Below are positions 1 through 64,000 of a stretch of DNA of 64,000 nucleotides, in pieces. The DNA is from an uncultured Clostridia bacterium (GTDB lineage: Bacteria; Bacillota; Clostridia; TANB77; CAG-508). The position numbers and the translations under genes are program-made. The notes beneath the pieces were generated by a model. The model had not been told where the DNA came from, ran no database searches, and saw only the letters and a list, made by a program, of their open reading frames with translations. The DNA is taken from assembly GCA_948857205.1 (NCBI GenBank), contig CAQPRV010000041.1:9313-73312 (forward strand), in the 5' to 3' direction. Each line of letters opens with the position of its first letter. Within the stretch, counting starts at the first letter, position 1.

Positions 1-298
1 CTCCAACATTTCCAATATGATATGTTAAATCTTTAATTGTTTTATATGGATCTTGCTTTTCATAAAAAATGGATATATTCATATTTATATTTGTATCAAT
101 TAAAGTTTTTAATAAAAGGTCTGTCTGTTCTCTGTAATAATTTACTACGATTAATCCAGAATAATATAAATTGTCTATTTCTAAATATTTTGGATTTTGT
201 AAATTAATATATGATGGACATATCCTATCTTTTACATCTATTGCTCCATTAAAAAAACTATTCTCTTTTTTATTTAATTTTCTTCTTATTATTTGTAT
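1..298 (-). CDS. hypothetical protein, partial (continues beyond window start); start codon uncertain
   Basis: Open minus-strand frame from ~298 down to position 1 gives a non-low-complexity peptide (…NGAIDVKDRICPSYINLQNPKYLEIDNLYYSGLIVVNYYREQTDLL…). The first in-frame ATG is at 82 only. A GGAGG sits at 302-306. Confidence 0.3.
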   Translation of the reverse strand, partial: MQIIRRKLNKKENSFFNGAIDVKDRICPSYINLQNPKYLEIDNLYYSGLIVVNYYREQTDLLLKTLIDTNINMNISIFYEKQDPYKTIKDLTYHIGNVG

Positions 299-573
299 TT
301 ACCTCCTATCTTAATTTTTAAAAATCATTTCTCCATATCTCTGTTTTTCTTTAATTTTTATTAATATAGATTATAAAAATTTATTTGAACTTAGAATAAA
401 ATTAATTGATTAAAAAATTTTGACTTTTTAATTTTTTTATATGCTCATCTTTCCTCTGTATAAGTTAGTTGCAATTCACTTTGTTAATACAACTAATAAA
501 TGTCTATGTGCTAAATTTATAAAGCAATTTTTTGTACAAATTATTTTATTAAATTCTCAATGTTATATATTTT

Positions 574-1116
574 TTATGTATTATTTAGATTTTTTCTTGT
601 ATTGCAAAATGAATTAAATAACTTTTCTATTTCTTTTTTTTCATTAATTTCTATAATAAAATTACCACATCTAAATAGTGATTCTTTTATTTTAAAATAT
701 TTTTCTTTTAAATCATTTTTAATTATTTCTTCATAATTATTAAATTCATTTTTCTTGTTTAATTGATTTGAAATTACGATATAAAAATTTTTTGATGATG
801 ATTTTTTATTTAAATTTATTTCATTAATATAGTTTATATAATTTTTTGAAATATCTATTAAATATTTATTTTCTTTTTTATTAAGTTTTTTTTCAATATT
901 GGAAATGTGTGATGTTAAATCTTCTTTGTTACTTTGAATTAAAATTTGAATATTAAAATTACAAGTTTTTAAAAAGGTTTTATAAGAATTTAAAATTGCT
1001 TCCTTTTCTAAATCTGATTTTAGATTATAATTTATTGGAATTATTTTTAAAATTTTTATATATTTATTATTTTTTAATTTTATAATTCCATTTTCATGAA
1101 TTTTTTCTATTGGCAT
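574..1116 (-). CDS. hypothetical protein (180 aa, Lys/Asn-rich)
   Basis: Complete ORF in the track. I recognise no motif. Confidence 0.4.
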   Translation of the reverse strand: MPIEKIHENGIIKLKNNKYIKILKIIPINYNLKSDLEKEAILNSYKTFLKTCNFNIQILIQSNKEDLTSHISNIEKKLNKKENKYLIDISKNYINYINEINLNKKSSSKNFYIVISNQLNKKNEFNNYEEIIKNDLKEKYFKIKESLFRCGNFIIEINEKKEIEKLFNSFCNTRKNLNNT

Positions 1117-1379
1117 CCATTCTTGTGTTGATTTTACTTTAATAATTTCACCTCCATTTTTTCAGTATTCTACCTTATCTTATCTTTATTGTCAACTACT
1201 TTTCATCTACATTTTTCGACATATGTTAATATATGTTGTTTTTTAAATTGAAGTATAAACCATAAATTTAAAAGAAGAATGCAACTGAGATCAAAGTATA
1301 AATAATAAAAAAATTTTTTTGAAATTTTTGAATAATTTTTTCTTTTATGTTCATAATAATGATATAAGGTTAATAATAG

Positions 1380-1800
1380 TTGAGCCAAGAGTATTAATAG
1401 ATATTGATTTGTTTATTAATATTCGGACAAAGATTTATTATAGTGTATTAAATATATTATAATAGGTCGGCGATAAGAATATATTATGTGTATGTAGGCT
1501 ATATAATAATTTTAGATTTTTATTCTCTTTAAAAATATATGGTCAAATTATATGTAATATACTCGAGCTAAGATTATTCTTATATCTAAGCTTTTTAGTG
1601 GTTATTATTAGTCCCTTTGGGATGAATACAGTCACTTTTGGTGTATTAATGGTCGAGCGAAGGATTAATGTATGTGGTAGAGGGCTTATTTATATAGCAA
1701 TATATATTAGGTTTGAATATTAGGTATATTAGTTTTAGCTAAGATTATTATTAGCTTTATAGATTAATGGCAGATAAAATATTAATTTTATCTGCCATTA
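1380..1800. repeat. AT-rich non-coding spacer with periodically recurring GC-containing motifs (…GGTCGGCGATAAGAAT…, …CTCGAGCTAAGATTATT…, …GGTCGAGCGAAGGATTAAT…, …TTAGCTAAGATTATT…)
   Basis: Motif family recurs every ~85-100 bp between gyrB 3' end and the next ORF; no ORF. Confidence 0.3.
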
Positions 1801-1801
1801 A
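1768..1801 (-). terminator. hairpin immediately downstream of gyrB stop (AATGGCAGATAAAAT / ATTTTATCTGCCATT, 15-bp stem)
   Basis: Perfect 15-bp inverted repeat with 4-5 nt loop abutting the gyrB stop codon; weak U-tract. Confidence 0.5.
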
Positions 1802-1809
1802 AATATTAA

Positions 1810-3738
1810 TTAAATATCCAAATTTTTAACATATTTAGCATTTTTTTGAATAAACTCTCTTCTTGGTTCAACTTCATCTCCCATTAATAAAGTAAATATT
1901 TCATCTGCTTTAATTGCATCTTCCATTGTAACTTTAACTAAAATTCTAGTTTCAGGATTCATTGTTGTATCCCATAATTGTTCTGGATTCATCTCACCTA
2001 AACCTTTATATCTTTGTAAACCAAGTTGATCTCTTGTTATTCCCTTTTCTTCTAATTCTTTATAAGATTTTTCTAAATCTTCATCTGTATAACAATAAAT
2101 ATCTTCCATACCTTTTTTAGATAATTTATATAAAGGTGGTTGAGCTAAATAAACATTTCCATTTTCAATTAATGGTCTCATATATCTGAAGAAAAAGGTT
2201 AATAATAAGGTTCTAATATGTGCACCATCAACATCGGCATCAGCCATAATTATTACTTTTCCATATCTAATCTTTGTTATATCGAAGTCTGCACCTATTC
2301 CAGCACCTACAGCTAAAATGACTGGATTTAATTTATCATTTCCATATATTTTGTCAGCTCTTGCCTTTTCTACATTTAACATTTTTCCCCATAATGGTAA
2401 AATTGCTTGAAATTTTCTATCTCTTCCCTGTTTTGCACTTCCACCAGCTGAGTCACCTTCTACAATATATACTTCACATTCATCTGCCACTTTACTACTA
2501 CAGTCTGCTAATTTTCCTGGTAAAGTAGAAGTTTCTAAAGAATTTTTCTTTCTTACTAATTCTCTTGCTTTTCTTGCTGCTTCTCTAGCACGAGATGCAC
2601 TTATACATTTTTCTAATATGGATTTTGCAACATTTGGATTTTCTTCTAAAAAAGTAGTTAAAGATTCATTAACCATACTTTGAACAACACCTGTTACTTC
2701 ACTATTTCCTAGTTTTGTCTTTGTTTGTCCCTCAAATTGGGGTTCTTTTACTTTTACAGAAACAACAGCAGTGATACCTTCTCTTATATCTTCACCTTGT
2801 AAATTATTATCCTTCTCTTTTAAAATATTATGATTTCTTGCATAATCATTAAATACTTTTGTTAAAGATCTTTTAAAGCCCTCTAAATGAGTTCCACCTT
2901 CAATTGTATTAATGTTATTTACAAAGGTATAAATATTCTCTGAATAACTAGTTGTGTATTGAATTGCAATTTCTACTGGAACTTCTCCACCTTTTTCTAC
3001 ATAAATTGGTGTCTTATTTAACTTTTCTTTATTTTTATTTAAATATTCAACAAAGGAAATTAATCCACCTTCATAACAAAACTCTGCTTTTTTAGGTGTT
3101 TCTTCTCTTTTATCTTCAATAGTAATTTTTAAACCTTTTGTTAAAAAGGCAATTTCTCTAAATCTTTTTTCTAATACTTCATATTCATATTCTAAACTTT
3201 CAAAAATTGTATCATCTGCTAAAAATCTAACTTTTGTTCCACTACCTTCTGCTTCTCCAATTTTTTCTAATTTTTGTACAGTTTTACCTTTTTCAAATTT
3301 CATATTATACAAGCAACCATCTCTTTTTATAGTTACTTCTGTCCACGTAGATAATGCATTTACTACAGATGCACCAACACCATGAAGTCCTCCTGATACT
3401 TTATATCCACTATCTCCCCCAAATTTTCCTCCAGCATGTAGAACTGTGTATACTGTTTCAGCAGTAGAAATTTTTGTTTTTGGATGTATTTCAACTGGAA
3501 TTCCTCTACCATTATCTTGAACACTTATTATATTTCCTGGTTCTATTACAACATTTATTTCTGTACAATAACCTGCTAAAGCTTCATCAACACCATTATC
3601 TACAATTTCATATACACAATGATGTAATCCTCTAACAGATGTACTACCTATATACATACCTGGTCTTTTTCTTACAGCTTCAAGACCTTCTAATACTTGA
3701 ATTTGTTCAGCTCCATACTTATGCTCGTATTTTTCCAT
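1810..3738 (-). CDS. gyrB: DNA gyrase subunit B
   Basis: 642 aa. N-term [37 protein letters not shown] ATPase and TOPRIM motifs ([15 protein letters not shown]). C-term …KNLDI. Confidence 0.97.
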
Positions 3739-3785
3739 TTAACTTCCTCCTTATTGGTAATAATTTTAGTATTGTCTATTTTCTA

Positions 3786-4859
3786 CTATTCCTCTTTAAA
3801 AATTTTACCATTTGCTACATTATATATTAAAACTTTTTTATTTTCAATATTAAATTTTTCTGTGCATGTAATAATTATTTGAGTATATTTTATGTTTTTT
3901 AAAAAATTTTTTCTTCTATTTTCATCTAATTCAGACATAAAGTCATCTAATAATAAAATAGGTTCTTCTCCTGTTTCTTCTTTTATTATATTTAATTCAC
4001 ATAGTTTTAAGGATAAAATTGCAGTTCTGTGCTGACCTTGTGAACCATATACATTTACTTCTTTATCATTAATATATATGGTAAAATCATCTCTATGAAT
4101 ACCTTTTGTTGTAAAACCTTTTATGATATCTAATTTTCTTTTTTGTTTTAATAAATTTAAATATTCTTCTTTATTTTTAAATTCTACTAGATATTCTATA
4201 TTAATCTTTTCCTTTTTATTAGTAATTTCTTCATGAATTTTCTCTATTTTCTCTTTAATTTTATTTATAAACTCTTTTCTATAATTGTAAATATTAATTG
4301 CATAATCTGCTAGCTTTTCATCCCATATATCAAGTAAGTTTTCATCCTTTTTTTCCTCTTTAATCTGTCTTAAATAATTGTTCCTTTGCTCTAAAGTTTT
4401 AGAATATAAACTTAAATTATACATATAATTAGGTTTTAATTGACTTATCATAATATCTAAAAATCTTCTTCTACTTTGAGGTCCACCTTTTAAAATATTT
4501 ATGTCATCAGGTGTAAATATTACTATATTAAGATTTCCTAATAATTCACTTAACTTTTTTAATTTTATTTCATTTAAAAAAACAGATTTTTTATTATCTA
4601 ACTCAATTTTTATTTTTCCTTCTCTATCTAACTTTTCAAAAAATACTTCAACACGTGAATTTTCTTCCTTTAGCTTTATCATTTCTTTATCTTTTTTTGC
4701 TCTAAAGGACTTACCCATGCTACTTAAAAAAATTGCTTCTATAATATTAGTTTTTCCTTGTGCATTTTCTCCATAAAATATATTTATATTTTTATCTAGG
4801 TATATTTCTTCATTATTATAATTTCTAAAATTATTTAAATTTACTTTTTTTATCCACAT
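3786..4859 (-). CDS. recF: DNA replication/repair protein RecF
   Basis: 357 aa. MWIKKVNLNNFRNY…GENAQGKTNIIEAI (Walker A) … LLLDDFMSELD (Walker B/signature). Confidence 0.95.
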   Translation of the reverse strand: MWIKKVNLNNFRNYNNEEIYLDKNINIFYGENAQGKTNIIEAIFLSSMGKSFRAKKDKEMIKLKEENSRVEVFFEKLDREGKIKIELDNKKSVFLNEIKLKKLSELLGNLNIVIFTPDDINILKGGPQSRRRFLDIMISQLKPNYMYNLSLYSKTLEQRNNYLRQIKEEKKDENLLDIWDEKLADYAINIYNYRKEFINKIKEKIEKIHEEITNKKEKINIEYLVEFKNKEEYLNLLKQKRKLDIIKGFTTKGIHRDDFTIYINDKEVNVYGSQGQHRTAILSLKLCELNIIKEETGEEPILLLDDFMSELDENRRKNFLKNIKYTQIIITCTEKFNIENKKVLIYNVANGKIFKEE

Positions 4860-4959
4860 ATTATAACCCCATTTTGTGTATAATTTTATTATTAATTTAT
4901 CTAATTTATTCTTTTTTTCTCTTTTTTTTTCTTCTTTTTTCTTTTTATTTTATATTTTA

Positions 4960-5210
4960 TAATTATCCACTTTGTACATTTAAATATATATTTTTTATCT
5001 TTGTATTTAAAAATCTCCTTATTTTCTTTTTTTCTAGGCTTACTTATCTTATGGATAGTTTAAAATATAAAAACTCCATTTTTCTATTTTATTCTATTTT
5101 ATTCTTTTTTTTTCTTTTTATTTCTAATTTATTTGATTTTTTATTTGAAATAGTTATCAACTTAGTTATCCACATTTTGTGGTTTTCTTGTGGATAATTT
5201 AATCCACAGA
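4960..5210. promoter_or_regulatory. DnaA-box cluster in dnaN-recF spacer
   Basis: TTATCCACT at 4963-4971, TTATCCACA at 5166-5174, TGTGGATAA at 5189-5197, AATCCACAG at 5201-5209; 456-bp gap with no credible ORF. Confidence 0.5.
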
Positions 5211-5315
5211 ATTTATTTTTGTTAATATAGAATACCCTATATAGAAAGTTATCATACTATGATTATTTTTCTAGAATATAAAAGAAAAGGCAGAACTTTT
5301 TCTACCTTAACTTTT

Positions 5316-6437
5316 TTATGTATCTTCTTTTAATCTGATTGGTAAAATCATATAAGTATAGTCTGTATTTTCTAACGATTTTATTAAACATGGTGAGATA
5401 CTTGTTCCAAATTCTATATAAACCTCTTCATCTTCTATTGCTTTTAGACTGTCAAGAAAATATTTAGGATTAAAACCTGCTTCTAAATTTTTTCCTTCAG
5501 TTGAAATAAATAATTCTTCTTTTGCATCTCCAGTTTGGTTTGTACAAGATATTGTTACTTTTCCTATATCTACCTTTACTTTTACTGGATATTTCTTTTC
5601 TTTTTCAATAGATGATGATGAAATTAAACTGATTCTTTCAAAACTATCTTGTATACTATTTTTACTAACTTTTATTCTTGTTTCCCAATTACTTGGAATT
5701 ACATTTTTATAGTTTAAAAATTCACCATCTAAGATTCTAGTTACTATTTTACAATTATCCATTTCAAATAATGCTTGATTTTTAGAAATTCCAATTTTTA
5801 TATTTTCAAAAGAATCTGATATTATTTTATTAACTTCGTTTAAAGTTTTACCTGGAATTACTGCTTTAAAATCTTTTGATTGTTTATTTAAGTAAATTGT
5901 TCTTAAAGCTAATCTAAATCCATCTACTGCTACTAAATTTAACTTATTGTTTTCCACTTCAAATAAACAACCTGTGAATATTGGTCTACTTTCTTCTGTA
6001 CTAACTGCAAATATTGTTTTCCTAATCATATTTTTTAAAGCACTCTGTTCTATTTCTATAGAATTTTCTATTTCAATCTTTGGTAATTCAGGGAATTCTT
6101 CTGGATTCATAGTTGCTAATTTATATAAAGCTCCTTCACATTCAATTTCTAATAGATTTTTTTCATTTAAGGTTATGTTTATTTCTGTATCTGGTAGCTT
6201 TCTTATTATTTCACTAAACATTATGGCATTTACTACTGTACTTCCCTGTTCTTTAATTTCACATTCCATTACATATTCTATACCAATTTCTGTATCATAA
6301 GTTGTTAATTTTATTTCTTTATCATTTGTTTGAATTAATATTCCCTCTAATATGGGCATTGTTGTTTTAGATGCTACTCCTTTTACTACGGAATTTATAG
6401 CTTTGAGTATTTGGTCTTTATAACAAACAATTTTCAT
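5316..6437 (-). CDS. dnaN: DNA polymerase III beta sliding clamp
   Basis: 373 aa, MKIVCYKDQILKAINSVVKGVASKTTMPILEGILI…; position between dnaA and recF. Confidence 0.95.
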   Translation of the reverse strand: MKIVCYKDQILKAINSVVKGVASKTTMPILEGILIQTNDKEIKLTTYDTEIGIEYVMECEIKEQGSTVVNAIMFSEIIRKLPDTEINITLNEKNLLEIECEGALYKLATMNPEEFPELPKIEIENSIEIEQSALKNMIRKTIFAVSTEESRPIFTGCLFEVENNKLNLVAVDGFRLALRTIYLNKQSKDFKAVIPGKTLNEVNKIISDSFENIKIGISKNQALFEMDNCKIVTRILDGEFLNYKNVIPSNWETRIKVSKNSIQDSFERISLISSSSIEKEKKYPVKVKVDIGKVTISCTNQTGDAKEELFISTEGKNLEAGFNPKYFLDSLKAIEDEEVYIEFGTSISPCLIKSLENTDYTYMILPIRLKEDT

Positions 6438-6744
6438 TTCAAATCCTCCTTATATAATAAATAATATTTATAGTAGTAATAGTATTAGGTATTGTGGAAA
6501 CTGTGGAAAACTATGTTGAAAGTTAGAATCCCTAAAAAAATGCATGTTTATGATTTAGTGGAAAACTCTTAATTAAATCCACAGTTTTTTTTTTGCTTGT
6601 GTAAATTTTGACATATACACATGTTTTAAACATGTTATTAACATTAGTATGTGGATATCGAACATATTAGTTCCGTAAGAATAGAAACGATATGTTTTTC
6701 CAAACAGTTATTTTTCAAACACAAATTTTTAGAAAAAGTTCAAA
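6438..6744. promoter_or_regulatory. dnaA-dnaN intergenic part of oriC (DnaA-box-like repeats plus AT-rich candidate unwinding element)
   Basis: TGTGGAAA x2 (6493-6509), AAATCCACA (6575-6583), TGTGGATAT (6649-6657), very AT-rich 6600-6744; canonical location of the DUE in Firmicutes. Confidence 0.5.
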
Positions 6745-8109
6745 TTAGTTTTTACTCTTATTTTTTTCATCTGTAATTATGTTTTTCACACTATCCACAA
6801 TTAACTTGGTATTACTTTTTTCTTTTGTGTCTTTTTCTATTTTTCTACATGCATGCATAACTGTTGAATGGTCTCTACCCCCAAATTCTGTTCCAATTTG
6901 AGGATATGACATATTTGCAACAGACCTACATAAGTACATTGCAATTTGTCTTGGAAATGCAATGTCATTTGATCTCTTATTTCCAGATAAATCATCTTTG
7001 TTGATATTAAAGTATTTAGCTACCGTTTCTTTTATGAAGTCGCTAGAGATTACTTTTTCATTATTGTATTTGAATTCATTTATACTTTTTTCAGCTAGTT
7101 CTATTGTTATAGGACTATGTGTTAAAGAAGCGATTGCAACTACTTTATTAAAAACTCCTTCTAGTTCTCTGATGTTTGAGTCTATTTTGTTTGCTATATT
7201 AGATAATATAAAGTCATCTATTACTATGTTTTCGTCTTGAGCTTTTTTTCTTAGTATTGCAAGTCTTGTTTCATAATCTGGGCAAGATATGTCAGCTAGT
7301 AATCCCCATTCGAATCTAGATTTTAGTCTATCCTCTAAAAATGGTATATCCCTAGGAGGTTTGTCACTTGAAATGATGATTTGTTTACCATTTTCAAATA
7401 GTGTATTGAAGGTATGGAAAAATTCTTCCTGTATTCTTTCTTTTTTTGCTATAAATTGGATATCGTCTATTAATAGAACATCAATATTTCTATATTTGTT
7501 TCTAAAGACTTCATTTTTGTTATCTCTTATTGCGTTTATTAATTGATTTGTAAAGGTTTCAGAAGTTACATATAAAACATTATAATTTTTGTATTTTTCA
7601 ATAATTCTGTTTCCAATTGCGTTCATTAAGTGAGTTTTACCTAAACCCACTCCACCATATAAAAACAAAGGATTATAGGATTTTGCAGGTTCATTACCTA
7701 CTGCTAAGGCTGCAGCATAGGCCAATCTATTATTGTCCCCTACTACAAAAGTTTCAAAAGTGTATTTTAAATTTAGTGTTATTCTATTTTTTTCTGTTTC
7801 AGGTGATGTTGTAGTGGAATTATTTGTTTCTGGAGCTTTTTCATTAAAACTATCTTCTTCTGTTAGATCTATAACTGAATATGTCCATTCTTTGTTTGTT
7901 ATGTATCTTAGTGTATTTAATAATAAACTTCTATATTTGTTTTCTATAAAATCTTTTTGAAATTCAGAATTTGTAGTAAATACAATATTATTTCCTTCTA
8001 TACTTTTAATGTCTAAAGGAACTATCCAGGTATCATAAGAGATTTGGGTTAGTTCAGGTTTTAATAATTCTCTTATCTTTGTTATTAACTCTTCTTTTTC
8101 TATTGTCAT
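6745..8109 (-). CDS. dnaA: chromosomal replication initiator DnaA
   Basis: AAA+ motifs GGVGLGKTHL and LLIDDIQF, and C-terminal DNA-binding domain. I place the start at MTIEKEEL (ATG at 8107-8109 with RBS AAAGGATGA). The track ORF extends 16 codons upstream through the DnaA boxes from a TTG. Confidence 0.95.
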   Translation of the reverse strand: MTIEKEELITKIRELLKPELTQISYDTWIVPLDIKSIEGNNIVFTTNSEFQKDFIENKYRSLLLNTLRYITNKEWTYSVIDLTEEDSFNEKAPETNNSTTTSPETEKNRITLNLKYTFETFVVGDNNRLAYAAALAVGNEPAKSYNPLFLYGGVGLGKTHLMNAIGNRIIEKYKNYNVLYVTSETFTNQLINAIRDNKNEVFRNKYRNIDVLLIDDIQFIAKKERIQEEFFHTFNTLFENGKQIIISSDKPPRDIPFLEDRLKSRFEWGLLADISCPDYETRLAILRKKAQDENIVIDDFILSNIANKIDSNIRELEGVFNKVVAIASLTHSPITIELAEKSINEFKYNNEKVISSDFIKETVAKYFNINKDDLSGNKRSNDIAFPRQIAMYLCRSVANMSYPQIGTEFGGRDHSTVMHACRKIEKDTKEKSNTKLIVDSVKNIITDEKNKSKN

Positions 8110-8480
8110 TAAAGAATCATCCTTTCTTGAAAAAATTATCCACAAAATTATCCACAAATGTTAATAACTTTGTAATATTTTTGTAAAATAAAGAGTATTT
8201 ATACGAACATTTATTTATTGATTTCTATTATAAAATCTCATCTATTTTGTGCTTTTCATATAATAACAAATTTAAGCATAATAAGTCAATATTAATGTGG
8301 AAAAAAATTAGAAAATGTGGATAATAGTCAAAAAAAGTGTGGAAAACGGAGAAATATTACAAAAATATTACAAAAAAACTAAAATCAAGTACATAAAAAA
8401 ACAAAGAATAAAATAAGCAGTAGATAAAGCTGAAATATAACTATGCGTAGGAAAAAAATTATAAAAAATGACAAATTCTA
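8110..8480. promoter_or_regulatory. oriC upstream-of-dnaA part: DnaA boxes
   Basis: TTATCCACA at 8136-8144 and 8148-8156 (tandem, just upstream of dnaA start), TGTGGATAA at 8316-8324, TGTGGAAAA at 8296-8304 and 8338-8346; divergent dnaA / rpmH arrangement. Confidence 0.55.
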
Positions 8481-8510
8481 TTGACAACATATAATCAACT
8501 AAGGTATAAT
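8481..8510 (+). promoter_or_regulatory. sigma-A-type promoter of rpmH (TTGACA-18-TATAAT)
   Basis: TTGACA 8481-8486, TATAAT 8505-8510, 18-nt spacer, ~55 nt upstream of rpmH ATG. Confidence 0.55.
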
Positions 8511-8563
8511 CGATGTACTTGTTATTTTAGATAAATAAATCAAAATTTAGGAGGTGCTAAAAA

Positions 8564-8698
8564 ATGAAGAGAACATTTCAACCAAAAAATAGACAAGAAA
8601 AAAGAGAACACGGATTTATGAAAAGAATGAAAACAGCATCAGGAAGAAAAGTATTAAAAGCTAGAAGAGCAAAAGGAAGAAAAAAACTAAGTGCATAG
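8564..8698 (+). CDS. rpmH: 50S ribosomal protein L34
   Basis: 44 aa [44 protein letters not shown]; RBS AGGAGGTG; below the 60-aa cutoff so not in the ORF track. Confidence 0.95.
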
Positions 8699-8717
8699 GG
8701 TATAAAAATAATGTTTT

Positions 8718-8744
8718 AAAGGCCGTAGCAACGAGCCTTTTATA
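8718..8744 (+). terminator. hairpin between rpmH and rnpA (AAAGGC…GCCTTT + TTAT)
   Basis: 6-bp GC-containing stem, 11-nt loop, followed by T-rich run; typical partial terminator/attenuator position. Confidence 0.35.
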
Positions 8745-8804
8745 CATACTCTATAAAAAAATTTTTCATTAAACATCAAACAATCCTATAGAGAGGACAA
8801 GATA

Positions 8805-9158
8805 ATGAAAAAAACAAAAACACTAAAAAAAAATTATGAATTTAAATACGTTTTATCAAAAGGAACTTATTACTCAGGAAAGCACATAGAAACCTTTATA
8901 AAAAAAAATAACAAAAACTATAACAACATAGGAATAGCAATTAGTGTAAAGATAGCAAATGCAGTAGTAAGAAATAAAATAAAAAGACTAATAAGAGAAA
9001 GTTATAAAAATATAGAAAACGAGACAAAAAATGGATATAGTATAGTATTTTTATGGAAAAAGAAAGCAGACATAAAAAATGCAAACTATGAAAATGTGGA
9101 AAAAGATATAAAAAAAATATTTGATAAAGCAAAAATAATAATAGAGGGAAAAGAATGA
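8805..9158 (+). CDS. rnpA: ribonuclease P protein component
   Basis: 117 aa, …KKNYEFKYVLSKG…AVVRNKIKRLIRE… (RNase P protein signature). Confidence 0.9.
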   Translation: MKKTKTLKKNYEFKYVLSKGTYYSGKHIETFIKKNNKNYNNIGIAISVKIANAVVRNKIKRLIRESYKNIENETKNGYSIVFLWKKKADIKNANYENVEKDIKKIFDKAKIIIEGKE

Positions 9159-9373
9159 AAAAGTTACTAATATCCTTAATTGAAATATATCAAAAAAATA
9201 TATCAATATGGATTGAAAGTAAAAATATACATTGCAAATTCTATCCAACCTGTTCAGAATATACAAAACAAGCCATAGAAAAATATGGAGTAGGGAGAGG
9301 TATAGCAAAAGGAATTGCAAGAATAATAAGATGCAATCCTTTCACAAAAGGCGGGTATGATCCGTTAAAATAG
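9155..9373 (+). CDS. yidD: membrane protein insertion efficiency factor YidD
   Basis: 72 aa, CKFYPTCSEYTKQAIEKYGVGRGIAKGIARIIRCNPF…GGYDP; 4-nt overlap with rnpA. Confidence 0.85.
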   Translation: MKKLLISLIEIYQKNISIWIESKNIHCKFYPTCSEYTKQAIEKYGVGRGIAKGIARIIRCNPFTKGGYDPLK

Positions 9374-9393
9374 ATTTAGGAGGAACAAAATAA

Positions 9394-10275
9394 ATGTTTC
9401 AATTTTTGGCAAACATTTTTGGATACTTATTAGAATTACTATACAATCTAGTTAACAACTATGGTATAGCCATAATATTATTCACAGTAATAATAAAATT
9501 ATTATTATTACCATTATCAATAAAACAACAAAGAACAACTAAAAAAAGTGCAGAATTGCAAGAAAAGATGAAAGCAATACAGTTCAAATATAAAAATGAT
9601 CCAGAAAAAATGAATCAAGAAGTAATGAGCTTATATAAATCAGAAAATATGAGTCCATTAAGTGGATGTCTAACAGCAATAATACAATTTTTATTGTTAC
9701 TATCAATATTTTATTTAGTTAGAAGTCCATTAACCTATATGGAGAAAATACCAGTAGATAACATAAACAACTATGTATCACAACTACAAGAAGAAGGACA
9801 AACAGTAAGTAATGTTTATCCTGAGATTTACTTAATAAGAGAATATGGAAAATTAAAAGAAAAAAATCCAGAAGATCCTAATATAGAAAAAATAAACATT
9901 AAAATGAACTTTTTTGGCTTAGATTTAAGCAAAATACCACAACAAAACATGGGAGATTTCACAGTATATATAATTCCAGTTTTATATATAATATCATCCT
10001 TTGTATCAATAAAAATGACTACAAAACAACAAGAAAAAGTTAGAAAAGAAAGCAAGAAATCAGTAATAGACGCAGAAACAGGAGAAGAAGTAAAAGAAGG
10101 AAATAATGAAATGGATGCAGTAATGCAAACAAATAAAATGATGTCTTGGATGATGCCAATAATGTCTATTTCAATTGCTTTAGTTGCACCTTTAGGCTTA
10201 GCTTTATATTGGCTAATAAACAATATACTTATGATAATAGAGAGAACAATATTAGACAAATTCATAAAAGACTAA
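9394..10275 (+). CDS. yidC: membrane protein insertase YidC/OxaA/SpoIIIJ
   Basis: 293 aa polytopic; conserved position after rnpA/yidD; …PLGLALYWLINNILMIIE. Confidence 0.9.
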   Translation: MFQFLANIFGYLLELLYNLVNNYGIAIILFTVIIKLLLLPLSIKQQRTTKKSAELQEKMKAIQFKYKNDPEKMNQEVMSLYKSENMSPLSGCLTAIIQFLLLLSIFYLVRSPLTYMEKIPVDNINNYVSQLQEEGQTVSNVYPEIYLIREYGKLKEKNPEDPNIEKINIKMNFFGLDLSKIPQQNMGDFTVYIIPVLYIISSFVSIKMTTKQQEKVRKESKKSVIDAETGEEVKEGNNEMDAVMQTNKMMSWMMPIMSISIALVAPLGLALYWLINNILMIIERTILDKFIKD

Positions 10276-10288
10276 AGGAGGATATAAA

Positions 10289-11008
10289 ATGGAAAACAAA
10301 ATTATTGCAGAAGGAAAAACAACTAATGAAGCCATAGAAAATGGACTAAAAATCTTAAAAGTTTCAAAAAACAAAGTAAATATAAAAGTATTAGAAAATG
10401 AAGAAAAAAGAAGTTTCTTTAGTATATTAGCTCCAAGAGTTGTAAAAGTAGAATTAACCTTAAAAGAAACAGAAAACAACGAAACAAAAAGCGAAAACAA
10501 AAACCAGAAAGAAAAGAACATCAAAAATACAATAGAATTAGCAGAAGAAGAACAAACTAAAGCAAAAGAGAATATAGAAGAATTTATAAAAGTTTTAATT
10601 GAAAAATTACCAGAAGATATAAAATATTCTATAAATAGTGACAAAAATGGCCTAAAAGTAGAATTAACAGGAGAAGATATAGGATATTTAATAGGGTATA
10701 GAGGAGAAACCTTATATGCTATTCAAAATATTTTGTCATCAGTAGCTGGAAAAGGGATTAAAAATAGAGTTAGAGTAATTTTAGACATTGAAGGATACAA
10801 AAATAAAAGAGAGAAAACACTAGAAGATTTAGCAAAAAAAGTTGCATACACTGTAATAAAAAATAAAAAACCTGTAAAATTAGAACCTATGACAGCATAT
10901 GAAAGAAAAATTATTCATAGTATATTACAAGAAAATAATAAGGTTGAAACAAATAGTGTTGGTGAAGAACCACATAGAAGAATTGTAATTTCTTTAAAAA
11001 ATAAGTAA
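10289..11008 (+). CDS. jag: Jag/KhpB-type KH+R3H RNA-binding protein
   Basis: 239 aa, C-terminal R3H (…YERKIIHSILQEN…VETNSVGEEPHRRIVI); conserved position after yidC. Confidence 0.85.
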   Translation: MENKIIAEGKTTNEAIENGLKILKVSKNKVNIKVLENEEKRSFFSILAPRVVKVELTLKETENNETKSENKNQKEKNIKNTIELAEEEQTKAKENIEEFIKVLIEKLPEDIKYSINSDKNGLKVELTGEDIGYLIGYRGETLYAIQNILSSVAGKGIKNRVRVILDIEGYKNKREKTLEDLAKKVAYTVIKNKKPVKLEPMTAYERKIIHSILQENNKVETNSVGEEPHRRIVISLKNK

Positions 11009-11377
11009 ATATGTATTAAAATCAGAGGTCAAAGGTCGGATTTTACTATTAATGTAATATCTATTTTTGTCTTCTTTTTTTATATAATGGAGAGTCATAC
11101 TTTCATATTGTATAAAAAGCTACAATCTTTCTAATTACTTTACTATATTATATATTTTAAATTAATTATGAATGTAAACGTAAGCATAGTACAAATTCTT
11201 AAGTTAACAGATGGGAGAATCTCAAACTTGCTTTGAGAGGGGCCTATTTGTTAATTATAGAATTTGTATATGATGAAGTGCAACCGAATAATTAATTTAA
11301 AATATATAATATAGTAAAGTAAAATTAAATAACAAAATAAAGGAGGGAAAAGATATATAAGTTATATATCGTAAAAT

Positions 11378-12749
11378 ATGGATACAATTGCATCAATATC
11401 TACAGCACCACGGAATTGGAGGAATAGGAATAATAAGAATGAGTGGTGAAGATAGTTTTAAAATACTAGAAAAAATCTTCAAGCCAAAAAACAAACAAAA
11501 CTTAGAAGAAATAAAAGGATATAGAATAAAATATGGAAACATAGTAGCTTCAGAAAAGGTAATTGATGAAGTATTAGTTTCGTACTTCAAAGCACCAAAA
11601 AGTTACACAACAGAAAATATGTGCGAAATTAATTCACATGGAGGAAATATTATAGTAAAAGAAATATTAGAATTATGCTTAAAAAATGGTGCAAGACTTG
11701 CAGAGCCAGGGGAATTTACAAAAAGAGCCTTTTTAAATGGAAGAATAGACTTATTACAAGCAGAATCAGTAATAGACATAATAAATGCAAAATCTAAAAA
11801 AGAAGTTAGAGAAGGAATAAAACAATTAGAAGGTTATCTTTCAAAAGAAATAAAAGAAATAAAACAAGAAATAATGGATGTAACAATAAATATGGAAGTG
11901 TCTATTGATTATCCAGAATATGATGTAGATGAAGTTACAATAAATCAAATATCTAACATGATAAACAGAGTAGAAATGAAGTTAAGGAAGTTAGAAGAAA
12001 GCTTTGAGAATGGAAAAATAATAAAAGAGGGAATAAAAACAGTAATATTAGGAAAGCCAAATGCAGGTAAATCATCTTTATTAAATGCTATATTGAAAGA
12101 AGAAAGAGCAATTGTAACAGAATATGAAGGAACAACAAGAGATACCATAGAGGAATTTGTTACTATAAAGGGAATCCCCTTGAAACTAGTAGATACTGCA
12201 GGTATAAGAAATGCAAAAGACGAAGTAGAAAAAATAGGAATAAAGAAATCGAAAGAGTTAGCAGAACAAGCAGATTTAATAATAGCAATATTTGATAGTT
12301 CTAAAGAATTATCAAAAGAAGATATAGAAATTTTAGAAATTTTAAAAAATAAAAAATCTATTATAATTTTAAATAAAATTGATTTAGAGCCAAAATTAAA
12401 CGAAGAGACTTTGGAATTAAAAGAATTAAATAAAAAGATTATTAAAATATCAGCCTTAAATAATATAGGAATAGAAGAATTATATGATGAAATAGCTAAT
12501 TTATTTAATTTAAATGAAATAAATTTAGATAATGAAATAGTGATAACAAATTTACGTCATAAAGCTTTAATATCAAAAGCTTTAGAAAGTATATCAAAAA
12601 CAAAAGATGCTATAACAAATAATATGCCAATAGACATTATATCAATATTTATAAAAGATATTTTAGAGAATTTATCAAATATTACAGGAGAAATAGTAAG
12701 TGAAGATATAATTGATGAAATTTTTGCTAAATTCTGTTTAGGAAAATGA
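11378..12749 (+). CDS. mnmE: tRNA modification GTPase MnmE (apparent 1-nt frameshift near codon 12)
   Basis: Hallmark N-terminus MDTIASISTAP is in the frame starting at ATG 11378 and stops after 23 codons. The rest (GIGGIGIIRMSG…G-domain GKPNAGKSSLLN…C-term CLGK) is in the +1 frame, which the track opens at TTG 11388. Confidence 0.85.
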
Positions 12750-13096
12750 TAAATTAGCACGAGAATCGAAAATAAGCAATTTTATAATATTAGGAATATA
12801 ATTTCATATAAGAAAAATAAAATTCATAAAATAAGGAATTTGAAAGGTAAGATATAAAAAACTAAAAAATAGATTTAAAAGTGTAAAAAACAATAATTTA
12901 CATAACAACAAAAACTAAAAAGTAAAATTAAACGTAATTTAAAAATAAAACACTTAAGGGCTAAATTTAGCTTATATCACCTGTAAAGTGATTATTTTAA
13001 ATGAAACTTAAAAGTAAATATATATATATATTACAAAAAAACACTAATTCTTGTTTCACGAGGAAAAGTAAAAAACAAAAAAAGAGGGAGAAAAAA

Positions 13097-14989
13097 ATGA
13101 GTTATTATGCAGGAGAATATGATATAGCTGTAGTTGGAGCAGGACATGCAGGATGTGAAGCTGCTTTGGCAGCTGCAAGGTTAGGAATGAAAACTTTAAT
13201 ATTTTCTATTAGTTTAGAAGCTATAGCAAATATGCCATGTAATCCACATATTGGAGGAAGTTCAAAAGGACATTTAGTTAGAGAAATTGACGCCTTAGGT
13301 GGAGAAATGGGAAAGAATATTGATAAGACTATGATACAAATAAAAATGTTAAATACTTCAAAGGGTCCAGCAGTACATTCTTTACGAGCACAAGCAGATA
13401 GAAAAAGATATCAAGCAGAAATGAAACATACCTTAGAAAAACAAAAAAATCTTGAAGTAAAACAAGGAGAAATTGTAAATGTAGAAGTCAAAGATGGAAA
13501 AATTGTTTCAATAGAAACAGATGTAGGAGCAATATATAAAGTTAAAGCAGTAATATTAGCTACAGGTACATACTTAAAGGGGAAAATATTTATAGGGGAC
13601 TATTCGAAAGAAAGTGGACCAGATGGAGTAGCAGCTGCAAATCAACTATCAAATTGTTTGAAAAATATAGGAATAGACTTAGTTAGATTTAAAACAGGAA
13701 CACCAGCAAGAATAAATAAAAAAAGCATAGATTTTACAAAAATGGAAGTTCAAAAGGGAGACAAGGGGATAGAAGCCTTTTCTTTTGAAAATGAACCAAA
13801 AGAATTTGAACAAGTAAATTGTTACTTAACTTATACAAATGAAAATACTCATAAAATAATTAAGGAAAACTTACACAGATCACCATTATATGCGGGTGTT
13901 ATTGAAGGAACAGGACCAAGATATTGTCCGTCAATTGAAGATAAAGTAGTTAGATTTAGTGACAAGCCTAGACATCAAGCCTTTGTTGAACCAGTTGGAT
14001 TAGATACAGAAGAAATGTATATACAAGGAATGAGCTCGTCTTTACCAGAAGATGTACAAATAGCATTATATCACACAATACCTGGACTAGAAAAGGCAGA
14101 ATTTACAAGACCAGCCTATGCAATAGAATATGATTGTATAGATCCATCAAACTTAAAATTATCTTTAGAATATAGAGGAATAGAAGGTTTATTTATGGCA
14201 GGTCAAATAAATGGAACTTCTGGATATGAAGAAGCTGCATGTCAGGGATTAATGGCAGGAATAAATGCAACACAAAAAATAAAAGGAAAAGAACCAATAA
14301 TTTTAGACAGAACACAAGGCTATATAGGTGTACTAATTGATGATATTGTTACTAAAGGAACAAAGGAGCCATATAGAATGATGACTTCAAGAGCAGAATA
14401 TAGATTATTATTAAGACAAGACAATGCAGATTTAAGACTAACAAAAATAGGGTATGAAGTAGGCTTAATAACCAAAGAAAGATATGAAAAATTTATAACA
14501 AAAAAAGAAAATATAGAAAAAGAAATAAAAAGACTTAAAGAATTGACTGTTAAACCAACAAAAGAGGTGAATGAATTACTTAAAAAATATGGAACCTCAG
14601 AACTAACTACAGGAACTAAAATGTCTGAACTATTAAAAAGAACAGAATTAGATTATAATAAACTTGAAGAAATAGACAAAGAAAGACCAAAACTTAGTAG
14701 ACAAGAAAGAGAAGAAGTGCAAATACAAATAAAATATGAGGGATATATAAAGTTGCAAGAGGAACAAGTAGAGAAATTTAAAAAACTTGAGAAGAAAGTA
14801 TTACCAGAAGATATAGATTACGAAAATTTAAAAGGGATATGTTTAGAAGCAAGACAAAAACTTAATAAATATAAACCACACTCAATTGGTCAAGCATCAA
14901 GAATATCGGGAGTTTCTCCAGCAGACATATCAGTACTATTAGTATATTTGCAACAAATAAATCAGGAAAGAAAAAAGGTTGAAAAATAA
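13097..14989 (+). CDS. mnmG: tRNA uridine 5-carboxymethylaminomethyl modification enzyme MnmG (GidA)
   Basis: [30 protein letters not shown] (FAD fold) with RBS AGAGGGAG. The track ORF starts 32 codons upstream at a low-complexity ATG. Confidence 0.95.
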
Positions 14990-15062
14990 TTATAATTTTG
15001 GTGTCATTATACTGCATTTAAAATTTAATTCTTTTCGAACCACATTTGTACCTTAGGAAGGA

Positions 15063-15800
15063 ATGAAATTAAAGATGGATAAAGAAGAATTTGAAAATAT
15101 CTTAAAAAAAACTTCAAAAGAAATAAATATAGAGCTAAAAAAGGAACAAATAGAAAAATTTTTTCAATATATGAAATTATTATTAGAATGGAATGAAAAA
15201 ATAAACTTAACAACAATAACAGATCCAAAAGATATAATATTAAAACACTTTATAGACTCGTTAACAATACAAAAGTATATAAAAGAAAATTCATATTTAG
15301 TAGATGTTGGCACAGGAGCAGGATTTCCAGGCATACCTCTGAAAATATATAGAAAAGATATAAAAGTAGTGTTATTAGATTCTTTAAATAAAAGAATAAA
15401 CTTCTTAAACGAAGTATGTAAAGAGTTAGAACTAGAAAATATAAGTGCTATACATTCAAGAGCAGAAGAATTTGCTAAAAATAAAAAATATAGAGAAAAA
15501 TTTAATGTTGTTACCTCTAGAGCAGTAGCCAATTTAAGTACTTTAACTGAATATATGTTACCTTTAACAAAAATAGGAGGTATATGTATCTGTATGAAAG
15601 GAAAAGAGATAGAAGAAGAATTAAAGGATGCCAAAAAAGCTATTTGTGTTTTAGGAGGAACAGTAAAAGAAAAAAGAGAATTTTTTCTAAAGGGTGAAGA
15701 AAGAATATCAAGAAATATTATCTTATTAGAAAAGATAAAAACCACCCCTTCTAAATATCCTAGAAAAGCAGGAATGCCAAGTAAAGAACCATTAAAATGA
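15063..15800 (+). CDS. rsmG: 16S rRNA (guanine527-N7)-methyltransferase RsmG (GidB)
   Basis: 245 aa, SAM-MTase motif DVGTGAGFPGIPLKI; conserved mnmG-rsmG synteny. Start may be the Met 4 codons in. Confidence 0.9.
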   Translation: MKLKMDKEEFENILKKTSKEINIELKKEQIEKFFQYMKLLLEWNEKINLTTITDPKDIILKHFIDSLTIQKYIKENSYLVDVGTGAGFPGIPLKIYRKDIKVVLLDSLNKRINFLNEVCKELELENISAIHSRAEEFAKNKKYREKFNVVTSRAVANLSTLTEYMLPLTKIGGICICMKGKEIEEELKDAKKAICVLGGTVKEKREFFLKGEERISRNIILLEKIKTTPSKYPRKAGMPSKEPLK

Positions 15801-15826
15801 TTTTAGGGACGGAGGAAAAAATCATT
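15796..15826. repeat. palindromic unit type 1 (AATGATTTT-AGGGACGGAGGAA-AAAATCATT)
   Basis: 9-bp stems flanking loop with GGGACGGAGG; overlaps rsmG stop; inverted partner at 16251-16281. Confidence 0.6.
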
Positions 15827-16250
15827 ATATGTTAATTATTTTTATAGATTTTTTTATATTTAATAATTTAACAAAGTTGATACCTTATAAAGAAATTATT
15901 ATGAGGTATCAATTTTATTATATAATAAGAAGGTCATGCTAACTTGCTTGCTATATAAAATATTTCTATATAAAAGTATTTTAATAGGTTAAGAATTTTA
16001 GTAGACTTAATAAATATTAATTTAAAGATAAATGCATAAATTTGCCCTGTTCTAAACTTAAAAGATTGAAAGAAATTTTAATATTATTCTATGATCTAAT
16101 TCAAGCATAAAGAAAATATAATAAACTAAATCCAACACATTTTACCTATTACTTCTAGTGATTTTCAAATAGTATTAAAATATAAAAGCATAATATAGCT
16201 ATTTTTACTATAAACTATTTCCACAAGAACTGTTTAATTTAATAAAAAGC

Positions 16251-16281
16251 CATGATTTTTTCCTCCGTCCCCAAAATCATT
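16251..16281. repeat. palindromic unit type 1, inverted copy (CATGATTTT-TTCCTCCGTCCCC-AAAATCATT)
   Basis: Reverse complement of the 15796 unit; together they bracket a 424-bp ORF-free AT-rich segment upstream of parA. Confidence 0.6.
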
Positions 16282-16389
16282 TAAAAATTTAAAAGCGTAT
16301 TGACTTTTTCGAAATATTTTTATATTATATGTATATATGAAAGAAAGTAACTAATGAGTAAAAAATAACCAAAAATGGAGGCAATTAAA

Positions 16390-17178
16390 TTGGGAAAAAT
16401 AATATCAGTAGCTAATCAAAAAGGTGGTGTTGGTAAAACAACAACAACTGTAAATTTATGTACAATACTAGCAAAAAAGAATAAAAGAGTTCTATTAATA
16501 GATGCAGATCCACAGGGGAATGCAACAAGTGGTTTAGGAGTAGAAAAGGAAGTTGAAATTTCTACCTATGACATTTTAGTTAATGATATTGAAATTAAAG
16601 ATGCAATACAATTGACGTCAATAAGAAATTTAGAAATATGTCCTGCAAATATGAATTTGGCTGGAGCAGAAGTAGAATTAGTATCTATGATGTCTAGAGA
16701 ACAAAGATTAAAAGAGAAATTAGAAAAAGTAAAAGAAAATTATGAATATATATTTATAGATTGTCCACCATCCTTAGGATTAATTACACTAAATTCCTTT
16801 ACAGCATCTGAAAGTGTATTAATACCAGTACAATGCGAATATTTTGCATTAGAAGGTTTAGGACAATTATTAAATACAATTAATTTAGTAAAAAAACATC
16901 TAAACAAAGAAATACAAATAGAAGGTGCTTTATTAACAATGTATGATATAAGAACAAACCTTTCTAATCAAGTTGTAAAAGAAGTAAAAAAATACTTTGG
17001 AGACAAAGTATACAAAACAGTTATACCAAGAAATGTAAAATTAAGTGAAGCACCAAGCTATGGAATGCCTATTACAGAGTATGATTCAAGGTCAAAAGGT
17101 GCAAAGAGTTACATTAAATTTGCAAAAGAATTTCAAAAAATAAATGATGAAGAGAAGAAATTAAAACACATAAACTAA
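16390..17178 (+). CDS. parA: chromosome partitioning ATPase ParA/Soj
   Basis: …GKIISVANQKGGVGKTTTTVNL… deviant Walker A. I prefer the TTG start at 16390 (MGKII… with GGAGG 7 nt upstream). The track ORF starts at ATG 16375, which sits inside that RBS. Confidence 0.9.
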   Translation: MGKIISVANQKGGVGKTTTTVNLCTILAKKNKRVLLIDADPQGNATSGLGVEKEVEISTYDILVNDIEIKDAIQLTSIRNLEICPANMNLAGAEVELVSMMSREQRLKEKLEKVKENYEYIFIDCPPSLGLITLNSFTASESVLIPVQCEYFALEGLGQLLNTINLVKKHLNKEIQIEGALLTMYDIRTNLSNQVVKEVKKYFGDKVYKTVIPRNVKLSEAPSYGMPITEYDSRSKGAKSYIKFAKEFQKINDEEKKLKHIN

Positions 17179-17192
17179 AAGGAGGAATATAA

Positions 17193-18032
17193 ATGGCAAA
17201 AATGACTGGATTAGGAAAAGGATTAGATGCTTTATTTGGACAACCAACAGAGGAAGAAGAGATAAAAGAAAATGATATATTAAAGAATTTAAAAATAACA
17301 GAAGTAGAACCAAATAGAGATCAACCAAGAAAAAACTTTGACCAAGAAGCTTTAGAAGAATTAGCACAATCAATTAAAGAATATGGTTTAATACAACCTA
17401 TAATAGTAACAAAAAAGGATGGATATTATAGTATAGTTGCAGGTGAAAGAAGATGGAGAGCTTCAAAAATTGCTGGGCTTAAAGAAATACCAGCAATAAT
17501 AAGAGAAGATGATGAAAAAATAAATTCAGAAATATCACTAATAGAAAATATGCAAAGAGAAGACTTAAATCCATATGAAAAAGCTTTAGGAATAAGAACA
17601 CTAATAGACAATTATGGATTTTCACAGGAAGAAGTTGCAAGAAAACTAGGAAAAGGAAGAAGCACAATTGCAAATTGGGTAAGAGTATTAAATTTAGATC
17701 CACGAGTATTAGAAATGGCAAAACAAGGAAAGTTAACAGAAGGTCATTGTAAAGCACTACTTGCAATAACTGAACCAGAAAAACAATATCAAACTGCAAT
17801 ACAGATGTTAGAAAGAGGAGAGACAGTAAGACAAGTAGAAAAAAAATCAAAATTAAAAGAAACAAAAGAAGAGCAAACAAGAAATCATATATTATATAAA
17901 AGTATAGAAGATAATTTTCAAAGTTTTTTTGGAACAAAAGTAAAATTAGATGCTGGAAAACGTAGAGGAAAAATTATTATAGAATATACTTCAAATGATG
18001 ATTTAGAGAGAATTTTAGGATTAATTAAATAA
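17193..18032 (+). CDS. parB: chromosome partitioning protein ParB/Spo0J
   Basis: 279 aa, MAKMTGLGKGLDALFG…, GERRWRA motif, HTH. Confidence 0.92.
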   Translation: MAKMTGLGKGLDALFGQPTEEEEIKENDILKNLKITEVEPNRDQPRKNFDQEALEELAQSIKEYGLIQPIIVTKKDGYYSIVAGERRWRASKIAGLKEIPAIIREDDEKINSEISLIENMQREDLNPYEKALGIRTLIDNYGFSQEEVARKLGKGRSTIANWVRVLNLDPRVLEMAKQGKLTEGHCKALLAITEPEKQYQTAIQMLERGETVRQVEKKSKLKETKEEQTRNHILYKSIEDNFQSFFGTKVKLDAGKRRGKIIIEYTSNDDLERILGLIK

Positions 18033-18054
18033 TTTAGTAGGAGAAGGATATATT

Positions 18055-18564
18055 ATGGAAGATTTATTAGAAATATTAAAATCAGATAACTTTTTGTTAA
18101 TTTTATTTTGTTTAAATATAGTATTATTATTAATTTGTTTATTTAATATAATAAGTTATTCAAGATTAAATAAAAAATATAAAAACTTTATGAAAAAATT
18201 GGGTGAAGGAAAAAATATAGAAGAAGATTTAGAAAATTATATGTATCAAGTTAGAAAAGTAGAGGAAAAGAATGCAGAAATTGCAAATGATGTACATAAT
18301 ATAAAAAATGATTTAATAACTTGCATTAAAAAGGTTGGAGTAGTTAGATATAGTGCTTATGAAAATATGGGTAGTGACTTAAGTTTTACACTAGCTTTAT
18401 TAAATGAAGAAAATACTGGTGTTATATTAAATGGAATATATTCGAGAGAAATGTCAAATATTTATGCAAAACCAGTAGAAAAAGGAAATTCAACTTATAC
18501 TTTATCAAAAGAAGAAAACGAAGCAATTACTAAGGCTGTAAATATATACAAAAAACAAAAATAA
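18055..18564 (+). CDS. DUF4446-like membrane protein conserved downstream of parB
   Basis: 169 aa, N-terminal TM helix, conserved synteny after spo0J in low-GC Firmicutes (assignment by synteny/shape, not motif). Confidence 0.5.
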   Translation: MEDLLEILKSDNFLLILFCLNIVLLLICLFNIISYSRLNKKYKNFMKKLGEGKNIEEDLENYMYQVRKVEEKNAEIANDVHNIKNDLITCIKKVGVVRYSAYENMGSDLSFTLALLNEENTGVILNGIYSREMSNIYAKPVEKGNSTYTLSKEENEAITKAVNIYKKQK

Positions 18565-18585
18565 GTTTTCATAAGGAGATAAATT

Positions 18586-19059
18586 ATGAAGAGAATAGAG
18601 TTAAGAAGATATACAGAGGACGATTTAGAGGATTATTTTAAATTAGTTAATAATGAAGAAGTGAAACAATTTTTACCATATATGTATTGTAATAATATAA
18701 AGGTCGCAAAAGCAATTTTAAAAAGAAAAATAGAAGTAGATATTAATAAAAAAAGAATTTATGCAATTGAAAATATAAAAGAAAAACATGTAATAGGGGA
18801 AATTGCAGTTGTAATTAAAGATAAAACTGCAGAAGTAGAATTCATGATAAATTCAGAGTATAGAGGAAAAGGCTATTCACAAGAAGCTTTTATAGCTTTG
18901 CTTGATATTATTAGGAGTGAAAATCTAAGTATAAATAAAATCAAAGCCTTAGTAATGGAAGAAAATAAAAGTTCAAGAAAAATGCTAAGTAAATTGGAAT
19001 TTGAAACAAAGAAACAGGAAATAGGACAAGAATATATTGAATATGAAAGGGATATATAA
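18586..19059 (+). CDS. GNAT family N-acetyltransferase
   Basis: 157 aa, acetyl-CoA binding motif …INSEYRGKGYSQEA…. Confidence 0.75.
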   Translation: MKRIELRRYTEDDLEDYFKLVNNEEVKQFLPYMYCNNIKVAKAILKRKIEVDINKKRIYAIENIKEKHVIGEIAVVIKDKTAEVEFMINSEYRGKGYSQEAFIALLDIIRSENLSINKIKALVMEENKSSRKMLSKLEFETKKQEIGQEYIEYERDI

Positions 19060-19074
19060 TCACTAAATCAATAA

Positions 19075-19116
19075 AATATCCACATTTTATTGATAATATG
19101 TGGATATATTGTTTTT
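19075..19116 (+). terminator. rho-independent terminator (AATATCCACAT / ATGTGGATATT, 11-bp stem + GTTTTT)
   Basis: Perfect 11-bp inverted repeat, 12-nt loop, T-run; directly after GNAT gene stop. Confidence 0.6.
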
Positions 19117-19208
19117 AAAAGGAAATACTACTTATATATAAAAAATCAAAATTTCTATTGACAAACATGTTTAAAAATGCTAATATAATTATTGTCATAG
19201 AGACATAT

Positions 19209-19298
<90 letters not shown>

Positions 19299-19354
19299 AA
19301 ATAAGTTAGATATAATGCATAGAAAGATATATCTAACTTTTATTTATAAAAAAT

Positions 19355-19444
19355 GTAGGTGTACCCAAGTGGTGAAGGGGGCAGTTTGCTAAACTGCTAG
19401 GTCTCGTAAGGGGCGCGGAGGTTCGAACCCTCTCACCTACGCCA
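19355..19444 (+). tRNA. tRNA-Ser (anticodon GCT), class II with long variable arm
   Basis: GTAGGTG…CACCTAC acceptor, anticodon stem-loop GCAGT-TTGCTAA-ACTGC, long variable arm, GGTTCGAACCC, GCCA end. Confidence 0.85.
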
Positions 19445-19652
19445 AACCATTATTTTATATTGTAACTTTTTATATTTTTCAATAAAAGGAATTAAAGAGA
19501 ATTAAGAGTAAAAAAATAGTAAAGAATAAAAAGTACAAAATATATTCCTATGACAGTAAATTTATAATTTCTATAATTAAATTGTAAAGATATCTAAAAT
19601 GTAGTATACTATGTGTAGTGTACTACATTTTAAGTATTGGAGGGAATGTAGA

Positions 19653-19787
19653 ATGAGTGAGAAAGTATATAGTATAGAAGAAATATTTAACAAAAACATA
19701 GATGGATTTGAAAAATCAGAAATTGAAGAAAATTCAAAAATAGATAAAGAAATAAAAAAGACAGGAGTAGTAGTTTATGAAAAGTAA
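19653..19787 (+). CDS. small acidic protein (44 aa) directly upstream of hepT-like gene; possible non-canonical partner
   Basis: ATG with RBS GGAGGG; preceded by near-palindrome ATGTAGTATACTATGTGTAGTGTACTACAT (19598-19627); 22 nt before next gene. Confidence 0.35.
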   Translation: MSEKVYSIEEIFNKNIDGFEKSEIEENSKIDKEIKKTGVVVYEK

Positions 19788-19809
19788 ATAATATATATCA
19801 TTACAAAAA

Positions 19810-20121
19810 ATGATAGAATATATAGATAAATCAATAGTATATACAGAAGGTTATACATTTGAGGGATTTTGTAATGATAGTAAAACTGTAGATGCAACAG
19901 TATTTATTATTAGTCAAATAGGACAATTAATTAAAAATATTTCAAAAGAAACTATGGAAAAATATTCTAATATAGAATGGAACATGATAAAAAGTTTAAG
20001 AAATAGAATTGTTCATAATTATGAAGGAATAATTTTAAAGAGTGTATGGCATGTAGTAAAGGTAGATATTATAGAATTAAAAAAAGAAATACAAAATATT
20101 ATTGAAACAGAAAAAGATTAA
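19810..20121 (+). CDS. HepT/DUF86-like (HEPN-fold) toxin-family protein
   Basis: 103 aa; Rx4HxY motif in RNRIVHNYEG; size and motif placement typical of DUF86. Confidence 0.6.
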   Translation: MIEYIDKSIVYTEGYTFEGFCNDSKTVDATVFIISQIGQLIKNISKETMEKYSNIEWNMIKSLRNRIVHNYEGIILKSVWHVVKVDIIELKKEIQNIIETEKD

Positions 20122-20415
20122 TAAATAAGAGTTTTAGTGAATTTTTAAGTGATAAATGGAAAATAACTAGATTTTTACTTTTTTAGTCGAAAGCTCAAAT
20201 TGTGCAAGAACAAATTAAGGATGAATCTTTGATATTTCTTATTTTTTATTAAAATAAAAAGAAGTTATATTATATTTAGAAAGCTAATAAAAATAATTAA
20301 TAATGGAGATAAATAGCTAAAACGTTAAGATATAAAAAACAAAAGTTATTAATGAGTATTGAACAAAGTCGAAAAAAGAGATATAATTAAATAAAAAGGG
20401 ATAAGGAGAATTAAT

Positions 20416-21717
20416 ATGGTAAGAAATATAAAAAGGTTTATTTTTATTTTGTTTTTTTTAATACTATTTATATTAATAAATTCTTGTAGTGTAAATGCAG
20501 AAGGATTAGATACAACAAATCCAAGTTCATATCCAAAAGGTACAAAATTTAAATTAAATAAAGATGCATATAATTATACAATTGAGAAAACATTATGGTG
20601 GAAAAAAGCAAAAAAGGATCCAGAGGATAAATTTAGATTTAAGAAGGGTGAAATTGTTGAATATACTGGTGAATATGAAACAGACGTTGAAGTAGCACAT
20701 TTTGGAATGCCAACATACTATTTCGAAGTAAAAAAAGGCATAACAAAAGGACTAATATGCAGTAAAGATTTAGACTTATATGAATCAACAAGACCAGCTA
20801 CAATAACAGAGTTTATTAGTAAATATGGAATAGCTAGCATAAAAGAAGAAAAAGAATTAAATTCAAAAATAAAAGAGTTATCTGAAAAAGCTACATCTGC
20901 TGGATATATTGATATTGATAGTTCACTAGCATATATAGATAATAATATACAGATGGTACAAGGCTATCCATCAAGAGAAGAACAAAAAAAACAAGTAGAA
21001 AAAGATTATAAAAATTTATGTAATGATACATTAGCAGTTGATGGGGATTATGCATTTTTAGCACAAGCATATAAATATGCTGCATATTATCAAGAACTTT
21101 TAACAATGGATGAAGAATATGGAAAAGATGACGGAAAAGATAAAGACTGGGGAGCTGAATTTGATAAAGCATATAAAAAATACAAAAGTGCTGGTAAAGA
21201 TGATACAAAGAAAAATGCAGCATTTAAAATGATGGCAGAAGCTATGGAAAACATGTCACTAGAAGAAAGAAAAGAAAAGGTTGATGGAAAGAAAAGAAGT
21301 GATAAGTGGGGAGAAATTGTTGATGAAGAAAATGACAGAAAAGAAGTAATTGAAGCAACAGAAAGTGAAATATATAAACAACCTAAAAGAGTATCATCAG
21401 CGAGCACTTCAGAACAAAGTATAGATGATATGGTATCAGATGCAGATAGTTTTTTAAAAAAAGGTAGCCTAAAATATGATGAAAGTGCCCTACAGGGATT
21501 TTCACAAACAACATATAATATATTACTAACGGTGGGAGTATTTGTAGCAGTTATTGTAGGAGGAGTAATAGGAATAAAACTAATGACATCAGGAGTAGAA
21601 GAAAAAGCAGAATATAAAAAAATGTTATTAATTTATTTAATAGGATGTCTAGTAATGTTTGGTGGATTTGTAGCATGGAAATTTATTGTAAATATGATGC
21701 AAAATATATGGGGGTGA
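20416..21717 (+). CDS. secreted protein (signal peptide + ~350-aa soluble domain) with C-terminal two-helix pilin-like module
   Basis: N-term MVRNIKRFIFILFFLILFILINSCSVNA. C-terminal …VGVFVAVIVGGVIGIKLMTSGVEEKAEYKKMLLIYLIGCLVMFGGF… shares the loop GxEEKAEYKK with the three downstream small genes. Confidence 0.55.
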   Translation: MVRNIKRFIFILFFLILFILINSCSVNAEGLDTTNPSSYPKGTKFKLNKDAYNYTIEKTLWWKKAKKDPEDKFRFKKGEIVEYTGEYETDVEVAHFGMPTYYFEVKKGITKGLICSKDLDLYESTRPATITEFISKYGIASIKEEKELNSKIKELSEKATSAGYIDIDSSLAYIDNNIQMVQGYPSREEQKKQVEKDYKNLCNDTLAVDGDYAFLAQAYKYAAYYQELLTMDEEYGKDDGKDKDWGAEFDKAYKKYKSAGKDDTKKNAAFKMMAEAMENMSLEERKEKVDGKKRSDKWGEIVDEENDRKEVIEATESEIYKQPKRVSSASTSEQSIDDMVSDADSFLKKGSLKYDESALQGFSQTTYNILLTVGVFVAVIVGGVIGIKLMTSGVEEKAEYKKMLLIYLIGCLVMFGGFVAWKFIVNMMQNIWG

Positions 21718-21721
21718 TTAA

Positions 21722-22271
21722 ATGAGAAGAAAAATAATTACAGTTATAACAATTATAACCATTTTATTTTTAGTAATTTCTTTAATACCAATATATTCAG
21801 AAGCTGCAAAAGCTGGAAGTGCTTCAAGTGGAAAAGGAAGTTCTAGTAGTAGTTCCACAACAGGAAAGAAAGGCTCAGGAGGAGCAACAGTAGGAAGTTC
21901 ATCAAGTATAGAAGGAGGAAGTACTACAACAGAAGAAGGTATATATACTGGTCGGAAGTAAAGAAGATGATTCATTTGAAGAAGGAGGAGAAGAATTAGG
22001 ATTAGGAGATCTTGACAATTATAAAGGAAAAGCAAAAACTCCGAAAAAAGCACAAGAAAAAGTTGAAAAAATGTTAGGATATGTACAAATAGTAGGTACA
22101 GTATTATCAGTTATAATATTAATGATAATCGGATTCAAATATATGTTAGGAAGTATAGAAGAAAAGGCTGAATATAAAAAGACATTAATTCCATATATTA
22201 TAGGAGCATTTATGTTATTTTCTGGTAGTTTAGTGCCACAGATAATTTATCAAATTGCACAAAATATATAA
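21722..22271 (+). pseudogene. pilin-like paralog split by +1 frameshift (signal peptide/Ser-Gly linker in one frame, two-helix core in the next)
   Basis: ORF 21722-21961 (signal peptide + SSGKGSSSSSSTTG…) stops at 21959-21961. The +1 frame is open from 21912 and runs into ORF 22071-22271 (…MLGYVQIVGTVLSVIILMIIGFKYMLGSIEEKAEYKKTLIPYIIGAFMLFSG…). That downstream ORF lacks its own signal peptide and RBS-proximal start. Confidence 0.5.
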
Positions 22272-22387
22272 AATTATGTAAAAAAGGTAATAAAATTGTT
22301 GCAAAAAGTAAAATTTAATGTTATCCTATTAATAGAAGAATATATATTAATGCGAGAAAATAGTATTAAATAAGGAGGAAATAAAAC

Positions 22388-22756
22388 ATGAATAAAAAAA
22401 TGATAAAAATAATAAAAATAATTGGTATAATTTTAATAACCTTTGCATTAGTTACTATATCAGTAGATTCATTTGCTCTAAAACCACCAAATCAAATAGA
22501 ACCAAATACATCAACAGAAGGAGGTAAAGCAGTATCAAATATTGGTAGCAGTATTATGGGAATATTGCAAACTACTGGTATAATTGTATCAGTGCTTATA
22601 TTAATAATTATAGGTATAAAATACATGATGGGAAGTGCAGAAGAAAAAGCAGAATATAAGAAGGTAATGATACCATATTTAGTAGGAGCAGCTTTAATAT
22701 TTGGAGCATCTGTAATTGCAAATGTTGTATATCAATTCTTTTCTAATTTGAAATAA
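22388..22756 (+). CDS. pilin-like small membrane protein (signal peptide + two hydrophobic helices; VirB2/TrbC-like architecture)
   Basis: 122 aa; SP …SVDSFA; GILQTTGIIVSVLILIIIGIKYMMGSAEEKAEYKKVMIPYLVGAALIFGASVIANVVYQFF; RBS AAGGAGG. Confidence 0.55.
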   Translation: MNKKMIKIIKIIGIILITFALVTISVDSFALKPPNQIEPNTSTEGGKAVSNIGSSIMGILQTTGIIVSVLILIIIGIKYMMGSAEEKAEYKKVMIPYLVGAALIFGASVIANVVYQFFSNLK

Positions 22757-22790
22757 TAAAACAAAATAGTCTAATAAGGAGGAAAAAAAT

Positions 22791-23189
22791 ATGAATAAAA
22801 ATGTAGTAAAAATATTTAGTATTATTTTAATGTTAATAACATTAATTTCCATATCGGTAAATTCATTTGCGGCAGGAGTTGGTAGTGCTAGTGGTTCTGG
22901 TGGTGAAACAGTTACCAGTCCTGGGGAATTAAAACCTAAAGCAGAAGTAAAAGGTGAAGATGAATTAATGCAACTTGGAGGAAATGTAATGGGAATATTA
23001 CGAACCACAGGTATAGTAATTTCAGTACTTATATTGATAGTAATAGGTATAAAGTACATGATGGGAAGTGCGGAAGAAAAGGCAGAATACAAGAAAGTAA
23101 TGATACCATATTTAGTAGGTGCAGCATTAATATTTGGAGCATCAGTAATATCAACTGTTGTATTTGAATTCTTTACACATTTAGAATAA
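22791..23189 (+). CDS. pilin-like small membrane protein, paralog
   Basis: 132 aa; SP …SVNSFA; identical core GIKYMMGSAEEKAEYKKVMIPYLVGAALIFGASVI; RBS AAGGAGG. Confidence 0.55.
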   Translation: MNKNVVKIFSIILMLITLISISVNSFAAGVGSASGSGGETVTSPGELKPKAEVKGEDELMQLGGNVMGILRTTGIVISVLILIVIGIKYMMGSAEEKAEYKKVMIPYLVGAALIFGASVISTVVFEFFTHLE

Positions 23190-23196
23190 TAAAAAT

Positions 23197-23232
23197 AAAG
23201 AGGACAAAAATAAGTTTTGTTCTCTTTATTAC
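23197..23232 (+). terminator. rho-independent terminator after pilin-like genes (AAAGAGGACAAAA…TTTTGTTCTCTTTATT)
   Basis: 12-bp stem with one mismatch, followed by T-rich run. Confidence 0.55.
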
Positions 23233-23377
23233 ATTTATATTACATTACAGTTGTATTACAGGCATATTAAAAATATATTATTTTGTCTTTTTTTGCTCAA
23301 AAATGTTACAATTATTGAGCTTTTTTGTTATAATTAAATATAAGAAGAGTTATACAAAAAAATAAGGAGGAATAAAA

Positions 23378-23743
23378 TTGGGAACATATAATTTACCAAG
23401 AAATGTAAAAGGAGAAGGAAGAATATTATTTATATTCTCAACAAAAGCATTAATATATAGCCTAATAGGTGTGGCTATTGGACTAATATTTTATTTTATA
23501 TTTAAAACAATTGGAACTAGTTTTATAGGAGTCATTTGTGTATGTGTATGTGGACTAATTGGATTTATTATTGGTACATTCAAAGTTCCTGATTCAACTG
23601 CATTTGAAATTACTAAAAAGACAGGAGGAGAAAACATAGATGAAGTAATAAAAAGAGCAATTAGATTTAAAATGAAAAAAAATAGAATATATGTGTATAA
23701 ACAAGAAGAAGTAGAGAAAAAGGAGGTAACAAAAGATGACTAA
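23378..23743 (+). CDS. small two-TM protein, VirB3/ConD/PrgI-like candidate
   Basis: 121 aa, two adjacent TM helices (…LIYSLIGVAIGLIFYFIF…FIGVICVCVCGLIGFIIGTF…), immediately precedes VirB4-like gene region; RBS AAGGAGG. Confidence 0.45.
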   Translation: MGTYNLPRNVKGEGRILFIFSTKALIYSLIGVAIGLIFYFIFKTIGTSFIGVICVCVCGLIGFIIGTFKVPDSTAFEITKKTGGENIDEVIKRAIRFKMKKNRIYVYKQEEVEKKEVTKDD

Positions 23744-24974
23744 TGAGGAAATCTCTCAAATACTAGTAATGATATTAAGTATAATGTTTGTTATTTTGAT
23801 TACGTTATGTGTAATATTTTTAATGTTAAAGATAAAAGAGAAAAAACAAAAAGAGGAAATTGAAAATGCCTTTAATGATAAAACAGGAAACGAGCTAAAA
23901 AAGAAAGAACTAAATAAAATAGATAGCACTTATAGTAAACAATCAATTATAGATTTTATGGAATTTGATAAAATTGAAGACAACATGATTATACAAAAAA
24001 AAGGAAAGAGATTTTTAATGGTTGTAGAATGTCAAGGTGTTAACTATGACTTAATGTCAAACACAGAAAAAGTAGGTGTTGAAGAAGGATTTCAACAGTT
24101 TTTAAATACATTAAGACACCCAGTCCAAATATATATACAAACTAGAACAATAAACTTAGAAAATAGTATAGAAACATATAAAAAGAAAATAAAGGATATT
24201 GAAGATGCATATACACAAAAATTATTTGAATATAGAACAATGCAATCATCTGGAATATATTCTAAAAAAGACTTAGATAAAGTATATTTTGAAATAACAA
24301 AACAAAAAAACTTATTAGAATATGGAAAAGATTTAGTAGCTAATACAGAAAAAATGAGCTTAAACAAAAATGTATTAAATAAAAAATACTATATTATAAT
24401 TCCATATTTTCCAGAAGAAGCAGTAGATGGAAAATACATATATGAAGAAGTAAAAAATATGGCATTTTCTGAATTATATACTAAATCACAATCAATTATT
24501 AGAACATTATCATCATGTTCTATAAACGGAAAAATATTATCTTCAAATGAGTTAGTAGAATTACTATATGTAGCATATAACAGGGACGAATCAGAAGTAT
24601 TTGGAATAGATAAGATATTAAAATCAGGATATGAAGAATTATATTCAACAGCTCCAGATGTATTTGAAAAGAAAATAAAAGCATTAGATAAAGAAATAGA
24701 AGAAAGAGCAATAGACTTAGCAAACGAGACTATAGAAAAAGTAAAATCAAAACCACAACAAATAGCAGAAACAAAACAAGAAGATTTAGAAGAACTTGTT
24801 AGGAGAATGGCAGAAATTATATTAAGTGAAAACAAAGAATATGTTGGTCAAGAAATTGCAGACCAAGCTATAGAAGAAATAAGAAAAACAGAAGAAGAAG
24901 GAGGAGAAGAACAGAATGAAGAAGTCAAAGAAACAACTAAAACAACAAGAAGAAAGAGAGCAACAACAAAATAA
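23736..24974 (+). CDS. membrane-anchored T4SS accessory protein (single N-terminal TM, Lys/Glu-rich)
   Basis: 412 aa; 8-nt overlap with upstream gene (translational coupling); no enzymatic motif seen. Confidence 0.4.
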   Translation: MTNEEISQILVMILSIMFVILITLCVIFLMLKIKEKKQKEEIENAFNDKTGNELKKKELNKIDSTYSKQSIIDFMEFDKIEDNMIIQKKGKRFLMVVECQGVNYDLMSNTEKVGVEEGFQQFLNTLRHPVQIYIQTRTINLENSIETYKKKIKDIEDAYTQKLFEYRTMQSSGIYSKKDLDKVYFEITKQKNLLEYGKDLVANTEKMSLNKNVLNKKYYIIIPYFPEEAVDGKYIYEEVKNMAFSELYTKSQSIIRTLSSCSINGKILSSNELVELLYVAYNRDESEVFGIDKILKSGYEELYSTAPDVFEKKIKALDKEIEERAIDLANETIEKVKSKPQQIAETKQEDLEELVRRMAEIILSENKEYVGQEIADQAIEEIRKTEEEGGEEQNEEVKETTKTTRRKRATTK

Positions 24975-26886
24975 ACAAGAGCCAGGTTTTTTAAGAACAA
25001 AAACTATTAAAGAATTAATAGCACCATCTGGGATAGATGTATCTAAAATAGATCATTTAGAAATAATCTCTAATGTTAAAAGATATGCACGTAGTTTCTT
25101 TATTTCAAATTTACCACGTATGTGTACTTTTCCAGATTTATTTAGAGATTTATATATGTTTGATGATATTAATACATCAATATATATAACACCAGTTGCA
25201 GAATCAAGATCACAAAATGAATTAAACAAAGTAATAAATGAATTAGAGACAGAAAGAATTGTTGCAGCAGATAGAGGAAATATAAACAGAGAAAGTACAT
25301 TAGGTCAAAAGAGATATGAAGCAGAACAACTAAGAGATCAAATAGCAGCAGGATTTAATAAAATGTATGAAGCATCAATTATATCTACTTTATTTGCATA
25401 TAGTTTAGAAGATTTAGAAAGATTAACAAAATTACTTTCAGCAGAAATGTCAAAATCACTAGTTGGAATAAAAAGTGCATGGGCAATACAAGAAGAAGCT
25501 TTTAAATCAAATTTACCACTAATGAATGATGACATAAAAAAGATACACTCTTTTGATAGTAGATCAATGGGGACAGTATTTCCATTTACTACTTCGGAAG
25601 TAGGACATCCAACAGGAATACCATTAGGATTTAATAAACAAACAGGAACACCAATATTGTTTGACAATTTCCATCCATCTTTAAGCAATTATAATATGGT
25701 TATATTTGCTAAATCTGGTGCAGGTAAATCTGTTACAATGAAAACTTTAATATCAAGATCATCTGTATTAATGGGAATAGAAAGTTTAGCATTAGATGCA
25801 GAAGGTGAATACACAATAGTTGCAGAAAGCTTAGGAGGAATTAATGTTGTATTAAGTCCAAATTCAAGTACAGTTATTAATCTGTTTGATATAGAGCCAG
25901 AATCCGTAAAGGATGCAATTACAGGTAGAGAAAGAACAGCTTTAAATGTAGAGAATAAAGTTGAAGACGTTACGCAAGCACTACTTACAATGGCAAGAGG
26001 TAGTACAAGAAGTACAGAAGTAAACGAGTTAACAAAACAAGTTATAGCAGAAACAGTAGCAGAAGAATATGCTAGCTTAGGAATAACAAACAATCCAAAT
26101 AGTTTATATCAATCAGGTGATGAATTACAAAAGGGAGACTTATTATATAAAAGAAAAAAAGAAATGCCAACAATAGGTAGCTGGTATAAAAGATTGCAAA
26201 ATAAGGCTAGAGAAAATAAAAATCCAGATTACCAATTCCATTTTAGTTATTTATTAAAAGTTATGAAACAATATATTAGAGAATTTAATGGGCAAATGGC
26301 ATATTTTGATGGACAATCTACATTTGAATTATTAGATGGAGCACCGTTTATTAATTTAGATATTTCTCAATTGGAAGAAAGATTTGCAAGACCACTTGCT
26401 CAACAAATACTTCTTTCTTGGATTTGGGAGAAATATGTAAAGAAAAATAGTGAAGATAAAACAAAAGCTAGAAAGAAAAGGGTATTAGTTGATGAGGCTT
26501 GGATGTTATTACCATATCCAGAAGCAGTAGACTTTTTAAATACTATGGCAAGACGTGCAAGAAAGAGAAATGTATCATTAGCTATTGTTTCACAAAGATT
26601 TCAGGACTTTTATGAGAAACCAGAAGCACAAGCAGTTTTAACATCATCAGATACAAAACTATTTTTAGCACAAGATAAGTCTGAAATAGAATATTTAAAG
26701 TCAGTATTTAAGTTAAGTAATGGTGAAGCAGGATTTTTAATAACTTGTTTAAAAGGTGAAGGATTGTTAAAAGTAGGTGCAGATACTGCTATTATACAAA
26801 TAACACCTACTGCAAAAGAGTTTGAATTTGTTGAAACAAATTTAAATAACTTGGTAAAGATGAGAAAGAGAGCAAACAATATTTAA
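24916..26886 (+). CDS. VirB4/ConE/TcpF-family type IV secretion ATPase
   Basis: 656 aa; Walker A …MVIFAKSGAGKSVTMKTL…; Walker B …KRVLVDEAWMLL… (DEAW typical of VirB4); RBS GGAGGAG. Confidence 0.85.
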   Translation: MKKSKKQLKQQEEREQQQNKQEPGFLRTKTIKELIAPSGIDVSKIDHLEIISNVKRYARSFFISNLPRMCTFPDLFRDLYMFDDINTSIYITPVAESRSQNELNKVINELETERIVAADRGNINRESTLGQKRYEAEQLRDQIAAGFNKMYEASIISTLFAYSLEDLERLTKLLSAEMSKSLVGIKSAWAIQEEAFKSNLPLMNDDIKKIHSFDSRSMGTVFPFTTSEVGHPTGIPLGFNKQTGTPILFDNFHPSLSNYNMVIFAKSGAGKSVTMKTLISRSSVLMGIESLALDAEGEYTIVAESLGGINVVLSPNSSTVINLFDIEPESVKDAITGRERTALNVENKVEDVTQALLTMARGSTRSTEVNELTKQVIAETVAEEYASLGITNNPNSLYQSGDELQKGDLLYKRKKEMPTIGSWYKRLQNKARENKNPDYQFHFSYLLKVMKQYIREFNGQMAYFDGQSTFELLDGAPFINLDISQLEERFARPLAQQILLSWIWEKYVKKNSEDKTKARKKRVLVDEAWMLLPYPEAVDFLNTMARRARKRNVSLAIVSQRFQDFYEKPEAQAVLTSSDTKLFLAQDKSEIEYLKSVFKLSNGEAGFLITCLKGEGLLKVGADTAIIQITPTAKEFEFVETNLNNLVKMRKRANNI

Positions 26887-26896
26887 GGAGGAAAAA

Positions 26897-29800
26897 ATGA
26901 AGTTTTTTACTAGAAATGGTATTATACATAAGATAATAATTTCAGTTTCAATTGTATTAGTAACAATTTTTTCAGTTCCACAACGTTCTTATGGTGGTTT
27001 TGCAGAAGCTCTTGGAAGTACGTTATTAAAAGAATTACTTCAATTAGTTTCTGTTGCAGGAGATATTGCTATGGGATTACTAAATAGTGTTATGCTTGGA
27101 ACAGATGGTGTAGGATCAGCAATGTTACCAAAAGATGATGTTAACTTAAAAAGTGGTAGCGGTTCTTGGTTATATTTAAGTAATAAATTGGCAAATAGTG
27201 ATTATGATTATGTATTTGAACCAGGAAGAATTAATACAAAAGCATTTAAAGGAACAGAATATGAAATTCCAAATATGTTATATTCACCAGAAAACATTTT
27301 TGCTAATAAGATAGCTGCATTAGATGTTAATTTTTTGAGAAGGAATGAGTATCAAGAAGTAACAGGTTCTAAATCAGCTATAGAAAAATCAAGATCAGCT
27401 GCTGGAAAGTTAAGTAATATTATTTCTTCATGGTATAAATCCTTTAGAAATATAGCAATTGTTGGATTATTGTCAGTATTAATTTATCTGGGTATTAGAA
27501 TTACAATTAGTTCTACAGCTGTTGATAAAGCAAAATATAAAGAAAATATGAATAATTGGTTTGTTGCATTATGTCTTGTATTTGTAATTCACTTTATTAT
27601 GTCAGGTATTTTAATGTTAACAGATAAGGTTACAGAAATATTTGATACAGAGATTAATAATGGAATAAAAATAAAGGAAAGTGGAGAAAACATTGCATTT
27701 AAAACAAATTTAACAGGTTTAGTAAGATTTAGAGCTCAATCTTCTGATGTACAAGAGGTAGCAGCATATACTGTAGTGTATGTAGCATTAGTATTTTATA
27801 CATATAGATTTACATTTCTTTATTTTAAGAGATTCTTATATATGGCCTTTTTTACAATGATAGCACCATTAGTTGCATTAACATATCCAATTGATAAAAT
27901 GGGAGATGGACAAGCACAAGCATTTAATTTGTGGTTTAAGGAATACACAATGAATGCGATAATTCAACCAGTACATCTGATTTTATATACTGTATTTGTA
28001 ACATCTTCTGCTGAATTAGCACAGGAAAATGTTATATATGCATTAGTTGCAATAGGATTTTTAATTCCAGCAGAGAAGTTTATTAAGAGCATGTTTAAAC
28101 TTGATAAAGCTTCAACACCAAGCGGATTGGGATCATTTGCTGGAGGTGCTTTAGCAATGCAAGGATTGAATAAATTAGGTTCACTAATGGGTGGAGGACA
28201 TAAGAAAGGAGGATCTTCTAATGGTGATGATTCAGGTTCATCAGATTCATCTGATAGAAGAATAAGAATGCAAGAAAGACCTACTTTAGGAAGCTTTGGT
28301 GGTGATTCAGATGACGAAGATAATAATAATGATGGTAATGATAACGATGATTATGGAATGGATTATTATCAACATGATGGACAGGATGATGGTGAAGGAG
28401 ACGATTATGATGATTCAGATATTGATATGATAGATCCACCAATTGAAGAACCAGAGCCTTATTTTGAAGGTCAAGACGAAATGGATAGATTAGGAGAGGA
28501 ATTAGATCAATATGATAATAATGATATATATATGAATCCTGAACTAGGTGCTAAACAGATGAGATATCAAGAGTTAGATGCACAAAAAAGGCAATGGCAA
28601 GAAGATCAAGAACGACAAAATGAAGAGCAAATGGAAGATCAAGAGGAAGAACAAGGACAAGCACAATTAAATGTACCACCACGTGGTTATGACCCAGCGA
28701 TAGGAGAAGAACAAAATCCTGAACCTGAAGAAGATTCTGATATTAATGCAGATCAAGGACCTCAAGAGCTTCCAGGATGGAAGAAGAAATTGGCAATAAA
28801 AGGTGCTAAATCATTAGCAAAGGGTACTTGGAAAGCTACTAAAGGTATTACTAAATTTGGTTTATCTACAGCAGGAACAGTAGCAGGAGCAACGATAGGA
28901 TTTGGAGCAGGAATTGCAACAGGAGAAGGTGTATTTAAAGCTGCTCAATATGCTGCAACAGGAGGAGCATTTGGTAGAAGCTTAGGTAAAAATGTAGGAG
29001 GATTAGTTGATAAATTACCAAATAATCCATATAGATCTGCTAAAAATGCTAAAAATAAAATAATTGATAAAAAGAACGATATTAGAGAAATGATAAATGA
29101 GCAAAAATATGGCACAGGATATGCTAGACAACAAAGAGCGATAGAAAATAATGAATTAGCAAAAAAAGACTTTATGAATAATAAAAAAGAAAAAAGTAAA
29201 TATCAAGATATGGCAGCAAGAATTTATAATAATACAGGAAAGAGTTACAGTGCAAAAGATTTAATGAATGCAAGTTATGATTATCAACAAGCAGGAATTA
29301 CAGATGAAGATGATATTGAAAGAGGATTAACATTAGAAGCAAACCATGGTGGTATAAACGGAGATTATCATCAAAAGACGGTAGATGTTATGGACTTTGC
29401 AAGATCACAATCAGTTAAAAAAGATTCAATTACAGATGAAAAGAAACGTACAGCACTTGAAGGTGTAGTACAAAGTAAGGTAAGAGGAACTTCAAATCAA
29501 TTAGAAGTTATGAATTCATTAGCAGAAGCATACGGATTAGGAGATTACTACAAAAAAGTTGGAAAAATAGGAAAACCTGCTACCCCACCACAACAAACAT
29601 CTCAAACAGGAGCACAAGGGCAAGCTGGATCAAATGAAAATGGAGGAACATCAAGATCAGGAACACAGAGACCAACAGGAACAAGGGGAAGATCAAGAGG
29701 TTCAGGAACACAAAGACCAACTGGATCAAATGAAAATGGAGGAACATCAGGATCAGGAACACAGAGACCAACAGGAACAAGAGGAAGACCAAGAGGTTCA

Positions 29801-29956
29801 GGAGCACAAAGACCAGCTGGAACAGGTGGAAATACACAACCAACAGGATCACAAAATCCAACAGGAGCAAATAGAAATGGAAATCCAGCAGGGACATCAA
29901 CATCTCAACCAAATGGAGGAGCACCAACTGGCTCTAATGGAACGTCAGCAGAATAA
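26897..29956 (+). CDS. VirB6/ConG/TcpH-like polytopic membrane protein with long acidic + Gly/Thr/Gln/Arg-rich disordered C-terminal tail
   Basis: 1019 aa; multiple TM segments in residues ~170-390; acidic block DSDDEDNNNDGNDNDDYGMDYY…; C-terminal tandem peptide repeats NENGGTSxSGTQRPTGTRGRxRGSG encoded by an 89-90-bp direct repeat (29631 / 29720). Confidence 0.6.
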   Translation: MKFFTRNGIIHKIIISVSIVLVTIFSVPQRSYGGFAEALGSTLLKELLQLVSVAGDIAMGLLNSVMLGTDGVGSAMLPKDDVNLKSGSGSWLYLSNKLANSDYDYVFEPGRINTKAFKGTEYEIPNMLYSPENIFANKIAALDVNFLRRNEYQEVTGSKSAIEKSRSAAGKLSNIISSWYKSFRNIAIVGLLSVLIYLGIRITISSTAVDKAKYKENMNNWFVALCLVFVIHFIMSGILMLTDKVTEIFDTEINNGIKIKESGENIAFKTNLTGLVRFRAQSSDVQEVAAYTVVYVALVFYTYRFTFLYFKRFLYMAFFTMIAPLVALTYPIDKMGDGQAQAFNLWFKEYTMNAIIQPVHLILYTVFVTSSAELAQENVIYALVAIGFLIPAEKFIKSMFKLDKASTPSGLGSFAGGALAMQGLNKLGSLMGGGHKKGGSSNGDDSGSSDSSDRRIRMQERPTLGSFGGDSDDEDNNNDGNDNDDYGMDYYQHDGQDDGEGDDYDDSDIDMIDPPIEEPEPYFEGQDEMDRLGEELDQYDNNDIYMNPELGAKQMRYQELDAQKRQWQEDQERQNEEQMEDQEEEQGQAQLNVPPRGYDPAIGEEQNPEPEEDSDINADQGPQELPGWKKKLAIKGAKSLAKGTWKATKGITKFGLSTAGTVAGATIGFGAGIATGEGVFKAAQYAATGGAFGRSLGKNVGGLVDKLPNNPYRSAKNAKNKIIDKKNDIREMINEQKYGTGYARQQRAIENNELAKKDFMNNKKEKSKYQDMAARIYNNTGKSYSAKDLMNASYDYQQAGITDEDDIERGLTLEANHGGINGDYHQKTVDVMDFARSQSVKKDSITDEKKRTALEGVVQSKVRGTSNQLEVMNSLAEAYGLGDYYKKVGKIGKPATPPQQTSQTGAQGQAGSNENGGTSRSGTQRPTGTRGRSRGSGTQRPTGSNENGGTSGSGTQRPTGTRGRPRGSGAQRPAGTGGNTQPTGSQNPTGANRNGNPAGTSTSQPNGGAPTGSNGTSAE

Positions 29957-29976
29957 TAAGAAAGAGGGCAGAAACC

Positions 29977-40464: not shown

Positions 40465-40543
40465 GTTTTTTAGTTAACACTTTTTAGTTATGCAAAAATA
40501 AAAAATAATTATATTTTTTGTGTATAAAAAAAGTAGTAAGGAA

Positions 40544-40571
40544 TTGCCAAAATTCTCCGTCCCTAATGGCA
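40544..40571. repeat. palindromic unit type 2 inverted (TTGCCAAAATTCTCCGTCCCTAATGGCA), right end of second MITE-like element
   Basis: ~40 nt upstream of patatin-2 GTG; 79-bp spacer to left unit. Confidence 0.6.
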
Positions 40572-40612
40572 CGATTTCTGTTTTTTTTCATATTTTATTA
40601 TGGGTGATTTAT

Positions 40613-41470
40613 GTGAAAAAGGGATTGTGCCTAGCAGGTGGAGGAGTAAAGGGAGCTGCTCATATAGGAGCTATTAAAGCTTTGGAGGAGGAAAATATTA
40701 AGTTTGATTATATTGGTGGAACGTCTTCTGGTAGTATTGTTTCTTGTTTATATGCAGTTGGATATAGTGCAGATGAGATGTATGATATTTTTAAAAAGTA
40801 TTGCAAAAAGATTAAATATGTTGATTTTATGCAGATAGTACGACTTATTGTAGGTCTTATTTTTACTGGTAAAATTAGAATTGAAGGATTAAATTCTGGT
40901 AAGCAAATTGAAAAGTTGATTGATAAGGTGTGTAGAGATAAGAAAATTTTTAATATATCTGATATTAAAATGCCTTTAGTTATACCAAGCGTTGATTTAT
41001 GTAATGGTAATGTTATTTGTTTTACTTCTTGTAAAAATAGAAATGATATTTCTGATGATATTAAATTTGAAAATGATATTAGTATAGGTAGGGCAGTAAG
41101 AGGAAGTTGTAGCTATCCTGTTGTTTTTTGCCCTTGTAAGTTTAATGATACAAAGTTAATTGATGGAGGAGTAAGGGAGAATGTTCCTTGGAAAGAGTTA
41201 AAGATGTTGGGTGCTGATTTTGTACTAAATATTATTTTTGATGATGAGAAAAATTTAGATTGTAGTAAAAATTTGGTTGAAATTGCTAGTCGTTCTTTGA
41301 ATTTAATTGGTAGAGAGTTGTCTAATTATGAACTTAATGGTTCAGATTATAATGTTAAGATTAAGAGTGATAAGGTGGGACTTTTGGATATGAATAGAAT
41401 AGATGAACTTTTTGAATTAGGCTATAACCAGATGAAACAGGAGATTAGTATTATTAAAAGTTTTTTGTGA
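40613..41470 (+). CDS. patatin-like phospholipase, copy 2 (paralog of 37104-37962)
   Basis: Same motifs (GLCLAGGGVKGAAHIG, GTSSGS, DGGVREN); ~90% aa identity to copy 1 by eye; GTG start. Confidence 0.85.
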   Translation: MKKGLCLAGGGVKGAAHIGAIKALEEENIKFDYIGGTSSGSIVSCLYAVGYSADEMYDIFKKYCKKIKYVDFMQIVRLIVGLIFTGKIRIEGLNSGKQIEKLIDKVCRDKKIFNISDIKMPLVIPSVDLCNGNVICFTSCKNRNDISDDIKFENDISIGRAVRGSCSYPVVFCPCKFNDTKLIDGGVRENVPWKELKMLGADFVLNIIFDDEKNLDCSKNLVEIASRSLNLIGRELSNYELNGSDYNVKIKSDKVGLLDMNRIDELFELGYNQMKQEISIIKSFL

Positions 41471-41600
41471 GTTCATTTCTAAATTGTCCACGCACATTAG
41501 ATCCAATTACTAATATGTTTTCTTTATCATCAATTGCTATGAAATGACGATTATCAGCTGATATTTTTTGTATTGTACCACCAATTCTATTTACGTATTT
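41462..41600 (-). pseudogene. remnant of an RCC1-repeat blade (no start codon)
   Basis: Minus-strand translation KYVNRIGGTIQKISADNRHFIAIDDKENILVIGSNVRGQFRNELTKNF* resembles the last blade of the adjacent gene (…QKISVGRHYFIAIDEEEKVWVCGLNTKNGMLGND…). Confidence 0.4.
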
Positions 41601-41631
41601 AGAAAAATTATATATTTGAGTGTAATATAAA

Positions 41632-41656
41632 ACAGAGGTCTCAGAAAAGCCTCTGT
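41632..41656. terminator. bidirectional hairpin (ACAGAGG-tctcagaaaag-CCTCTGT) between patatin-2 and FGE/RCC1-2
   Basis: 7-bp GC-containing stem, flanked by A/T runs. Confidence 0.5.
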
Positions 41657-41672
41657 TCTAAATATTTTATTG

Positions 41673-43712
41673 TCAATTAATATTTATCTTAATTGGTGTT
41701 GTCACTTCTTTGGTAGAGTCATTTCCTAACATTCCATTTTTTGTATTAAGACCACATACCCATACTTTTTCTTCTTCATCGATTGCTATAAAATAATGTC
41801 TTCCAACTGAAATTTTTTGTATTTTTTTTCCAATTGGAATTGAGATTGGTTTTATTGCTACTGGTGTTACGTTCTTATCAGTTCCTAATTGAGAGTATTT
41901 ATTTTCTCCCCATCCCCATAAAAATCCATTTGTATCTATTGCCATAGCAGTATATCCATGGGCAGAGATATCTTTAAATTTTTTATCTGGTGCAATTTGT
42001 TTTAGTTCAGTAACATTTTCAGATGTAGTATCGCCAATTCCTAATCTGCCTTTGTAATTAGAACCACAACCCCAAAGGTAACCATTCGTATCAATTGCAA
42101 AACTATTTTGTTGTCCTGCTGCAATTTTTTTAAATTTATTTGTTGTTTTTGTTACTTTTGTTGGAGTTTTCACTGAAGAAGTATTACCAGTACATAATTT
42201 ATTGTGAAAACCACTTCCCCAAGTGTAAAGATTATCATCTTTATCTAAAGCCATATTATAAAAATTACTGGCCGAGATTTCTTTAAATATAATATTAGAC
42301 GTGATTTTTGTTGGAGTTTTCACTGAAGAAGTATTACCAGTACCTAATCTGTAGTCAGCGCCAGAGCCCCATGCCCATAGATTACCATCTAAATCAATTG
42401 CTAAACAATGACTTTGCCCAGCTGATACTTTCTGGAATTTTACGTCAGTATTATTTAATTTAACAGTAATTTTTTGAAGAGAGGTTACTTTTGTAGTATT
42501 GCCAGTACCCAATTGACCAGAACCATTGCTTCCCCATGTATATAAAAACCCATCTACATCAATACCAACTGAAAAGCCACCATTAGAATCAGTACTTTTT
42601 GCGAGACCTCTTGAAAGTGAAATTTCTTTAAATTTTATCCTTGCATTTATATGTTTAGGCATTTTTTGAAGTGTAGTAGTACCATCTCCAAGTTCGCCAT
42701 TAGAATTTTTTCCCCACATCCATAGAGTTTTATTTTTATCAAGATAAGCAGTATGATTTGATCCACCAGCTACTACTAATGTTGTTTCAGGTATAGGATC
42801 AATATAATTAACATCTCTATATAATAAAACCCTAAAACCAGTATAAGAAAAAGTACTATTTGGTTTAGCATGATCTCTAGTACCAGCAGGTAAAACAGAA
42901 CCATTACTCAAAGCATCGCCACCTCTAACAACTGCATCATTACCATAGTTTTCAGTGGTCCACTCCCAAACATTACCAGCAATATCATAAATATTATTAG
43001 CTTTCTTTTCATCTTTACCAGCAATATGAATACTTCCATCAGAAGAATTTCTATAATTTCCCCAAGAGCTACTATCAGAATCAACATTATAATTTTTAGT
43101 TTTTAACCAAGTAAGCATAGTATCATAAGCATACGAACTTGCAAGAGAACTAATTACTTCTTTATTACTTTGATACATTTTTGTTGCACTAGCTTTGGCA
43201 TTATCCCTACTAATATTTGTCCATACAGTAGCATTTTTTTTACAAACAGGAACTCCAGCATTATTACCACTAGTAGAACCAACACCAGCTTCATACCTAC
43301 CAACATAAAATCCACCATATGTAGTTACACTAACATTAAAAGAAGGTTCTAATGGATCTTCTTGTGTAGAATTTGGATTAATAATAGAAAAGCTTTTAGA
43401 AAAGTTGCTTCTTTTTAGTTTAATATTATTACCATCTACAGGAACCCAAACAAATTCATTACCAGTAGCAGTTTCTTTAATAACAAATCCAGTATTCCAA
43501 GAGCCTTCAGTATGCATAAATCCTATAGGGGTATATGGATTATCATAAGAATACCCATTAGTTGCTTTTGCAATTTCTACAGTATTATTATTTTGTAGAG
43601 TTTGTGTACTAACAATTGTAAATATAATTGAACTTAATAATAAAATAGAAATAATAAGAATACTTACAATTATATATTTTAGTTTTCTTTTGTTTTTGAA
43701 AAAATTTAGCAT
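41673..43712 (-). CDS. signal-anchored FGE-sulfatase-domain + RCC1-repeat protein, copy 2
   Basis: Start at MLNFFKNKRKLKYIIVSI… (ATG 43710-43712, RBS AAAGGAGAA). Same FGE motifs (GNVWEWTTENYGNDAVVRGGDALSNGS…GFRVLLYRD). The RCC1 repeats are more diverged from copy 1 than the FGE part. Confidence 0.8.
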   Translation of the reverse strand: MLNFFKNKRKLKYIIVSILIISILLLSSIIFTIVSTQTLQNNNTVEIAKATNGYSYDNPYTPIGFMHTEGSWNTGFVIKETATGNEFVWVPVDGNNIKLKRSNFSKSFSIINPNSTQEDPLEPSFNVSVTTYGGFYVGRYEAGVGSTSGNNAGVPVCKKNATVWTNISRDNAKASATKMYQSNKEVISSLASSYAYDTMLTWLKTKNYNVDSDSSSWGNYRNSSDGSIHIAGKDEKKANNIYDIAGNVWEWTTENYGNDAVVRGGDALSNGSVLPAGTRDHAKPNSTFSYTGFRVLLYRDVNYIDPIPETTLVVAGGSNHTAYLDKNKTLWMWGKNSNGELGDGTTTLQKMPKHINARIKFKEISLSRGLAKSTDSNGGFSVGIDVDGFLYTWGSNGSGQLGTGNTTKVTSLQKITVKLNNTDVKFQKVSAGQSHCLAIDLDGNLWAWGSGADYRLGTGNTSSVKTPTKITSNIIFKEISASNFYNMALDKDDNLYTWGSGFHNKLCTGNTSSVKTPTKVTKTTNKFKKIAAGQQNSFAIDTNGYLWGCGSNYKGRLGIGDTTSENVTELKQIAPDKKFKDISAHGYTAMAIDTNGFLWGWGENKYSQLGTDKNVTPVAIKPISIPIGKKIQKISVGRHYFIAIDEEEKVWVCGLNTKNGMLGNDSTKEVTTPIKININ

Positions 43713-43851
43713 AAGTTTCTCCTTTAAATATATTAATATTATGTACAAAAATTGTATAAAAAAGTCATCTTTAAAAATATAACAACAGAATAACATAATT
43801 TCCCAAAAAATACAAGAGTTTATCATTTAAATTGTGTTAAAAAAACTTGTG

Positions 43852-43878
43852 GTCAGTGGGGACGGAGAAATTTGGCAA
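43852..43878. repeat. palindromic unit type 2 (GTCAGTGGGGACGGAGAAATTTGGCAA)
   Basis: ~140 nt upstream of FGE/RCC1-2 start on minus strand; paired with a type-1 unit 114 bp away (hybrid element). Confidence 0.55.
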
Positions 43879-43992
43879 TTATTAATCAGAATATGAAGTT
43901 ATTAGATATTAGTATTAATAAGAATAGATAAAGTTGTTAATACCATTTCAATATAAAAAAGTAATGTAAAAAAGTAAAAAATCAACAAGAAT

Positions 43993-44023
43993 CATGATTT
44001 TTTCCTCCGTCCCCAAAATCATG
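43993..44023. repeat. palindromic unit type 1 (CATGATTTT-TTCCTCCGTCCCC-AAAATCATG), perfect 9-bp stems
   Basis: Identical loop to 16251 copy; ~245 nt upstream of giant adhesin start. Confidence 0.6.
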
Positions 44024-44267
44024 TTGTCCCTAACAGTTGATATACAATATTAATGAAATATTACAGAAATATTATATAAACTTAAAATAATTGAAATATG
44101 AAAAAGAGACAAAATTCCGTAAAGGATTTTATCTCTTTTTGTCGTTAATTGTTTAAATTGGAAATTTAATATATTGTAAACATTTGTAGAACATTGTAAG
44201 ATTTATTTAGAATTTTTAGTAAGTAAAATATATATTTAAATTTAAAAGTCTAGAAGGAGAAATAACG

Positions 44268-47200
44268 ATGAAGAAAAAAGCATTTCTAATTTTTACAATA
44301 GTATTATTGGTTACGTTCTTATTAATCAGTACAACATACAGTGATACAACAACAAGAGGAATTATAAGAATTAAAGAAGATGGAACTGAACAAGTAATTG
44401 AAGATAGTTCTATTAAAGTGCACCAAACTATAAAAAGGGTTTCAGATAAAAAGATTACATTTAAGATGGAAGTTGAGAATTTACAATATAAGTCAACAGA
44501 AGTTGCTATAATGTTAGATAACTCTTTTTCTATGTGGAGTGAAAGTAAAATAACTACATATAAAGCAAAACTAGTAGATTTAGTAAATGCAATTTATGCT
44601 AAAGTACCTGATGCATATATGTCTGTATCTAGCTATAGTGGTAACATTAAAGCAATGACAAACAATAAACAGGAAGTTATTAATGCAATAAATAGTGTTA
44701 CTAGTTATACTGGTATTAATAGTGCTACAGGTCTAACAGATGCAAAGAGTTCTTTTACAGGAAAAGCAGGAAATGAATATATATTAGCTTTTACAGATAC
44801 AGAAGAACATACAGATGCAAAAAATGTTGTTGAAGAAACACAAAATGATACAAGTAGACATATGGTAGTAGTTATTATGGGAGAAGGTTCAACAAAACAA
44901 ACAGAATATAGTCAAGTAAAAAATACAAAAGTATATAAAATTGATAATATGTCAACATATAACTTCTCTACATTAAATACGAGTGTATCAAATTCTATAT
45001 CTTCAGCAGTAACAAAAGAATTAAACAATATTACAATAAATGGAGTTTTTGCAAATCAATTACAAGAAATTTTTACAACTGAAATTAAAACACAACCTTC
45101 TAAAGGACAATTGATTCTTTCAGCTAATGATTACAATTTAACAATACCTCAAATGACAACTACAAAAGTAAGTTTTGAGTTATCAATGACTTTAAAAGAT
45201 GAAATAGAAAGAGACTACATGGGAAGTGTTATAAATTTATTAAGTTCAACTTCTATTAAATATGATAATAATAGACAAGAAGCAAAAACATTAAATAACA
45301 CAACTACAACACCAGTAATAGATATAGTAGAATGTTATACATTAGAAATTACTGCAATAAATAAGGAATTTCAGGAGATAAAGGTAAACGAAGTAGAATG
45401 TAACATTATACAAAAAGATGCATCTGGAAATGTAGTTGCTACATATGAAAATAAGAAAACAAATAGCAAAGGACAAATAGTATTAGAAGATTTATCATAT
45501 ACTGGTGAAAGTACAATTGAAATAGTATTTTTATCAACTTCAGGTCCATATGAAAGTAAAGAACCTGAAACTATTAAGATAAATAAAGATCCAATAACAG
45601 GAGCGATTACTGTAATAGATTCTACATTATTAGTGCCAGAGGGAGAAGATGTTCAAGTAAGCAATGTAGAAAAGATAATATCAGCAAAAGTAGCAATATC
45701 ACCAAAGGCGATAGTATTTAACGTACATAAAATTGACGAAGAAACAGGATTACCATTACAAGGAGCAAAATTTGAATTAAAACAACCACATACTAGTGAT
45801 ATTCCAGCAGATTCAATAATTTCTGGAACAACAAATGAACAAGGAAATGTTAGTTTATCAGGAGAAGTAGCAGGAGTTACACAATCAACAGTAGATGCAA
45901 GTGGAACAAGTCATCCATATTATTATACATATGTACTTAATGAAGTAGAGATGCCAACAGGTTATGTAGATGAACATACTAGAACTGTTGTAATGATACA
46001 TTTTTCACCAGAAGGAGAAATAACAGGCTCATACATTTCTACAAACAGTGCAAATGCAAAATTAAGTGTAGATAATGATGTACTAAATTTAGAAATATCA
46101 AATAAAAAGAAATATTATACATTAAATATTAATGCAATAGATAAAGAATATAACAAAATACCAGTAGTTGGAGCAGAATTTACTGTAACAGGAGTAAATG
46201 AAAGTGGAGTACAAGTTTGTAACAAAAAAGGAACAACAAATAAAGATGGAGAGTTACAAATAGAAATAAACTGTGAAGGAAAAGTTACATATACAATATC
46301 ACAAACTAAAGAACATGCAGCATATGAAAATGCAAGTGATATACAATATGTATTAACAAGAGACTTTGCAACAAATGAAATAACACTACACAACGAAGTA
46401 GAAAATATTTCAGTAGATACAGAAGGAAGAATTGTAACAGCAACAATACCATTAATGCCAAAGAAATTTGAACTTAAAGTAAATAAAAAAGACCTAGATG
46501 AAAATATACCAGTAGAAGGTGTAGAACTAGAATTTGTACAACCAGGAATAAGAGATAATTATACATTAACAAGTGGTGAAAATGGAATTTTAAGCTATAC
46601 TGGAAATGTTGTATGTAATGTTGATGGAGGAAAATCTACATACTATTTAGATGAAACACAAAAAGCAGTAGGTTATAAAGAAATAAAAGGTAATATGGCA
46701 ATTAATATTACTTTTGATGAACATGGAAATATAACAGAGGTAGAAGAAAATTCAGTTCATATAGAAAATGTAATAAAAGAAAGTAAAAAAGTTGAATTAG
46801 ACTTATTAAATGAACAACAAGAATATACAGTAGAACTATATGCAAAACATAAAAATTATAAAGAGATTCCAATAAAAGGCGTAGACTTTGCATTAAATGG
46901 TACTACAGTAGAAGGAGGAGTACATTTTTATCAACAAGACTCTTTAGTAACTGATGTATCTGGTAAGGCAACATCAGACATTATAAAGAGATCAGGAGAC
47001 TTATATTACACTATTACAACAAATAGTGTTCCATTAGGATACAAAAAAGCTGAAGATAAAACAATAAAGGTAAATAAAAACTTAAAAACAGAAAACTTAA
47101 CATTATTAGAGAATAAAAATGAAGATGTAAATGTAACAATAGACAATATAAATAAAATTGTAAAAGTTACAGTATATTTTGAACCTGACACATTTACATT

Positions 47201-50200
47201 ACAAATAAACAAAAAAGATATAGGACTTTCAGATATATTAATAGGAAATGCACAATTTAAAGTCGAACAACCAAAAATCAAATATATTAATAGCTCAAAT
47301 ACAGAAGCTACAAAGAGTAGAGATAGTGTTTCTGGGGTTACTCAAGATAATGAAGTTCTAGAATTGCAATTAGAAAGACCTGTTATGGCAGGATTTAATG
47401 ATAGAACATTTACATACACTTTAAAAGAAATAGCAGTACCAAGTGGTTATATAAATACAAAATTTGAGTTAAACTTTGATTTAACATTTAATGATGAAGG
47501 ACAATTACAAAGTATAACTAATACAAATGAGACATCACAACCTGCTACGAAAGGTGAGATAACAGAAAGCAAGGATGACTTAACTAATGAAGAAGCAAGC
47601 TATTTTAAAGGTGGTAATGTACAAGATGGTAAATTAGTACTAACAATAGGAAATGAGCAAAAAGGAGCAACATTAAAAGTACATGCATTAGATGGAAAAT
47701 ATGGAAGAAGATATAATGTAAATGTAAAACAAGGTGTAACAATACAAGTAGTTGCAAGAGACTCAAATGGAAACGAATTCTATAGAAAGAATTTAGTAAC
47801 AGATGAAAACGGTATGATAGAACTTGTAGGAATATCACAAGCAGGAGATTTCTCAATCGAACTAACAGCAGTAAAAGCAAAAGCAGGATATTTACCAGGA
47901 AGTACTAAAACAGTAAATTTACATAGGGATATATTAAGTACAGAGATTACATTAAGAGAAAGTGATTCAGATACAAATATAAATAATACTGCTAAAGTAA
48001 TAGAAACAAAAATGTTTATTGATGTACAAACATATGACATTGAAATTACAAAATTTGAAAAACTATATGGAGATACACTTATAGAAAATGCCAAATTTAC
48101 AATAATACAACCAGATATAGGAGCATTTAATAGAGATAAAAAACAAGGAACAACAGTAAAAGGTGAAAAATTAGTACTTTCTCCAGAAGTAGCAGGAGAA
48201 GGAACATATGAATATAGAATAGTTGAAAGTGCACAAAATGGATATATTAACCAAGATATTAATACAACATTAAAAGTAACTTTTGATAAAGATGGAAACA
48301 TACAAAATGTAGAAAAAGGAACAGATGACAAAACTGTTAATAATGAGTCAGTTGTAACATTAGGTGAGCATACAAATAATAAAATACCATTAACAATAAT
48401 GAATGAACAAATGCCATACAAAATAAAAATATTAGCAGTAGATGCCAAATATTCTAGAACATCTCCAACATATCACATGGTTCCAGTAAAAGACTTAAAA
48501 GTAAGAATAACAGGAACAACAACAGAAGGACAAATTTATAATGCAGAAAAAACAACAACAGAAGAAGGAATAATAGAAAGTGATGACTTATTAAAAAGAG
48601 GAGATGTTGACTATACAATAGAGCAAATAGGAATTCCAGCAGGATATCATAAAGGAGAAAATACATATTTAAAAATTAATAAAGATTGGGATACAACAGA
48701 AATTTCATTAAGAGAAAATGTAGCACATGTATCAATTGATAATAATAATAAAGTAATAAATGTAACATTATGGCTACAACCAAAGACATTTGAAATTGAT
48801 TTTAGTAAAGTTGATAAAATAGAAAATGATATAAAAGTTGGAAAGGCAAAATTCTTATTTAAACAACCAGCTTTTGAAATAGGAGGAGCAAGAAATTCTT
48901 CTGAAAAAATATCATCAAAAGATAAAAATTTAGTATTTACAGGAGAAGTAGCAGGAGAAGGAACTTATACATATACATTAGAAGAAACAGAAACTCCAAA
49001 AGGTTATATAAAACTAGCTCCAAAAACAAATTTATTAATAACATTTGATTCAGAAGGAGTTATTACAAATGTAACTAAAGAAGAAGAAAATGAATTTGTA
49101 AAAATAGGTAATGTAGTAGATAATGTAATACCTGTACAAATCTCAAATGAAAAGAAAGTACATTCATTAAAAATAGTAGCAATGAATGAAGAATATAATA
49201 GTGCAAAAGCAGAAGGTGTACATGTAAAACTAGTTAGAAAAGATGGTCAACCTTTAGGAACAGATGAAGAAGAAAATCCAATAATGGAAAGAAAAGGAAT
49301 AACTGATGCTAATGGAATTGTTATATTTAAAGACCTAGAAGGTAGTGGAGATATTGCATATGAAATAATACAAGAAGAACCAAGACCTGCGGCATTCTAT
49401 TTAGGAGAAAGCAAAACAGTACAAGTAAATATAAATGAATCAACAAATGATATTGTAAATAGAACAATAGATGAAGTAACTAAAGTAGATAATAGTATAC
49501 GTCAAATAAGCACAAATATTTACTTAACACCAAAGAAATTTACAATTACATTAAATAAAATTGACTATGATAATAAAAACTTAATTGGTACAGCATTTAT
49601 TAATTATAAAGAAGCTAAATGGTTAAGACATTTATCAGGTAGAACTGTAGATAATGAAAAATATGTTGTTACAGGATATGTACCAGGAGAAGGAACATAT
49701 AACTATACATTAGAAGAAGGTTATTGGAAACAAGATGTACCAGGTGGACATGGAATTCCAAAAGGATATAAAAATTACTTAAATACTCATAAATTAGATA
49801 TTACATTTGATGAAAATGGAGATATACAAGAATCAAATTTACAAGAATCTACATGGTTTAAAGTATTTTGGGATGATGCTAGAAAACTAAATTATATAAA
49901 GACATATGATGACTTAAAATATCATACAATGGATTTACTAAAGACTACAACTGAAGATATTGAACTAAAATTAACAAATGTTAAAAAACAATTTAGATTT
50001 AATATGGACGTAATTAATAGTAAATACAAAAATGAAAAGGTAGAAAGAGTTCAATTTAGAATAAAAGCATATAATGAAGCGGGAAATGAGATATATAATC
50101 AAATAAATGAAACAGATGAAAATGGACAGATATCAATAGGAGATGAAGATTTCTATAGAGTTACTGGAAAAATAACATTTACAATAGAATGTTTAAATGC

Positions 50201-53200
50201 TCCAAGTATGTTTAAACAAATGCCAATAGCTACAGTAGTAATAAATAGAGCAGAACACCCAGATCAAAAAATTACAGTAGACCAAGTTAGCACATCATCA
50301 CATGTAAATGTAAAAGCTAAAGTAGTTGTAGATCCAGTTAACACATCAGACTTTTCATACAATGTAAATGTTGAAGTGCCATTACAACAAAAAACTTTTG
50401 ATATGGAATTAACAAAAGTAAGTGCAATAAATGATAAAGTATTACTAAAAGGAGCTACATTTACATTAACACAACCAGATGGAAAACATACACAACAAGT
50501 AACATCTGATGAAAACGGAAAATTATTATTCTCAGCAGATTTATATGGAGAAAATACAGAATATGCATATATACTAACAGAAAATAATGCACCAACAGGA
50601 TATCAACATGTTGGAACAGATGGAGTTATTCGTGTAACTGCTGAAGATGAAGATGTAAGAGAAGTTAGAGTTACACAAGGGGAAACATATATAGTAGATG
50701 AAAAAGTAGAAAACACTAAAAAAGTAACTGCTAAAGTAAATAATACACCAGAAGGTTCATTATATAATGTTAAACTAATTGAAAAATATGGAAATAAAAG
50801 AGTAGAAGGTTCAAAATACAATATTTTAATAGATGCAACAGTTGGTGAACAAATAAATGTAACAGATTATACAGATGCTAAAGGAACAATAGAAATAAAT
50901 CAAATTCCTGGAGAGGGAGAAATTGTAATAAAAGTTAACGAATTAGAAAATGCACCAGGATATCAATTAATTTCAGGAGAAAAAATTGCAGTTGTTGAAA
51001 AAAATGAAGGAAGTTTAAAAGTAATAAACGAAAAAACATCTGAAGATATCAATGTAAGTATCGACAAAGAAACAAAAACAATTATTATTGAACTTGTTAC
51101 AATACCAACTATACGCAAAAATAAAATTGAATTTGAAGTTGTAGACAAAAATGACGAAGACATAAAAATACAAGGTACTTCATTAAACATATTGCCACCA
51201 AAAGCAACAGAAGTTCTTTATAGAACAACAAATGGAGCAGGATATACAAGCATAGATGATCCAGCAGTTCCAGGAGAAGGAGCATTTGATTATTCAATAG
51301 CAGTAACAGAAGTACCAAGCACATATTATGACTTTATGGATGCTATAAAAGTAAAAATAGAATATGACGATGAAGGAAATATACAAGACATTTGGAAGAT
51401 AGACGAAACAGAAATAAGTGACAGTGTTTCAGTTTTATATGATGTAGATAATACAGATACAAAAACTACATATAGAGCTAAAATTATAATTAAATTAGAT
51501 GCAAAGATAAATTATAATTTAAATATAGAAGCACAAGAAAAAGACAAACCAGAGATAAAAATACAAGGAGCAAAATTTGAAATAAAATCAGTAGTTAACA
51601 ATAGCTATATTTCAACATCAACAAAGAAAACTGGAAAAGATGGAACAATAAAAACAAAACAAGCAGGAGGAGAAACTGTAGCAATTTACTTAAAAGAAAT
51701 AGAGACTGCAAAACCATATGTATTAGATAAAAGCCTTAAAAAGTTAGTGTTAAATAAAAATGGTGACACATTTGATATAAATACAGCAGAAACTACAGAA
51801 GGATTGTTAGCAGAGATCTTAGAAGATGGAACAGTAAAAATTACTATAGAAAATGAACTAAAAGGAGCAAATATAAACTTCCAATTATTAAAAGTAGATT
51901 CAGAAAATGAAGCAATAAGACTAGAAGGAGTAACATTTAAATTATTAGATAAAACTAATAATAAAGAATATGAATTAGCTACAGATGAATCTGGACAAAT
52001 ATTATTAGAAGGATTTAAAGTAACAGAGCCAGGAGAATATGACTTTGTAGTAAGTGAAATATCAACAATTGAAGGATACAATTTACCAAAATTAGAAGAA
52101 GGCGAAGAAATAAGATTCAAAATTGTTTATCAAGAAGTTGATGGAATCTTACAAGTAAAAGATATTATACAAGATGGTGGAGAAAAAGTAATTACTGGTT
52201 TATCTTATACACAAACATCAACAGATACAGAATATATATTACAATTAAAATTAATTATTAATAATACAATTGATGAAAATTATAAATATAATGTGAATGT
52301 ATTTAAAAGAGATAGTGAAGATAATTCAAAATTATTAAGTGGTGCTACAATTAGAATTAAAAATACATATGTAAGTGGACACTCTGTTTCAACAACAGTA
52401 ATAACACAAGCTAGTGGAAGTGCACACTTTACAATTCCATTAGTTCCAAATGATAATACAATTGAAATTGAAGAAATATCTGCACCATTAGGATATCAAT
52501 TAGAAAATATTATAAAGAAAATTGTATTACATAAAGATGAAACAACAGGTGAAGTAACAATTGTAAGTACTGAAAATATAAGTAGTGATGATATACATGT
52601 TACAAATGGATCTATTGATATAAATATAGACAACCAAAAGAAAGAAGTTGCAACACCAAGTTATCAACTACAAATAACAAAAGTAGATAGAGAAGATGAG
52701 ACAAAAAAACTTGCAAATGCAAAATATACTGTAAAAGTTGTGTCAGATGATGGTAACTTTAATAAACAATATGATGATATTCAAACAGCTAGAGAAGGTG
52801 GAATTGCATATTTAAATGGATTAAATGGAATGGGTGAAATAACTATTACAATTACAGAAACAAATCCACCATTAGGATATATTATAGATAAAGAACCTAA
52901 AGTAATTAAAATTTCTAGAGATGCTGAAACAAATAGTATTCAAGTGACAGAAGTATCAGGTGAACATATTAATGTTGAAGTTGAAGGAACAACAATAAGT
53001 GTTAAATTATCTGATAAAATGATTAAATTACATTCTAAGATTAATAAAACAAACAGAATTACTGGAAATAGAATACCTAATATGGAATTTACAATAGCAG
53101 AAGTAATAGGTGATTCAGTATCAGAAGAAAAACAAACAATAACAACAAATGACGAAGGAGAGATTGATTTTACTTTACTTGCAGCTAACAAAGGAGAACA

Positions 53201-56200
53201 TATATATGAATTAGAAGAAAAATCATCAGAAGAATATATAAAATTAGAAAATGTTAGAATTAAAGTTATAGTAAGTGAAGATGGATCAGTAGAAAAAGTA
53301 GAAAAATTAAATACAGAAAATACAAATGTAAATGTAAAACTAGAAGATGGAAAAATCATATTAAATGTTGCAAATATACCAGTACATTGTTATAAACAAA
53401 TAGAAATTGAAAAAGTAGATTCAGAAAATGAAACTATAAAACTATCAGGAGCAATATTTAATATAGTAGGTACAGAACATACAACAGATGAAAATGGACA
53501 TACATCAAAAACAATAGATGTTGAACATGGTACAGAAAACAAAGAATATAGCATAATAGAAACAAAATCACCAATAGGATATTTAAAACATTTAGAAGAA
53601 ATAAAATTGAATATCAAATATGATGAAAATAGAAATATAACAGGTGGAGAAATAATTAGTGGAAATGAATTTACAGAAGTAGTTTCTCATACAAATGATT
53701 CAATAAAAATAAAAATTAAAGATGATAAAGTTAAAGTAAATTCAAAGATTTATAAAACAAATTATGTAACAGGAGCAAAAATAAAAGATGTTCAATTTAC
53801 AGTAGCAGAAGTTATTGATGGAGAAGTTTCAGGAGAAAAACAAACTTTAATAACAAATGATAAAGGAGAAATTGACTTTAATATATTTACACAAGAAGTA
53901 GGAGAACATATCTTTGAAATAGAAGAAGCACAAGTAGAAAATTACGAAGCAGTAGGAAAAATAAGAATAAAAGTTGTTATTAATGAAGATGGAACACTTA
54001 AATCAGTAGAAAAAATAGATGGCGCTAAATATGTATATGTTTCAGCAGTAGATGGAAAATTAGAAATTAGAGTTCCAAACAAACCAACAGGTGGATCAGA
54101 ACCAACTGATAAATATATAGAAATAGGAACAAAAATTTATAAAACAAATTATGTAACTGGAGAAGCAATTAAAGACATCGAATTTACAATAGCAGAAGTA
54201 ATAGATGGAGAAGTATCAGAGTACAAACATAAAGTAACAACAAATGACAAAGGAGAAATTGACTTTAATATACCATCACTAGGAATAGGGGAACACATCT
54301 TTGAAATAGAGGAAAAAGATACAGAAAAATATGAAAATGTAGGAAGAATAAGAATAAAAGTAGTTGTAAACGAAGATGGAACTATAGCTTCTGTAGAAAA
54401 ACTAGAAGGAGCATACCAAGTATATGTTAAATTAGTAGACGGAAAAATAGAAATAAGAGTTCCAAATAAACCAAAAGGAGACCCAGAAAACAAATATATA
54501 GAAATAGGAACAAATATTTATAAAACTGATTATGTAACAGGAGCAAAATTAAAGAACATTGAATTTACAATAGCAGAAGTAATTGATGGTACAGTATCAG
54601 AATACAAACATAAAGTAACAACAAATGAAGAAGGAGAAATTGACTTTAATATACCAGCATTAGGAGTAGGAGAACACATCTTTGAAATAGAAGAAAAAGA
54701 AACAGAGAATTATGAAACAGTAGGAAAGATAAAAATAAAAGTAGTTGTAAATGAAGATGGAACAATTGCTTCAGTAGAAAAACTTGAAGGTGCATACCAA
54801 GTATATGCTAAATTAGTAGATGGAAGAATAGAAATAAAAGTTCCAAATAAACCAAAAGACAAACCAGAAAGTAAATATGTAGAAGTTGAAACAAAGATTT
54901 ACAAAATAGATTATGTAACAGGAGCAAAATTAAAAGACATTGAATTTACAATAGCAGAAGTAATTGATGGTACAGTATCAGAATACAAACATGAATTAAA
55001 AACAAATGAAGAAGGACAAATTGATTTTAATATACCATCATTAGGAGTAGGAGAACACATCTTTGAAATAGAAGAAAAAGAGACAGACAAATATGAAACA
55101 GTAGGAAAAATAAGAATAAAAGTAGTTGTAAATGAAGATGGAACAATAGCTTCAGTAGAAAAATTTGAAGGAAGCAAATTAGTATATGCTAAATTAGTAG
55201 ATGGAAAAATAGAAATAAAAGTTCCAAATAAACCAAAAGGTGGAGAACATGTACCAGGAGGAAGCAAATATTTTGAAATAGGAACAAAATTCTATAAAAT
55301 AGATTATGTAACAGGAGCAAAAATAAAAGACGTTCAATTTACAATAGCAGAAGTAAAAGATGGTACAGTATCAGAATACAAACATGAATTAAAAACAAAT
55401 GAAGAAGGACAAATTGATTTTAATATACCAGCAGTAGGAATAGGAGAACACATCTTTGAAATAGAAGAAAAAGAAACAGAAAATTATGAAACAGTAGGAA
55501 AAATAAGAATAAAAGTAGTTGTAAATGAAGATGGAACAATTGAATCTATAGAAAAACTAGAAGGAGCAGAACAAGTATATGCATTATTAGTGGACGGAAA
55601 GATAGAAATAAAAGTTCCAAATAAACCAAAGGGTAAACCAGAAAACAAATACGTAGAAGTAGGAACAAAAATTTATAAGATAGATTATGTAACAGGTGCA
55701 AAACTAAAAAACATCGAATTTACAATAGCAGAAGTAAAAGATGGAGAAGTATCAGAATATAAACATGAATTAAAAACAAATGAAGAAGGACAAATTGATT
55801 TTGATATACCATCATTAGGAGTAGGAGAACACATCTTTGAAATAGAAGAAAAAGAAACAGATAAATATGAAACATTAGGAAAAATAAGAATAAAAGTAAT
55901 TGTAAATGAAGATGGAACAATAGCTTCAATAGAGAAACTAGAAGGAGATGAACTAGTATATACTAAATTAGTAGACGGAAAAATAGAAATAAAAGTTTCA
56001 AATAAACCAAAGGGTGGAAAAGACATTCCAGGTGGAATCAGATACATAGAAATAGGAACTAAGATTTATAAAACTGATTATGTGACAGGTGCTAAAATAA
56101 AAGATGTTCAATTTACAATAGCAGAAGTAAAAGATGGAGAAGTATCTGAATACAAACATGAGTTAACAACAAATAAATATGGTGAAATCAACTTTGATAT

Positions 56201-59200
56201 ACCAGCAGTAGGAGTAGGAGAACACATCTTTGAAATAGAAGAAAAAGAAACAGAGAATTATGAAACAGTAGGAAAAATAAGAATAAAAGTAGTTGTAAAT
56301 GAAGATGGAATAATTACATCAATACAAAAATTAAATGGAGCAGAGCAAGTATATGTATTATTAGTAGATGGAAAAATAGAATTGAGAGTTCCAAACAAGC
56401 CAAAAGATGGACCAGGAGGAAAATATGTAGAAATAGGAACAAAAATCTATAAGACAGATTATGTAACAGGAGCAAAACTAAAAAATATCGAGTTTACAAT
56501 AGCAGAAGTAAAAGATGGAGAAGTATCAGAATATAAACATGATTTAACAACAAATGAAAAAGGAGAAATCAACTTCAATATACCATCAGTAGGAGTAGGA
56601 GAACACATCTTTGAAATAGAAGAAAAAGAAACAGACAAATATGAAACAGTAGGAAAAATAAGAATAAAAGTAGTTGTAAATGAAGATGGAACAATAGCTT
56701 CAATAGAAAAACTAGAAGGAGCAGAACTAGTATATACATTATTAGTAGATGGAAAAATAGAAATAAAAGTTCCAAATAAACCAAAAGATGGACCAGGAGG
56801 AAAATATGTAGAAATAGGAACAAAAATCTATAAGACAGATTATGTAACAGGAATAAAACTAAAAGACATTGAGTTTACAATAGCAGAAGTAAAAGATGGA
56901 GTAGTATCAGAATACAAACATGAATTAACAACAAGTGAAGAAGGAGAAATTAACTTTAATATACCAGCATTAGGGGCAGGAGAACACATCTTTGAAATAG
57001 AAGAAAAAGAAGCAGACAAGTACCATACAGTAGGAAAAATAAGGATTAAAGTAGTTGTGAATGAAGATGGAACAATTGAATCTATAGAAAAACTAGAAGG
57101 AGCAGAACAAGTATATGCATTATTAGTAGGTGGAAAAATAGAAATAAAAGTTCCAAATAAGCCAAAAGATGTACCAGGAGGAAAATATGTAGACATAAGA
57201 ACAAAAATTTACAAAACAGATTATGTAACAGGAGCAAAAATAAAGAATGTTCAATTTACAATAGCAGAAGTAAAAGATGGAGAAGTATCTGAATACAAAC
57301 ATAAAATAACAACAAATGAAGAAGGAGAAATTGACTTTGATATACCAGCAGTAGGAGCAGGAGAGCACATCTTTGAAATAGAAGAAAAAGAGACAGATAA
57401 ATATGAAACAGTAGGAAAAGTAAGAATAAAAGTAGTTGTAAATGAAGATGGAACTATACAAAGTGTAGAGAAACTAGAAGGAGCAGAGCAAGTATATGCA
57501 TTATTAGTAGATGGAAAAATAGAAATAAAAGTTCCAAATAAACCAAAAGATGGACCAGAAGGCAAATATGTAGAAGTAGGAACAAAAATCTATAAGACAG
57601 ATTATGTAACAGGAGCAAAATTAAAAGACATTGAATTTACAATAGCAGAAGTGAAAGATGGAGTAGTATCAGAATATAAACACGAAATAACAACAAATGA
57701 AGAAGGAGAAATCGACTTTAATATACCATCATTAGGAGTAGGAGAACACATCTTTGAAATAGAAGAAAAAGAGTCAGAGAGTTATGAAACAGTAGGAAAA
57801 ATAAGAATAAAAGTAATTGTAAATGAAGATGGAACAATAGCTTCAATAGAAAAACTAGAAGGAAATGAACTAGTATATGTATTATTAGTAGATGGAAAAG
57901 TTGAAATAAAAGTTCCAAATAAACCAAAAGATGGACCAAAAGGAAAATATATAGAAATAGGAACAAAAATTTATAAGACAAACTATATAACTGGTGAAAG
58001 AATTAAAAATATCGAATTTACAATAGCAGAAGTAAAAGATGGAGAAGTATCAGAATACAAACATAAAGTAACAACAAATAAAGAAGGAGAAATTGACTTC
58101 AATATACCATCATTAGGAGTAGGAGAACACATCTTTGAGATAGAGGAAAAGGAGATAAATGGCTACATACCAATTGGCAAAGTAAAAATTAAAGTTATAA
58201 TAAATGAAGATGGAACAATACAAAGTGTAGAAAAATTAGATGCAGAAACTAAAAATGTAAATGTAAAACTACAAGATGGTAAATTAGTACTTAAAGTAGA
58301 AAATATCCCAGTACATAGTTATAAAAAGATAGAACTAGAGAAAGTAGATGCAGAAAATGAAGAAATTAAATTGGGAGGAGCAGTATTTACTATTGATGGT
58401 TCAAAACATACAACAGATGAAAACGGATATACATCAAAAACAATAGATGTTGAACATGGTACAGAGAATAAAGAATACAGTATAGTTGAAACAGGAGCAC
58501 CATTAGGATATCTAAAACATTTAGAAGAAATAAAATTAAATATTAATTATGACGAAAAGAGAAATATAACAGGAGGAGAAATTACATCAGGTAATGCATT
58601 TACAGAAGTAATTTCTTATACAGAAGATACAATAAAAATAAGAGTAAAAGACAATAAAATAAAAATACAATCTAAAATTTACAAAGCAAATTATGTAACA
58701 GAAGCCAGAATAAAGGACATCGAATTTACAGTAGCAGAAGTAATTGATGGTATAGTATCAGAAGATAAGCAAGAGATAAAAACAAATGACAAAGGAGAAA
58801 TTGATTTTACAATACTTACACAAACAACAGGAGAACACATCTTTGAAATAGAAGAAAAAACAACAGAAGATTATCATCCAATAGGAAAGATAAGAATAAA
58901 AGTAATTGTAAACGAAGATGGAACAATAGAATCAGTACAACAAGTGGAAGAAAATAGAAATGTAAATGTAAAACTTGAAGAAGGAAAATTAGTATTAGAA
59001 ATTATTAATATACCAATACATACTTATAAAAAGATAGAACTAGAAAAAGTAGATGCAGAAAATGAAGAAATTAAATTAGCTGGTGCGATTTTTAACATAG
59101 CAGGAGGAGAATGTATAACAGATGAAAATGGATATACATCAAAAACAATAGATGTTTCACATGGTACAAGAAATAAAGAATACAGTATAGTTGAAACAAA

Positions 59201-62200
59201 AGCACCATTAGGATATATAAGACATCTAGGAGAAATTAAACTAAATGTTAACTATGATGAAAGAAGAAATATAACAGGAGGAGAAATTACATTAGGTGAT
59301 ACATTTGCAGAAATAATATCTTACACAAATGATACAATAAAAATAAGAGTAAAAGATAATAAAATAAAAATACATTCTAAAATCTACAAAACAAACTATG
59401 TAACAGGAGAAAAATTAAAAGACATTGAATTTACAATAGCAGAAGTAGTAGATGGAGAAGTATTAGGAGAAAAACGTGAAGTAACAACAAATGAACAAGG
59501 AGAAATTGACTTTACTCTATTTACAGAAGAAGTAGGAGAGCACATCTTTGAAATAGAAGAAAAAGAGACAGAGAATTATGAAACAGTAGGAAAAATAAGA
59601 ATAAAAGTAGTTGTAAATGAAGATGGAATAATTGAATCTATAGAAAAATTAGAAGGAGCAAAACAAGTATATGTTATATTGGTAGATGGAAAAATAGAAA
59701 TAATAATTCCAAACAAACCAAAAGGACCACTTAACAAATATTTAGAAATAGGAACAAAGATATATAAAACTAATTTTATAACAGGAGAAACAATTAAAGA
59801 CATTGAATTTACAATAGCAGAAGTAAAAGATGGAATTGCGTCAGAATACAAACACAGAGTAGTAACAAATGAAGAAGGAGAAGTTAACTTTGATATACCA
59901 TCATTAGGAGTAGGAGAACATATCTTTGAAATAGAAGAAAGAGAACGTGAAGATTATTTACCAATAGGAAAAGTAAGAATAAAAGTTATAGTAAATGAAG
60001 ATGGAATAATACAAAGTGTAGAGAAACTAAGTGAAGAAAATAACAATGTAAGAGTAAAAGTACAAGATGGACAATTAGTACTAGAAATTGCAAATATCCC
60101 AGTACATAGTTATAAAAAGATAGAATTAGAAAAAGTAGATGCAGAAGATGAAGAAATAAAATTGTCAGGAGCAATATTTAATATAGCAGGAGGAGAATGT
60201 ATAACAGATGAAGATGGATATACATCAAAAACAATAGATGTAGAGCATGGAACAGAAAATAAAGAATATAGCATAAGAGAAACAGGAGCACCACTAGGAT
60301 ATTTAAAACATCTAGAAGAAATAAAATTAAATATTAATTATGACGAAAAGAGAAATATAACAGGAGGAGAAATAACAAAGGGAAATGCATTTACAGAGGT
60401 AATATCTTACACAGAAGATACAATAAAAATAAGGGTAAAAGATAACAAGATAAAAATACCTTCTAAAATTTATAAAACAAACTATGTAACAGGAGAAAAG
60501 ATTAAAGACATCGAATTTACAATAGCAGAAGTAAAAGATGGAGAAGTATCAGATGAAAAACAAACAATAAAAACAAATGAAAAAGGTGAAATTGATTTTA
60601 CTTTACTTACAGAAACAGTAGGAGAACATATCTTTGAAATAGAAGAAAAAGAAACAGAAGAATATCATGCAATAGGAAAAATAAGAATAAAAGTAGTAGT
60701 AAAAGAAGATGGAACAATAGAATCTGTACAACAAGTAGAAGAAAATAAAAATGTAAATGTAAAAGTAGAAGATGGACAATTAGTAATAGAAATTACAAAT
60801 ATACCAATACATATTTATAAAAAGATAGAACTAGTAAAAGTAGATGCAGAAGATGAAGAAATAAAATTATCTGGAGCAATATTTAATATAGCAGGAGTGG
60901 GTTGTATAACAGATAGAGATGGATATACATCTGTAACAATAGATGTTTCACATGGTACAGAAAATAAAGAATATAGCATAATAGAAACAGGAGCACCACT
61001 AGGATATTTAAAACATTTAGGTGAAATTAAATTAAATATTAATTATGATGAAAAGAGAAATATAACAGGAGGAGAAATAACAAAAGGAAATGCATTTACA
61101 GAAGTAATATCTTATACAGATGACACAATAAAAATAAAAGTAAAAGATGACAAAATAAAAATACCTTCTAAAATTTACAAAACTAATTTCATTACAGGTA
61201 ATAAAATAAAAGATATCGAATTTACAATAGCAGAAGTAAAAGATGGAGAAGTATCAGAGGAAAAACAAACAGTAAAAACAAATGATGAAGGACAAATTGA
61301 CTTTAATATATTTGCAAATAAGATAGGAGAACATATCTTTGAAATTCAAGAAAAAGAAACTGAAGACTATATTTCTATTGGAAAGATTAGAATAAAAGTT
61401 ATAGTAAATGAAGATGGAACAATAAAATCTGTAGAACAAATAGAAGGAAATAGTAAATTTGTAGAGGTAAAATTAGAAGACGGAAAAATAGTGATAAAGG
61501 CTATAAATATACCAGTTCATAGTTATAAAAAGATAGAACTAGTAAAAGTAGATGCAGAAGATGAAGAAATAAAACTACCAGGAGCAATATTCAATATAGC
61601 AGGAGGAGAATGTATAACAGATGAAAATGGATATACATCAAAAACAATAGATGTTGAACATGGAACAGAAAATAAAGAATATAGCATAAGAGAAACAGGG
61701 GCACCACTAGGATATCTAAAACACCTAGGAGAAATAAAACTAAATATTAACTATGATGAAAAGAGAAATATAACAGGAGGAGAAATAACAAAAGGAGAGG
61801 CATTTACAGAAGTAATTTCTTATACAGAAGATACAATAAAAATAAAAGTAAAAGATGACAAAATAAAAATACGTTCTAAAATTTATAAGAAAAACTTTAT
61901 AACAGATGAAAAAATGAAAGATGTAGAGTTTACAATTGCAGAAGTTGTAGATGGCGAAGTATCTGATAAAAAACAAACAATAAAAACAAATGAAGAAGGA
62001 GAAATCGACTTTACTCTATTTACAGAAAAAGTTGGAGAGCGTATCTTTGAAATAGAAGAAAAAGAAATAGAAAATTACATCCCAATAAGAAAAATAAGAA
62101 TAAAAGTTATAGTAAATGAAGATGGAACAGTAGAATCTGTAGAGCAAATGGGTGTAACAAACAAAAATGTAAATGTTAAAGTTCAAGATGGTAAGATAGT

Positions 62201-64000: not shown

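Follow-up and report, generated by a model that had tools for sequence, protein, structure and literature searches.

A VirB2/TrbC-family pilin gene set heading a probable resident type IV secretion locus near the replication origin of uncultured gut Clostridia

Reviews up to December 2025 describe VirB2, the pilin of type IV secretion systems (T4SSs), as missing from Gram-positive T4SSs, with the Patescibacteria as the sole exception. The window analyzed here, a stretch of 64,000 nucleotides from an uncultured Clostridia bacterium, nevertheless contains four tandem genes resembling such pilins, which raises the question of whether a Gram-positive host outside the Patescibacteria encodes VirB2-type pilins and, if so, what kind of machine they would serve. 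The absence of such pilins from classical Gram-positive conjugation systems, noted in the original prediction for this locus, agrees with the reviews, in which monoderm T4SSs are described as lacking VirB2.

The pilin gene array

Positions 20416 to 23232 hold four copies of a module that combines a signal peptide with a two-helix hairpin, the loop EEKAEYKK being common to all. The segment and its borders comprise the following features:

20359..20387, plus strand: promoter-like site TTGAAC-17-TATAAT before the pilin operon (consensus match only)
20416..21717, plus strand: class A pilin, 433 aa, with signal peptide, ectodomain and VirB2-like hairpin
21722..22271, plus strand: class B pilin, its reading frame broken by a 1-nt insertion near 21953
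22388..22756, plus strand: class C pilin copy 1, 122 aa, with AAGGAGG in front (TrbC 32.2 bits, T4SS_pilin 31.6 bits)
22791..23189, plus strand: class C pilin copy 2, 132 aa (TrbC 37.7 bits, T4SS_pilin 27.1 bits)
23194..23230, plus strand: terminator-like hairpin closing the pilin operon (16-bp stem, -16.8 kcal/mol, z = -6.15)

The open reading frames and the alignment agree that these are four tandem paralogous two-helix genes, one of them carrying a large N-terminal domain, as had been proposed. Aligning the four C-terminal modules yielded 17 invariant columns, E-E-K-A-E-Y-K-K among them, and at the DNA level a 126-nt core is found in the four copies at 61-73% identity. The two class C copies share 78% DNA identity across 276 nt and 55 of 66 core residues, but differ at the mature N-terminus. 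The loop had been predicted to read GSxEEKAEYKK throughout; EEKAEYKK is indeed strictly common, but the GS prefix is not, since the preceding residues are GS(A/I) in three copies and SGV in the 433-aa protein (SGVEEKAEYKK). By hydropathy and site reading, each pilin carries a signal-like N-terminal hydrophobic stretch that ends in a site of the A-x-A type (SVNA/E, YSEA/A, DSFA/L, NSFA/A); two hydrophobic helices come next, and an AlphaFold pilin model folds as a hairpin (44-81/84-119), in line with the expected signal peptide and transmembrane topology. Conservation among homologues peaks at the loop and helices, the exposed ends being less conserved, and the mature N-termini vary among the pilins. 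Promoter-like matches around the pilin operon are no more numerous than in shuffles. As for the strong terminator proposed after the last copy, the hairpin stood out in its z-score but its tail contains no clean U-run.

The class A protein consists of a signal peptide, a beta domain (aa 44-121), a helical domain (130-316), a disordered linker and the hairpin (aa ~356-432), its N-terminal ectodomain amounting to 350 aa. Exactly one class A gene, 121-439 aa in length, occurs per locus in nearly all of 80 related loci, and the N-domain seen here is common to only 8 homologue clusters. The suggestion that this soluble domain might have an adhesin-like fold was not borne out: the ectodomain model returned weak SH3-like and generic helical-bundle matches only, and no recognizable adhesin fold.

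The class B frameshift, already suspected between 21722 and 22271, is real. Frame 0 ends at the TAA at 21959-21961, so that the ORF 21722-21961 covers the signal peptide plus a stretch rich in G and S, and the +1 frame, open from 21912, encodes GLGDLDNYKG and the hairpin up to 22271. Once a single C is removed at 21953, the gene reads through as a 182-aa protein, collinear with the intact orthologues of 141 and 151 aa. The identical lesion recurs in three independent assemblies (L013, L014 and L015), one of them ~1% diverged. A programmed +1 frameshift at AAG-TAA-A was considered as a means of rescuing the gene and rejected, because a slippery site is lacking and the orthologues are simply in frame; no Shine-Dalgarno sequence was found before the ATG at 22071, from which a 66-aa ORF (22071-22271) runs. 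With class B disrupted, at least one subunit is dispensable in this species.

To which family do these modules belong? Against curated gathering cut-offs of 27.9 bits for PF04956 (TrbC/VirB2) and 26.6 bits for PF18895 (T4SS_pilin), the class C copies scored 32.2 and 37.7 bits in PF04956, and class B, C1 and C2 scored 32.1, 31.6 and 27.1 bits in PF18895. The 66-aa class B ORF, which gave the 32.1-bit match, fell just under the TrbC cut-off at 27.0 bits, and class A reached 22.7 bits in PF18895, under the cut-off, with no PF04956 match. Both families were matched by all 41 of 41 aligned homologues (best E-values 2.4e-13 and 4e-11), and the gene order virB2-virB3(PrgI)-virB4 is canonical. The predicted VirB2/TrbC-type call thus holds, because the Pfam scores exceed curated cut-offs and the gene order fits. 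Among NCBIfam models, NF045849 (Mbov_0395 pilin-like) was the best match of all four modules at 16.4-25.2 bits; these scores fall under its 40-bit cut-off and the modules are therefore not members of that family.

Searches of Pfam, NCBIfam and PHROGs gave no holin, bacteriocin or phage family match, an outcome under which the pilin call stands. A PDB profile search with the pilin alignment retrieved no solved VirB2-type pilin at E <= 10, and Foldseek on the pilin model returned generic helical hairpins at E > 1 (e.g., ATP synthase subunit c). No pilin relatives were found in PLSDB (tblastn, E <= 1e-3) or in IMG/VR. The "pilin" cluster reported for TANB77 in PMC11680825 is Tad-type and different from the present one. 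Judged on these profile matches, the locus is a set of VirB2/TrbC homologues in a Gram-positive host, beyond the Patescibacterial exception. The copies had been expected to be either a major/minor pilin set or antigenic variants; each paralogue class has its orthologues in other species, which favors a major/minor set. Antigenic variation through recent duplication is not supported, the copies being old (61-78% DNA identity).

The machinery operon and its chromosomal setting

Downstream of the pilins lies a second group of genes:

23305..23334, plus strand: promoter-like site GTTACA-18-TATAAT, extended TG, before the machinery operon (consensus match only)
23378..23743, plus strand: PrgI family (VirB3-like) membrane protein, TTG start (PF12666, 32.0 bits vs 27)
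23736..24974, plus strand: 412-aa membrane-anchored VirB4 N-part, TrsD/TraC-like (NF045975 positions 46-284, E = 0.0028)
24916..26886, plus strand: VirB4 ATPase part, 656 aa (CD1110-family VirB4, 196 bits)
26897..29956, plus strand: VirB6-like polytopic protein, 1019 aa (weak pLS20_p028 family match)
29977..30924, plus strand: conserved bitopic protein, 315 aa, in 64/80 loci
30937..34572, plus strand: cell-wall hydrolase, 1211 aa (Amidase_3; weak lysozyme and NlpC/P60 matches)
34589..35905, plus strand: membrane-anchored protein, 438 aa, accompanying the cassette in some loci

The VirB4 homologue is split. Orthologues of the 412-aa protein carry a precomputed PF26593 TraC-like annotation, the ATPase gene overlaps the preceding gene by 59 nt and its product matches the Mbov_0397 model at positions 279-891 (189 bits), and the two parts jointly tile that model. 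A fifth pilin-like hairpin, diverged and with the loop SSTAVDKAKYKEN, lies at residues 170-235 of the VirB6-like protein (nt ~27404-27601); it matched PF18895 at E = 3.4e-5 (24.3 bits, under the 26.6 cut-off) and in hhalign at a probability of 81% (E = 1.2e-5); the C-terminal half of this protein is of low complexity, acidic and rich in G, S and T. The 315-aa protein had no Pfam, NCBIfam or PDB match, and its position suggests a VirB8-type scaffold. For the 1211-aa hydrolase a VirB1-type role is predicted. The gene for the 438-aa protein occurs upstream of the pilins in three related loci (L053, L055 and L091). PDB profile searches with the 315-aa, 438-aa and TrsD-like alignments gave nothing meaningful, and Pfam and NCBIfam scans recognized no VirB5, B7, B9 or B10 among the cluster proteins.

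In this low-GC gut Clostridium, the cluster lies ~12 kb from oriC, behind gidA-gidB-parA-parB-DUF4446. The origin is recognizable from its genes (DnaA, DnaN and GyrB on the minus strand; RnpA, YidC, TrmE, GidA and ParB on the plus strand) and from a cumulative GC-skew minimum near 8 kb. The same placement behind parB-DUF4446 was found in L001, L010 and L011, the last on a 1.59-Mb contig, and in 37 of the 54 genome loci with more than 6 kb of upstream flank. PrgI is present in 77 of the 80 related loci and the split VirB4 in 76, and the pilin array numbers three genes in 47 loci, four in 20, five in 4 and seven in 1. The records of these 80 loci are titled Clostridia, Clostridium, Clostridiaceae, Clostridiales, Lachnospiraceae or Bacillota, with L092 listed as "uncultured bacterium". 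Across related species, VirB4 is 76-88% identical, similar to GidA (72-88%).

Strictly vertical inheritance of the cluster was ruled out by Mantel and tree tests, in which the cassette phylogeny conflicts with that of the flanking genes; since the two disagree, the locus moves horizontally in some way. The whole cassette comes in two types, deeply diverged from each other, and close relatives have exchanged one for the other; where a replacement occurs it is exactly in place. Such swaps between near-identical chromosomes point to a surface structure under strong diversifying selection in a gut commensal.

A proposed machine and its alternatives

Our preferred reading, to which we give a probability of about 0.6, is that the VirB2/TrbC-family pilin set forms the first operon of a resident monoderm (MPF_FATA-like) T4SS, likely to act in adhesion or exchange and unlikely to act in mobile-element transfer. 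This operon would supply one N-terminally extended class A subunit, a frameshifted class B and two class C subunits, and the second operon PrgI/VirB3, the split VirB4, the VirB6-like protein with its own pilin-like hairpin, two conserved proteins and the giant peptidoglycan hydrolase. The pilins would be exported by Sec, cleaved at their signal peptides and left as membrane hairpins with both termini outside and the EEKAEYKK loop on the cytoplasmic face. A VirB4/PrgI/VirB6-like complex would then pull them out of the membrane and stack them, as a fibre or a conduit across the wall, through a gap that the hydrolase opens. Class C would be the bulk subunit, and the single class A would display its variable ectodomain on or at the fibre end and set partner specificity. 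As has been suggested for the T4SS of Patescibacteria, the likely use would be contact-dependent adhesion to other cells or exchange with them, in which DNA or other molecules would be taken up or delivered.

Several observations recall a conjugative element, the context that the original prediction had implied. Two tRNA-Ser genes lie immediately upstream (19209-19444), the T4SS parts resemble Firmicute conjugation systems, VirB4 is 41% identical to proteins of C. botulinum and C. beijerinckii plasmids with the same gene order, and the cassette and its flanks have conflicting phylogenies. These would suit an integrative and conjugative element (ICE) inserted beside tRNA-Ser, with the pilins serving as conjugative pili for its own transfer. 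We consider this improbable, as no ORF between 19.8 and 43.8 kb has a family match to a relaxase, T4CP or integrase, the 3' ends of the tRNA-Ser genes occur once each in the 64 kb, leaving no att-like repeat, and the GC content of the cluster equals that of its flanks. Moreover, the chromosomal position close to oriC is identical across many species, also where no tRNA gene was called (tRNAs were not scanned there), and the replaced cassettes sit exactly in place. The implied conjugative context is thus not supported; other parts of the genome could still supply a relaxase or coupling protein, and the cluster is unlikely to belong to a mobile element, being more probably a permanent chromosomal secretion machine by the replication origin. 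The same gap in relaxase and T4CP genes, together with the fixed class B frameshift and fragmentary pilin ORFs in a few other loci (e.g., L098 and L089), might also indicate a decaying conjugation remnant whose pilin genes are turning into pseudogenes. This is very improbable, given that every other gene is intact, that VirB4 is as conserved across species as GidA, that the VirB4 split is itself conserved and not random, and that the cluster is kept in genomes of ~1.6 Mb.

The pilin-like proteins might alternatively be integral-membrane parts of the translocation channel, building no external fibre. Such a role would explain a pilin-like hairpin built into the polytopic VirB6-like protein, and a membrane ring would equally suit the relatives in which three to five hairpins are concatenated in one polypeptide; the loop and helices are more conserved than the exposed ends, and according to review text pilins are needed even where pili are not made, VirB2 being required for substrate transfer in such pilus-less systems too. 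However, separate, terminated, multi-copy genes with strong ribosome-binding sites typify bulk structural subunits, and variable mature N-termini and a large variable ectodomain fit surface exposure, and we regard the channel role as somewhat unlikely. That the genes encode unrelated two-helix membrane proteins (holin, bacteriocin or immunity proteins) mimicking pilins could be argued from how common two-helix hairpins are and from fold searches that give generic hairpins only. Judging from two curated pilin HMMs matched above threshold, the lack of any holin or bacteriocin family match and the linkage to PrgI-VirB4 in 76-77 of 80 loci, this explanation appears effectively refuted.

A bolder extension of the resident T4SS reading, which we hold to be unlikely, is that the locus corresponds, within the Bacillota, to the essential T4SS of Patescibacteria and is possibly its evolutionary source. 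It would be a pilus machine beside oriC used for contact-dependent exchange with other cells, the two interchangeable cassette types acting as compatibility or partner-specificity types. If so, a true pilus-forming T4SS would operate in the Gram-positive wall of gut Clostridia with ~1.6-Mb genomes, and chromosomal DNA or nutrient traffic would be its exchange cargo. That a large clade of uncultured gut Clostridia has VirB2/TrbC homologues above curated thresholds, within a machine of Patescibacterial-like anatomy, bears on the origin of Patescibacterial pilins, on whether a thick cell wall permits T4SS pilus assembly and on the dependencies of these abundant, uncultured, small-genome bacteria.

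Comparison with known systems

The closest anatomical match is the relaxase-less, origin-proximal VirB2-array T4SS that had until now been reported only in Patescibacteria (Wang et al. 2023; Quinonero-Coronel et al. 2025, PMC12102498), which comprises arrays of 2-11 VirB2 genes, TrsD and VirB4, PrgI and VirB6, usually without a relaxase, near dnaA, with the T4CP usually encoded elsewhere in the genome (PMC12102498). Both have a monoderm host, tandem and sequence-diverse VirB2-like arrays found with PF04956 and PF18895, PrgI/VirB3, a separate TrsD-like homologue of the VirB4 N-terminus adjoining VirB4, a VirB6-like protein, lytic enzymes beside virB4, and a chromosomal position close to dnaA/oriC with no relaxase in cis. 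The present host, however, is an uncultured Clostridium going by NCBI record titles, and the likeness is one of gene content and position. The pilin cores here are conserved well above the average of the CPR arrays (25% identity), one subunit bears a large variable ectodomain, and a 1200-aa VirB1-type hydrolase is always within the cluster. PMC12102498 leaves open whether the Patescibacterial pilins were co-opted from diderm systems on the ground that MPF_FATA "lacks" them.

Agrobacterium VirB2 and RP4 TrbC share with our pilins the signal peptide, two hydrophobic helices and short charged loop, the location directly upstream of virB3-virB4 and a PF04956 match above cut-off; they differ in that PDB profile and Foldseek searches detected no similarity to solved VirB2-type pilins and in that the present host has no outer membrane. 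The C. botulinum and C. beijerinckii plasmids (e.g., p12/29, NZ_KT897275) carry the 41% identical VirB4 in the order small pilin-like, 105-aa, 334-aa, VirB4 and VirB6-like protein with a PF18895-like segment, but their pilin-like gene is single and matches weakly (PF18895 E = 0.0027; hhalign probability 30%), and they are plasmid-borne and typed in PLSDB as non-mobilizable. The Mycoplasma pilin-like genes (NF045849, Mbov_0395) are, judged by NCBIfam model names, ICE-borne, unlike those described here. In Bartonella, the Trw system likewise has multiple sequence-variable pilin copies in a T4SS without a coupling protein, and is proposed to build adhesive variable pili instead of transferring DNA; it is, however, Gram-negative, R388-derived and amplified in trwL (VirB2) and trwJ (VirB5), whereas the copies here are ancient orthologous classes and not recent amplifications. 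Helicobacter ComB and the archaeal Ced/Ted systems, which combine VirB2-like and VirB4-like proteins without a relaxase and import rather than export, may offer a functional analogy only.

Pilin array and its paralogue classes

Four VirB2-like hairpin pilin genes, which fall into paralogue classes A, B and C (the last in two copies), lie in tandem, and ORF calling reproduced the layout of the original prediction across 20416-23189.

Pilin genes and their bit scores against two families (curated cut-offs: PF04956 TrbC/VirB2, 27.9 bits; PF18895 T4SS_pilin, 26.6 bits)
20416-21717: class A, 433 aa; PF04956 no match, PF18895 22.7 bits (below cut-off)
21722-22271: class B, a 79-aa ORF and a 66-aa ORF; for the 66-aa fragment, PF04956 27.0 bits, PF18895 32.1 bits
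22388-22756: class C copy 1, 122 aa; PF04956 32.2 bits, PF18895 31.6 bits
22791-23189: class C copy 2, 132 aa; PF04956 37.7 bits, PF18895 27.1 bits

The proposed common module was borne out, as the C-terminal ~75 residues of the four modules align with 17 invariant columns that include the EEKAEYKK loop. At the DNA level, a 126-nt core occurs four times in the window with 61-73% identity; because the cores are only this similar and the modules align, we consider the genes old paralogues, neither recent duplicates nor chance resemblances. Every pilin protein starts with a basic segment and a hydrophobic, signal-like stretch that ends in an A-x-A-type site, followed by two more hydrophobic helices, and the AlphaFold model of the 122-aa protein (mean pLDDT 77.6) comprises a signal helix and a hairpin (44-81/84-119).

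The pilin assignment itself held: one or both family models score above cut-off in classes B and C, and scans of Pfam, NCBIfam and PHROGs matched no holin, bacteriocin or phage family. Both families were matched by all aligned homologues (41/41), and the NCBIfam 'pilin-like' model of Mycoplasma ICEs was matched below threshold only. Since sequence and fold searches among solved structures recovered no conjugative pilin, the family call is one supported by the two curated HMMs together with synteny.

Clustering of the hairpin cores separated class A as one distinct cluster (core YNILL...GC..VFGGF..WK), present as one copy of 121-439 aa in nearly every locus; the 433-aa protein is a class A member with an unusually long N-terminal extension. 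The remaining copies form class B, marked by GLGDLxNYxG ahead of the hairpin, and class C; each contig inspected has recognisable members of both. The exact EEKAEYKK loop occurs in 109/279 pilin ORFs and a relaxed form in 184/279, with helices and loop nearly fixed and mature N-termini variable. The original prediction had left open a major/minor pilin set or antigenic variants. The recurrence of the classes across loci fits the former better, and the age of the paralogues speaks against antigenic variation by recent duplication.

In class B, frame 0 ends at a TAA stop (21959-21961), and the +1 frame, open from 21912, runs on into the hairpin; deleting one C at 21953 in silico restores a 182-aa protein. 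Related contigs carry unbroken orthologues of 141 and 151 aa, to which the window gene is collinear both before and after the break. Because the identical lesion is found in three independent assemblies, one of which differs at 29/2817 positions, the frameshift is a real allele of the species rather than a sequencing error. As no Shine-Dalgarno sequence precedes the 66-aa ORF, the class B subunit has probably been lost in this species.

Among homologous proteins, known from their protein sequences alone, five representatives (P0151-P0155) string 3-5 pilin hairpin modules together after one signal peptide; P0151 (450 aa) has five, all with a loop of the EEKAEYK type.

Secretion genes beside the replication origin

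The window (GC 26-29%) contains the chromosomal replication origin: dnaA, dnaN, recF and gyrB run leftward from ~8.2 kb, rnpA, yidC, trmE, gidA, gidB, parA, parB and a DUF4446 gene run rightward, and cumulative GC skew reaches its minimum near 8 kb. Between the DUF4446 gene and the first pilin come, in this order, a GNAT gene, a pair of tRNA-Ser genes and a gene for a HepT toxin; this segment differs among species in content and length (0.6-6.5 kb). Directly 3' of the array lies a hairpin (-16.8 kcal/mol, z = -6.15), followed by a promoter-like site and the machinery genes.

Genes flanking the pilin array
19611-19787: small ORF upstream of the HepT gene
19810-20121: HepT-like RNase toxin, downstream of the tRNA-Ser genes and ahead of the pilin operon
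First gene after the hairpin and promoter-like site: PrgI/VirB3-family protein
23736-24974: 412-aa membrane protein matching the N-terminal third of VirB4
24916-26886: VirB4 ATPase, 656 aa, matching the remainder of VirB4
26897-29956: VirB6-like polytopic protein, 1019 aa
After the VirB6-like gene: conserved 315-aa protein (p315)
After p315: amidase/lysozyme/NlpC-P60 hydrolase, 1211 aa
After the hydrolase: 438-aa protein

VirB4 is thus split into a membrane-anchored N-terminal part and an ATPase part; the last 59 nt of the first gene are shared by the second, which is read in the +1 frame, and overlaps of 55-59 nt also occur in related loci L001, L004, L006, L009 and L010. A diverged fifth pilin-like hairpin makes up the first two membrane helices of the VirB6-like protein (residues 170-235, 27404-27601; PF18895 E = 3.4e-5; hhalign probability 81%). 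The C-terminal ~550 residues of this protein are acidic, G/S/T-rich and of low complexity with GTQRPTG-type repeats, which accounts for a local rise in GC to 0.36.

Further downstream, a DnaJ-domain membrane protein is encoded at 36031-36723, and at 37000-43826 a patatin-like phospholipase gene (+) is twice in succession paired with a gene for a 717-aa RCC1-repeat/FGE-sulfatase-like protein (-). From 44223 to beyond 63998 (+), a single ORF of at least 6592 aa exceeds the window end; its signal peptide, von Willebrand-A-like start (by eye) and many beta repeats of ~90 aa make it a candidate for a giant surface adhesin, ~8 kb past the T4SS cluster.

Distribution and exchange of the cassette

In a search of 5.8 billion proteins, the 433-aa protein has only 17 homologue clusters, and its N-terminal domain is common to only 8 of them. 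The small pilin has 4160 clusters, all with PF18895 and PF04956, and the pilin profile matched 5285 representatives of 50%-identity clusters. A scan of one genome per species yielded 463 confirmed stretches (several per array), of which the best 80 loci, from 79 assemblies, were used for counts. Record titles of these 80 name uncultured Clostridia, Clostridium, Clostridiaceae, Clostridiales, Lachnospiraceae or Bacillota, with the sole exception of L092 ('uncultured bacterium'), and gut sources are human, rabbit, chicken, goat and mouse. PrgI directly follows the array in 77/80 and the split VirB4 in 76/80; arrays comprise three (n = 47), four (n = 20), five (n = 4) or seven genes (n = 1).

Of 54 loci whose upstream flank is long enough, 37 have the gidA/gidB/parA/parB/DUF4446 block directly upstream (median distance from parB to the first pilin, 1.7 kb), and the gidA-to-pilin arrangement recurs on metagenome contigs, one of 1.59 Mb (ERZ27273429 contig_4359_polypolish). 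The cluster is a resident, origin-proximal feature of the whole clade, not an ICE. The conjugative-element context implied by the original prediction is not supported, given this fixed site, the lack of matches to relaxase, coupling protein and integrase families in any ORF up to 43.8 kb, and tRNA-Ser 3' ends that are not repeated within the window. A rabbit-gut MAG, CANQES01, carries two separate pilin-T4SS loci (L093 and L097), so that either its genome has two systems or the bin is mixed.

Pairwise identities of VirB4 correlate with those of the TrsD-like VirB4 N-part (r = 0.89) and of GidA with ParB (0.91), and the cassette proteins correlate only weakly with GidA (r = 0.42). In neighbour-joining trees the cassette splits deeply into two types (bootstrap 100/100). 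Type A, to which window 20416-35905 belongs, begins with a long class A gene; in type B the array consists of four small pilins, the second of which is class A. The tree built from the flanking housekeeping genes intermingles the two types, and the split is monophyletic in 0/100 of its bootstrap replicates. Loci L029 and L025 have near-identical flanks (GidA 97%, ParA 99%, ParB 100%) and far more diverged cassettes.

Identity of cassette proteins between L029 and L025
Pilins: 38-62%
PrgI: 62%
TrsD-like protein: 53%
VirB4: 81%
VirB6-like protein: 33%
p315: 32%

Judged from these identities, the whole cassette has been exchanged in place between close relatives, in a comparison that stops short of the downstream breakpoint.

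Comparison with known T4SSs

On our best reading, the pilins are a VirB2-family major/minor set belonging to a monoderm T4SS that is resident near the origin and lacks a relaxase; filament formation, the substrate of the machine and a role for the ectodomain are what we infer beyond this. MPF_FATA systems were described as devoid of pilin homologues (Guglielmini et al. 2014), as were plasmids of the pLS20 family (pLS20 family paper), and a 2025 nomenclature review lists VirB2 and VirB5 as absent from Gram-positive T4SSs, Patescibacteria excepted. Our literature search found no paper tying such a T4SS to gut Clostridia; the TANB77 'pilin' already published is a Tad-type cluster at a different locus (PMC11680825).

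Plasmids of C. botulinum and C. beijerinckii encode a VirB4 41% identical to that of the window in the same gene order, with a single, weakly matching pilin-like gene instead of an array. The C. botulinum plasmid p12/29 (NZ_KT897275; L099), typed as non-mobilizable by PLSDB, carries its T4SS cluster at 9060-15481 in the window's gene order, with a 127-aa weakly pilin-like protein (loop GDNSSEKAKLK). These plasmid clusters hint at a wider occurrence of VirB2-like proteins in Firmicute T4SSs than published work states.

The Patescibacterial T4SS is MPF_FATA-related, has VirB2 arrays of 2-11 genes, PrgI, VirB6 and a TrsD homologous to the VirB4 N-terminus, and lies near dnaA, usually without a relaxase (PMC12102498). 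The window cluster, from a Clostridial host, has every one of them, and is best read as a Bacillota variant of a type hitherto described only in Patescibacteria.

Follow-up and report, generated by a model that had tools for sequence, protein, structure and literature searches.

A very large vWA-headed protein with a stalk of at least 50 SpaA/CnaB-type domains, a probable fibrillar adhesin of an uncultured gut Clostridium

Introduction

Fibrillar adhesins that combine an N-terminal vWA domain, a stalk of tandem SpaA domains and an LPXTG-type anchor are common in Firmicutes, and the survey of fibrillar adhesins by Monzon et al. recorded from 1 to 73 stalk domains (PMC8286594); the Pfam SpaA and Cna_B families belong to one clan (PMC8286594). 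Related building blocks occur in the pilins SpaC (L. rhamnosus GG), RrgA (S. pneumoniae) and GBS104 (S. agalactiae), which are about 900 aa long, carry a vWA/MIDAS domain together with isopeptide-bonded CnaB domains, and are joined by a pilus sortase to a polymeric shaft. Tandem CnaB-type domains with the signature 'ELEITKVD…E..AP.GY' are also found in monomeric wall-anchored proteins, such as the B. anthracis TIE protein (6fwv) and C. difficile CD2831 (7k1u), whose heads are a thioester domain and a collagen-binding domain, respectively. In periscope proteins (SasG, Rib, Sgo_0707), a rod of tandem domains sets the projection of an N-terminal binding domain; the repeat number differs between lineages and the arrays are kept at high DNA identity (PMC8201768).

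Here we describe a gene that occupies the end of a 64,000-nucleotide stretch of DNA, hereafter the window. Its product is probably a monomeric, sortase-anchored fibrillar adhesin of the vWA+SpaA kind, made by an uncultured gut Clostridium of low GC content, and is an extreme, unusually large example of a well-known protein type. It shares the layout of the Firmicute adhesins (the LPXTG-type anchor being seen in its orthologues), and its 50 or more domains lie within the surveyed range of 1-73, the protein itself standing near the top of the size range (PMC8286594). It differs from them in that its head belongs to a very small subfamily, with 19 representatives, and in that its stalk displays an ordered alternation of two domain classes followed by a lineage-specific amplification of two others. 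Compared with the TIE protein and CD2831, it has about ten times more stalk domains and a vWA head; no thioester domain was detected in it.

Results

The open frame and the vWA head

The frame that contains the adhesin gene has been open since an in-frame stop at position 44220 and, from the ATG to the end of the window, comprises 6,577 codons without a single stop. The gene is real but incomplete: it runs past the window end. An earlier note on this DNA had described exactly such a frame, of more than 6,500 aa, and had named a missed in-frame stop as the finding that would break the single polypeptide; there is none among the 6,577 codons. The visible part of the protein amounts to at least 737 kDa and at least 50 domains. 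It begins with a signal peptide and a vWA head, and our segmentation divides the rest into 50 stalk domains of SpaA/CnaB type, a count that includes one domain cut by the window end (Table 1).

Table 1. Features of the adhesin gene and of its upstream region (window coordinates)
Feature	Position	Strand	Residues	Description and basis
Membrane-anchored protein	41673..43826	-		FGE-sulfatase-like region and RCC1-like propeller; divergent to the adhesin gene; Pfam
159-bp element	43857..44015	.		GC-rich inverted repeats TGGGGACGGAGAAA / TTCCTCCGTCCCCA; 253 bp upstream of the ATG
Ribosome-binding site	44252..44259	+		AGAAGGAG, 8 nt before ATG 44268; read from the sequence
Signal peptide	44268..44342	+	1-25	MKKK, 17-residue hydrophobic core, TYS followed by D; sequence features
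Adhesive head	44343..45335	+	26-356	N-terminal beta strands, vWA domain, conserved C-terminal subdomain
vWA core	44502..44801	+	79-178	Pfam VWA_2 match
Distal stalk	45336..53036	+	357-2923	20 diverse beta-sandwich domains, 117-158 aa; segmentation, Pfam SpaA
First A-B module	53037..53747	+		A2924 and B3046; HMM matches of 164 and 182 bits
Tandem array	53748..58331	+		12 A domains (11 long-linker A_L, then one A_S); period 381-393 bp
Mixed modules	58332..63674	+		B, A-B, A-A-B, A-B, A-B, A-B, A-A-B; 7 B and 8 A domains
Start of a further Y-type SpaA domain	63675..63998	+	6470-6577	Cut by the window end; no stop before base 64000

The predicted signal peptide and the vWA domain with an intact MIDAS motif, both proposed in the earlier note, are borne out. 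Judged by eye, the N-terminus, MKKKAFLIFTIVLLVTFLLISTTYS followed by D, has the n/h/c layout of a Sec signal peptide, i.e. a positive n-region, a hydrophobic core and a c-region of small residues; the TYS-DTTTRG motif around the predicted cleavage site is conserved in the relative P0001 and similar in P0002. When the head was scanned alone, Pfam VWA_2 matched it with 29.4 bits, above the cutoff of 27; inside a 2,500-aa piece the match scored 25.8 bits, below that cutoff. The MIDAS motif DxSxS corresponds to D84/S86/S88 (nt 44517-44531) and is followed by T154 and then by T176-D177. In alignments of the head family, D84, S86 and S88 are invariant and D177 is at least 90% conserved, the MIDAS threonine T154 being present only here and in the closer relatives.

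A phmmer search of the PDB with the head gave no match. The profile of the head family did match solved vWA domains, namely those of PTMP1 (1e-13), BatB (3e-12), Mfa5 (3e-8), integrin alpha-E (2e-5), SpaC (2e-4) and GBS104 (1.5e-3), and the DxSxS and TD motifs of the head align with those of BatB and PTMP1. Modelling of the head from its sequence alone with AF2 was unsuccessful (pLDDT 36): the alternation of strands and helices in the model fits a Rossmann-like fold, but the model is unreliable, and the vWA fold thus rests on the sequence profiles. These support the assignment of the head as a vWA domain with a conserved MIDAS motif. Head relatives number only 19 among 1.84 billion representative proteins.

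Organization of the stalk

The stalk domains, which span 115-158 aa and are thus larger than the 85-130 aa first estimated, match Pfam SpaA (PF17802, clan CL0287) over 37 stretches. The earlier description of the repeats as Cna-B-like therefore holds at the level of the clan, but the family matched is SpaA, not Cna_B itself. In the distal stalk, 20 domains of two classes, X and Y, alternate strictly, and they are collinear domain by domain with those of P0001 and P0005. Eight A-B modules follow, into which 11, 1 and 1 extra A domains are inserted, giving a total of 21 A and 8 B domains.

The first of these insertions coincides with the 381-bp unit for which about 12 copies had been announced: 12 A domains were counted there, and TRF reported 11.5 copies of period 381 with 85% matches at positions 53743-58150. 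The two-domain unit of about 705 bp, said to occur about seven times, proved roughly right. Indeed, seven B domains start at 58332, 59037, 60123, 60828, 61536, 62244 and 63330, with a spacing of 705-708 bp, or of 1,086 bp where an extra A domain is inserted. Note that the last B domain (aa 6355) is only 32-40% identical to the other B domains.

Predicted isopeptide bonds

The earlier note had recommended a search for Cna-B, SpaA and prealbumin folds and a check for the residues that form isopeptide bonds (Lys, catalytic Glu and Asn or Asp), and both searches gave positive results. The triad is invariant in the A domains (K3/E57/N111, 21 of 21 copies) and in the B domains (K4/E53/D-or-N107, 8 of 8 copies), and it is found in nine of the ten Y domains of the distal stalk. 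The exception is Y2286: a triad assigned to this domain by eye finds no support in the alignment columns of the three orthologues, and the domain is counted as lacking it. By contrast, only one of the ten X domains has the triad, the lysine being missing in the nine others and the asparagine in nearly all of these as well; the X-class domains of all three orthologues likewise lack the lysine and, in nearly all cases, the asparagine. The terminal Y domain, being cut, shows only the K and the E of the motif. Altogether, the Lys-Glu-Asn/Asp triad is present in 39-40 of the 50 stalk domains (39 plus the cut terminal domain), with a spacing of about 54+54 residues that resembles that of SpaA_3/SpaA_4 (PMC12617251).

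An AF2 model of the B4689-A4804 pair (pLDDT 95.7, pTM 0.85) places the Lys, the Glu and the Asn/Asp in the first, central and last strands, respectively. The top Foldseek matches of this model are isopeptide-bonded: SpaC (2e-11), the B. anthracis TIE protein, BcpA, Spy0128, RrgA and C. difficile CD2831. As for sequence profiles, the best match is 6fwv (1.4e-18), and the parent domain of SpyCatcher is matched as well. Most stalk domains (about 40) are thus probably self-crosslinked by isopeptide bonds, as judged from the triads and the model. Ester-bond cross-links of the Cpe0147 type were considered for the A domains, which have a conserved His and Thr, and rejected, since these domains have an invariant Asn instead of Gln in the last strand and an invariant Lys in the first.

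Relatives and wall anchoring

Two complete relatives recovered from metagenomes, P0001 (3,408 aa) and P0005 (3,163 aa), are collinear with the adhesin over about 3,000 aa; the orthologues are 32-50% identical to it. P0001 ends in …SLPYTG…KYREGR and P0005 in …KIPYTG…KYKNIK, the motif being followed in each case by a hydrophobic helix and a basic tail, which agrees with the LPXTG-type anchor anticipated past the window end. It is from these LPYTG/IPYTG signals of the orthologues, and from these only, that we infer the sortase anchoring of the adhesin, which they support. The annotated ORFs of the 44 kb upstream include no sortase gene.

No closer relative or conspecific sequence of the adhesin was found in the collections searched. 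In word-indexed protein searches, the head and the B-A pair each gave 0 matches and the A-domain profile one 211-aa fragment; this profile had no match in the JGI metagenomes, and the non-repetitive tail of the adhesin none in GTDB genomes or JGI metagenomes. Exact searches for two proteins encoded nearby were likewise without a match. The host is a Gram-positive-type Clostridium: its GyrB is 94% identical to those of gut MAGs, and Spore_II_R lies near one relative.

Divergence of the A and B copies

The repeats had been taken for near-identical copies of very high nucleotide identity, which they are not. Compared in pairs, the tandem A copies are 77-92% and the B copies 79-92% identical at the DNA level (60-87% at the protein level). 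Of the 179 exact repeats of at least 30 nt in the gene, none exceeds 72 nt, the length of the longest. The copies differ by a dS of about 0.3, with a dN/dS of about 0.35 (0.32-0.39). Such figures are the opposite of what frequent unequal recombination or assembly collapse would leave, and point to an old amplification that is no longer homogenised. The A and B copies are thus old and selectively maintained, and form neither a freshly recombining nor a collapsed array. The complete relatives P0001 and P0005 have only 2-3 A/B-type domains, so that the amplification is lineage-specific. We propose that amplification of A domains and A-B modules in this lineage roughly doubled the length of the protein, and that the copies have since diverged under purifying selection, which would make the extra length a retained trait.

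These data bear on the reading of the adhesin as a periscope protein, i.e. one whose A/B arrays recombine often, so that strains differ in repeat number and in how far the protein reaches from the surface. This reading, which would refine the fibrillar-adhesin explanation and not replace it, is in our view doubtful. The architecture fits, with an N-terminal binding head, a tandem rod and a wall anchor (concept in PMC8201768), the A/B-type domains number 29 here, 3-4 in P0001 and 1 in the relative at locus L006, and the many short exact repeats could seed recombination. Frequent unequal crossing-over, however, would homogenise the copies, and the highly similar DNA repeats of periscope arrays were not found in this gene. 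Moreover, the identical 3,408-aa P0001 was recovered from three separate assemblies. Of the earlier inference that the arrays are prone to recombination and to collapse in assemblies, the 8-23% DNA difference between copies weakens the mechanism; between related lineages, copy number does differ greatly.

Discussion

Our results favour a monomeric fibrillar adhesin that would work as follows. The protein would be exported by Sec and attached to peptidoglycan through a C-terminal (L/I)PxTG signal, as predicted from the complete relatives. A rod of at least 50 SpaA/CnaB-type beta-sandwich domains would then project the N-terminal vWA head far from the wall (roughly 200 nm, an estimate that assumes about 4 nm per domain), and the head is proposed to bind its ligand through the MIDAS metal site. 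In each domain that carries the triad, the first and last strands would be joined by an isopeptide bond that forms autocatalytically and makes the domain resistant to force and proteases; domains with and without the triad alternate in the distal stalk, whereas all 29 A and B domains carry the motif. The adhesin part of the former proposal, a 'probable major adhesin or biofilm factor', is consistent with the vWA/MIDAS head and the SpaA/CnaB stalk; the words 'major' and 'biofilm' go beyond these features.

The adhesin might instead serve mating or aggregation for a nearby type IV secretion cluster, as PrgB of pCF10 or CnaC of pCW3 do, a role that we regard as very improbable. Such a gene set does lie at 20.4-35.9 kb, 8 kb upstream of the adhesin gene and directly after two tRNA-Ser genes; it encodes VirB2/TrbC-like pilins, PrgI, a VirB4-like ATPase, 41% identical to those on large Clostridium plasmids, and an amidase+NlpC/P60 hydrolase. 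Yet five unrelated genes on both strands separate it from the adhesin gene, there is no compositional break, and the orthologues at loci L004-L006 are found in housekeeping-gene surroundings, with no type IV secretion genes within 10 kb. Only the proximity of the two in this window links them. A tblastn search for the head found no homologue on 72,556 plasmids, and megablast of the upstream 24 kb against plasmids gave no match, which argues against a plasmid or conjugative origin of the adhesin.

Even less credit can be given to the idea of a tip pilin of a sortase-assembled pilus, like the vWA+CnaB proteins RrgA, SpaC and GBS104, although these proteins share its vWA/MIDAS and isopeptide-type domains and are its best structural or profile matches: the best structural match of the adhesin is a C-terminal fragment of SpaC, and the head profile also matches the vWA domains of SpaC and GBS104. 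Indeed, the adhesin is at least seven times larger than any such pilin, no YPKN pilin motif occurs in its 6,577 aa, and neither the 44 kb upstream nor the surroundings of the orthologues contain a gene for a backbone pilin or pilus-type sortase. With its own 50-domain shaft in one polypeptide, and with neither a pilin motif nor a pilus operon in these regions, it would make a polymeric shaft unnecessary. That the long frame or its repeats are artefactual (through mis-assembly or collapse of the repeats, or because the gene is a decaying pseudogene) is hardly credible: repeat-rich genes are prone to mis-assembly and a frameshift splits the adhesin gene of the L006 relative, but the absence of stops over the whole frame in DNA of 27% GC, copies that are all distinct yet in frame, with invariant triads and low dN/dS, and exact repeats so short that ordinary read lengths separate the copies all speak against it.

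The monomeric adhesin described here adds an extreme case, from a gut Clostridium lineage, to the catalogue of Gram-positive fibrillar adhesins, and leaves the current understanding of how such adhesins work unchanged. It shows that long tandem arrays need not consist of near-identical, fast-recombining repeats like those of periscope proteins but can also endure as diverged copies that are under purifying selection, a distinction that matters when metagenome assemblies are read for repeat-rich surface genes. As compact units, the A and B domains are also candidates for new isopeptide tag/catcher pairs.

The upstream neighbour and the 159-bp element

Homologues of the divergently transcribed neighbour lie directly upstream of the adhesin gene at L004, L005 and L006 (50-60% identity, tblastn). 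One could imagine that the adhesin and this RCC1/FGE-like protein (a partner, maturation factor or co-receptor) form a conserved two-gene surface module of uncultured gut Clostridia, and that the 159-bp element, as one of a family of its kind, is an orientation-dependent, phase-variable switch. Quite apart from this, the alternation of cross-linked and non-cross-linked distal domains might turn the fibre into a tether that is graded and partly extensible. Taken as a whole, this scheme is unlikely. It is uncertain whether the 159-bp element is part of the adhesin unit. That it is an invertible promoter was considered and is given a low probability only: promoter-like matches are at chance level (9 found, 7.2 expected), one member of the element family sits where two genes converge, a place in which a promoter would be useless, and the annotated ORFs of the window include no recombinase gene. 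The element is one of five inverted pairs in the window, and its motif occurs 10 times against 0.13 expected.

A 6,577-codon open frame and its vWA head

The frame holding base 44268 contains an in-frame TAA at 44220 and then stays open up to the window's final complete codon, giving 6,577 stop-free codons from the ATG at 44268 (ORF scan) in DNA of 27% G+C, a composition at which chance stops are frequent. No other frame in the window comes close in length (the runner-up has 1,215 codons), and AGAAGGAG lies 8 nt 5' of its ATG. The visible product amounts to 737 kDa, with a net charge of -362 and 12 cysteines. By eye, residues 1-25 resemble a Sec signal peptide with n-, h- and c-like parts (MKKK, a 17-residue hydrophobic core, and a predicted cleavage between TYS and D), and alignment showed that the motif around this site is also kept in relatives. 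The single frame with a signal peptide described in the earlier note is thus borne out; that description as a whole proved real and mostly accurate, its 'near-identical' repeats excepted.

The note had also placed a vWA domain with an intact metal site (MIDAS) at the head, and sequence profiles support it. Pfam VWA_2 matched aa 79-178 with 29.4 bits when the head was searched alone, passing the 27-bit cutoff, and with 25.8 bits, missing it, within a 2,500-aa piece. An exhaustive phmmer search of 1.84 billion representative proteins returned 19 relatives of the head, none of them named. Across the head alignments D84, S86 and S88 of the DxSxS motif are invariant and D177 nearly so, T154 being present in the closer relatives. 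The head-family profile matched the solved vWA domains of PTMP1 (1e-13), BatB (3e-12), the Mfa5 fimbrial tip (3e-8), integrin alpha-E (2e-5), SpaC (2e-4) and GBS104 (1.5e-3), with the DxSxS and TD motifs lined up. AF2 run on the head sequence alone gave a model with pLDDT 36, too low for use. One distant member of the family, P0012 (1,486 aa, from a Logan contig), apparently carries two tandem vWA modules (aa ~90-225 and ~258-542) ahead of its SpaA stalk.

The stalk and its diverged repeats

Pfam recognized 37 SpaA (PF17802) stretches in the adhesin, and segmentation divided the stalk into 50 domains of 115-158 aa. In the distal stalk (see table), class X is recognized by the signature 'Y.L.I.A.D.KY…' and class Y by 'F.L.[VI]NK.D … E..AP.GY … N'. 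Beyond aa 2923 two repeat types follow, 21 A domains (~121-131 aa, IYKT[ND]YVTG…) and eight B domains (115 aa, ELEKVDAE[ND]EEIKL…). The A domains occur as A_S, which directly precedes B, and as A_L, which has a Pro/Gly-rich linker and precedes a further A. The layout amounts to (A_L)n-A_S-B modules, eight in all, in which n is 0, 11, 0, 1, 0, 0, 0 and 1, the last being followed by a Y-type domain cut by the window end. The 12 copies of a 381-bp unit seen previously map to the A-domain run at 53748-58331, and the roughly seven copies of a 705-bp unit to the B-domain spacing, which is 705-708 bp, or 1,086 bp with an extra A.

These copies are not near-identical. The tandem array matches at 85% (TRF); its A copies share 77-92% DNA and 60-87% protein identity, and seven B copies 79-92% DNA identity, the eighth reaching only 54-60%. 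Exact repeats in the gene are no longer than 72 nt, and just 29 of them measure 50 nt or more. By the Nei-Gojobori method, A copies gave dN 0.12 with dS 0.31 (ratio 0.35-0.39) and B copies dN 0.12 with dS 0.38 (ratio 0.32). Because of these identities, the short exact repeats and the dN/dS values, the copies are old and retained under purifying selection without ongoing homogenization, which argues against frequent unequal recombination and against the assembly collapse considered possible earlier. The same divergence separates the adhesin from the periscope proteins (PMC8201768), which are similar in design but are defined by high repeat identity.

A di-domain model and putative cross-link triads

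We modelled B4689-A4804 (named by start residues) with AF2 from a 44-row alignment of B-A and Y-X di-domains of the window protein and its two complete metagenomic relatives, P0001 and P0005. The model consists of two beta-sandwiches (pLDDT 95.7, pTM 0.85), whose best PDB match by Foldseek was the SpaC C-terminal fragment (2e-11), followed by the B. anthracis TIE protein, BcpA, an ancillary pilin, Spy0128-type major pilins, RrgA, SpaA and a SrtB-anchored C. difficile adhesin. These are Gram-positive surface proteins, and isopeptide bonds are known in most of them. The di-domain sequence profile matched 6fwv (1.4e-18), as well as the FbaB CnaB2 domain, the source of SpyCatcher. The Cna-B/SpaA folds proposed for the repeats were thereby recovered.

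The Lys, Glu and Asn/Asp residues of isopeptide-type domains are likewise present. K4, E53 and D/N107 are invariant in B, as are K3, E57 and N111 in all 21 A domains; in the model they map to the first, central and last strands, with a spacing similar to that of the SpaA_3 and SpaA_4 triads (PMC12617251). Column-by-column alignment found the triad in 9 of 10 Y domains. Among X domains only X2674 has it; the other nine lack the Lys and, X2416 excepted, the Asn, a pattern repeated at the equivalent positions of both orthologues. This gives 39 complete triads, to which the truncated last domain adds a fortieth, of which K and E are visible, and bonds would be expected to form in the triad-bearing domains.

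Relatives, predicted anchoring and proposed mode of action

P0001 (3,408 aa, head 50% identical, the same sequence in three metagenome assemblies) and P0005 (3,163 aa, 32% identical, on an 80-kb contig) align collinearly, each domain with its counterpart in the window protein, across ~3,000 N-terminal residues. They end in …SLPYTG-KINILGGLILVAITSTCVAYI-KYREGR and …KIPYTG-ASYTIILLLLTGTTLATISYI-KYKNIK, respectively, which read as cell-wall sorting signals: (L/I)PxTG, a hydrophobic helix and a basic tail. The A and B HMMs found 2-3 A and one B domain in P0001, two weak A-like domains in P0005, and, in the L006 locus relative, a single A domain ahead of other SpaA types. Since relatives carry so few, the 29-domain A/B block is a lineage-specific amplification. 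It occupies the C-terminal half of the visible protein and would be the wall-proximal part if the adhesin is anchored by its C-terminus. In L006 the adhesin gene (8907-18600) is frameshifted into 289-aa and 2,936-aa frames, through either a sequencing error or pseudogenization, and extends past the contig end; its C-terminal domains are unlike the A/B type.

The evidence best fits a monomeric fibrillar adhesin anchored by sortase. The protein would be exported, then attached to the cell wall by sortase, and would project its MIDAS-type head, presumably acting in adhesion, on a mostly isopeptide-locked rod of roughly 200 nm. It shares the VWA+SpaA architecture reported to be common in Firmicutes, with stalks of 1-73 domains (PMC8286594), and is a new, unusually large example of this already known type. 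Although its working can be likened to that of the vWA tip pilins SpaC and RrgA, these belong to a polymeric shaft whereas the adhesin is one polypeptide; a tip pilin was rejected, as the 6,577 aa contain no pilin motif and no pilus genes occur upstream in the window or beside the orthologues.

Genomic setting

Coordinates of features in the window, the adhesin and orthologous loci
Feature	Position	Description
Distal stalk	aa 357-2923	20 diverse domains, strict X/Y alternation (segmentation)
T4SS-like cluster	20416-35905	directly after two tRNA-Ser genes (19209-19444)
Duplicated two-gene cassette	37000-40341; 40520-43826	patatin-like phospholipase (+); 717-aa membrane-anchored FGE-sulfatase-like/RCC1-propeller protein (-)
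FGE-sulfatase-like homologue and adhesin neighbourhood	L004 6856-9731; L005 6661-9753; L006 2912-8651	
Five intergenic elements	15805-16272; 35913-36021; 36780-37046; 40444-40564; 43857-44015	convergent inverted copies of GGGGACGGAG at both ends

The window starts in the chromosomal origin region, where the minus strand carries gyrB-recF-dnaN-dnaA and the plus strand yidC-jag-mnmE-mnmG-rsmG-parA-parB. The replication origin is marked by a sign change in both GC and AT skew at ~8000-8800, in the stretch separating minus-strand dnaA from the rnpA/yidC side; the adhesin gene is ~36 kb away, on the leading strand. GyrB shares 94% identity with its counterpart in an uncultured gut Clostridium MAG, 86% with that in 'Candidatus Scatovivens', and 82-93% with those in gut MAGs from chickens, rabbits, Hadza humans and ruminants.

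The T4SS-like cluster encodes three proteins matching TrbC/VirB2 or T4SS_pilin, together with PrgI and a VirB4/TraG-like ATPase (41% identity to ATPases of large C. botulinum and C. beijerinckii plasmids). It further codes for a T4SS_pilin-matching protein of 1,019 aa and an amidase+NlpC/P60 hydrolase of 1,211 aa; the window showed no recognizable relaxase, coupling protein or integrase. We do not tie the adhesin to this cluster, because no T4SS genes were found near its orthologues (loci L004-L006) and tblastn against 72,556 plasmids returned no head homologue. An ORF for a HepT-like ribonuclease toxin (103 aa, 19810-20121) lies at the junction of the tRNA-Ser genes and the cluster.

In the duplicated cassette, the patatin copies share 87% protein identity (dS 0.32, near that of the adhesin repeats) and the RCC1 copies 59%. 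Homologues of the FGE-sulfatase-like neighbour (window copy 41673-43826), 50-60% identical to the window copies, lie directly upstream of the adhesin gene in all three loci, on the same strand as it there and divergent in the window; the RCC1-like propeller is found in the window copies and L004. This conserved adjacency suggests a possible functional link.

The GC-rich motif of the five intergenic elements occurs 10 times in the window at no more than one mismatch (0.13 expected), with one copy in L006 and none in viral contigs. The arms, of which there are two versions, (TGCCATT)GGGGACGGAGAAATTTGGCAAT and ATGATTTTGGGGACGGAGGAAAAAATCAT, reach ~30 nt and enclose AT-rich interiors of 100-470 bp, apparently unrelated among themselves. 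Two of the five can fold as near-perfect long hairpins (-62 and -68 kcal/mol). The elements are possibly MITE/REPIN-like or, less probably, an inverton family.
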